A stretch of 58,089 nt of DNA, the filler included, from Sluysia triapertura (taxonomy: Eukaryota), in assembly GCA_046118255.1 (NCBI GenBank). It is 4 parts of 4 records of this genome, joined end to end, with 100 filler letters (N's around TTAATTAATTAA, not from the genome) between each part and the next. Parts side by side here need not be neighbours in the genome. Positions count along the whole stretch, not along the records: positions 14,826 to 30,370 come from JBJNIA010225572.1; 3 more parts are not named here. One strand, written 5' to 3'. This document shows positions 1-58,089 of the stretch, piece by piece. A program made the translations under genes and the position numbers. The notes under the pieces are model-generated. The model made no database searches. It was not told the origin of the DNA and saw only the letters and a program-made list of their open reading frames with translations. Within the stretch, counting starts at the first letter, position 1; each line of letters opens with the position of its first letter.

Positions 1-2992
1 TATATATAAAACTTGTAAAATTTAAATTTATAATTTTATACTTTGTAATTAGCTTTAAAAATTGTAAATATTAGTATTAAAACTTATTAATTGTTATACA
101 ACAGAAATAATAAGAAAATTTATAACGATATTATCAGATGATGCACTAATAAAATTGAAATATAATTTACAATTAAAATATAATCCAGAATCTTTTCTGT
201 AACTTTAAAACAAATTTATAACTAAAATGAAATAAGAAAGTATTAAAATAAGCATCTTAAAATATTCTAAAAACAAAAATAAACGAAACATAGATCTGAA
301 ATTAGTCAGTAGCTTCCAAAAAACGAAAAGACAATTTTATTAAAGTGACAATGATGAAACGAATACTAACAATTAGAAACGCAAACTACAAATAACTAAA
401 AAGTAAGTGAATATGAAAGTATATTAAACTATAATGTGGCCTAATATATCTTGTAGCACGAAATTAAATAATATTTAGATGAAATATGCCATAATATTTA
501 GAATGAAATTGATGGAGGTTTATATTTAATTTAACGAAGAACATCTACGATCATAAATGAAAGTTCAACTTGATGAGTTTGTTTGTTATCCAAGCCTTAC
601 ATTAAATTGCTTGTTTACAGGACTTACAAGATATAATTATGAAGGTCAAATAATATTATGCATTAAATTTATAGTAACAAATACAACTTATAGTTTTCTT
701 AATGTCTATCTTCAGTAGTTAGAAGCATATTTTTACTTTGAGACTTTGAAAGAGAATTTAAATTCTAATTGCGTTTTCCTCCATTACATTAGAAATTTCT
801 CGAATACAGACTGTTTATATTAAAGTTTGAAACTTACAGATATTTCGAATCCGAAAAATTTTAAGAAAATTAAAAGTAAAAGTTTGTTTTAAGTTTACGA
901 ATAATTTAATTTTAATAAAGAATATTATTTGATTTAACTAAAGCCCACAAATAATTTTAAAGTAAGAATTGTTAATTTTAGTAAAAAACATGACTTTGAT
1001 TAATGTTTATAAATAGTTTAAAATGAGTAATAGTTATTAATAAGTCTACCAGTTTTTATAAAAATAAAACCAATTAATAATTATATTATTATAATTATTA
1101 TTTCATTAATATTATTATTATTATTATCTATTAGTCGTTAGTCATTCTTTTTCTAATTCTAAAAATTCTAACCTGTACAAAATGAACTTATTACAGAAAT
1201 AATTTTAAAATCTTAGCGATTTCGTGGGAAAATTTTATCATTATATTGTGAAAATCATTTTATAATATTTAATATATTTTTATAGCAACTTAGCAAAAGT
1301 GTAAACTTAAAATACTTTTCTAAATAAAATAAAACTAAATTATCTTATAAAACACCTTAGGATGTCTTAGTAGCTTTAAAATAAACATTTCAAAATGTTC
1401 TTAAATAAAGAAATAAACAGAATATAACATAAAGAAGTGTATTGGAATTCACCACACGTAATTAGCAAATAGAAAAAAAGAATACAAACACAAACAAATA
1501 CTTTCTTTGGAATATATATTAATTTTCGTAAATTAATTTGTTAGATATTGTTGTGGTATAGAGATTAAACTTGGATTAAACTTAAACTTTCATCCCTTCC
1601 ACGTTGAAGATAACATCAACAAGACTTGTTTATGACAAGAAATAAACAAACTAGCTAAAGTATAAAATAAAAATTATAGCATTAACGCAAAGTTTAAAAT
1701 TAAATATATGGAAGAAAGAAGTAAATACTTATTGTAGCAATATAAGTATATTTTTATTGCAATTTAAGTAATTGATATTGAAGTAAATAAATTTCTGATT
1801 GCAATATTATATTTATAAAAACATTGTATATAGTATTAAAATTATTTTTTTATTAAATTTAATATATTGAACTTTTAATTATCAGTAGAAAGTAATTTAT
1901 TTTGTTTGGTGTGTAAGAAAAGTATTAGAAATTAAAAATTCACTAAATTGTACTGCACATGTAAAGAAAATTAATACAAAAATAAGTTTTGTAATAAAAT
2001 CACTTCATTTAATATCGAATTATGCTGTAAAATGCAATTGTACACAACGTGATCTAGTTTTTCCCATTTTTAATTGATTCTTTATTTTTTCTCAAAATAT
2101 ATTAATTTAGTTTTATAATGAAAAAAGGAATTTTATGACAGTGTTTTGCTAATGTAATTTTATAATATTGAAAGAATTAAGTAGATTTGTTTAATTATTT
2201 AATTTTGTTAAGATTAAATAATTTTTTACTTTCAAATTATTTAATTAATAAATATAAATGAAAAACTTAATTCTTTTATCTGTTTTTATATGATGTGATT
2301 AATAAATAAGCTTTGAAAATTCAAATCTTTAAAAAGTATTTTAATTGGTAGTAAATAATTGACATAACTGATCGTGTTTTCATATCTTTTTTAATGTGCT
2401 GTTTTACATAATAATTTTAAACAGTTTGCAATTTTAAGTAAATAACTTTTCAATTTTATCGAAACCTACTTGAATTATTTGCAAAACGTTTTCAGATACT
2501 AGGAGAAAATTATTTATGAAATGTTGAAAAAATATCATATTAAAATGTTCTGTTAATTTATTCTTAAGCATATCAAGGAAAAGGTTAGCTAACTACATAT
2601 AAAATTAGTACGATGATTTTTGATTGAAAAGAAATATTATTATTGGTATTCGACTAATAATTATACCAAATAAATTTGAAGTTATATTTGATTGTTACAC
2701 TTAAAATTAAATAATTTAAATAAAGCCTTTTAAAAAGCCATTCAACATTGTACATTCATAAATATAAATTTATATTTTAAAAATTAACTGAAATCTGTTT
2801 TTGATGTATAAAAAATTAAAATTTTTTGTCATAAACATTCTACTTCAGTTTAAAATATACCGTAATGACCATGTTAATAATCCAAGAAAATAAATGATAA
2901 TTTTTGGTGCTAGTCTAAATGTGATCTAGGTGTAATGGAGGACCTTCATCAACATAAATCTGGTCTAGCTTGTAATAAGATTTTTTAAATAA

Positions 2993-3122
2993 TTTAGGGT
3001 TAAGGAAAGCCTAATTTCTACAAAAATATATTTGCTGTTTAAATAAATGTTTTCTTAAGCTTCTGTTTTCTGCTGTTTAAATAAATGTTTTCAGCGGAAA
3101 TTAGGCTTGCCTTAATTCTAAA
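2993..3122. mobile_element. Small MITE (~130 bp) with ~26-bp imperfect terminal inverted repeats
   Basis: Left end TTTAGGGTTAAGGAAAGCCTAATTTC matches the reverse complement of the right end (TTTAGAATTAAGGCAAGCCTAATTTC). Internal direct repeat TGCTGTTTAAATAAATGTTTTC occurs twice. Confidence 0.7.
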
Positions 3123-4660
3123 TAATATAATAAATGTATTCCAGAATCATACATTTACATTCCATTTTAAATCAGCACCGATTTTTTTGTATCATTTTAA
3201 TACATAATTTACGGCAAAATTATTGGGCAGATGCGGTTACAGTATACGATTTATGAAGTACCTGTAACTATAAGAAGCAATTTTAACGTTCAACTTATCT
3301 ACCAACTTTCAAATATTAATCAGCCTAAAATTAAAGGTCTAATATGCATAATCAACTAAATCGAAATCTCAATTTATTATCTAAGTTGACAAGGTAAGTT
3401 AACAATATGTACGTTTACCTTATGAGGGGATTTCTATACAATTGTTCTAAAAAATCAAAAATAACAATCAAGGGTGGTTTTTTAATATTTTCATGTACAA
3501 AAAATAAATAGAGTATACAAGCAATAACGAAAAACTAAGTAAGCAAATTAATATTTCAAATTTTAAAATTAAAACCTATAAAGGCACTTAATTTCGAAAC
3601 ACTGATTTTAATGATATATTTTTTTCCTCATTAAACCGGAGTTGAGAAAAATTCTATAAATAGAACGGCCAATTAAAATTTATAGAATTTTCTAGAATTC
3701 TAAAAGACTATTTTTATTTGTTAGAAAACAATTTTTTTGGAAAATTAACTCTAATTTTGCATTTTTTAAGATTTTAAAGGATTGTGATGACAACCTAACA
3801 GTTCTTTCTAAGGTAGAATTTAATTTTAAGTCTAAATAGATTGAACTCAGACTAATAACAAATATAAATTTTTTATTTTTATAATCATAATAATGTCAGA
3901 ACAGAAATACATAAAGAAGTAAGAAATTTCATATTAAAGGTAACTTTAAATAGATTAAATTGGAGTAATAATAAATATTAATATTTTTCAAAAATAATAA
4001 ATTGTATAAAATATAATAATTTAATGTAATAATTTTTCAATATAATGTAGTGACATTATATTGATATACACATTATGATTTTATGTTATGTATATTTATA
4101 GAAACACACTGACAATATTGATTTTTTATTATTTTAAATATTATTATTGACTTTAAATCTATAATTATTTTAGAAAATTAATTTAGAACTAAATTATATT
4201 ATCAATCTTGGAAGTTTAAATTTCTAAATCAATGTATGTAATTTATTTTCAAAAAAATTATTAATTATTTTTATTTTGTTTAAATTAATTATTTATTCAA
4301 TTACATTTTGTAAGTCAAGGTTAATACTAAAAATATATAAATAGTTAAATCTCACACAACAAAAAACATATAACATAATAAGAATAACATCAGCAGATCG
4401 TCAACAAAAACGTCAACGGCAGTAACGGTAACAATCACAGCATTCATTAAAATTAGCCTTTGTATAAAGTTCTTTAAAAAACGATTCGTTAGTTTAATTT
4501 TGATAAGTTCTTTATACATTTGAGTATAGCGCAAAATACAGGTAAAATGTTTATTAAATATTTCGGAACTATTTCAAAGCTCCCGCGTAAAATATAATCA
4601 AAAACATATTTATATATTATTATTAACTTTTTAGTTAATAATGCAAAATTATTATTATTA

Positions 4661-6835
4661 TTATTTATATTTTTGTTTGTTAATAACATTATTATAAACA
4701 TTAATATCATTTTCGAATAAATTAGTGATTACGTTTCTTTTGTTATTAATCAATCGAAATTTATATTGTTTTAAAATATTAAAATCAATCATTGTGTTCA
4801 AATTTTCCGTAAAATTATAATTAACTTTGTAAAATATTGTTTGAAATCTTAAGAAATTCTGCAAGGAATTTGTCATAAATTTTTTAACTGATAGAAAACT
4901 ATATTAAAGAGATTTGATTGCTTCGATTAAGATTTGACCCCATACACTTGTCACCTTTAAAATCAAACGGCTAGAAGACAATCATTCATATCCTTTATGC
5001 GTAAGATAATAAATTAATAAAATTTATTAATATTAATAAAATTAAAACTTTAATATTAATAAAAAATAATTTTAAAAAGGCTTAAAAGCTTTGATTTTCA
5101 TTTCGAACTAAACCTTTTTAAGGTCAGTGAAAATCAAATTATTATATAAAACGTTGATGCGCATTAAAAAGATAAAATAATTATGCCAAGTCATTATAGT
5201 TTATATTTGAAAACTCTTCAACAAGTTTATTTCTTAGTCATTTACTAATAAAAACAATGCATGTGTATTACATATTTCAAACCAAAACTTATTCTACTTT
5301 CGATAATTTACGTTAGATTTACATGTTTAAGATTTACTACGTTTAAAATAATTTTGAAATAATCCTTAAAATCTTTTCATTAATTACCTGATGCTATATT
5401 TTAAATGACAACTTAAATATAATTTTTAAAAATATAACAAAATTCTCGTTATAAATTTGTAAAAGTTTTACTATTTGATAAAAGAACTTTTGCTTATTTT
5501 ATTATTGAATTAAATTCTTAACCTCCAAAATTATTAATTATTGCGCGATATTTTGTCGTCCTCTTTTAAAAAAAGTATATACTAACTTACATAGTTGTAA
5601 ACTATTAAAATCCGTTGAAGTGTATATTTTGTTTGTCTTCTTAAAAAGACAATGAACTTTCATTTTCACATCCTATTTTAAAGGACTTAAATTTCTTTGT
5701 TAATTAATCTAGTAAATGCGAAGAATATAATCATTAGCGAATTAAGGACTCAATTTAAATTACGTTCGACTTAATAAAAATTAGTTTTGTTTTAGTAATC
5801 ACAAATATAAGTATTTAAATTAAGTAAACATAGGGGTATATTTCTCCTTCATAAGTAGATATTTTGTTCTTTGATTGTAAATCCACTGGACAAGTCCTTA
5901 AATGCGTAAGACCTGGATCACAGGAAAAAACACTGATATAAAATTAAAAACTTAATTATGATTGTAAATTTTTCATTAATAATAATTATTATTATTATTA
6001 TTAGACACGTTGTCTTATTGGATATAAATGAAGACAATACCATAACACATTTCGTCAAGTAGGTTAACTTTTAGTGTACGAATTTACAAAAACTGCAAAA
6101 CGTACTGGAAACCGATTTTTTAAACTCAACTTAAACAATTTTTATGAACAATCCTACTATCTAAGTACGATTTTTTTATTTATAAAAATATTACTATAGT
6201 GATTCATAAAAAATTTTATAAATGTTAGATATAGATAACATTCGTCGGTTTTGACCATTAATTTAAATGTTAGATATATCTAGCATTCGTACACTAAAAG
6301 TTAAAAGTCAAATATTGCAAGCTTTATAATATTGGTACTATTTTTTTTAATTAAAAACTGCTATTTTATGTCTGTTAACATAATATACTAACATACTGCT
6401 ACATAGTTTATCGATTCCCCAATATTTGCAATAATTCGTAAACAATATTTATAAATTTATTTATTTATTATTTTATGTTTAAATACTTTTTTATTTACTT
6501 ATTTAGCTTTGCATGATTAAATATATAATTAATAAATTTAAAATTTAGGTAACCTTTTTAGGTTCTTTTTTGAATATCATAGGAACATAATCCATTTTTA
6601 GATTGCATCGACATTGTGGCGGTTCTTTAATAATCTTGCTTATACTTTTCTTTTCTCCAGCGTTTTGGAATTTATTCTGTAATAGAAAATATTGATTATT
6701 AATTCTTTATTAACCGTAAAAAAATAATTGTAAATTATCATTATTTTAGTAATAATAATAATAATGATTAATAATAGTAATAAAAAATACAGTGAAAAAC
6801 CATAAGTAGATTGGTGATTGAAAACCATCTGACAT
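4661..6835 (-). pseudogene. Multi-exon gene of unknown product, downstream exons apparently disrupted
   Basis: ATG at 6835. Exon 6835-6791 (MSDGFQSPIYLWFFT) ends in GT; AG-flanked exon 6676-6554 continues in phase (NKFQNAGEKKSISKIIKEPPQCRCNLKMDY...). Further exon-like blocks lie near 5930-5830, 5700-5590 and 4965-4690, the last with an in-frame TAA. No family recognised. Confidence 0.4.
6068..6300. mobile_element. piggyBac-type MITE with TTAA target-site duplication
   Basis: TTAA|CTTTTAGTGTACGAAT ... ATTCGTACACTAAAAG|TTAA: perfect 16-bp TIRs flanked by TTAA (6064-6067, 6301-6304). Lies in a probable intron. Confidence 0.85.
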
Positions 6836-7188
6836 TACAATCACACAAAAAATTAATGTACGAAATAAACTATGAACTCAATTCAATTATCCATGATCTT
6901 AGTCATTCATACCACTACTATTAGTACTACCACTCTTGCTATTATTATTACTTCCATAACTATCATTACTACTTTTGCTAATATTATTATTCTTTCGGCT
7001 ACTATATTATTATTATACTATGATAATATTATTGATATTATTGATACTATATTATTATTATTAACATTATCATAGTTTATTTATATTATCACTATTATTT
7101 TATTATTAATATCACAATTATTTTTGTTTTATATTTATTATTATTATTACAGTTAGTATTATTATTACTATCATTCTTATATTATTGT

Positions 7189-7360
7189 GCTACCATCAGC
7201 AGTTTTGACACTATACGTCACATTTTTCATTATAGTGCCAATAATGATGATGGTCGATCATCAGTCTTATCTTACTGATTTCATAATAACAATTTGTTTA
7301 TACTACCTTATCAGAGTCAATATCATTAAATTTACTTTCTAATACTCTGATTGGGCAAGC
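7189..7360 (+). promoter_or_regulatory. Double-dyad module, copy A (61-bp inverted repeat plus CCAAT-type dyad)
   Basis: Arms 7193-7215 / 7231-7253 pair at 19/23. Second dyad has arms ATCAGAGT / ACTCTGAT. 7341-7360 is identical (20/20) to the reverse complement of 24624-24643. Confidence 0.75.
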
Positions 7361-7489
7361 CAAATAACAAAATACACTAAAACAAAAAACAGCACAATTA
7401 TTAGTTCCATAAAACTTTTAAGTGATATTTTCGGCAAAATTGCAAAATTCACCCAAATCATATCATTCTCTTCTAACCACCAATAAATT

Positions 7490-8804
7490 TTGGTAATGCA
7501 GTCGATGAAGAATATAATATTATTTAGACCAAATGACTCTGATGAAAAATGCCAAGGTAAAAAGCGAAAAGCTGAACAAGTTTCAAATGTTTACGTCGTA
7601 TTGTCTTTTTGTAATGACAAGAAAGCTCACATTCAAACAATTACTCCTTTTGATGTTTTCAAACATAATCAATATAATTTTTGCAGTACTCTACAGAGTC
7701 AGAATAGTTGTAATGAACATTCACGTAGTCCAGACGAAGATAGTTTTTACTGTGAAACACATAGAACAAATGCTTATGAAGAAGATAAAACTGGAAGTTA
7801 TAGTAAAACACCGGTAATGAACAATAGTGGAAATAGTAGATCCAATATATTAAGTCTAAAAGATATTACTGATTTAGTTAATAGTCGAAATCTAACATGA
7901 TTAACTCGTCTGATTGCCACATCTATGATATTATTTTTAAAAAATTTTTTGCTGTCAATTAAACTAAAAGACAAAAAATTAATGATTGAACTAGTTCGTT
8001 CAACAAAAAGCGGAACGAATGTCCCAAATCATAAAGGAACAGTTACTTAGTGAAAGAGTACTCGAAGATGAATTAGATAGCCATGACGACAAAGATTTAG
8101 GCAGAAGTACACAGATTATGCATAATCGACATGATATGTCAAAGAACTATAAATTTGAACCATTTCATCACTGTCTACTAAGATGACCGAAGGCCAGCAC
8201 CATGACACAAAGGAACGCAATCGATTTGTCTCTAGGCAGAGTAATGCCTTGCTTTAGATTAGTAATAAAAATTTATGCTGCAAATGGTTTATTATAAACA
8301 AAATTTGGTATAGAATTAATCATAATTCAGAAACCTGTTTCAAATCTCTGAAAAAATAGTCACGCTAAAATATTTTACTATACTGCAAATTAATAGGATC
8401 AACTTAATACTACAAGCTCAACAATTAACGATGTCATCAACAGTCAATCAAGAGAACAATTCAGTCATAAGCATAATGAATCCATGCGAATTCATGAATA
8501 AGACTTTTGCGATAAGATGTCATGCGTGAGCTCTTATTCTATATTTTTATTGATTTATATTTTAGATAATGAATGTAAGGAATGGATCAGTGGAGAACAA
8601 CAAGACGTGGTGATGTATAAAGATGAAGCAAAAGAACTCTTTCTTGTAAAATCTCAAAATGTTATTTCATGTAATAAATTTATTGTATTTAAAATTTTTA
8701 TATTTATTTTAAAAAACGAAATACGAGACTTGAATTTATTGTTTCGAAAAGAAAGAATTTTATGCTGTTACATAGTTTATACAAAAAATGAGTTCGAAAC
8801 ATAA
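7490..8804 (+). pseudogene. Disrupted member of an unknown ORF family (copy A) downstream of the double-dyad module
   Basis: ORF 7490-7900 N-terminus aligns loosely with ORF 24458-23976 (F..D.EK ... YVV) and with LFRSNE near 35635. A 40-nt GTGAG...TTAG segment at 8526-8565 matches the one in copy B. Confidence 0.5.
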
Positions 8805-9983
8805 CTCATCAACATTTAATGACTTAAAGGATGAAACTAAACTTAGATATAAATTTATATACAAAATAGTAGATACAACTCATATCTTAATAGCGTCTAA
8901 CTCTGTCATCCATCAGAACCTTCTAACCGATACATAAATACATTTCTATGAATAAACATTGAAAATAATTCAAGTAAAAAAATGGCTGCTCTAATTTTAA
9001 AATCAATAATTATTAATTAATTGTTTATTGTACTTTTTTTGTAATTATGTTCGAGTAATAATAATAATAACAAACGATTTCTATTGGAAATGGAATAATG
9101 ATATAAGTATATTTGAGAAATGTATTATTTTTAATAGTGAGTAGCTAAATATATAAATATAATAATAAAAAACGATTATTTCAAATTAACATTGGTAAAT
9201 TTTTTGTTACCACCTTTATCAAAATTGGACAAAATTTACTGAAGTGCTACATTATCCAGCTCCACTATGTCTTTTAATAGTAAAACACATGTTAGCAGAT
9301 GTTGGAAGCCATTTAATTCTGTTTGAGATTGTTTAGAGTCAATACAACTACAAGTTAGAATGTTCTAAATAAAATTTATTAATAATTTAGAGCTAAATAA
9401 CAAAAATTAAAAATACTATTTTTTCAAAAGTGTCCAATAAAATTTGTAATTATTTTTAGTAAAATTGTAACTTTAATTTTTACAAGTTTTATTTTCTCGC
9501 ATTTTTAACATCATTTGCCTATATATATATATGTACTAAAAAAATCAATAAATTTAAAATGAAAAAAACGACGTATGGATAAAATCGAGAATGACACACA
9601 GACACACACAGATTCAGTTGTAGAAATAAGTATTTAAGGCTGAAGCATACAGATAAACATTTTGAGTAAATTATTTCTATTGGCGAATTGAATAAAACAA
9701 AAAAGGAAACTTTATTACTAAATATAAATTTAAGATAATCTAAAGTAAAATAATAAATATATTAAATGATGATGTTATTTCATTGCAATTATTATTAAAA
9801 TAAAGTAAGAATTATCGAATTATTTGTAGAAGAAAAAGTAGAATACAAATTACAATTGAATTTTTGGTCGTGTATATAATCTTATAATTCTAAAACGTAT
9901 ACAAATGCATTAAATATGCTAAAAGAATTAGAAAGTTAATATTTTAATAATTTTTTATCATCAGTTTTGAAATCATTGCCTTA

Positions 9984-10187
9984 ATGGAGTCCGATATTGC
10001 TATTCAACCTCCAATATCTTTATTTTATTTTGATAATTATAATATTTTATTTCTTGTAATACTCAACATAACTATGCAAATCATTTTTGCTATTATATGT
10101 TATTATACTAAATGGAATAAAATTGTAGATATAAGTGGCGGCTTTTCGTTTATTTGTTTGGCAATAGTATCATTAATTTTATCTAGG
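9984..10187 (+). CDS. First exon of a DUF1295 (steroid 5-alpha-reductase-like) membrane protein; later exons not seen
   Basis: FDNYNILFLVILNITMQIIFAIICYYTKWNKIVDISGGFSFICLAIVSL matches the family N-terminal pattern (D.xxL....T..Q..F..I....K.DK.TD..G..NF...A..TL). GT donor at 10188 after codon 68. Confidence 0.7.
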
Positions 10188-11114
10188 GTTAGTTTAAATT
10201 TGTTTTGTTTAAATTCGTATTTTGTTCAAATGGAGTGATAACATTTGTCATAAATTATAAATTCAGATCAATAATAGATATAGTATTTTATGCTAAAATA
10301 TAAATAAATGTATTAAAATTTTATTAAAAATTTATTAAGAATGTAAGCATTTAAATTTTTTTAATTTTAAATTATTCTGTATTTTACGTAAAACATATCC
10401 TACAATATGGCGTTATATGAAAGAAGTTTTCCAAGTAAGTTCAATTTATTAAGTATTGTTTGAATTTTTAAAACTTACAATTTAATTAATATGCCATTGT
10501 TTTTTGACAATTGTTTCATATATTTGAATAGAAACATGTTTTAGAATTATGTTGATTTTAGGTTAGTGTTTTTAAATATTAAGAAGTATTGTAATGGGCA
10601 CTAGTATTGTTATGCTAGTAAAAGACAGTTAAGCATAAAATTAAAGTCCGGAATCATTGAGAAATAATAAATTAATAGTATTTTTATGTGTTTTTGGAAG
10701 TACTTTAAATAAATGAATTAAAATTAAATATAATAATTCAGTTTAAGTCTTATTAATTCTGTTTAAGATTAATATAAATGTAAATGGCAACTTAATCTAC
10801 TATTATTTTAAATAAAAATAATAAGGAATAAATAAATAAGAAGAGCTTTTTCGTAAGTTAATATCTGCAATCAATAAAAATGAGAATTTCTACACATTTC
10901 CGTGAGATTTTTCAGAATATGAACTTAAAATAACAATTGTCATTCTGAAGTTCAAAAAATTCGAACGTATTTTTTGCTGTTCTGTTCTTTTATTAAAGTA
11001 TTTTTGCACTTTAAAAAGCTTGGAAAGACTTAATACCTTATCGACATTGTTAAATTTTAACAAAAATGAAACAGTTTCGACATATTTGAATCTAATTGAA
11101 ACAAAGGTTGTTTG

Positions 11115-11405
11115 TGTATGGAAATCACATCTAGATTTCAACACTTCGTCGCATAAAAACATTTCTTACATACACAGAACATTAAATAAACTACTTAACT
11201 CATTTAAAAAACAAACAGTCATTGTACATAATTGTCATGAATCATAGTTATTGTTATTATAAATCCAATCGTATTAATAATTCTTATAATTTCGCATAAT
11301 TTTTTATAACATCACAATATCATCAACATTATTGTTTTTAAATATATAATAATTATGTTATTGTTCCTTTTATTTTCATAATTCATCTTCATTTCCTTTT
11401 TTGTT
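11115..11405 (+). mobile_element. TGTA-terminus leader repeat, copy I (paralogue of 19615-19903)
   Basis: Starts TGTATGGAAA and is colinear with the minus-strand copy starting TGTAGGGAAA at 19903, including an identical 17-mer AAATCCAATCGTATTAA (11261-11277 / 19776-19792). Confidence 0.75.
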
Positions 11406-11414
11406 TGTCTGAAC

Positions 11415-11786
11415 TTGTATAAATTTATGTATCGTGCATCTGAAAAGGTATATGTCGAAAAAACAAAACCCAATGATCAGTACACAAATGTTATTTCATC
11501 AAGAAAATGTATATTAAAAAGTGATGTTATTTCGGAATTAATTCGTAATTGTATAGTGAATATCGCCAACTCAAATAATTTAAGTATTAAATGTGATGCA
11601 TTTGAGGAATTAGAAAACAGACTAAACAATATCATTATGTATTTAATTGCCTATATTAGTCATTTAACCCGTGAAAGCCATTTATTTAATCCTTCTATAG
11701 ACACATTATTTACACCAACATCATGCATCGCATCAACTGCATCATACAAATTCGGCTGCTTTTCTACAACAGGTAGCTGCATCTAG
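11415..11786 (+). CDS. Unknown ORF, possible histone-fold (TAF4/H4-like) segment
   Basis: ELIRNCIVNIANSNNLSIKCDAFEELENRLNNIIMYLIAYISHLTRE has the helix1-loop-helix2 hydrophobic pattern of histone folds; pattern-level similarity only. Confidence 0.3.
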   Translation: MYKFMYRASEKVYVEKTKPNDQYTNVISSRKCILKSDVISELIRNCIVNIANSNNLSIKCDAFEELENRLNNIIMYLIAYISHLTRESHLFNPSIDTLFTPTSCIASTASYKFGCFSTTGSCI

Positions 11787-13099
11787 TACTGATTCCTCAA
11801 ACTAGTTCCCAAATTACTACTAATAACAACTCAAACTTTATTACATAAGCCTTAAGATGGACAGCAACTTGTTCTCGAAGTCCACCACATAACAATGTGC
11901 CGGCAATACATCAAGTGACGAATTAATTTACATACCTCATAGTGGAGTTTGTGCGCCTAATGTAAATTCTAATGTGATATAACCTATTGTACCCATTTTC
12001 TTTATGCTTGAAAATATAAAATAATAAATAAATGAATTATAAAAATAAATCGAAATAAAATATTGATTTAAATTATGGGAGAAATTAAGTATGACAAAAT
12101 GATGGTTATATTAATATCAATATCATTTGTGGAATTAAGTAACTGCGAAGACGTACAAGTTACTTCTTTAGAGAAAGAGGTATTATTAAATTATACCTTT
12201 AAATATTTGTATGGATTTCAAGTTTCAATAAATATGTCGTCCAATGTTTCTATCGAAAGTAGTTCATAATTTCTAAGTCAACATTTGACGGCAAAATGTA
12301 CAAATACGATACATGGTTACTGGTCTGTTTTAATAATTATTTTTCCATTTTATTAATAATAGATAAGTAATACTCAAATACTATTGTGAGTTTAATGAAA
12401 ATGAAGTATATGCTTTAAATTTCACTCTTAAATGTCCACACAATGTGTTCTGCTCCAATATCAATTCCCATTTTAATAGAAAATATATTATGACGTTGTA
12501 CCAAATTCTATAACTAATATAAAAATGATTTATCAATTACACTTTGTAAATATGTAAATATTTCATGCCTGTTCTATATTTTCTGAAATGATCTATAATT
12601 GTTCATTTTATTATACTTTTGAAATGCTTACTTTCAATGTAATTTTATGTAAAGATGCTATTCATGAATTTATTTACATAAACGTTACCAATTGGGACGG
12701 ATTATACTTTTGTTGTTTATTTTAAGTTCGATAAAATTAATTCTACGATTAAAATATTTTAAACTAAAAATGAATCACAAATAATTCATATTAATTCCGA
12801 AAATTGCGAAATTTTATATCGTTCCGTATTATTTAATTGGGAAGGGTTATCATTGGTGGTAGTTAACGATGACACTATTACAGCTCCGGCATGTAATTAT
12901 CCTAATCGAGAAATGCAGTTTAGTATGTTAAATGAAACCAGATATGATAGTACAGTAAAATTGATGTGATTTGGAACAATTTGGTGTTCTATCGAAAGCT
13001 TAGCTCTTACAATAAGATATGAAAATAAAAATATCACTCGAACGCAATTGTTAAACATTCCAGATGCGAAATACATGTTTACAGTTAAGCTTTGTCAAG

Positions 13100-13298
13100 C
13101 TGTTGATTTTTTTATCAAAAACTATTGAACTTGATGCTCGAACTGTGGTCCTCCAGATTTGGAACAGCAGGCCAAGAGCGGTTCCATTCTCGTAGTGTTG
13201 CATTTTATCGGGGTGCCAATGGCTGCATGCTAGATTACGATGTTTCACAATTAACAATTTTACACAATGGTACGATGAGTTTTTATTACAAACAACGG
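13100..13298 (+). pseudogene. RAB7: Rab7/Rab9-family small GTPase fragment, frameshifted
   Basis: FLSKTIELDARTVVLQIW / TAGQERFHSRSVAFYRGANGCMLDYDVS / QWYDEFLLQ against the Rab7 consensus [44 protein letters not shown]...WRDEFLIQ. Frameshift at the Asp of WDTAG; no P-loop recognised. Confidence 0.9.
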
Positions 13299-14019
13299 TT
13301 ATATACATTATTGTACTACATATTTTTTTGTTTTCGAATATAAATGTAAATCTTGTTGGTTTGTTCTTAAAATTGTTTTTTTAAAAGCCTCAAGCCTATT
13401 TTATTAACTTGTTTAATTGTTGCTAAAAAGTTTAATATTTTGATAATTAGTTTTGTAAAGTTTAATGTTTATAATAATTTTTTAAAAATATAACAAATAA
13501 AAAGCCTCCAAAGTTTGTTTGAGAGTTTCACCCATCAGATGAACCATAAAATCTTGTTTCATTTTGCATAATTGTTTGTCATAAAATACAGAAAATGTAT
13601 AGTTTAATACTTCTGGTAGTCTTTTGACAATAATCCTGCACTTTTATTAGACATAATAAATGTTTCCAGAAAATAATAAAATATAAAAATATCGAGCCTT
13701 CTGATAGAAACTAAAACAGTATTATTTTCATAAAGACCGAGCTAATTATCTTCAGCATAGTATCAAAACTTAGTCGTTCTAAATTTACGATACTTTTTAT
13801 TGATGTCTTGCTGATACATTTTTTAAAATTATATTGATAATACTGGCGAAATAAAAATCAATTTTTATATAAAATTTTTGATTTATATGTAAGGGCCAAG
13901 TTGGCCTAATTTTTGAATATTTCATTTTTTAACTTTAAGATATGAATAAAATTTGTCTCGTGTACATAATATTTACTAGGATTTATTATTAATGGGTTTG
14001 GAGAGCTATTAAACTTAAA

Positions 14020-14145
14020 AGTTCTGAAGCTGTGATAATGAAAGTCAAAATGTTTGCACTAATAATGTCAAAGGAATATTTGACGCTCTAAAAAATTGTG
14101 TTAAATATGTTATGAATTGTATTTGCATCTGTTACACTTTTCGAT
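14020..14145 (+). mobile_element. Possible hAT-like transposase relic
   Basis: SCDNESQNVCTNNVKGIFDALK followed, after a frameshift, by C..HLLH. Resembles the DN...N...G ... CxxH block of hAT transposases. Confidence 0.3.
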
Positions 14146-14725
14146 GAAAATATCAAATGTGGTTATACTATCAATAGATTTGTTTGAATGAAATTTGATG
14201 TGATCTAGATTTTCTTTTGAATAATCCAGAAATATAAAATTTCCGTTTAAAAATTTAATTAATTGTTCTTAAATAAAAGGATGGAGTCTTCTATACCATT
14301 ATTGTTTTATTTTAAATATGATTTAGATAATTCTAAAATATGTATAAACAATTTATCAAATTAAAAACAACAAGGTAAAATTAAAATAACAATATAATTG
14401 AATTACTATAAAAATGAAAATAACACAGAATCAGGCATATTTTGATGTAAATTTCAGTGGTCTGTTTCTGAAAATAAAATATTTTATATTTCAATTATAA
14501 ATTTAAATCGAATAAAATATGTAACCTAAAAAATGAGTGAAACTGAAATAAATACTCACAATGTATAACATCTTTATTAGCTCTCGGTCATTCTGCTAAA
14601 CTCCGTAATTAATAAAGTGATTAAAATTGAATCAGCGAGTAGTATCACAAAAATGCATATATATATATATATATATATATGATTAAATATTATAAATGCA
14701 TTTATAATAAAAACAATAATAATAA

Positions 14726-14825
14726 NNNNNNNNNNNNNNNNNNNNNNNNNNNNNNNNNNNNNNNNNNNNTTAATTAATTAANNNNNNNNNNNNNNNNNNN
14801 NNNNNNNNNNNNNNNNNNNNNNNNN
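14726..14825. other. Artificial contig-join linker
   Basis: 44 N + TTAATTAATTAA (stop in all six frames) + 44 N. Confidence 0.98.
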
Positions 14826-15838
14826 TACAATATCGACTTAATTTTGATTTTTATTGTCGGGTGTTTAAATTTTGGGAATAATAATTAGTGATACCATAGA
14901 GAGAGTTATTAAAAAATATATTTAATAAATTGACTATTAAAACTATCGAGACTCCTTTAAGTCATATTGAGTGGTAGGAGCCAGAAATTTTTAAAGACGC
15001 AACAATTTTTGACTTTCTAAAGATACTCTATTAAAATCATTTGTACATATTACTATACTAGCTCATATAAGTGGTTTGACGTTATTTTTCCATTTATTAT
15101 TAATTTTTGATTTGATTTTACCTTGCTTATGACGACTTATAAAATCTACTAAATTACTAAGCTGATCTACATCTAATAACTTGATTGCATAATCAGAAAC
15201 CCAGAAATGAATGCCTCTTCTTTCAGAAAATACCCACAAAATATGTTTGAAACCAAAGTCTTCATTATCGATATTATTTTAGTAAAATCTTGTTCCTTAT
15301 TTTCAATATTAGCATCGTTACTATCATGTTCTTGATTATTGTTACTTGAATTTAATAAAATATTTTCATTTGGTAATCTAATTTGGAATGGTAATTTCGA
15401 ATTCAGTTGTGGAAGTCATTATATTCATTATGTAGGTTTGATTGTTTGAGAACTATGATCTACAGTTGATACTCGTTTTACGAAACGCTTGTCTATTATT
15501 AAATCTAGATAATCTAATGTCTTTAACAATGTGAGCATGACTGACTCGAAAATTATGCTTTTTCTATTTGTAAATAAAATATTAGCAGCCATTCTGATTT
15601 ATTTGTTAATTATAAAACACAACAGTTATTTTAAAGTTACTAAAGACATGAAAATATGATTTAAACTATCAAATGATTGAAAAAATTCATGTTTATTCTA
15701 CGCAGTAAAATTAGAAAATCATGAATCGTAACGAATTCTCATTCAACCAGAGTGATAAAAATAATGAACAGAGCTGCTCTGGTTGGACGACCAATAATAG
15801 TACTAATTGTTTTTAACATTGACATGTCAACCCAAGCC

Positions 15839-15910
15839 ACTATCAATGGGGATCGAACCCGGGACCTCTAGCTACACAGTTCGATGCTCTACCACTGAGC
15901 TATCAGCCCC
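15839..15910 (-). mobile_element. tRNA-derived element (SINE head or tRNA pseudogene)
   Basis: GGGGCTGATAGCTCAGTGGTAGAGC...AGGTCCCGGGTTCGATCCCC has an intact D-arm/A box and a B box, but the acceptor and anticodon stems do not pair. Confidence 0.75.
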
Positions 15911-17160
15911 GTCTAACAATTTTATATTTCTATAGTCCATTATACTATAAGGCACTTTAGGACTTTTACCCCAACAAAACGAATTAAAAATGTCAGCATT
16001 AATTAAATAGTTTGGAATAAAAATGATGATAATAATGAAATCTTATAAATTAATAGTAATAATTTTGTATTTTGAAAATAATAATTTTGTTGGGATTGCC
16101 CAATTGTAGATTAGGAGATGAGCAAGAAACATATTAAATCATAAAATAAAGGAAGAACTTATACAAATCGATGGATTGAACATTATAAACATTGTTGAAA
16201 TAAGAATCACGATAAAGAAAACATGTATAATGATCCTAGAAGCTAAAGGATATCTTAAGGTTCTAAAGACCTATATAAGGGTTTGAGATCTTATGGAAGC
16301 TTGAGATGGACTTGAAAAACTTTTAGAAGCATTTGAACTCTAGAATCTTTGGATCATTGAATACCTTGGTAACCTTTAAGTATTCTTGAAATATCGATAA
16401 GCATTTGAGATCCTTTAGTAACCTTATAAAGTGCATAAAATCTTTAAAATAATTGAGAAATAAAATCTTTGTTCAAAACAATAAAGATAAGTTTAAAATA
16501 AGTTTAAAATAGTAATAATTAACATGAAGAAGTAGAAAAAGGAATCAGAGAAGTGAAGGTGAAAACATCTAGAGCCTCATGAATACCTTATAAACTACTA
16601 AACAACTTTAAAACCTCAATAAAACCTGTAAAAATAGAATAAGATTAAGTCTAAAAATAGATTAATTGATTAAAAATCATGAATAACTTTTGAATGCGAA
16701 ATGCTACGTCAAATTTGAAACTGTGTCTTTGTTTATTTTGAAAAGACCTTTCAATGAAGATACGGTTTGACCGAGTTCATGTAAGGAAAGCCATAATATT
16801 AAGCAAAGTCCAATTTTAATTAATTATTAATTATGAAATGTTGAATTTTTAATACTTAGAGTGATCCAAATATGATGAATGGAATACGAGATGATTGCTA
16901 TAAAAGAGGAGAATCCACAAGTGAACTTGAAATGTTTGTAAAGTAGTTCGTTTGAGAATAAGAACCTTAAAACCTTCTTCATTGGAAAATTGGGTGTGAA
17001 AATAGAAAATTAATTAAATAATAGAAAGTGAAATTAAATTCATTATTTATATGTATGTTAAGAATATTTTAATGTGAGAAGTAATTTACATAAAAATAAA
17101 CCGAATAGAGTAAAAGGAAATGATGTTTGATAATAAATCAGATTTCTTTTTTTTGTACCT

Positions 17161-17500
17161 AATTGTATTTGATTTTCAGCTATTTTAATAGACTCCCTAT
17201 GTAAATTTTCTTAAGACTATATTTGATTTTCAGTTATTTTTAAGATAATTAATTAAGAAACATTTCACATAAGTTTTGTTGAATGTTATATTTAAATTGT
17301 ATTTGATTTTCATTTATTTTAAGGAGGATTGATAAGAGACTCCTTACCAAATTTTTGTTAAGACTATATTTGATTTTTATTTATTTAAGGTAATTAATTG
17401 AGAAACAGTTACGTAATTTTTGTTGAAGATTATATTTAAATCATATTTGATTTTCAGTTATTTTTAAGGTGAATTGACTAGAAACACTTTACGCAATTTA
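17161..17500. repeat. Minisatellite with a higher-order (dimeric) unit
   Basis: Core TATTTGATTTTCAGTTATTTTAAG recurs five times, alternating with GACTCC...AAGACTA and GAAACA...GTTGAA spacers. Confidence 0.8.
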
Positions 17501-17943
17501 TTATATCAAAGTATTGAGTATTTTATCTTCAGACATTATTATTAAGTTTTTAATAGAAAGGAATTATTATCAAGGAATTTCATTATTTTCGTCATCATTC
17601 TTTGTTATGCTACCCAAAAATATTTAAATAACAAAATTACTATTAATTTTTAGTGTTTGTTGCGTCACTCCTGGTTGTTTTGTCTTAATTAGATTGTAAT
17701 ATCTTTGATTTTATTATAAACATATTGTTATTTTTGTCGGTTTAGTGATTCTCAGCATTTAGTAAAGAATTTTATTGATAATAAATTATATTACGAATCT
17801 TTGTTTAATAGTACATTATTGTCTTATTTTTGATTTTGATTGCCAGGAACTTAAATTTGGGGATAATAGTTACTAATATTATCAAAACGGATTACTGCAA
17901 TAATATATTTGATGTACTGACTATTCAAATTATTAAGGTTCCT

Positions 17944-18980
17944 TTAAGCTAACCAAGTTAATATTTTTAAAGACGCAACATAACTAATATTAGCTTTTTT
18001 CGATAAAACATTTGGAAAAGTATTCCTACTATGAAAATTAGATTTCGATATATTTAATTGATTATTAGAACCTAATTCTGAAACGACATTCCAAGAACTA
18101 TTACCAGTATCAGCCGAACTAGATATATCTGAATCTAAAGCCTTATCATCTTCATCACAAGTAACAGAATTCGTTGTATTAATGTTAGAGCTGCTTTTTA
18201 TTGATATGTTTCCAATGTTATTTTCTATCAATAAACATTCATTAATTAAATTATCATCATTTAAATTATTTGCATAATTTTCTTTAAAAGAATCACTTTT
18301 TAATTCATCTAATGTTGTAAATTCAACGTGTTCACTTAATTCAACCGACTTTTCCATTTTTCTCGTTTAACGTTATTATTTAGTTTTACTTTCTGATTGT
18401 GATTATTTGTTTCCTGAAAACAAGAACAGCAGAGTCTTTGACGACCACAATTGAAATGAAGTAACGTCTTACGATTATCGAATAATTTAACGACAGAATA
18501 TTTCGGTTTAGACATTTCTTATAAATGTTCAAAGCAACTTATTTTTTATTTTCATTTGATTCCTATTCTAAACATAAATGATTGAATCTATAATAATATT
18601 TATTAAATTTATTAAAATTTTAGTTTTAAATTTATTTTTATTTTTATTATTTTTAAATAATTTTTTGTAATTTCAGGTTTCGTTAAAGGTGATAATGTGG
18701 AATTTTGGTAGCAAGGTGGTAATCTTGAATCAGGAAATAAACTTGAAAATACGTTAAACAATTTAGATCTATTTTTCGAATTTGTATTTGTTTTGGAATA
18801 GCATTTTCAGCAGCTTTAATATTTTCTGATGCTTGATCATTTTTCCATGTTACATCAAAAGATTTGAATAAATTAAGATTTTCTTAATGGAAGTTACTTA
18901 TATTTTGTAAATAATTTACTGAAAATGAATTTGGATTTTTAGTTTTAAAATCGAACAAATATGGTTCAGAGAACTTTACA
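17944..18980 (-). pseudogene. Degenerate coding region, unknown Ser/Asn-rich product
   Basis: 137-aa ORF 18357-17944 plus upstream coding-like blocks broken by stops and frameshifts; no family recognised. Confidence 0.35.
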
Positions 18981-19149
18981 GTTTTCATAATATAAATTTC
19001 ATAGTTATTATACAAAAATCAATTCTTAATAGATAATACTTTTCAATCACATTTCATTACATAAATAAATTTAATTGTTATGGTTACTCTTGTTACATAA
19101 GCATAATGTTGAGTAATTCCTTCCGATTCTTTTAATTTTTTTGTTTTTT

Positions 19150-19415
19150 GCTACTGAAACTAATAACCATACACTGTTATAAGGTAAAGTGTAAAGTAAT
19201 ATCGAGACAAAGACATAAAAATGAATTTATAAGTCGAATTTGTGTCCCAGTACACAATATAGCCATATCATAAACTTGAGTATAGACACTGACAATCGAC
19301 AAATGCAAGTACTATTAAATAAAGTGTGGTATTTGAGTTATTGAGACGTTGTGAAACAAGAACTGCTATTGTGAGGCAATTTCCCAAAATACCGAATATG
19401 ACAATCTTTGACCGA
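19150..19415 (-). pseudogene. Class A (rhodopsin-like) GPCR fragment, TM1-TM3, peptide-receptor-like
   Basis: IVIFGILGNCLTIAVLVSQRLNNSNTTLYLIVLAFVD carries the TM1 GN and TM2 LAxxD motifs. It is followed by a stop, a frameshift and a WLLVSVA TM3-like remnant. Confidence 0.85.
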
Positions 19416-19614
19416 ATCAATATTCATGAATAATGAATGAAATAAAATTCTGTTGAAAATACAATCGAGCTATTCGATAATGATGACGACGGTTTCTGTT
19501 ATGAATTGGTGTACAGATGGATGAAACTTTCAAAAACGATAATTGTGGTTTTGTTGACGCTATTTCTTAAAATAATAATGAATCCTGCGAAATTTCTGAT
19601 GATGTCGGAAGAAC

Positions 19615-19903
19615 CAAAGAATAAGAAAAATTGAAGGTAAAGATAAGAGAAATAATAATGATAATAATAACGTATTTATTGTATATTTTTAAAATAATGC
19701 TGTAATAATATTATTATAAAAATTATTATACGACAATCATATTATAAATAATAAAGACAATAATTATTATATATCTTAATACGATTGGATTTGTAATAAG
19801 ATTATGTTTTTTGAATGAATCAAGTAGCTTGTGTGATGTTCTATGTATGTATGAGATGTTTTTATGTGATGATGTGTGATGAATTTTATATGTTTTCCCT
19901 ACA
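19615..19903 (-). mobile_element. TGTA-terminus leader repeat, copy J
   Basis: Colinear with 11115-11405; begins TGTAGGGAAA; upstream of the GPCR relic on the same strand. Confidence 0.75.
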
Positions 19904-21429
19904 ATCCTTTTCTTGAACAATCTGAACATGCTAAACAAGTCACATCATGATGGTTAGAACAACCCGAAGAAGATATAACAATTGCAAGAATCATGGTTAA
20001 ATTATGCTCAATCATTGAAAACGAACTAATCAACAAATTTTCATAGCGAATATTGATATTTTACTGCGTTTTAATACATTTTGTTATTTCTTAATTTCTT
20101 TGCCATCAGTGGACAGCATGGATATAAAATGTGTGTCGAACATATTTTGTTCTTATCCTGACTGCGACACGAATATGATGAATAGTGAAACTAAATAAAA
20201 AAGAACGATTTAAACATAACGAACTTAAAACACAAACATGATGCTTCCACACGCGAACCAACAAACCAAGTAAAGTCTACTGAAACTCAGATAATAAAAA
20301 ATATCAAAAGTATTAAAAGAAATTGAAATGAAAAATGTCAATGAAAACACAAAATAGTCTTCTGAAGTATTTAAATGTGAAAATATACAAGATTATGATT
20401 TGAAAGGGATATTGGATCAAGTTGTAAAGGCTCATGATCACATATGTAATTCTTAAGTTGCATTAAAATTGATACGTAATTATGTCGTTTAATTATTATT
20501 TGTTTTATTACATATGCTATCGAAAATGATTAATGTTTCAATTTATGATTACAAATTTTTGCCATTCTTTCAAGTTAACTTTCTCTTGTTTTGTATCACG
20601 AGGCTTAGTTTTAATTTACTAATAAGTATTTTTCTCATATCACTCGAATTTGTTTTATTCTCTGCATGTTTATCACGACTAGAGACGTTCTTAGCCGATA
20701 AACTAAAAATAGAATATTATTGTTTTTGAAAATTGCAATGTATTGAAAACGTTGCTTGTTTTTATAGAAATAAAAATTATATTATATTTCAAAATCATTC
20801 TTCTAAAGATGTTGACGCGATTAAAGCATACCAAAATGTAGAATATATTTTTTCATTGAATTACACACACTTATTTCTTACTCGGTGAATGATTGCACGT
20901 GAGCGAACATTTCCTGAGATCTATGATTGGAATACACTTATTAATTATAGTAAACAATTGATAACAACATTCATTATTATTATTTATATTTTTCCAATTG
21001 TTGTGTTGAAAAATGAATTCAACCTTTGTTATTTGTTCAATTTGTTATTTACAAAAGGCTTTAAGCCTACTTTATTAATGGTTTTAAAGTTAAATTTGAA
21101 TTGTTTTTGTTAGGTAAATTTTTAACTTTTTTAATAAAAAATTAAAAACAAAATTTAATGTATCCATTAATTGCTATAAAAGAAAAGAGATAAACAAAAA
21201 TAATTATAAATTTCGAATATTAAAAGATAAAAAGCCCACTCCACAATCACAGCAATTATATTTTAAACTAACGAAGTTACTGTAGTAATCAAATTGTCTG
21301 ACAAAAGTTAATTTATTTAAATAATTCTCTCGAATTTTTGCTTTTATATTTTATAAGTTTTATAATCAACTTATATTTTTTAGTTTCTTGTAAATAGTAA
21401 GTGTGTTGTTTTCTGTCTTTTTAATTTTA

Positions 21430-22414
21430 TTAGCTCACCAACCAAAATCATGGTTTCGATTTGGTACAGAAATGGTATTCATGCGTGATTGGACATGATT
21501 GGTAATGGTTGGAAATGATTGGACGTCCACACTTGAATGATAATAATAGAAATGAGATTGATTGGACATCCAATCAAACAAAAATAATCATGAGACAACA
21601 ATTTAACCTTATTTACTAACAATGTCAGTAACAATCAAAAAGAATAACAAAGCTGTCAAGGATGACAGTATAGATAGTGGTAATACCACGAAATAACGAT
21701 TTAATTAAAAATATTGATGATTATAGTAATTATAATAAATAAACGAAATAATGATTATAATAAAGTAAAATACATTTAATAAAACACAAATCTTTTCTCT
21801 TTCTGTCAACATAATCTGTCTTTAAATGACTTTCTCTTCTTAACATAATATTTATTTTACATACTAGTGTAAATTTTATTCTGATTGTAATGTCTAAATG
21901 GTTTCAAATTGTTAATTTAATGTTTTCAGTGATATTAGAGATTGAGTGTTAAGGATTATAAAGCTAAAGTATTTTGAATTGATTTGAAGATGTCTATTCG
22001 TTGATTTAGGATGTAGTTGTGATTCTAATGTTGGGAGATAAAGAATAAAATGTTTTAAATAAATTTTGAATGTAGATTGGTGGTTTTGACTGAAGAAAAG
22101 GTTTGGACATTGAAAACTTGTGAAATAAAAACGTTTTGAATACAATTTAATGTGCATTAATGGTTTTGAATGGTATATATGATGTTGGAGTTTTTGAATT
22201 GTAATTTTAAGATGCTTTGAAATGAGACTAGGATTAGTTGATCTGAAAGAAATAAAATATGAAAAATGTTTTGATAAATTCGAAAAGGTAGTTATATAAT
22301 GTTAACTAATGTTATTATTGTAATGTTATGGAATTATGAGTAGGGAATGTTTTTAATGAATTATTAAATGTACGTTATTAAAATAAAATTTTAAAATATG
22401 GGTGAGCCAACACA
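21430..22414 (-). mobile_element. Divergent long-leader unit, copy D, ending in a CCAAT-box cluster
   Basis: Begins TGTGTTGGCTCACCCAT..TTAAAATTTTATT (compare TGTAGTGGCCAACACCCACAGCTTAAAATTTATT at 25703). G-poor tract, then TAT-rich tract, then five CCAAT/ATTGG motifs at 21488-21574. Confidence 0.55.
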
Positions 22415-23073
22415 ATTATTTTAATTGATTCCAAATGTAGATTAAAAAATTAAATTATGATAGGCGATAAATTATGACAGGAATTAACTAAATTATTTAC
22501 AGTAGCTATTTTATTTAATGATGTCAAAAAGCGAGTCATACGTCAAATCAGAATCTACAAAAGACAGTTTCTAATTTAATCTCAACAGTTATTATGTCTT
22601 CATGTCACAGATTGTTCAGTATGAGAATTCAATAAACATTTTTGGTGTTTCAAGCATTGATGCAAACAATGATATCGATATTAAAATTCGTAATGGACCA
22701 CCTTTTATTTTTATTTATATTTGATGATAAATGCTATTCTCAAGACGTTGCAGGTGATTGTTATAGTTATGAATTTTCTTTACGAATTGAATTTTCTGGA
22801 GATTTTAAGCGAAGTACTACACGTCGTTATGAAAATAGAGTTCCCAGATTTGATCATGATTCAAATAACAGAGATAGTAGTAATTTAGTAATAGCGACCA
22901 TTTAGTACCAAAATTTAATATTAGTAATAATAGTACCATAAGAAATGCATATGCCAACTTCATTTAGATACTACCCATCCCTTGGTATTTGTTACAATGA
23001 TTATCCTAATTTTGCTCGTTTTCATAATTATAATAACATTATGGGTGATTTATGTTTGGAGGGCGTATATTTG

Positions 23074-24458
23074 TTATAAAAGATGGCCTATTACATCGTA
23101 ATTAGTTTCTGCCATGATATTAATAAGTTTACTTATGTATATAACTGTATTATATTTCGACATTCTTTCCTTACAGATTTGACTATATCTGAACTTATTT
23201 GCTTTATAAATCTTACATAAATTTCCGGATTGAATACATCTACATATTAATTCATTTATTTCAAATATTAATTCATCATTAATTCTATGCTTATTTAATT
23301 CAAAACGAAATATACAAAGTGTTTTATTTAACAAGTAACAAAGTAACGTTTTAGAAACATGAAGACTAAATTTATTAGAATAATAAATTATTAAAATTTT
23401 AAAATTGAAATCGTCAATAATAAAAATTAAAAATGTAAAATGTTTCATTTCATCGTCAACCCCCATTTCCCACCAACTTTTCTGCTGCATTTCGCGGATC
23501 CACCTAAGATATTTACAAACTAAATTAAAAATTAATAGATATATAAAATTAACACTCACTAGGCCACCCCTAACACTAATCATGATGTACTCGTTAAAAC
23601 TTGCAGATTGATCACCACCAAGTATGTCTACGGCATTATCATTACATTGTGATCGTAAATTCAGTGAATATGATCCAAAGTCTAAATTTGTTTGATCATC
23701 ATCATTATTTATTAATGAAATTTGATCCGAATAATCATGTTTATTCAAATAGTCTAATTTGTCAAACAAATCTTTCATTTCTTCAAGATTCACATTTTGA
23801 CACCCGTGACTTATGATCGAATTGGTCTGAATTTTAGTTTTTATAATTGATTTAGCGCACGCTTTGTTTTCTGACGAACTCTTATAAGGAAAATTGTGAT
23901 CCCTGTCAGGACACAAATCGTATTCATTACTTAAAATAGTTTCTTTATGATTACTAAATAAAGCTTTATTTTTCTTCAATGATTTTGTAGTTCCGCTTTA
24001 GATAGATTAGTAATAATAAATTGAGAATTCATTCCAGGAATATCTATTGACATAAATTCATTTCTTACATCAGTATTGGTAACAATTTGATCGATAAAAT
24101 TGATCGACACTAATGAATTATTTCGAATATCAAATCGTAAAGTTCGTGTTAAGTTGTGCAGAAAACTGTTCATAACTAAATCTCGATAATTTTCATCTTT
24201 CTCTTTATCGAATGAATAATGGTAATATGGCAAAGTAGTAATGTGATTGTTTGACCATGATTTCATGATGTTTAATTCTGTATTTTTACATTTATCTTCT
24301 TCAAAAACTACGTAAAATGAACTGCTGGTAACATTTTTTTGTTCAAGTACTGACATAGTTACTTTTTCATTGTCTGGAGTATAGAACATTGCTACACTGT
24401 TTGGAAAAGAGTCAAACGTTTTATAATCTACGTACTTTTGGTTAGTAATGAGCAACAT
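23074..24458 (-). pseudogene. Best-preserved member of the unknown ORF family (copy B): two overlapping ORFs probably split by a frameshift
   Basis: ORFs 24458-23976 (160 aa) and 23979-23074 (301 aa) abut. A 40-nt GTGAG...TTAG segment lies at 23559-23520. No RT, integrase or transposase motif seen. Confidence 0.55.
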
Positions 24459-24623
24459 CGTATAGGATTATTTTAAAAATTAAAAATTGAAATAATTGAA
24501 CTGAGAATTCTCCTTTAAAAATGATACTGAATTTTACTAATTTTAATTTTTTTTAAATTTTTAATCGTGACTGAGTATTTTGTATAATCATAAAAATTTT
24601 AATTTTTCTATCAGTCTAATTTT

Positions 24624-24787
24624 GCTTGCCCAATCAGAGTATTTGTGAGAATTGTCAGTAATTTATACTCTGATTGGGTAATGAATAAAATCTATTAAAA
24701 ATTAATTTTAGATTACCAACCGTCATCAGTACTGTCACTCGAATGACACTTTGTAACAGCGTTATAAGTACTGATGATGGCAGCAAC
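24624..24787 (-). promoter_or_regulatory. Double-dyad module, copy B
   Basis: Arms 24720-24733 / 24767-24780 pair at 13/14 (61-bp span). Perfect 14-bp arms CCCAATCAGAGTAT 24629-24642 / 24665-24678. Confidence 0.8.
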
Positions 24788-25703
24788 TATTTTAGCAAAA
24801 TTAAATTAAAATTAGAAATTAATATTTGACTGACAATAATAATAATAACAGCAATAAGATTACTGTTATTATCATTATTGTTAACAAATAAAAATGACAA
24901 ATCTTTTCTTGAACAAAATACACGACCTTTTCTTTCGATATCTAATATTTTTCTTACATATAAAATGATAAAAGAAGCAAAATTGATGACATGTTGTGAA
25001 AGAACAACGGTAACGAGGTATATTACGTCTCGGTTGTCGTTGTTGTTTCATATTGAGATAATGTGTTCTCTAAAGTTTTATTGTATTTATTTCTAAAGGT
25101 AAAGAAATAATTTGATTTGTATTTGAAACAAAAAATGTTGGAATAAATTATTAAAATTTATTAAAGATTTGTGATTGAAAATAAAATTAATGTCTTGAAT
25201 CTGATAGTTTGAGATGCTTATTGAAAGGTTGTAGTTTATTTAGTTTTAAACGACGATCACAAAATAAATCTTAACGTATCTGTAATGTTGTTAAGAATAG
25301 ATGTTGATGATGAATATGTGTAAATGAAATAGATTTAGTTTGGTATAGTTGGTAAAAGATTTTAATGTAAATGTTTTCTATTTCTGAGGTAATTGTTAGC
25401 GTTGTTGAATGGTGTTATTGTATTTATGATTTGTGTATTATAGCTTTGGAGTTAATGTTGTGGGTTATTCGAGATTATTTATTGGAGTATGTTGTGAAGT
25501 GGATGGTTGAGAGTGTTCGTAGAATTGTTGATATATATGAGTTGAAGAGATGTTATAAATGTCGAGTGTTATTCGTGGTGATTGATTTGGTGTAGTTCGA
25601 TAGTAAGAAGTGTAATTGTAATTATATTTTAGTGAACTTTTGAGTTATGGATGTTGAGTGTAAAGTTTTAATAAATTTTAAGCTGTGGGTGTTGGCCACT
25701 ACA
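24788..25703 (-). mobile_element. TGTAGTGGCCAAC-terminus long leader, copy B
   Basis: 16-nt identity with 34029-34044 at the terminus. Colinear shared blocks with 34032-35220: ACTCGACATT, ATGTCATCAAT, TTTATATGT, CGAAAGAAA, GTTGCT.CCA. Confidence 0.8.
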
Positions 25704-26149
25704 CTATTATTTTCTTAAAACATTTTATAAATTGATATAGGATTGCTATTTTTTATTTCTGTTGGTAATAATTGACGCATGTGTTAAAAATTTGCCTTCT
25801 TGGGTTTTGTAATACCGCTTACTTTTCTCCAAATGCAATTTCCACTTTATGGTATTAATATTAAATTTACAACAAAAGTAATCCTGTTTATCACATTTGC
25901 TTTTTTATAATAAAGAATTTTATATTTAATTTTGGTACTTATCAGTAGCCAGTTAAACTTATTAGATACTTTGACATAAGACCCTGTTGTGGTTTTGTAT
26001 ATTTTATCAGTGTATTGATACAAATTAACGTTTTATTATAATAGAGAATTGAAAAACGTATTTGAAATTTATTTTTAGACTTTTCGACAAAAGACAATAA
26101 ATAAGAATTACATAAAATTTTATTTAGTATACATCTATATATTAAAATA

Positions 26150-26443
26150 CTGTCCCGAATGATGTTCCACGTATTTCTCCCGCTACGCTACTTTTAGTTC
26201 GTTGACAATCGCAGTGTCCTTGTTCACATTCAGAGTTAGTGTTCCAAGGGATCCCAAGATGTTTCCGATTCGATATAGATGATCGACGTTCTGTAAACAA
26301 TTGGTGTATGAAATCATTAGTTCATCCAATGTATGGGCGTCTATACAACTGTTCCCATATTTGATACAATTTCCTTTTTGGTCAGCATTGAATAGGCACA
26401 TTCCTCTTTTGATGTCTTCACCAAAGAGTTTCACATAAATCAC
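26150..26443 (-). pseudogene. Unkempt-like CCCH zinc-finger fragment
   Basis: IKRGMCLFNADQKGNCIKYGNSCIDAHTLDEL fits the Unkempt finger pattern YKTG.C...TD.KGNC.KNG.HC.FAHG..DL. A shifted frame gives a further Cys-rich relic (PWNTNSECEQGHCDC). Confidence 0.65.
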
Positions 26444-26927
26444 ATTGTGATTCAGCTGATGATGTTATATCATTATTGTTACTAAGATAAAGTGTGTCTT
26501 TAGTCTTTTCTATCGTCTCCAAACTAGCTTTATCATTTAATAATGTTAAAGAATTAAATACTGAACTTTTATTAAGATTCTCTGTCATTTCTCGTAAAAA
26601 GATACATTCACATGCTTCATTGGTCGACTACAAATATCTTGTCAATGTCCAAAATTGTACCGATCATCGAAAGTGTAAGAATTAATGAATAACATTTATT
26701 ATGAATTGCACACGATTTGTTTGAATTTATACATACACAAACATTCATAATGTATTATCGATTAATTTGTAATTTATCATTTTAAAAATTGATTATTTGG
26801 AATTATAATTATTATTTTAATTTATTATTATTTGAAACTAAAAGTACGTTTTATTGTTGTTATTGTTTTTAATTAATTTTAATTTTTATTATTTTTAATT
26901 ATTTTTAATTAATAATTATGATTATTC

Positions 26928-27210
26928 AACGTGACTATTTCTTAATAGAAAATACTTTATTTTAAATATTTTTACTTTATTTTAAAAAATTATTTTTGTT
27001 TTAATCTGATCTTTCAAGGTCAGATTAAAACAAATATATAAGCAACAGAAAAAACACAAGAACCATAACCAAAAATTTACTTATAAATCTTAAAATTTTC
27101 AAGAGTATCCATTCGCTGGTATAATTGTTTAGGACAATCGAATTTCGTTCATTAACATTATATTTGTCAAAAAATATTTATTCTCTGGTGTACGAAAATA
27201 GTCACGTTAG
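26928..27210. mobile_element. Degenerate piggyBac-type MITE
   Basis: AACGTGACTATTT ... AAATAGTCACGTT inverted repeat; the right end terminates AGG|TTAA. Internal palindrome TTGTTTTAATCTGA...TCAGATTAAAACAA near 26997-27033. Confidence 0.6.
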
Positions 27211-27657
27211 GTTAATTTAAATTTTAAGAATTTGATATTATTATATCCAAGCAAAATAGACTCAAATTTCATTTAATCATTTAGACCATATAAAGGTCTC
27301 GTGTAAAATCTCATTTTTAAACTATAAAGAGTGTATAGCTAGTTTTACCTAGCTATTGCAAAATCATTATTATTATAAAGAATTTGTAATTAATTTTTAT
27401 CTTTGTAAAGACATTATTTATTTGAATAAATTGTTACTTAAATCATCATTTGTAATTTTTGATATAAAATTATTAAAATATATGGAAGAGATTTCCCATA
27501 CTAGAATATAATTTCTAGGTAGAAAAATCATTCAATTCAATCCTATATAACAGGATTTGGTAATATAATTTTTATTTTACTGATTAACTTTTTCATTTTA
27601 TTGAGTTAATTAAAATGATTGATCCTGATTCTACTTTGTATTTTCATGATAGAAATT

Positions 27658-29010
27658 TGGCGCCCGATTAATTTTTAAGTGATTATGGTTACTCTCTTGG
27701 AGTTCATGATGATATATTAAAAGTTATTATTGTTTAAGATACACATTTTAGTTATTCTACTCCCAGTAAGACTATTAAAAGAAAAATAGGTAAGGATTAC
27801 TTTAACCATTCATTTATGGATATTAATGACAATAATAATCTTGAGAATAGAATTATTGATACTGATAATGAACAACCAGATTCAAATGGCAACTCAGATG
27901 TAGAAATATTAAAAAAGGAAACAAATACTTAACAAAGATTACTTATGATAGCGATAAAGGTTAATTAGATACAAGATGTTTAATTTACACCTTATTGTGT
28001 GATAAGTTTGATAATTTCGGTAAGTATAAAATATTATTACCTAATATTAAGGATTATAAAATACTATTGATAAAATAACGCAACATTTATAGGAAAAATC
28101 AGAGATAAGGACAGAAGTGAGTATATAAACACGAGACAATGTAATTAGTTTCAGGTAAACAGATTAATACCAGCTTAAATAGAGAAAAACTCAAAATGTA
28201 ATTGTCCACATATTATTTCAGTGCGATAATACAAGACTTCTTACTAAAGAAAAAGTAGATAAGATGATATATCTTACAGACAAAAAGTTATGGAATGAAA
28301 ATCAAGGTTTTTGGGAAGATATAATTAAAGAAAGAGAAAAATTAAACTCTGACGAAAATTTCAATAGGTTCACAGATATATTAGAAAATAATAACATTAA
28401 ACAATATAGTACCTAGGTTAAGTACTACTAATAATATGTTATATGTAATTTTTTTGCTTGATATGCTTGGTATGAATAAGACAAATGGAATTAAGGCATT
28501 TGACTACAGTAGACAACTAATAGATCGAAAGTTTTCATTGCTCAACATGGAAGATTGTCTAGAGTCTAAATCTAATAGAGTATTCATTAATGATAGTAAA
28601 ATACTAAATGTTTATCAAGGTAATTTAATAAAAACTCTAGTAAGAGAATGTTCAATAAAAAGATCAGTTGTAACTTGGTATTGTGAACAACATATTCAAC
28701 ATATCAAACGTTTCAAAACCGTTCTAAATATCACCCAGTAATTGTAGGGATGCATTCGAAACTGGTTAAATAAGAAAGAAATAAGTTGAGAATAAAATAT
28801 AGTGACAGATAATTTGCAATGTGCGGACTGCAGGAAATGTATTATTAGACGGAGCATGAAGTTAAGATATACCATAACGTTTTGGCACAATAAACATGCG
28901 TAGTGGATCTAAAATCTTTTAACGAAAGTTTAGACAAATAAAAAGGCACTATGATGTCACGTTCTTTTTGTAAAATAGACTAGCTGCGACATAGGAGAGT
29001 CTATATTGCT
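27658..29010 (+). mobile_element. Possible highly decayed Gypsy-type LTR retrotransposon internal region
   Basis: TGGCGCCCGA (27658-27667) is the tRNA-Lys-type primer-binding site. KILNVYQGNLIKTLVRECSIKRSVVTWY resembles the integrase core (.I.SDQG..F.S.L.K.L....GIK.S.T.PY). No RT motif seen. Confidence 0.4.
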
Positions 29011-30370
29011 CTATGAATTAATATTTCTAAAACAAATTAAGTGTAATCTTGTATTCGGATTTGTATTTCAGAACGATTATGATTCTTCGATTGAAGAATT
29101 GAATGAGACAAAGAGATAAGAAAAATTTAGAACGAAAAAAAAACTCATGCAATTCTTCTGGAAAATAAGGAATAAGACGGTTTAATATTTTTGTCTAAAA
29201 GATCGATCATTTGGTATAGTAACAGAGACCAAGGCATTTATTTGTCTGAACATATATTTTCACAAGCCAAAACGGGAGTTGACTCTAAGAATTTGAATAC
29301 GTCAACAATAAGAATGACTTTTATTATCATTTAAAACTCATGTGCTTAGAAAAAGTTTATCAATCAATGATACCAAGATATTGACAACTAAATAGTGAAA
29401 TCCCTTAAGACATCATATTATACTTTTGAATTATTTTGAAATTAATACCAATCTTTTTTCTTTACTGTCTTCGAATTCAAATATATTTCTACGGTACATG
29501 ACAAATTCAGTATTATCGATCATTAAAATTTGGATTTTATATTACATTAACTCAGTGGTCACATTTTTGGTTGTGTGACTTTTTTGTACCAGTAATTACG
29601 AAGTCATTAAGTAAGATAAATAAATTTAAGCTTAGAAAAACTTTAATTATTAATAATAGGAATAGTATGATGAATAAAACTATAAATTCACGAACATTTA
29701 ATCATAAATGTAATGTTAATTTTAATAATTACTTTAACTCCAACTTTTCCGATTGCATTAACTATGCTTTTGGTATTATGTTATTTGGTTTAGACTTGAT
29801 TATAATAAATTGTACATTGAAACTTTTTATTAACACAATTAAAAAATTTTATAGGAAATTGAAAATTAATGTTGCAATTACCTTTAATCAAAAACTTTTT
29901 ATTAAATTTAACTTAAATTTCTTGAAATCTAAAAACAAATAAAAATAACAACTAAAACTATTTATTTTGATCATTCTATATAAATAACAAATATTTTTAT
30001 AAATTGTTTTGTCATTTTTTGAATATGCCATGACAGAGATTCATATCTTTTTCTAAACAAATAAAAGAATATAAAATCATTTAGGTCAATATGAATCAAA
30101 AAAAGATATATAATTATTTCTGTCTCACCTTGTATTACTGGATCGGATGGCACGTTAATACAGTTATCATTGGTAATATTACCTTCACTAATGGATAAGT
30201 TATGTATGTCAGGTATGATTCCCAAGGTTGATAAAAAAGATTTGATTCTATCATAGTTATCATTGAAATTTGCTGGTGTAATGGCCGGGCTGGGGTGTAT
30301 ATTAATTTACTGCTCAAACTGTTGATTATTATTAAAGAAAAATTCATAGTTAATGAAAATAAAGACGTAA

Positions 30371-30470
30371 NNNNNNNNNNNNNNNNNNNNNNNNNNNNNN
30401 NNNNNNNNNNNNNNTTAATTAATTAANNNNNNNNNNNNNNNNNNNNNNNNNNNNNNNNNNNNNNNNNNNN
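30371..30470. other. Artificial contig-join linker
   Basis: 44 N + TTAATTAATTAA + 44 N. Confidence 0.98.
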
Positions 30471-31700
30471 CACAAATATACTTATTTAAATTACGTATTG
30501 TTTAGATATTAAAAAGTTTACAAAAGAAGCTAAAGTTAAATAAATATAAATTAAATTATCTATGTTTGTCATTCTCGCCAAACTAAAAGTAAAACCCAAA
30601 CATACTTGCAAGTTAAAACCAAAAGTAAATGAAAATCGTTAGAATTTCTAGTAAATACGCTTATACCAAATTATAGTTAACTTAATCTTGCCAATAATCT
30701 TATTTTACTATTCTATATTTAGTGTATTTAGTTATATGCATTATTTAATTTTTGCAGATTCGTGCTTCCTTTTTAAAATGATGAATGATATGAAATACTA
30801 TTGCAAATTTAATTCGATTCGAATATTATTCAGTTATCAATTTACAAATACTACTTTTTGTGGTAATATGTTGTAATTTAATTTTTTATATTTTATTTTA
30901 TTAAAATAAATTATAATGTTAAATTATCTACTAAGTTATCTACAATATATTTCATTTCTCAGTAAAATCTCTATGGAAAATTTGCATAATTTTTGTAGAA
31001 TAAATCTTCAAATTCCATCTACTTATTCATCATTCTTTCTTGAAGATTACATGTTTATCTTGCCAAATGACGTTTAGTTTTTTGTCGTATTAGACAGGAG
31101 TTTAGTATAACGTACGATTTAATTAACACAACTATTTTGATATCTACATAAATTTTTGTACTAATAACGGTTTTGTTTATTCTTTAATTGAAATTCTACT
31201 ATTATCATCAATAAGAAATTTTTGACTATTGTTTTTTCTTCTACGACATGAATTTAATTAATTTTGATTTTTATGCAATTAATTTTTAGTTGTTGACAAT
31301 GTTATAATTGTTGCAATGATAATAATAATTATAATAATAATTATAATAATAGTAATGATAATAATAATATAAAAAAACTCATATGTTTTATACAGCTTCT
31401 TTCTTGTTTTGTTTAAAATTAAACTTATACCATACTTTGAAAATATATAAGTTTTGCCCTTCTTATCTATATGAACTTTAATATCTTCACTACACAGATT
31501 ATATACTTCATCAAATATTTTAATTAATTTCGATATTATTTAAGCTTAATGCAATCTTTACTTTTACATGATACCCAATTTAAGAACATGTAAGAATAAT
31601 TACGAACGTCACAATGATAGAAGAGCTGCAAACTTCTTGGTTACTTAGCACATTAAATCGTTTTATGTCTTTTACATTATGTCTCATAATATTGCAAAAT

Positions 31701-32019
31701 TGTTTGTCTTTATTAGCTACAAATAAGTGAAGATTTATGGACAATGTTGGTGAATATTGTCATTTTTACTGTAAGTGTTGTATACTAAGCTGAGATATTT
31801 CTGAGATCTGATTGTAGTTGTTAATGTTGTTGAAAGATTATAAAATGTGACTGTTGAGATAACTGGCAATGAGGGGAAATATCAGTTAATGAGTGGAAAT
31901 GTCTGTTTTATAGATTGTTGTACTGTCAACTATAATGAATGGTGTGATTGTTTATGGTGCAAGGTATTTTGGATTTTTGGTCCAACACTTTGAGAGTTTT
32001 GGTGTTTCAGTTCACTACA
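31701..32019 (-). mobile_element. TGTAGTGAAC-terminus unit, copy F (solo-LTR-like)
   Basis: Minus strand reads TGTAGTGAAC ... CTATAAAA (31913-31906) ... AATAAA (31714-31709) ... CA (31701). Shares TACCTTGCA..TAAACA with copy G. No TSD found. Confidence 0.55.
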
Positions 32020-32067
32020 ATCAAATTATTAAAAAATAAACATTTCTAAACATTGCTCGATGATCTT

Positions 32068-32852
32068 TGTAGTGAACTTCAGATCACCTCATAATAATCA
32101 TAAACAAACACCAACACAAATCAACGTACCTTGCATAAACATATTATTAAACGAACTGCTCAATATATACAAAACATAAACACACTCATACTAATTTCAT
32201 AATTGTTATATTTTGTTTGTGAAAATATCTTATTATTGTTACTGGTATTATTATTACTGATTTTATTATTGTTATTTCTGCTAATACTACTTATATATAT
32301 TTTATCACTAATTTTATTGTCATTATTTTCATGTAATCAATTTTACCATCTTTTCTTCATATTTTATTTCATTTCTATGTAATATTTTAGCACTTCTAAT
32401 TTATTACAAGCTAAACATAAGCCCCAATAAGATAGTTATAAAATAATCAAAATAATAGCTTAAACCGTATTACTGTTTACATTGCATTATGAAGATAACG
32501 ACATCATATCTTATTATAATTCTATCAGTATTTCTTTAATTTTGATAATTACACTTGTAACAATACAATTAATTTTATTATTATTATTATTTTAACAATT
32601 ACACAAATATAATAAATTTTATTCAATAATTTATGTAATGCATGATTTAAATAACTGCATAAAAAATCAACTTTTATAAATATTATAGTTTCACTTGTAT
32701 TTTATTATGATTATAATTAATAATTAGTTAAGTTCAACAAAACGGAAGCTATGAAGATTGAATGAATGTTTTTGTACTTTATGTACTATTGAAGATTTAT
32801 AATATTTGAAATTTGGATAAAGATTATCTACAACGTCTATTAATTATTTAAA
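32068..32852 (+). mobile_element. TGTAGTGAAC-terminus leader, copy G
   Basis: Shares CACAAATCAAC, CATAAACA, ATACAAAACA and a distal TTTGAAATTTGGA (32805-32817) with copy H (49972-50792). Confidence 0.65.
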
Positions 32853-33107
32853 ATGTATGGATTTCGAGGTTCAAATATCTCAAAGCCTTATCATCCAAAA
32901 AAGAAGTTAACAGAATGTGAACATAAAATGAATATTAGTGTACCTGTTATATCAGATGATATGAAAATTAAAGATGAAATGTCACCCCCAATTTCTTTAC
33001 AATGTATGGTTTTAGGAAATGTAACTGATACAAGTGATAAATTCACTGCATATATGTTTTGTGGCGTTTATAATACAATGAAACATCTACGTATTTTATT
33101 ATCTTAA
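32853..33107 (+). CDS. 84-aa ORF of unknown function directly behind leader G
   Basis: ATG-initiated, protein-like composition (MYGFRGSNISKPYHPKKKLTECEH...); no family recognised. Confidence 0.4.
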   Translation: MYGFRGSNISKPYHPKKKLTECEHKMNISVPVISDDMKIKDEMSPPISLQCMVLGNVTDTSDKFTAYMFCGVYNTMKHLRILLS

Positions 33108-34031
33108 TTATCTTATTATTTTATATTATTATTTTTATATTATTAAAATAATATAAAATAATTTATAAACTCCATTGCGGTTTAGTTAAATATCTAACAC
33201 TTAAAGCAATTAACCATGTTTTCTGTATAAAATTCGATATTATCAAGGCAAGTCTTTGTTCTTACATTAATCTTCTCTTAATCTATTATGATTATGAAAA
33301 CTATAACATATTTATGCATAATTATAACATAACATAATCATGTGATAGTTATTATATTAAAACAATAATCATCTACTATCTTCTATTACAATATTCTCTC
33401 CTACAATTATTAGTTGCACATTTTTAATGTTACATATTGCTTTACAAAAAAATACATTAATGCAATGTCATAACAATCAAACTAGAACATATCTTCTTAT
33501 TGATGAACTAATTCTAAAGGTATTTTATTGCCTTGTTTCTGTTATTTTATTGTTTAATATAAAATTTTGTGTTGTTAATTTATTTGTTTTGTTCAAAATA
33601 ATTTTATTTGTTTTTGTTAAAGGCCTAAATTAAATGTTTATAATATTAAAAAAGAGATATAAAAATTTTTCATAATAAATTTAATGTTTGTAATATATTA
33701 GAAAAATAATAAATCTTTAACTCCCGTGACAATCTTTAAATGAAAAATTATTAATTAATTAATTGGATAAATATTGTACTAAAAATTAAGAACACTGTGA
33801 ACTTGATAACTTCAATCTTATTTGATCAATACTCCAATCACACTAATGAGCTACTTTTGTTTCAGAAATTTTTGTATAATATGTATTCAAAATTATAATT
33901 ATAATTAATTTTGAATTTCTAAACCTTTAACAATGTCAAATAACTTTTAAGATATGGTCTCTATATTAAAATATAAAATATTCTTATAAATTTTGTTATG
34001 TTTTATTAGAATTGTTATTTTTTTAGTTTAG

Positions 34032-35215
34032 TGTAGTGGCCAACCTTTACAACCACTAAAATTTTATTAAAAATTAATATCTTCTCTTATCTTCATACTT
34101 TAACAATAATACCTTTCATCTCTTACATACTTTCTAAAATCAATCCATATCCACAATTCCACAACATACAAATCGCAATTACACCAGACATTACTAATTT
34201 ACATCAACTAATCCACTAAAAACATGTACTCGACATTCATAATAATCCAACAACAAACACATTCGAGATAATCTGCTCAATACTTTCGAATCCTTCATTT
34301 TATACTACACTTTAATATTTAATACTTAATATTTAACAATATTTATTTAATAGTTTTTTTGCCTAAACTAAATCACAGTCACAAGCTTATAACACATAAA
34401 CCACAATTACATTTAATACCATTTGATAACACCAGCAAATCTACTTGAAACATATAAAATACCTACTTCACATCTCCGAATCAATTACAACATCTTAATT
34501 TCATTATTCGTTTATGCATAATCACCACCAACACAGTACATCAACACAGTATAACAACACCAAAAACATCAAACAAACAAATCACACAAAACATTGTACA
34601 ATAACATCTTAATTATACCAAGAGTTGTGTTGTAGTTGCACTTTTAGATTTATGAAGTTGCAATCTTCTCAATAAATCTTCCGACATTTAAATCTTGTTT
34701 TCAATTGTAGACTTCAATCAGTATCTAAGAACTCATTCTAACATTATCTGTTTCATCTCACGATTCAAATCACTTATTATATCTTCAAAGGTTAATTATA
34801 CTCATTAATTCTTTCAAAAAATAATTATTACTCAGAAATTTAGTCCCAAATACATTTTTAATTTATTTAATTTTTGTTAGAAATCTTTATGAATTTAAGG
34901 AAGATCGTGTAGGTTTTAAAGAATTCAATTGTATGTAATAAAATAACGACAATAATTCGAGCATAGTGCACCTTTTTATTGTCGCTATTTCTTTTTATGT
35001 CATCAATCTTTATTTTATTTTATTTCTTTATATGTCAAGAAATAAGTAAGACGAAAGAAAGTTCATGTTAGATTGATAATGAAGGAAATTTATGCATTAT
35101 TTTTTAATTTTCTTTTTAATAATAATAATAATAACAATATTGTTATTTTTATTATTATTTCCGAATTAATAAATGAACAATTATTTAATTTTTAATTTTA
35201 ATAAAGTCACAATTG
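34032..35215 (+). mobile_element. TGTAGTGGCCAAC-terminus long leader, copy C
   Basis: Colinear with copy B; strongly G-depleted first ~600 bp; ends AATAAAGTCACA just before the dyad module. Confidence 0.8.
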
Positions 35216-35390
35216 GTTGCTACCACCACCAGTGTTGATACTGCTCGTCACAATCTTCATTAAAGTGTCAACATTGATCATGGCCAATCATGAGTAATCA
35301 CCATTTTTGTGAGTGAAGTTTCTTTCTCTAAATATCATCCAATCAGGACTAATATAATTTAATTTTCTGTTTGGAAGCCCTGATTGGATG
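35216..35390 (+). promoter_or_regulatory. Double-dyad module, copy C
   Basis: Arms 35223-35242 / 35264-35283 pair at 15/20 (61-bp span). CATCCAATCAGGACT 35336-35350 / AGCCCTGATTGGATG 35376-35390 pair at 14/15. Confidence 0.8.
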
Positions 35391-35574
35391 ACCAACTAAA
35401 ATTCGAGTGCTAAAAAAGAAGCACATAATTTTAAAAGTTCCGGATTTAAATTAACACTAACGATAAATCAGAATTTGCTGGCAAAAAAAGAAATTAGACA
35501 AAAATAATAGAATTAAAGCTTTTTAAAAAATCAGCTACGTACTGTTAATCTAAAATTTCCAGCATAGTGATACT

Positions 35575-37232
35575 TTAATAATGGTAACTCAATCAAGACA
35601 AAAAAAGTAAAAGGAGGCCGTCAAAAATTAAAGTTATTTCGTTCAAATGAGTCTCAAATGTGTTCTTAAGTGGGAAGTTAATTATTCATCAACACAAATG
35701 AATCGTGTAAAATCAAGAGCTGTTTTATTAAACAATGATTTTAAATCTTACATGAAAGTAAAAGTTCATAACCAATTTTTAACAAAGAAAATATGCCTAG
35801 TCGATATAAATTCAAAGAATATTGTACTTTGATGTTTCAAAATTTAAAGAAAGATTTAATATTAAAGATTCGGATTATTTTTATGCCTTTACTAAAAAGC
35901 AGCCATAATGGCGTCCGAATAAGAAATATGTTTTAACATATCATCATTTTATTGTTGAGATTATAACTAGCGAAGATGTTGAACAGTATATCATTTATTA
36001 GAAACTTATCATGGATTCGTAAGGAAGAACTCTTTTACCTCGTGGTTTAACTATGTATCGTTTAATAGTATTTGATCACATTTACTATATATTAGTCATA
36101 AAAATTACGTTTAGTCCTCATCTTCCTATTTGCAACAAGTATCAACTTAAACAATATTATGTTAGAATGTTTCGTAGGACTCAAACGGTAGTATTATCAA
36201 AATTAGATAATATGCGCATTTCAATTAAAGACAATACATCAAGAATCCGAAGATATGTTAAAAAAGTTATTAGTTGAACCATGCTTTAAATATGCCCATG
36301 AAAGTAGTGATGTAGTTCATCGATTTAGTTATGGCTATTTTTCTTCTTACAATGTGTTTGACTGGGAAAAACTAACCACTGAAAGTGATGTGATGTTTAA
36401 TTCTATTATGGTTTATTTCACAAACGAGGTTCCTAATCATAAAGCTATTTTAAATTCATTCATAATGATGCTGATCAACAAAAATTATGATATTGTAATT
36501 TAGTATCCGTTAATCCAAAAGTACGGAAAATCAATCAAAATTAGTTACGATCGTCTTGTCCCTGAATTTAACAAATCAAAGTCTATGTTGATTTCAATTA
36601 AATCTTTTATTGTGAATTTTTATTATGTTACAACAAAATTAACTAATTTCGGACCGAAAATTCAATATCAATTTCATTTATATTTTCAACTTAACTTTTC
36701 ACTTACATATATTGATCTGGTGAAGACAAGATCGATCAATTCCAAGATTTCCTAAGATGTTAACCATAACGGCCATGTTAAGATCATGTCTTTGGTAATT
36801 TTTGATTCTTTTCATATAATTCATTGTTTTATTGTACTTTTTAGATTACGTGCACAATACTCGGATTTATGAAGTGTGACGAGATGCAGCAAAAAAATCA
36901 ACAAACCGAACTCAAGATTCAATAACAATTTAAAGTTTTTATATTATCTATTCGATTGTATGTTAAATAAAATTTCCTGTTTTGTTCATTATAAAAGTTT
37001 TGTTGGTTATATAAGCAATGGTAACCTAACCTTTAAAAAAATCAGATACATGTTAAAAAAAGCGAATACGAATCGTAAAATAATGTACTTACAATTATTG
37101 AACAATAAATTTCCTAATATTAGTTTCGCCATAAGATTATGTAATCATGTAACATATAATATTAAACTTACATTAAATAAATATGTAAACATTAACATGA
37201 ATCGAATAATTTTTCATAAACCAAAACTCTAA
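35575..37232 (+). pseudogene. Fragmented coding region downstream of module C
   Basis: Series of same-strand ORF fragments (35647, 36053, 36255, 36876). KLKLFRSNESQMC near 35625 echoes NIILFRPNDSDEKC of copy A. Confidence 0.4.
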
Positions 37233-37609
37233 AATTTTACACAGTTAATGAACCTATTTCTCTAATTTCGAAACTCGCCAAATACTTACATTCCCAAATT
37301 GGTGTCTAATTTTCAACATTATTACATTACAATGGATTTACATATTTTTTTAAAAAGTATCTACAATAGATTTACATATTTGCAACTGTTAATTTTAATA
37401 ATATTTTATCCACGTTTTTCTGAAGTTCTTTCGCATCTATTATTCCTTTTATAATTAGCTTTTATGTTTAAAGAGTCGCTGATTTAGAATTTCTTCGATC
37501 TTGAATATGAAAAATTTATAATATATTGTAGTTTTTGTTTAGCTTATATTTAATGAAAAAAATGTGTCTTTGGTGTTTATAGGAATAAGCTATTATTTGT
37601 ATTTAATTA

Positions 37610-37885
37610 TGGGGTTGGTGAACAAGTTCGTGCGGTTTTTTACAATTATGAAAAATGCATACTGATCAAGAATAAAAACCATGAAAAAAATTCCAGATAA
37701 CAAAATGAATTTATTAAATGATTAGAAAAAACAAATGTCTCAGTTTCGGTAGGTGAGATATTCTCCGGCAAAATCGATCACTTTCTTCCGCCGTTGTGAT
37801 TTTTGGTCGAAAAACTCTTCAATCCACGTTGTTATTGCTTTTTCGATATGGAGTGGAAAAGATGGGGCTAAGTCGGGCGAACAAA
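37610..37885 (-). mobile_element. mariner transposon 3' end relic (Hsmar1/cecropia-like TIR)
   Basis: SPDLAPS motif (mariner YSPDLAPSD), then AITTWIEEFFDQKS and RRKKVIDFAGEYL (compare RWQKVI...GEY). TIR TA|TGGGGTTGGTGAACAAGTTCGTGCGGTTTTT at 37608-37640. Confidence 0.9.
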
Positions 37886-39017
37886 TATAACTGCAGGAAT
37901 TTATGCATAGTTATGAATTTATGAATATTATTTTACATTCTTACGAATTTTTTACTTTTTATTATACCTAATAATTCAATAAGAGAAAATAATAAATATA
38001 ATAATAAATATTATAAATAAATAATAATAAATATTATAATAAATATAATAATATTATTATTATATTTATTAAATGTTTATTAAATATATAATTATTTAAT
38101 TATTTGATAACTTCAAAAAAATCTCATCTCATAATAATTTTGGCTAATCAAAATGTCTAATAAATAATTCTTTATATAAGTGCCGTATTTATAATTAAAT
38201 AAAAATTATTATTGTCACAGTAAATAATTCCTTGATTAGATAAGCATATATAAATTCTTCTTTTAAACCATTTACTGGAAATTGTAATTGTAATTTTTTT
38301 AATTTTTAAATAGTTAAATCCAAATGCTTTTTTAATATTTATTTTAAAATTTATATGGATTTCAAAAATTTTAATTATTTTCTGTTCCATTATCGCGATG
38401 AAAAACTAAAGTAATTTTATTAATTAATTATACGAAAAACATTATAACCTTTTATAGGCCGAATATATTTTCTTAAATATAAAAAATTTTTTTTGACATT
38501 TCAGGTTGATATTGCTGCCAACCGTCATCAATATTGTACTTGGTTATTTCAGAGGCACTATAATTAAGATGTATATATCATCTTGTGAAAAAACTAAAAC
38601 TATTTGGTAAACTGTATATATCTTAATTAGATCTAATATATCTAATGTATTAGATAAATCTAATATATCTAATATATAACTCGCAAATATATTTTATAAT
38701 AACAATCTAGATTTTTCTAGTACTAAATACCAAAATTGCCAAAATAAGTAATAAAATTAAACCAACAATAATAAAAAAATGGTCAGATTTTTTATCCATG
38801 ATAAGAAGCAAAAATTAACAAAATGTTTGAAAGAATTGTTTGCGAATTTTTAAATAATCTTAATATTATTGTAAGACATAAATATAAGATTAATATAAAC
38901 TGAACATATAAATGGAATTGAGAAGAACAATGATTCGCATTTTTATATAAAAATTTATGTAAAAACAAAATTAAAAATGTAAACAATAACCTAAAAATGA
39001 TTAATACTAAGAATTAA

Positions 39018-39200
39018 TGATAAATTGTTGAAAATGTGATTACGTGTCAAGCTATTGATTTCGATGGTACTTCCAATGATACAAAGAGTACCATCCTTAA
39101 AATTCATTGTGAAACTGTGATAGAAACGGATTTACATGTAATAGTAAATTTAAGCTTCCACATTTTATTTGGTTTTGTTCCATTAGTAATAGAATCAGAA
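39018..39200 (+). pseudogene. Possible immunoglobulin-domain relic
   Basis: VITCQAIDFDGTSNDTKSTILKIH resembles Ig F-G strands (xTCxAxNxxG...S..L.V); surrounded by stops. Confidence 0.25.
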
Positions 39201-41707
39201 AGAAATATGTAGGACAAGATCCGATTACAAATTTCATTGTGACACCTTTCTACACTGATTGTGAACAAAATATGAATGGTAGCAGAAGTAAAAATATGAA
39301 GTGAAATAACTTGCAATAAATGAATAATTATTTAGTAAAAACGAATATTTTGAAAATAATGTAAGTCACAATGTGCAGAAAAATATTTTTAATATTTAAA
39401 TCACAATTTAAATGTAAAATCAACAAATAAATTTTTTCAACCGGTAACCTCAAAAGCAAACAGCATATAAAAGCATTACTGAAAATTAAATAACACGTAC
39501 TCTAATTCGAAAAATATAAACTATATCTTAAAATAATAATAATAATATTAATGAATAAATCTATGCTATAATTTTAACAGGGTTTCGCGTTGAAAATTAA
39601 GTAATAACAACATTTTATATAATTACCATATTTTATTAATAATGATGCAACTTTACTTATTGACTATACTTCTAATGAGTGCTTCGTCAACTCAAATTCG
39701 GGCCTCTGTACAATAATAATAAGATCCACGACATAAACAAATATGAAAAACTCCAGAAAACTTTAAATCATAAAGAAATCGATTATATATTTATCTTAAA
39801 TATATAAATTTATGTTTAGTTTTATAAATCCTTATAACAATTGATATGCTTTAAAATTATTAAAATATTTATTAAATATTTATTAAATAATGATTCATAT
39901 ATTTGTAGAAAAATTGTTTATCATAAAATTCATAATATTTACAAACAAATTATGGAGTAATTGATTTATTTATTTTCCACTTTAAAAAGATATCTTTAAA
40001 TATAATATCTTTCAAACTCAAACAAATTAAAAAATATGTATTTTTAATATATTTTAAACAATTCAATATATAAGAATATTTCACTTTTAAGAAAATAATA
40101 TTCAAAAAGTGGTATATTATTTAAATATTTATCTAATACTCACACTATCAAAAGTAACATTCTAAATTAATAAAATTAATCACTAAAATGTTAAGATTAT
40201 AAAACTAATGTATTAAATTTATTTAGAAAACGAATCCAGTTATTTAAATATTACTTATATTTCATTTTCCTGATACTGTATTTTAATTTAATTTCTTTTA
40301 ATTTAATTTTTTATTATTTATTTATAAATTATATTTTTAAAATATACTAATTTTTACTTTTCAAAGTACTTATTTTTAAAAATCATAAATAAAATGTGTT
40401 CAAACCTTTACTTTTGTTAAGTCCTTTATTGTATAAGATTACTTTTAATTCAATATGAAGTGACTGTGCCATTTATGGCACCTTTTGATAATGTTAAAAA
40501 TAAATCTAGTCGAAGCAAACTCAATAAGTGCTTAAATAAAACTAAGTGATTTAAATGACAATTGTTTGTTTATTAGATTATTGCACAAACTATTTGGCCG
40601 TTCTTCAACTTACCTAATTACAATATACATGTTACTTCCAATGAATCCATATGATGATATTAGAAAAATTAGCAAGCATCAGTACAATATAACAATGTAA
40701 CAATATTACAGCTTTCCAAAATCTTTTTGTAACAGAATTATTAATTATATAATAATATTAATATTACTTTGACCTTATGAATTGTGATTCATTATTTTTA
40801 TCACTTTTTCTTTAGATGTATGTTAAATTAGTGTGAATATGAACAGAAGAGGATCCGTAAACCGAAGGAAAGGAGATATTAAATGTTCAGGAAGTGTGAA
40901 AGCTTATATTAAGCTTGTGATTCGATCTCATTTATGTTACGTGCAAAGCTTACAAAAAGACTACCACCATTATGAAATTTCAAGTTGTCGAATTTGAATT
41001 TATACTTCCTTACATTATTTGACATAAGACAAGATGATCGTTAATTCTTGTGTAAAAAAAATTCTTAATTGTAATTAATTGAAAATTGCAAGATAAATTA
41101 ACTTTAGATATTTGTTTACAATAAAGTATTAGTTCAAAATTAATTGTGTAAGTGATAGCAATATCATATTTTAGGCAATATTAATTAGCATAAACAGATG
41201 TTGAAATGATATAATATAAAATACGATAGTTCGTGAGAATGGATAAGGTTTATTTTAACCTTAATACTAATTCATCGAACGTTGTACGAATTTAATTCGA
41301 TTTCTGTTAATGTATCTTGATTTTTCTATGACACGAAATAAGGCACAATATTACACACTTAAGATTTGCTTTTTTAATAAAAAGATAAACACATACTAAA
41401 TCCATGTTAAAAAATTTGTAAACTTTACTTTAAAAAGGTATTTCATATTTTATCAACATAAAAATTCACTAAAATGGTATAATAAGTAGAGTTTTGACTT
41501 TTTGACAACGGACTTAAGAAGCTGATTCGATCTGAAATTTGATAAGCAAATCACTTTGTAATTTAAGTAACTGGCTATCACAAAAGTATTTACTGAATAT
41601 TGTTGCTGTAAAATATGCATAACACAGTATTTATGTGCTGCTTGTATTATTATACAAAATTTATTTAATAGATTTCAATTTGAAAGCTTCTCAGGTAGTT
41701 TAGATAG

Positions 41708-42011
41708 GGTAAGGTTGCTCAAGTCGTAACCATTAAGAAAAGAACTGTATAAAATTTAGGATTTATCAAATAAATAAAAATTAAATGTGTTAATATTGGT
41801 ATTATGTATTTTAACTATATTAGAAAAATCTATATGCTATCATTTAATGAAACTAATTCTTTAAAAACTTACTTCGGTAAAACTAAGTCAACTTGTTTCT
41901 TAAGTCGTACCACCTATTTCAAACTAAACATCACTTAATATTGAATAAAATTAATAGGATTTCGTTTCGACCAAATGACTTAAGCAGTGGTACGTTTTGA
42001 GCAACCTTACC
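41708..42011. mobile_element. MITE (~305 bp) with 15-bp perfect TIRs
   Basis: GGTAAGGTTGCTCAA (41708-41722) / TTGAGCAACCTTACC (41997-42011). Confidence 0.8.
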
Positions 42012-42299
42012 TTTTATACATTTCCAATTTTGTATTATTTATTCCTATATATTCATCAATATCATGTACATTAATCATCTGACGAAAGCACGTTTACTAT
42101 TGCCACATCTTCATCATACAAAATAATTGATTTCCCAATTATACAAAATTATGTTCCATTATTTTTAGCTATAAGTTAATCTTTATTAAATAAATTATTT
42201 ATAAAATTATTAGTCAAAGACTAGAGTTTTCGCTATTCAGTCTAACGAATCATTCATATCTTTCATATCTTCATTTAGTCAAATATATAATTTTTTTAA

Positions 42300-42657
42300 T
42301 TGATCTTTGTCGAGTTTGACATCCGTTTACTTAGTGACACCGATGTATCATAACGATCAATCTATCGACCGCTTCACTTTAATGAAATGTTTTTTTCAGC
42401 TAAATAGACTGCTCTGTTAGAAATGAATGTCCTTGTTACATTTAACTTCATCATTCGTAGTACCAAAATCTCTTCTAATTCCCCAGTGATGTTCGTCTAT
42501 CTCCTCATCTAACTCGTTTCATAAAATTTTAATTGCCTCTTTGTTTATATATCATATTCACAGAAATCTGTTTCGCTATTTCAAATGAACTATTTCCATG
42601 CTCCATATAGATAATGACTTCCTTCTTCAATTCCATTGTAATTGTTTTCCTCGTCAT
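42300..42657 (-). mobile_element. pogo/Tigger (CENP-B-like) transposase N-terminal relic
   Basis: MTRKTITMELKKEVIIYMEHGNSSFEIAK (psq-type HTH start RK.IT.E.K.E.I...E.G.S..EIA), then ELEEILV in a shifted frame; multiple stops. Confidence 0.75.
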
Positions 42658-42840
42658 AATAAATATTTCTAAAATAAAAAAATAAAACGTTATTTAACTC
42701 ATAATTGGAGATCTTCTTCTCCAAGTTGGAAGAAGATCTCATATAACACCCTATCTCAAAGAATTACATTGGTTGCCAATAAAATCAAGAATAGAATTTA
42801 AAATTATGACAATAATTTACAAATGCTTACATTACGGAAG

Positions 42841-42940
42841 NNNNNNNNNNNNNNNNNNNNNNNNNNNNNNNNNNNNNNNNNNNNTTAATTAATTAANNNN
42901 NNNNNNNNNNNNNNNNNNNNNNNNNNNNNNNNNNNNNNNN
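42841..42940. other. Artificial contig-join linker
   Basis: 44 N + TTAATTAATTAA + 44 N. Confidence 0.98.
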
Positions 42941-45900
42941 TAACAGGTTCGTTTCATCGAATCTTATTAAAATCATTGAATTATATTATTTTTTAAAATA
43001 CTTAAATTAATTAAAATTTCAAAGACCTCATTATAAATTAAATTAAATTAAATTTTTAAATCATTGACTACAAATCCAATGGTTGGCCATTAAGTTAGTA
43101 AGTCGAATACGTTGGTGGACTCACCTATCATTTTTTTAAGCTTTATTCTACGCAAAAAAACCTTTGCAATAATAATAATAATTTATTAAATAATTTAATT
43201 CAAGTAAATTACTAAGTTTTATTTATTAAGGCTTAACTCCAGAAACATGTTATTTTGTTTTTGTTGGATCTTTTACAAAGTATTCAGAAGAAATTAACTA
43301 TGGAAAAGAACGTATCGAAGCGTGCACATTAAAAGGTTTATCATTATAATAAATATTACTTATAAAAATTATTTATGTAAAATAATCTTATAAATTTTAA
43401 TTTCATTACATTCAACAATTTTTATAAAATGTTATGACTAATTATTTTTATAATTGAACTTCCATTATGATTGGCAGTGATCTCATAATCAACAAAGTTA
43501 GTAAATTAGATTTTGACAGAACACTTTAAATTAGAAATTGTACTAACATCCACTAATTATTATCTAATTGAAACAAATTTTCACAGAATAGTCGATGTTT
43601 ATTTAGTGATTTTAAAATAATAAAATTTTTGTTTGTTAATTTATTTTTATTGATTATTTTTATTATATTATTTTATTTCATCTTTTGCGTTACCACTTTA
43701 AAGAAAATAAATAAGAATTATATTCTATTATATTTAATTAATTTATTAAATATTATTTAAGTAAAATTATTTATTTATTGTTTATTTATTCCAATAAATA
43801 ATAATTTATAAATTTATTTAAATTTTTAAAATTACCAAAATTATAGGAACAATACATGTAAATACTTTTTCATAATTCCTTTTTGCTAATCAAAATGTTA
43901 ACATTTGATTTGTTAAAAGATTTAATAATGTAATATTTAAATAAAATATTTTTAAATAACCATTTGGTTTTTTATTTACAATAATATATTTATATATTTA
44001 AAAATTATAACTTTTGATATATTTTAACAATAATTTCAACTATCCATTTATATTTTAAATTTGTTCATCTAAATGTTTTGATATACATATTATTATTTTG
44101 ATTTTGTAAAATAAAAGAATAAAATAAATAGTTCAGTATTTTATATAATAATTATAATTATAAAAAAATAATTATTTTCCTAAATAGTTATTTTCATTTA
44201 ATAACTCTTCAACGGTGTTTTTAGAGATTCAAATTAAAATAGTAACAAAATATGAACTTGTTCAATAATTAAATACCAAGTCTTAATTATTTAATTTAAT
44301 AATAATTATTATATTATTATAATAACGTTTTCGTGCATTTAGTTTTATTTTCGTACATGTGTGCTTGAACTATTTCATAAGATACAATTTTAAACAATAA
44401 TAAATCTCGGACTTCAAAACTTCCTTAATATTTTTATTTTATTTTTCTGCCTGAGTTTACTTTCTATTATATATGAACTTCTTTTATGAATAATTAGTTG
44501 TGAACTCAATTTTTGGCATTGCTTCATACCAGTAAAATCATCTTAGAAATTTATTTTGAAAATGTTATTTTGATTTTATTGAAAATTATTAATCATTCCT
44601 TATACCACTTAAATTTATGGCCCAGTAAAGAGATATTTTTATATAAAACATGACGAACAGTTCCTTTTAAATAATTTTATAATTTTATTAAACATAATTT
44701 TATAATTTTATAATTTATAAAATTATAATTTATAATTTTATAGTTTTATTTATAAAAAAAGATATCGAAAGAAGTTTCAGAAATATCGAACTTTTAGACA
44801 AAAAACGTATAACTAAGTAGGAATCTGTCTTTACAAACTATCATTTATATTATAATAAATATATTTTTAATATGTTTTAGATAAGTTTGTTTCTGTTAGA
44901 CATCATAATAAAATAGTGATATAAGTTGTTTTTGTTTCATGACTATTATTATTCTTAATAATATGACTTTTAATATTATACTTTAATATTACGATTTTTT
45001 ATATTATACTTTTAATAATATAACGATATATTTTAAAATATAAATTAATTAAATTGATTATTTTTTACCATTATATTTGGCATTTCTGCTGCATTTGAAA
45101 ATGTTATATCTAATTTTATTAAATTTTGTTACAATTTTATTTAATTTTATAACGTATTAATAACACGTTTTCAAATTATTTTTATTTTATTATTACTAAA
45201 AAATTATTAGTAATAAAAATTCATGTAATATTGTTGTTTTAATGTATCTAAAATATTTTTTATTAAATTTGTTTTAAAATTGATAAATTTTATTTTTAAA
45301 ACTATGATTTTTTAACTATTACGAAAGTGGTAAATTTATTTATTGTATGTATCATTAGAAAAATACGCTTTAAACACATTTAAGAATGGTTCAATATTTA
45401 GTGATGTTACAAAATATTTAATTTTTAAAAACATATTCTACATTTATTTATTTATTTTTATTAAAATTCGTTTAGAATTTATAAAATAATGAATGTATTA
45501 TTTTTAAATAATATATTTTACTTCAGTTTTATGAAATTTAATTCAAAGATATTTCAGGAAGGTTTTATTAAAATGCAGCTAAAATCTTTTTAGTTTTTCA
45601 ATAATTTATTATGTATCAATTCAATAATTTATTATAATTCAATAATTTATTATGAAATTATTTTAATTTCAATGATTTTATTATGTATAATTTTCTTCTA
45701 TTCTTAAAATATTTAAAATTTTGATGTTTTGGGATTTTTAATAATTTATAATACCTTTATTCTCAAATTATGTTTATGACATGAGTTTGAATTATGTGAT
45801 TTTATGATTTGATGCAGAAAACTAGTTTTAAATTTGTTTGCCTTTGACAGTCGGAAGATATGCTTATTATAAACTTTAATAATCATAAAGGAAGAGGCTG

Positions 45901-46516
45901 GATAAAAAGCAGGTGGTCGAATGAGATTATAGTGGTGCAATAAAGGCAGTTTGAGTAAATTTCCTTTAGTTAGAAAATTTCCTTTAAAATGTAATGCCCC
46001 AAGTAAAGAAAGGGCGTGAATAGTGTATTTTTGTAACGATGTGAGGTAAAACATGCCGCAGTTTGATTATGTGATAAACATAATGAGAAATTAAGAAAAT
46101 TTTAACTATGTGGTAGAAATGCTTGTTCAGATTAGAACTAAACAAATCAATTATTTTATTTGCATAATTTTTAAAACTGATGATTATCATATTCTTATGA
46201 GCCTTAAGGGCTATTACATGATCTAAATGACGTTTGATTTACTTAAAATAAACAATGAAATTATTCTTTTTAGCCTTAAGGGCTACAAAACTATTTAAAT
46301 AATTTTGATTGATAAAAAATAAACAACAATTAATTTATTCATTGAAGCATAAAACCAAATAATTTCCAATCTTAAAAACATAAAAAATTTAAATTTTCCT
46401 TTAAAAGTAAAAGTACTAACGTAATGTTTTAAAATATTATAGACAACAAAATGAATTGTTTCAAATTCTAGATGTTACGAATATATTTAGATAGTAGACA
46501 TTGACTAAAACTGATT

Positions 46517-46932
46517 GGCTAGTGCACCAGAAGTCCATGCTTTCAGAGCTGCATTATCGTTCTTTAAAATTTTAAACAACGGATGAATCATTTATTACTT
46601 TACCTCTATTATTCATTCAAACATCGATAATACAATTAGCAGATTTGGCACAAATCGTTTCATTATAATTTACAACTGTGTAAATGTTGTAATTGAATCA
46701 TTATCCAAAAATCTTTAAATCTGTTTTAGAGAAAACAGAAATGAAGACAATCTAGTATAATAACTTTTATATGATCAGGTTGTTCTTGTACTTTACTTAA
46801 CAATTGTGGCACTGAACAAACATTAATAATTGCTTCTGCACCAAAATAATGCTCAGAAATCATTTCCAAAGTCAAATGAACTAATTTTCTTATTGATTGT
46901 AATTTATCGATAAATAATTGTAAACATAACAA
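46517..46932 (-). pseudogene. RSPH14: Radial spoke head 14 (RTDR1)-like armadillo-repeat fragment, frameshifted
   Basis: LFIDKLQSIRKLVHLTLEMISEHYFGAEAIINVCSVPQLLSKVQEQPDHIKVIILDCLHFC, then ICAKSANCIIDV and LFKILKNDNAALKAWTSGALA in other frames, matching RSPH14 blocks (GA..I...LV..L..E...I...ILDTLHFC; IR.KAA..I.D; VK..AAGAL). Confidence 0.75.
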
Positions 46933-47249
46933 ACTTCAAAAAATCAAATCTTTTTGAAATACAATTGAATTGGCAGCAACATCAGAAAGTCATGTTTAAA
47001 ATAAAACCAATTTAAAATGTCGGACACAATATTTATTGATCAATTTTTATTATTATTTTTATATAATAATTTTTATAATAATTTTTACATAATATTACAG
47101 AATTTTTATTTGAAGAATTTTTATTAAAATTATTAAACATTTCAATTAAAAAACAAGTTGCTTAACTTTAATTAGATTAATAAAATATTATTTATATCTA
47201 CTTTTTAAAATTAAGTTGACTAAAATATGTTACCGACAATTTAGAAAAA

Positions 47250-47628
47250 TTGTTTTAGGTACATTTAAGAAAAAGAGAACAAAAATGAAATATTACAGAT
47301 ATTATGATGCTGACATTAGGAATTAGATTTAATGATGGTAAAAATGATAATATAAGAAAACAATAAGAAATGATATCATAATCACAATGACTAACTACTG
47401 CGGTTGGCAGTTATTGTTATTTTTAGAATGTTTTAAGATAAAGAGATTTATGTCTAGGTGAAGAACAGTTGCCGAAGTAGAAGTGAGGTGTTATTATCTT
47501 AAATTTAAGAATTTATGTTATTGAGATTAATGTGTTGTGTTGGTTACTTTTAAATTAATTGTTTGGCCAAAATGTAGGTGCGTAGATAATGTGGTATAAC
47601 GTTTTGAATTATAAGGTAAACCACTACA
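47250..47628 (-). mobile_element. TGTAGTGG-terminus leader, copy E
   Basis: Minus strand begins TGTAGTGGTTTACC, then a G-poor C/A-rich tract and a TAT-rich tract; upstream of the RSPH14 relic on the same strand. Confidence 0.5.
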
Positions 47629-48287
47629 TTAAACAAGTAAAATTATTCGTAAATATTTTATTTTATTCTATTATTTGTGACAAAATAAAATTTTTAAATT
47701 AAAACATTTTCTAAAACTTCAAATTTACAATATACATAATTCTTAATTTATATCTTTGCACTTCCGTTTTGATTATTATACGTCAACATTTGGTTTACAT
47801 TTACGTTTAAATTTTAATTCAATCTGACATTTGGCAATATTTACGAATTACATGAAAATATAAGTTAATGATAATAATTAATAAATCCTAAAGTTTATAA
47901 ATATATTTTGTGAATGGCATGTTATAATTATTAGTGTATAATAAGATTTTATAAAACTTTATAACAATGTTTATAAAATTGTTACAATAGATACTTATTT
48001 ATTTAAATTATTTAAATTTTATTTTATCTAGCTGAATAAGCAATACTTATTAAGAAATAATTTAAAAAGTAAATATAATAATAATAATAATAATAAAAAT
48101 TAATAATAATAATACATTACGTGTTAATTTTAAAACATTACTTTTTCATACAAACTGTTTTTAGAAGCTACACAAAACTTATTATTTTTGTTCGTAAATT
48201 ACATTAAATTTATATTTCATTATTTTTTTACAAAAAATCTTTATATTTAAATTTATTTAATTAAGAAAATTCAATTTTACAAATTAG

Positions 48288-49026
48288 AAAAAACAACAAA
48301 TCGTTTACAACGAAACAGTTTGGTGATCCATTGAAAGACAATACTAACTATAATGATGGTACTAAAGATTCGAATATCCACGGTAACCGTACTTCAAATA
48401 CTAAATCTACTTCCTTTGTAGTTACTATGGCTGGCTGTGTATTTGGTTTTATCATTGTTGTTATTAATCTTCTTTTATTTTTATTGTGTTATAAAAGGCG
48501 TCAAGAAAGACCAAATGATCAAAATTTAGACGAACATGTTCGTCGACGAAATGAAAATCGAGTTTTAGGAAGTAATATATTAAGAGTTTTAAATGGTTCA
48601 AAATCGTTTAAGAGAACAAGAAATCAAAATCAGAAATTAAAATCAAAAAAGAAAAATGTGGAAAAAAATGCAGAAATGAAAGGAAAATTATTATCAACTA
48701 TTAGTGGTCATTCAAATGAAGGCAGTTCGACTAATGTTTTAATGATGACGTATTTAGGAGGGTTGGCTGGAGGAGAACAAGGTAATATAACTGTAGGAGA
48801 GAATGCTGGCTTTGACGGAGTTATATATCCCAGTATTTCTCAAAACAGAGATACAGAAATGTCTAAGTTAGAACTATCAATAACAAATAAAGGGGATAGT
48901 CACATATCTACTCCGTCGAATGCTTCTTTCTTTTCTGGAACCAATTTATTGTCTGATCTCCAAAATCAATTTGATGCTAATTATTCTTCCATTAATAGAG
49001 GTAAATCTAACAAATATCTAAATTAA
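48288..49026 (+). CDS. Terminal exon of a type I single-pass membrane protein (TM helix plus cytoplasmic tail)
   Basis: The frame is open from the AG acceptor at 48287 (KNNKSFTTKQFGDPLKD...). TM segment FVVTMAGCVFGFIIVVINLLLFLLCY is followed by the stop-transfer KRR. Upstream exons not identified. Confidence 0.7.
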
Positions 49027-49156
49027 TTCTAACAATTTAAAAGAAAGTTTAAATTAAATTTACAATGTCAAAGAAATAGTCGATTAATTTTCATATATAA
49101 ATTACTATAAATTAATTTAATAAATTATTATAAGTATAGATAAAAATGTCCGCCTC

Positions 49157-49400
49157 GAGAAGTGGGGGAATGTACCTGATTTACTGGTTTAGGTCATTCC
49201 GATTGGTTAAGTTTTCATAGGTTAAAGTTAGTATTTTTTGATTGGTGTTAATTAATTAAAACCAGTATGTGAGGATGCCTAACTTAAAGCAAGTAATGAT
49301 AAAAAGTTGACTGGATTTAAATGATCTTTATTTATGACTGTTTGTCTGAATTCTTCAAGAATATCAGACAATGAATGTGTGTCTAATTTCAATAGGCCAT
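49157..49400 (+). mobile_element. Polypurine tract plus TGT start of a possible 3' LTR
   Basis: GAGAAGTGGGGGAA immediately followed by TGTACC at 49171; LTR end not determinable. Confidence 0.35.
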
Positions 49401-49971
49401 CTTATAATCAAATAATTATCGCAATTTAATTTTTATTTTTATCATGCCTCATTATAATTGTTATTACTTAAATAATTATTCCACTTTGGTGAAATAATTA
49501 CTTTTATACATTTTTGATTTCTAAAATACTTTTTTCGTCGAATGCATTCTAAAATTAAATTATTTCTCATATGATTATCTGTATACATTTCTTTCCTGTT
49601 ACTTCACATTTAAAAAGGCATTGATTATATTAATAATAAAAAACTTACTTCAGTATACATAAAATAGTTGTGGCTTAAAACTTTATTCATATACATATGC
49701 AGTCTTCATTGTAGTTCTATAAATTAATAAATAAAAACTTGACTTTTGATAAATAAGCAGTCACCTTTGTTGAATACAATAAAAATTAAAATAATATCTA
49801 ACTAAAACAAATACGTTACTAAAAAAGTAACGTCTTTATTTAGTTTGTTTTTATCAATAATGTACTGCTTACTATTATAAGTAGTATATTATTAATTAAA
49901 ATTGATTTTAAAATAATTAGTAAACTAAAATTATTGAACTTTATTTACAAACATTAATAATATAAATTATT

Positions 49972-50541
49972 TGTAGTAAACTCCACACATACACGACACA
50001 ATCACATACACAAGCCATCACAAATCAACATTCCATAAACAATCAAGGCAGTAAACACAAAACAAATACAAAACACAGACACAATCATATTGTACAATTA
50101 TCATAATTTCCACTGTAATAATAATTATCATAATAATTTCATGTTCTTATAATAATCTCATTATCTCATTATTAAAATACATAATAATTCTATTATAAAT
50201 TTGATTCTATGAATGTTAAGGTTATAATTTCTATTATCTCCACAATTAATTTTTATTTCTCATTCTTCTTCTTTGTATGAATATGTATAAATAAAAATGT
50301 ATATACGTCTGCATTTTTGTATGTATGTTTATTCTTTTTCTACTCTTCTTTTTTATACTTTAAATTAATTCTGTCTCAAAGCATCTATGTTTAATTATGA
50401 TCGATTCATCTGGTTAAAAATCATTTTAGTGATAAAATGCAACATTTTTCAAACGTACTATGAAACTACTTATCAAAACATTATTATAACATGTTGGAAA
50501 GTAAAGTAATAGATGAAAATACTGCTGCTTTTACAATTTAC

Positions 50542-50622
<81 letters not shown>

Positions 50623-50792
50623 TACAACCACCACTAATATTACTGTTACCTCCTTTGTCTTCTCATTTGAAATTATAAAAGTTATAAAATATAAAAATTA
50701 ATAATAATTTACTGTTATTAGAAAAAATTTATATGATGAATCTTTATTAAATGTTTGAAATTTGGAATTGTCTAAATTATTATAGTTATTTT
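49972..50792 (+). mobile_element. TGTAGTAAAC-terminus leader, copy H
   Basis: Colinear motifs with copy G, including TTTGAAATTTGGA at 50754-50766 shortly before an ATG (50793). Confidence 0.65.
50543..50617. repeat. (ATT)25 microsatellite
   Basis: 25 perfect ATT units. Confidence 0.98.
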
Positions 50793-51184
50793 ATGGGAAT
50801 ATCTCTTATAAATACGAAACATAAATTAAGAATGTGGTTGTTTATGGTCTCATTTGGGCAAGTTACGTTAATTGCTGTTACAAATCTGATTGTTATTTTG
50901 CTTTATTTATAGAATTAATAATCTTGTTTATATCAATGTTCTATTTATTAGCTATGCCCATTATATATAATTATAAAAACACTATGGTTATCTTGTTTTT
51001 CATTGTTTTTGTTTTAGCTATTCAAACTGTTAGTGTAGTCGTTGATTTTGTATATCAAATTGCAATTTATTATACAACTCAGCTTATTAATATTCGATTT
51101 AATATTGATAAATCTTCAAGTTGTAATTGGTATCGTTGTAATTTTAGTAACGTTGTTGGCCTACTTCATTATTTATTATGTTAA
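50793..51184 (+). pseudogene. Frameshifted small multi-pass membrane ORF directly behind leader H
   Basis: MGISLINTKHKLRMWLFMVSFGQVTLIAVTNLIVILLYL* continues in the 50834-51184 frame with further hydrophobic segments. Confidence 0.4.
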
Positions 51185-52249
51185 TTTGTGAAGTTTAAAA
51201 ACTGAATGTAATGAAATTTGTTCACAATATTACATAGATATGGAAATAAGTATTGAACGATTTGTCGGTGATCAAATAATATTACGCTTAATTATTTTAA
51301 TTAATTACTTCAACTTTAAACGTAATTCTCATTGACACAATGTTGCTTTTATGACATTGAGTAAAAATATGCTATCGAAACTTAATTCGAAAGAAGTAAT
51401 GAAAAAACGAATTAGGTGGATTGAAGGAGTTATGCCTCAATGTTGAAAGGTGAATATTTGAAGAATTTTTTAACTTGTGAAACTAATAACTGGATCTATA
51501 TACGAGAGTTTGAATGTCTGTTAGCTTTTTTAGTAAACTTTCACTTATTATTAATTAAAAATTTTCTGATTAAATTAAAATTATTATGTTATTTTTTTAG
51601 TTCATCATTTACTAAATCTATTATTGTTTTAAAGGGCTTTAAGTCCTATGTATGTGTTAAGCAATGTTTTCTTTTGTTAATGAATAAAGTTAAGCTAAAA
51701 TTCAGTATTTTAATAATAATTAATGCAAATAATTTAATAAAAATTTATGAAGCCCTCCATATTATTGATAATAATTAAAAATACAAACATTTTAAATTCG
51801 TACAATGATTGATACGATGACGAAAACTACACGTGATATTTTAGTAATGTTTACGTTATACAAAACTACTTTCAACTCTAGAAATAACATTTTCACGTGC
51901 GAATACTTTTTAACACAAATGCATAAAATAATATATTTAGTGTCATTTTAACTTGATTTCTTATAGTACGTACAATGGAAAAGTTGTATTTCTTTTATTC
52001 CATAATTTATGTAAGTATTTCATTAAGTACTTGTTTGTTTTAGTAAATATATATATCATGAATTGAATCAAACCAATCTTCCACATTCATAACACATAAT
52101 TCTTTAATTAATAATTTGTTTTAATTATTAGAAATATTTTTGTAATTCATCATAGATTTTTTCATCCAAACCTTTTTCTTATTTATACCAATAAAAATAC
52201 AATTAACGCATTAAGATATATTTAAATAAATTTATTCACACAAGTATTT

Positions 52250-52555
52250 CTAACATAACATTAAATTACATAATGTTAATATATTTTGGTATTTTTTTCT
52301 AATGGAAAGTACATGCAATTTGAAGATGATTAATTAATGAATTTGGATAATAAAAGAATAATAAATGAATCAAATATATTGACGAATTCTGGTTTCATAT
52401 AAATTGCAAGCCAGTGTTCACCATCTAAATTAGTTGTATATGTATTTACAATGTAACCACTTTCATCCAAATATGACAGAATTTTGTCCAGTGTGTATAA
52501 CTCTTTAAACTCTCTTTCAAGTAGAACAGTACGAATTCGATTAATTTCTAAGATA
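52250..52555 (-). pseudogene. Polinton/Maverick adenain-like cysteine protease relic
   Basis: EFKELYTLDKI...GYIVNTYTTNLDGEHWLAIYMKPEFVNIFDSF matches the family motif IVNTD....GEHWVAIY....YFDSYG. Confidence 0.9.

Positions 52556-58089: not shown

Follow-up and report, generated by a model that had tools for sequence, protein, structure and literature searches.

In the LTR models of PMC3601003, the signals towards the 3′ end are described in an order in which AATAAA is followed by a GT-rich stretch and by an end of about 7 bp with the consensus YNYAACA, and stem-loops are reported in long R regions. Genes that run against the strand of the element are also known, since the account of antisense ORFs in PMC7264820 describes accessory ORFs without homologues near the 3′ LTR of Grande, RIRE2 and Retand, and an antisense promoter within the 3′ LTR of HTLV. 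Here, a real repeat family, previously unmatched and provided with an integrase-type end, is described from Sluysia triapertura (assembly GCA_046118255.1), in a window that comprises the whole stretch of DNA analysed, 58,089 nucleotides including filler. In the open-access full-text literature searched, no description of this repeat was found.

In the window, four contigs follow one another with 100-nt N linkers placed at 14726, 30371 and 42841, and the GC content per kb is 15-29%. Contig 1 carries copy A of the repeat, contig 2 (JBJNIA010225572.1) copy B and contig 3 copy C; since the three copies lie on separate contigs, their relative orientation is uninformative. Fragments of Rab and of the primase small subunit also occur in the window, which is eukaryotic in character and probably stems from an AT-rich invertebrate. 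Homology was expressed as z scores of composition-aware local alignments against 30-nt local shuffles, and tiles from 3.8-39 kb were additionally compared with the whole window at a threshold of 62 (null mean 48, maximum 66, n=40); the high z scores of the A-G and G-I pairs were produced by ATT repeats and were set aside. The Pfam search covered 48 of the 62 ORFs of at least 70 aa and 128 complexity-filtered segments of 38-69 aa, among which there was no match to RT, integrase, DDE, HUH or recombinase families, in agreement with the initial annotation, which had seen no mobility-enzyme motif, and none to gag, protease or RNase H. No Rfam match was obtained anywhere in the window at E <= 1, hammerhead included, ARAGORN reported 0 tRNAs, and metagenome contigs scanned with DNA motifs gave no match. 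The parts of the repeat are as follows:

25697..25703, plus strand: terminus of copy B, reading CACTACA on this strand and TGTAGTG on the minus strand; B/C homology begins here and the flank is unrelated
25110..25696, plus strand: G/T-rich, C-poor tract of copy B, in which AATAAA starts 34 nt before the end; colinear with copy C (z 9.8)
24800..25110, plus strand: A/T-rich, non-coding segment of copy B with AAT-type triplets; colinear with copy C (z 24.1)
24720..24780, plus strand: non-coding hairpin of about 60 nt in copy B (dyad module), indicated by fold z and cross-copy pairing
24630..24676, no strand assigned: inverted CCAAT...ATTGG pair of copy B, conserved in A, B and C; predicted bidirectional promoter
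34032..35441, minus strand: repeat unit of copy C, with its terminus at 34032, a G/T-rich tract, AATAAA 37 nt before the end, a hairpin at 35223-35283 and CCAAT/ATTGG at 35339-35386
7188..7408, minus strand: module of copy A, with a hairpin at 7193-7253 and a CCAAT dyad at 7306-7354, one box of which is degenerate
38510..38580, plus strand: piece L, a partial copy of the hairpin (nhmmer E 0.043) with an exact 13-mer in common with B and an 11-mer with A

The 13-mer TGTAGTGGCCAAC occurs twice in the window, exactly in both cases, at 25703 on the minus strand and at 34032 on the plus strand, where 0.31 occurrences would be expected at <=2 mismatches. That copies B and C start at the same 16-mer, as had been proposed, was confirmed with a shift of 3 nt outward, the shared 16-mer beginning at 25706 and 34029. 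The same 16-mer gave three matches in viral contigs, which are GC-richer and unrelated, one of them within tRNA-like sequence; it also resembles a tRNA D-arm (a chance match in L002). The colinearity of B with C, which the initial annotation had noted, extends over three successive segments (z 9.8, 24.1 and 14.7) between the TGTAGTGG end and the CCAAT dyad and amounts to about 1.1-1.4 kb of non-coding DNA, and the 600 nt beyond the terminus are unrelated between the two copies (z 0.1). The hairpin and CCAAT module is indeed shared by copy A (z 26.9), in which no leader (z -0.3 and 0.8) or terminus could be aligned, triplet-repeat DNA being found in their place. Demonstrable homology stops at about 23471 in B, 8612 in A and 35441 in C, and positions 23074, 8804 and 37232, formerly given as the 3′ ends of the three copies, proved to be ORF stops only. 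Two ways of joining the copies were rejected: a single long inverted repeat with A and B for its arms, because they lie on different contigs and 8900-10900 beside A is without homology, and a CACTA element spanning B to C, because these too lie on different contigs and the homology is found outside the CACTACA pair.

On the G/T-rich strand, the order of the unit is CCAAT boxes, 45-60 nt, the hairpin, an A-rich segment, 450-600 nt of G/T-rich DNA, AATAAA and CACTACA. The leader on the complementary strand, called G-free in the initial annotation, is better described as G-poor, with 12 G in 411 nt in B and 21 in 576 nt in C, and with longest G-free runs of 97 and 130 nt, respectively. In the A/T-rich segment, the indels have lengths that are not multiples of three. 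The hairpin of copy B has a fold z of -4.6 on the plus and -3.7 on the minus strand, that of copy A is better than shuffles on the G/T-rich strand (-3.1), and that of copy C reaches -0.3 on the G/T-rich against -2.3 on the C-rich strand. Pairing is kept in 48 of 54 cells across the three copies, and on the G-rich strand five G-U cells and no A-C cells are kept, a pattern that points to an RNA of the G-rich strand; covariation was not above shuffles (65/500; n=3 sequences). Silent and replacement changes in the hairpin stand at 1-3:12-16, and a coding role of the module was rejected for either strand.

ORFs lie on the strand opposite to the G/T-rich one, the gene start falling 140-200 nt past the second CCAAT box and antisense to the inferred LTR strand:

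23976..24458, minus strand: copy B ORF piece 1, 160 codons from ATG, for which no homologue was found
23074..23997, minus strand: copy B ORF piece 2, which spans 307 codons between stops in another frame and has DNA homology to A
23520..23559, minus strand: 40-nt GT...AG segment of copy B, of the same length and position in A
7496..8804, plus strand: broken ORF region of copy A, two patches of which are colinear with B; its 40-nt GT...AG segment lies at 8526-8565
35581..37232, plus strand: broken ORF region of copy C, which does not align with the A and B ORFs and comprises, over three frames, six stretches of 54-119 codons free of stops

Although broken in all three copies, these ORFs are real coding sequence: chance would give 0.003 stop-free runs as long as 160 codons in the window. 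The frame break of copy B falls at the overlap of its two ORF pieces. A and B had been thought to share the ORF N-terminus, but their first ORFs could not be aligned (BLASTP best E 27; z -1.0 for the first 600 nt of DNA), and what they share is a middle patch (8007-8439 with 23999-23583, z 5.7) and a 3′ patch (8487-8612 with 23593-23471, z 3.3). Nor do the copies carry one ORF family, given that the ORF region of C matched neither A nor B in 12 of 12 tile tests (z <= 1.6). The non-coding DNA of the repeat is, in fact, better conserved than the ORFs. The 40-nt segment is open in frame and hydrophobic, 11 of 30 residues are the same as in A (E 0.2), and it may be either a short intron or a transmembrane-coding stretch. 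The protein search with ORF piece 1 of copy B returned 14 candidates, none at E <= 0.1; its best Atlas match (0.87) is a lead only, viral contigs were blank, and AlphaFold without an alignment gave a pLDDT of 33. The first 146 aa of piece 2 had 0 matches among 1.84 billion proteins, and in PHROGs the 16 ORFs searched gave weak matches only, the best (E 1.3e-4) being to an unknown family.

Ends of the same kind were found elsewhere in the window. The tile search added two pairs, F′/G (32068/49972) and I/J (19903/11115), and a further unit, D, resembles the repeat in its layout:

32068..32204, plus strand: terminus and leader of unit F′, paired with G at 49972-50108 (z 11.2), starting at TGTAGT; flanks z 0.6
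19605..19903, minus strand: terminus and leader of unit I, paired with J at 11115-11412 on the plus strand (z 26.2), starting at TGTA; flanks z 0.3
21002..22414, plus strand: unit D, in which five CCAAT boxes cluster, AATAAA starts 33 nt from the end, the two ends form a perfect 7-bp repeat and the TSD matches at 4/5 positions

In the three independent pairs, homology starts 3 nt (B/C), 2 nt (F′/G) and 0 nt (I/J) from TGTA, so that a TG...CA-type end stands at a sharp homology boundary in 3/3 of the significant terminus-bearing pairs, at one end only. The frequency of TGT in the window is 2% of positions, and the TGTAG terminus is present in B, C, E, F, F′, G and I. A C-rich, G-poor tract follows 7 of 20 TGTAG[TG][GA] sites against a base rate of 2.8% (P 7e-7, for a motif picked post hoc). 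Beyond ATT repeats, the unit families are mutually unalignable; unit D, for instance, has the same architecture as B and C, with its CCAAT boxes in the 5′ half, and reaches only z 1.2-2.0 against their leaders. The end motif and the strand bias are thus conserved between unit families while the sequence is not, which is how integrase ends behave across LTR families in the models of PMC3601003. The recurrence of a TGTA end in unrelated pairs argues for the end of a mobile element rather than for segmental duplication; homology that ran on past the TGT terminus, as an ordinary duplication would show, did not occur (flanks z 0.1, 0.6 and 0.3). The three pairs accordingly uphold the proposal that this is the end of a mobile element without a mobility enzyme in its vicinity.

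The signals around these ends were compared with those of LTRs. CACTACA matches 6 of 7 positions of YNYAACA, the consensus of the published LTR models (PMC3601003), and G/T-rich DNA lies just inside the ACA end in every unit. AATAAA, which has a background of 0.4% per nt in this DNA, begins at a distance of 34 nt from the end in B, 37 nt in C and 33 nt in D, and it was not found in the last 80 nt of 6 of 9 units. None of A, B and C yielded a second LTR, a PPT or a clear 5′ start; no direct-repeat partner was found within the contigs of 12-15 kb, lengths too short to hold a distant one. With no second end, the non-autonomous unit of 2.6-3.2 kb that had been proposed is not demonstrable. TGG follows none of the 10 ends, so that the LTR reading requires all units to be 3′ or solo LTRs. 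Short end repeats with a 4-6 bp TSD within 3 kb were found for 2 of 10 units, neither of them B or C, where the null mean was 1.2 (P 0.35); the TSD match of unit D taken alone has P 0.09, and this unit is the best solo-LTR candidate. Unit E (45990-47628) is a weaker two-ended case than D. An element of 5.5 kb that would reach from G to 55471, with a 4-bp TSD, was discarded as being at chance level. Two other classes were also rejected: Helitron, as in 5 of 6 ends the terminal hairpin did not surpass shuffles, the sequence after ACA was unconserved and there was no RepHel match, and tRNA-derived SINE, as 0 of 10 units had a B box within 150 nt and ARAGORN reported none.

The reading that we favour, and to which we give roughly even chances, is that the repeat represents the long LTRs of an LTR-retrotransposon family that is old and decayed and has an accessory gene in antisense orientation. 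On the evidence of the sequence, TGTAGTGG is likely the 3′ terminus of the LTR (...CCACTACA) read in reverse, with the G/T-rich strand as sense, and the terminus of copy B is likely the 3′ (U5) integrase end; the order CCAAT, hairpin, GT-rich DNA with AATAAA and CACTACA on that strand corresponds to the published U3-R-U5 order. Within U3, the inverted CCAAT pair would serve as a promoter for both directions. The RNA of the element would begin at the hairpin and be polyadenylated at an AATAAA close to the GT-rich end, and transcription the other way would express the antisense accessory gene, which would lie within U3 or a short way inside the 3′ LTR. Joining of the TGT/ACA ends to AT-rich DNA would have been the work of a retroviral-type integrase encoded at another locus, and D, E, F, F′, G, I and J may mark the LTR ends of other families that accumulated in this repeat-rich region, most of them 3′ or solo LTRs. 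We infer all four of these elements, namely LTR identity, strand, two-way promoter and integrase acting in trans. A stretch of about 1 kb from promoter to end is uncommonly long for R-U5. We do not assign the repeat to any named family, since neither a PBS nor gag-pol was found and there is no clear pairing or TSD.

The same ends could be read in the opposite polarity, as the initial annotation did, with TGTAGTGG as the 5′ start of an LTR or non-autonomous element, the C/A-rich strand as sense and the ORF as sense cargo or a gag-like gene. The match of TGTAGTG to the 5′ consensus TGTTRNR is indeed as good as that of CACTACA to the 3′ consensus, all three copies have ORFs downstream on that strand, and purine runs stand just outside TGT in units I (10 purines, background 0.24%, in only 1 of 10 units on that strand) and B (10 purines in 12). 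This reading nevertheless appears unlikely: the string AATAAA-GTCACA-AT-TGG, which was located at 35200 as had been reported, is not supported as an LTR/PBS junction because TGG is present in C only and the homology of A, B and C runs through the position; the complement of the tRNA T-arm is missing at positions 12-18 of the presumed PBS; the CCAAT boxes would fall outside the LTR; gag and pol matches are zero; and it is the opposite strand that shows the LTR signal order. Long TIRs of a cut-and-paste DNA element with a retroviral-type integrase (Ginger- or Polinton-like), an inward promoter and varying cargo would explain why the same repeat precedes different ORFs in B and C, and motifs at 52.3-54 kb, which we take to be a decayed Polinton-like integrase and protease, would suit it, although Pfam did not confirm them. 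Ginger elements, as presented in PMC2836005, have TGTNR termini and genes that retain introns, but their TIRs are 40-270 bp against a repeat of >1 kb here. Moreover, no inverted partner of B or C was found within 10.9 and 8.8 kb of their contigs, and the units share their direction along each contig (minus for I, D and B, plus for A and J), so that this origin too is improbable. A further possibility, equally doubtful, is that of integrase-mobilised gene cassettes in an animal genome, made of an LTR-like arm of >1 kb, a two-way CCAAT promoter, a structured RNA and exchangeable intron-containing orphan genes, different in B and C; such cassettes would be moved in trans without an enzyme of their own and would exist as several families, with about one end per 6 kb.

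Host divergent gene pairs, in which a CCAAT promoter would serve a polyadenylated ncRNA and a fast-evolving protein gene, with TGTAGTG as an RNA cleavage site and the copies as ordinary duplications, are decidedly unlikely. An AATAAA some 30 nt ahead of CA is an ordinary poly(A) signal, the ORFs are genuinely coding and contain an intron-like segment, and the hairpin is conserved; however, the GT-rich elements of host poly(A) sites sit after, not before, the cleavage site, three unrelated pairs all lose homology at the TGTA motif, every ORF copy is broken and the ORFs are less conserved than the non-coding DNA. Penelope-like pseudo-LTRs that moved intron-containing genes in trans are very unlikely. 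PMC3846280 describes such pLTRs as carrying palindromes and promoters that work in both directions, and as able to frame host genes with introns, but they measure only about 200 bp; in the window there was no hammerhead or other Rfam match at E <= 1 and no RT plus GIY-YIG match in Pfam, and a TGT end that is fixed across families points to an integrase. Least credible of all, to the point of being nearly dismissed, are endogenous segments of a multipartite virus mobilised in trans, the virus-like family that had been put forward at the outset. A shared terminus with one gene per unit would suit them, as would a weak match to a Monjiviricetes fusion protein 2.7 kb from B (E 0.0038, below the cut-off), but that match found no support in PDB or Atlas searches, and the searches returned neither viral relatives nor direct-repeat junctions.

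If the repeats are LTRs with an antisense accessory gene, they represent an undescribed retroelement family of a known kind, with an unusually long distance from promoter to end and orphan accessory proteins, which would help the annotation of a poorly annotated AT-rich genome and bear on what antisense accessory ORFs do. If, instead, one arm carries varied intron-containing genes in trans, this would be a route of orphan-gene multiplication or swapping that standard retrocopy counts miss.

Among the systems described, Ginger1 and Ginger2 (PMC2836005) resemble the locus in their TGTNR termini and their tolerance of introns, and differ in that they have TIRs of 40-270 bp and 4-bp TSDs, whereas the repeat here exceeds 1 kb and neither an inverted partner nor a transposase was found. 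The host genes framed by Penelope pLTRs in Adineta vaga offer another likeness, a repeat with a palindrome and a two-way promoter beside an intron-containing gene without an enzyme in cis; unlike the B/C repeat, the pLTRs are characterized in the relevant part of PMC3846280 as about 200 bp long, without a fixed TGT end and with TSDs of 8-10 bp. The giant Gypsy element Burro of planarians (PMC6431247), compared by description only, is alike in its AT-rich DNA of invertebrate type, its long repeats with tandem repeats and its accessory ORFs, and its env matches mononegavirus fusion proteins, a weak match of that kind being found near B; unlike in Burro, no gag, RT, BIR, MATH or ankyrin domain was matched here. 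Closer are the Metaviridae (Gypsy) LTRs of Benachenhou et al. 2013 (PMC3601003), which share a family-wide TGT/ACA end with a variable interior, a GT-rich stretch and AATAAA inside the 3′ end, and conservation of stem-loops in long R regions, and from which the repeat departs in the roughly 1 kb between promoter boxes and end, in the inverted CCAAT pair with no clear TATA box, and in that no 5′ end, PBS, PPT or clear TSD was found at A, B and C. Finally, while Grande, RIRE2 and Retand are presented in PMC7264820 as elements with known gag-pol, and here none is linked, the host is probably no plant and two unrelated ORFs stand behind the same repeat, the locus has in common with them an orphan ORF that is antisense to the inferred strand of the element and that has its own predicted promoter at the repeat.

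Fragments of genes and repeats of other kinds were recognized in contigs 1 and 2, at the following positions.

Gene fragments and other repeats
13107-13340 (+): partial small GTPase of the Rab type (Pfam Ras, E 2e-6)
15066-15278 (-): partial small subunit of DNA primase (Pfam, E 4e-10)
26186-26464 (-): partial Unkempt-like CCCH zinc finger (E 1e-7)
17161-17499: tandem repeat with a period of about 135 nt
14826-15004 and 17812-17980: at the beginning of contig 2, a sequence of roughly 170 nt repeated in direct orientation (score 131)

The Unkempt-like fragment is found 500 nt outside the terminus of B, the copy of the studied repeat unit on contig 2. In contig 4, an intact frame of 253 codons with a transmembrane-like stretch (48265-49026, +) probably represents the last exon of a host gene, and a search for its homologues returned none. 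The broken frames at 52330-54000 (-) resemble, in their motifs, a Polinton/Maverick integrase and an adenovirus-type cysteine protease; such an integrase and protease received no support from the Pfam search, nor was confirmation obtained from the viral contigs searched. A coding region in decay occupies 27600-29400 (+), within which 28385-28738 gave a sub-threshold match to a Monjiviricetes fusion glycoprotein (E 0.0038) that was not backed by the PDB and Atlas searches.

At 15835-15910 (-) lies a tRNA-like head in which an A box and a B box can be made out by eye; it is possibly a SINE, and neither ARAGORN nor Rfam called it. At 32013-32078, the termini of F (-) and F′ (+), two of the TGTA-ended units read as likely LTR ends, are placed back to back with 48 nt between them, sharing their first 11 letters. 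The bodies of these two units show hardly any similarity (z 1.9, the local alignment score relative to local shuffles of the sequence).

The linkers at 14726-14825, 30371-30470 and 42841-42940 are artificial and identical, each composed of 44 N, 12 letters and 44 N, and the neighbourhood across them may be unreal. Within each of contigs 1 and 2 (1-30370), the units, and the majority of the gene fragments with them, point in a single direction, plus in the former and minus in the latter, a pattern that, by inspection, resembles a strand-biased repeat cluster.

What the first reader, a model, noticed from the sequence alone, without database searches (positions are those of the whole stretch)
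24624..24787. Structure-conserved double-dyad module present on three different contigs
Seen: 7193-7253 (+), 24720-24780 (-) and 35223-35283 (+) are each an imperfect inverted repeat spanning exactly 61 bp and starting GCT(A/G)CCA. Each is followed 42-55 bp later by a second dyad spanning 48-49 bp from CCAAT (CTTAT in copy A) to ATTGG. The arm sequences differ between copies (CAGTACT/AGTACTG vs CAGTGTTGATACT/AGTGTCAACATTG; CAGAGTAT vs CAGGACT), yet each copy stays self-complementary, which looks like compensatory change. Inference: selection acts on symmetry and spacing, as for a recombination site, replication origin, RNA packaging hairpin or paired NF-Y promoter. It marks a dispersed element family I cannot assign to a known class.
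Basis: partly seen in the sequence, partly recalled or inferred. Interest (0 to 1): 0.85.

Follow-up and report, generated by a model that had tools for sequence, protein, structure and literature searches.

The report
Likely solo LTRs with paired hairpins
The double-hairpin module is real and lies at one end of a 1.0-1.4 kb repeat scattered through an AT-rich genome that is likely an animal's; the repeat is likely the leftover long terminal repeat (LTR) of a retrotransposon, so likely a new family of a familiar kind of mobile DNA.

Summary
Three copies on three contigs carry a 61-bp imperfect dyad, followed 42-55 bp later by a 48-49 bp CCAATCAG...CTGATTGG dyad. The second dyad changes on both arms together (5 double changes in 17 pairs, B vs C; at most 2 of 1500 neutral simulations per setting reach 5). 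The first dyad does not beyond chance (0-2 per pair). The module is not free-standing: B and C are collinear over 1.1-1.4 kb, and two more relatives occur (D, diverged; H, second dyad only). Best reading (0.55): solo LTRs of a Gypsy-like retrotransposon with a palindrome-rich U3. No target duplication, primer site, polypurine tract or gag/pol was found, so membership is unproven. Paired changes could come from hairpin selection or from template-switch homogenisation; four copies cannot tell. No genome or read data were available.

The parts
24590..25703 (+).
   Evidence: collinear with copy C, local score 280 vs locally shuffled mean 80, max 108; three segments each exceed all 359-365 real-window controls
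24626..24681 (.). B dyad 2, paired CCAATCAG boxes, 16 of 17 pairs Watson-Crick
24720..24780 (.). B dyad 1, 61 bp, 14 of 21 pairs
24833..24881 (.). B AAT/ATT low-complexity hairpin
24956..24964 (+). B TATA-like 9-mer, identical in C; promoter role inferred
24982..24992 (+). B 11-mer identical in C, 26-28 nt after the start of the TATA-like block; start-site role inferred
24998..25049 (+). B hairpin H0 (52 bp, 14 of 17 pairs, 2 double changes vs C), just after the inferred start site
25250..25703 (+). B G/T-rich tract with AATAAA at 25670-25675 and a 13-bp end block identical in C (25691-25703)
34032..35425 (-). Copy C, 1394 bp: start block 35421-35425, dyad 2 35335-35391, dyad 1 35223-35283, TATA-like 35027-35035, 11-mer 34997-35007, H0 34940-34991, AATAAA 34063-34068, end block 34032-34044
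6420..7396 (-). Copy A, partial: dyad 2 7303-7358, dyad 1 7193-7253, expanded TAT tract; weak match to B back to about 6420; no G/T-rich tract or end block
21402..22414 (+). Copy D, diverged relative, 1013 bp: 7-bp terminal inverted repeat, CCAAT-rich palindrome cluster 21486-21576 in place of the two dyads, G/T-rich tract, AATAAA 22382-22387
   Evidence: z 4.2 vs B and 5.7 vs C over the whole element, though the terminal 300 bp alone give only z 0.8 and 2.2
15739..15790 (.). Copy H, dyad 2 only, 52 bp, last T of CCAAT changed to C on both arms
   Evidence: arm-matrix score 28.1 vs best of 100 shuffled windows 21.6

Best explanation
The module is one end of a 1.0-1.4 kb dispersed repeat that is likely a solo long terminal repeat (LTR) of a Gypsy-like retrotransposon, with the two dyads likely forming a palindrome-rich upstream (U3) promoter region. 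Inferred: an integrase recognised the ends; transcription started about 30 nt after the TATA box and ended after AATAAA; the internal gag-pol part was lost by LTR-LTR recombination. The CCAATCAG cores would be factor-binding sites (NF-Y type), which explains why they stay fixed while their flanks change. The paired flank changes would have arisen in the replicating lineages before insertion, either by selection on a hairpin in the element's RNA or single-stranded DNA (about 55% within this model) or by template-switch copying of one arm onto the other (about 45%).
For: Larger repeat: B-C collinear, z 15; A-B 13; A-C 7.7; B-D 4.2; C-D 5.7 against local shuffles. The longest mixed-base collinear exact blocks between B and C include the end block (13 bp), the 11-mer, the AATAAA block (10 bp) and the TATA-like block (9 bp). 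AATAAA starts 34, 37 and 33 nt before the end in B, C and D and is followed by a G/T-rich stretch. These are the LTR features listed in PMC3601003 (abstract, passages, section 8 part 1): short TG..CA inverted ends, AATAAA, downstream GT-rich stretch, TATA-like stretch; in its Sushi clade AATAAA sits close to the 3' end. The end read inward is TGTAG in B and C, the TGTNR pattern of Gypsy LTRs and Ginger transposons (PMC2836005 passages). D has a 7-bp terminal inverted repeat. All 4 transition-type mismatches in H0 are G-U on this strand, and the structured 470-500 nt folds with a larger z on this strand in B (-10.0 vs -5.3) and C (-7.8 vs -6.3) (rough shuffle, 20 each). Palindrome-rich LTR cis-regions are known in Sireviruses (PMC4728375 abstract).
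Against: No target-site duplication at the proposed ends of C or D; no TGG primer site; no polypurine tract. No gag, RT, integrase or transposase family among 150 of 163 stop-free segments of 52 aa or more, nor in read-through frames beyond A and C. The start is weakly defined: TGTGC in A and C is not TGTNR, C's ends pair over 3 bp only, B has no clear start, and A-C similarity after dyad 2 is not significant (z 0.5). The implied R region (about 700-950 nt) is far longer than the 10-150 bp examples in PMC3601003. AATAAA occurs 6-8 times per element on this strand, and the motifs were picked after the fact from two or three copies. Weak B-C similarity continues about 270 bp past the end block (5 of 374 real windows score as well). 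Over all stems the strand bias is not significant (7 G-T vs 15 A-C, p 0.13), and A and D show no strand preference. A's TATA-like block is degenerate.
Confidence: 0.55

Rival explanations
1. A non-autonomous DNA-mediated element (Helentron/DINE-1-like rolling-circle element, or a Ginger/foldback-type MITE) whose subterminal hairpins are nicking, termination or transposase-binding signals.
For: DINE-1 has subterminal inverted repeats, a microsatellite, no ORF and a 3' stem-loop whose stem differs between species in a compensatory way (PMC2374699 passages). No target duplication here. D has a subterminal imperfect match to its own end (14 of 18) and repeated CCAATCA units. Ginger elements also end in TGTNR.
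Against: No 13-bp subterminal repeat pair in B or C, and no 40-270 bp terminal inverted repeat in B, C or D. Dyad 2 is 48-57 bp with a loop of 18-23 nt, unlike the 7-11 bp DINE-1 stem. The end block is not T-flanked in C or B. It does not explain the conserved TATA / 11-mer / AATAAA order.
Confidence: 0.2
2. A host promoter block spread by segmental duplication: two inward-facing NF-Y boxes drive the ORFs that begin 140-190 bp after dyad 2 on the first reader's strand.
For: CCAATCAG is intact in 5 of 6 arms of A, B, C. The change in H hits the last T of CCAAT, the one position where NF-Y is reported to tolerate change (PMC5216769 passage). ORFs of 134 aa (A) and 160 aa (B) start shortly after dyad 2.
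Against: The downstream ORFs are unrelated to each other (tblastx; all-vs-all blastp) and found no relatives. Factor binding does not need symmetric flanks, yet 5 flank pairs change together. D and H have no such ORF. B, C and D share a far end 1 kb away that looks like an element terminus.
Confidence: 0.1
3. The structured end of a non-LTR retroelement (SINE/LINE- or Penelope-like), read on the first reader's strand, with dyad 2 as the stem-loop recognised by the reverse transcriptase and the A-rich stretch after it as a decayed tail.
For: A and H keep only the dyad end while B, C and D are longer, a nested pattern typical of 5'-truncated insertions (recalled, not from a call); an A-rich stretch follows dyad 2 in all copies.
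Against: No RT remnant; no Rfam family at gathering score, including hammerheads; a CTGAnGA core is absent from C on both strands; no tRNA B box follows the A-box-like start (read directly; ARAGORN found nothing).
Confidence: 0.07
4. An undescribed class of mobile or excised DNA in which the two dyads act as a recombination or origin site, like bracovirus host-integration motifs.
For: Fixed 61-bp span and conserved loop motifs in three copies; unassignable neighbouring ORFs.
Against: The CvBV motif arms given in PMC8460044 (passages) are not the arms seen here (compared by eye). No hit in viral contigs. Span and content vary in D and H. The flanks hold broken host genes, not viral genes.
Confidence: 0.08

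Closest known systems
Solo LTRs of animal Metaviridae (Ty3/Gypsy; Sushi/rGmr1-like layout)
   Same: TG..CA ends, TATA-like stretch, AATAAA close to the 3' end followed by a GT-rich stretch (PMC3601003); TGTNR pattern at the conserved end (PMC2836005)
   Different: Implied R of 700-950 nt; ends pair over only 3-7 bp; no TSD, PBS, PPT or coding partner found; four hairpins with paired changes
Sirevirus (Copia) LTR palindrome region
   Same: Palindrome-rich, fast-evolving, hairpin-forming cis-region in an LTR (PMC4728375 abstract)
   Different: Plant Copia; built from many repeated motifs (recalled); no sequence relation tested or expected
DINE-1 / Helentron non-autonomous elements
   Same: No ORF, microsatellite, stem-loops conserved in structure but not sequence, no clear TSD (PMC2374699)
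   Different: No 13-bp subterminal repeat pair, no TT insertion context, much longer hairpins, TGT end
Ginger1/Ginger2 DNA transposons
   Same: TGTNR terminus
   Different: No 40-270 bp terminal inverted repeats, no 4-bp TSD, no integrase-like ORF

Membership tests
Solo LTR (Metaviridae) | TG..CA short inverted ends | tested here: inconclusive
   C and D begin TGT and end ACA (3-bp and 7-bp pairing); A has only the start, B only the end
Solo LTR (Metaviridae) | AATAAA followed by a GT-rich stretch near the 3' end | tested here: met
   33-37 nt from the end in 3 of 3 copies that have this end; the hexamer is common in this DNA
Solo LTR (Metaviridae) | TATA-like core promoter upstream of AATAAA | tested here: inconclusive
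   identical 9-mer in B and C; degenerate in A, not at this place in D; no start-site data
Solo LTR (Metaviridae) | 4-6 bp target-site duplication | tested here: inconclusive
   none at the proposed ends of C and D; the copies are too diverged and the starts too uncertain for absence to count
LTR retrotransposon (full element) | Two LTRs around PBS, gag, pol, PPT | not testable with these tools
   not seen in the window; no genome held
Ginger DNA transposon / MITE | Terminal inverted repeats of 40-270 bp | tested here: not met
   no terminal inverted repeat of 9 bp or more joining the two ends in B, C or D
DINE-1 / Helentron | 13-bp subterminal inverted repeat pair plus short 3' stem-loop, TT target | tested here: not met
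   best reverse-complement match to the end block scores 14-16 and lies internally in B and C; D has a 14 of 18 subterminal match
Penelope-like / retrozyme | Hammerhead ribozyme in the terminal repeat | tested here: not met
   no Rfam match at gathering score; core motif absent in C
NF-Y promoter | Intact CCAAT boxes bound by NF-Y near a start site | not testable with these tools
   boxes intact in 5 of 6 arms; about 310-360 bp from the inferred LTR start site; binding untested
Bracovirus host-integration motif | 8+5 nt inverted boundary motifs in a viral segment | tested here: not met
   motifs in PMC8460044 differ from the arms here, by eye; no viral hits

The most novel reading that the evidence does not exclude
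A family of non-coding mobile elements in a little-studied animal whose life cycle needs a fixed-geometry double hairpin (61-bp dyad with conserved loop motifs plus a CCAAT-armed dyad) kept by structural selection, serving as a packaging, strand-transfer or recombination signal and also as a two-way promoter for unrelated orphan ORFs beside it.
Probability: 0.12. Interest if true: 0.65.

Novelty: new member of a known kind. Interest (0 to 1): 0.3.

Why it matters
If the LTR reading holds, this is an unannotated retrotransposon family with an unusually long R and a hairpin-rich U3. That is useful for annotating this genome and, with more copies, is a clean system for separating hairpin selection from template-switch homogenisation, which both give 'compensatory' changes. 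It is also a caution: paired arm changes in three copies are not proof of function. It would matter more only if the copies prove to have no known autonomous partner.

Tried and rejected
Own genome: none held. Rfam and ARAGORN on the window: nothing. Pattern scans for the module: viral contigs 0 hits in 3 scans; metagenome contigs 0, then 2 hits to a looser pattern that lack the dyad and the second module and are chance. Neighbouring ORFs: none of 10 in the exact-match collection; B 160-aa ORF, no homologues, Atlas best 0.78, a lead only, no viral locus; B 307-aa frame, none; A 134-aa ORF, 2 hits that are sums over tandem repeats; the membrane-protein-like frame 48265-49023, none among longer proteins, so the host taxon is not pinned down. 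Sequencing runs: one holder at 0.53 of words, no RNA holder listed; no read-laying result was obtained, so copy number, boundaries and expression are untested. A covariance model of dyad 1 found no further sequence-alike copy: other hits were the reverse strands, generic hairpins of B, or E 0.2 and above (159 bases between the two ranges not searched). A read-through Pfam scan was run only beyond A and C, not on the whole window. Pre-miRNA reading rejected: arms vary and loop motifs are conserved. Coding reading of dyad 1 rejected: frames close within the module in at least one copy and tblastx is marginal. I first took copy H as evidence against NF-Y and dropped that. My first H0 count was one base out of register and was redone. 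Four other TGTAGT-bounded skewed tracts do not align to B or C (z 1.1 or less) and were left out of the family. Earlier scan findings: none returned. Literature searches (solo LTR / Gypsy / hairpin / CCAAT term sets) returned 0 papers; the library lacks most subscription journals, Repbase and Dfam, so this does not show the family is undescribed. No supplements were read.

Full report
Setting. The window is four contigs of 12-15.5 kb joined by artificial linkers, about 24% G+C. It holds fragments of a Rab-type GTPase, a primase small subunit and an Unkempt-type CCCH finger (Pfam), with stops or frame changes nearby. I infer an AT-rich animal; the taxon was not established. No whole genome is held, one sequencing run holds about half of the words around copy B, and no read-laying result was obtained. 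All family evidence therefore comes from these 58 kb.

Observation. Dyad 1 aligns without gaps over 75 columns and has 17, 14 and 15 Watson-Crick pairs in its outer 21 positions; 146 of 57,548 windows reach 14 and 2 reach 17. Dyad 2 has 11, 16 and 15 of 17. The span of 61 starts at CCA, 4 bp inside the quoted motif.

Paired change. Seven of 38 pairs change on both sides, 5 in dyad 2 and 2 in dyad 1; 0 of 500 shuffles reach this and slid partners give 0-2 (with the tool's caveats). In a simulation of independent decay from a perfect palindrome, 5 double changes in dyad 2 arose in at most 2 of 1500 runs at each of four divergence levels, while 2 in dyad 1 arose in 17% at the closest level. So dyad 2 covaries and dyad 1 is not shown to. 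In dyad 2 the CCAATCAG core is intact in 5 of 6 arms and the flanks change together. Paired change need not mean selection: template switching creates and repairs hairpin stems and homogenises inverted-repeat arms (PMC8794818, abstract and opening text; PMC8604942, abstract). Mismatches that would be G-U on one strand only are 7 vs 11 in the two dyads of A, B, C and H, and 7 vs 15 with hairpin H0 (p 0.48 and 0.13): no significant strand bias.

The module belongs to a larger repeat. B and C are collinear over 1.1-1.4 kb; three separate segments each beat all of 359-365 real-window controls. Gapped identity is 69%, against 62-66% for locally shuffled controls, so the copies are far apart. The 470-500 nt ending in dyad 2 folds far better than shuffles (z -8.2 and -5.6, 0 of 100 each) and adds two hairpins: an AAT/ATT hairpin and H0, which has 14 of 17 pairs in both copies and 2 double changes. 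Two more relatives lie on contig 2. D (21402-22414) aligns to B and C at z 4.2 and 5.7 and has a CCAAT-rich palindrome cluster instead of the two dyads. H (15739-15790) is dyad 2 alone, scoring 28.1 where the best of 100 shuffled windows was 21.6. A covariance model of dyad 1 found no fourth copy. A is partial: it lacks the skewed tract and the far end.

What it most likely is. AATAAA starts 34, 37 and 33 nt before the end in B, C and D and is followed by a G/T-rich stretch. H0 lies just after the inferred start site, and its 4 transition-type mismatches are all G-U on this strand. A, C and D start with TGTG about 40 nt before dyad 2 or its equivalent, and D's ends pair over 7 bp. This is the LTR layout described in PMC3601003 (abstract, passages, section 8 part 1), and the conserved end fits the TGTNR pattern of Gypsy LTRs and Ginger transposons (PMC2836005, passages). 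The dyads then fall in U3; palindrome-rich LTR cis-regions are known from Sireviruses (PMC4728375, abstract and opening text). Shown: the repeat, the block order, the dyads, paired change in dyad 2. Inferred: orientation, promoter and poly(A) roles, integrase ends, solo-LTR origin, NF-Y binding.

Against it. No target duplication, primer site or polypurine tract. No retroelement or transposase domain in 150 of 163 segments of 52 aa or more (the 13 left out were mostly low-complexity) or in read-through frames beyond A and C. The start is poorly fixed, B has none, and weak B-C similarity runs about 270 bp past the end block (5 of 374 controls as high). The implied R of 700-950 nt exceeds the 10-150 bp examples in PMC3601003. 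AATAAA is common in this DNA (6-8 per element on that strand), and the motifs were chosen after looking. I therefore give 0.55 and do not file it as a member.

Rivals. A DINE-1/Helentron-like or Ginger/MITE-like element (0.2): DINE-1 has a stem-loop kept by compensatory change (PMC2374699, passages), but the subterminal repeat pair and long terminal repeats are missing; IS481EU also ends TGT..ACA but has terminal inverted repeats and is reported from parabasalids (PMC10045372, passages). A duplicated host NF-Y promoter (0.1): ORFs start soon after dyad 2 in A and B, and H's change hits the tolerated last T (PMC5216769, passages), but the ORFs are unrelated to each other and to anything found. 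A non-LTR 3' end (0.07): no RT, ribozyme or tRNA head. A new recombination or origin module (0.08): no viral matches, and the bracovirus motif differs (PMC8460044, passages).

Novelty. No relative was found outside the window, no earlier scan note matched, and searches found no paper joining these terms; repeat databases were not available, so the family may already be catalogued. Verdict: a real feature, most likely a new family of a known kind. Interest 0.3.

Noticed in passing
window 6064-6304: 241-bp MITE-like element with perfect 20-bp inverted ends that include TTAA at both outer edges, as in piggyBac-type elements (family trait recalled)
   Followed up: partly
window 2980-3135: Short foldback element, 39-bp arms 85% complementary; strongest folding window in the part scanned, 1-43900
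   Followed up: no
window 15845-15912 (-): tRNA-like SINE head with A and B boxes just after copy H, seen by eye; ARAGORN did not call it
   Followed up: no
window 32019(-), 32068(+), 47628(-), 49972(+): Four more TGTAGT-bounded C/A-skewed tracts, two of them back to back 48 bp apart with 12-bp identical starts; they do not align to B or C and may be other LTR or transposon families
   Followed up: partly
window 11115-11365 (+) and 19663-19903 (-): A second dispersed repeat, 69% identical over 263 columns, on contigs 1 and 2
   Followed up: no
window 13050-13340 (+), 26186-26700 (-), 14826-15278 (-) and about 17812-17948: Broken, apparently intron-less host gene fragments: Rab-type GTPase, Unkempt-type CCCH finger, primase small subunit; the first 136 bp of contig 2 recur 3 kb further on
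   Followed up: partly
window 28436-28738 (+): Weak Pfam match to a Monjiviricetes fusion glycoprotein (E 0.006, below the curated cut-off); not recovered at E 0.001
   Followed up: no
window 23077-24458 (-): Two overlapping long orphan frames (160 and 307 aa) next to copy B with no relatives found; possibly one gene
   Followed up: partly
window 17206-17477 and 46190-46326: Tandem repeats with 144-bp (72-bp subunit) and 72-bp periods
   Followed up: no
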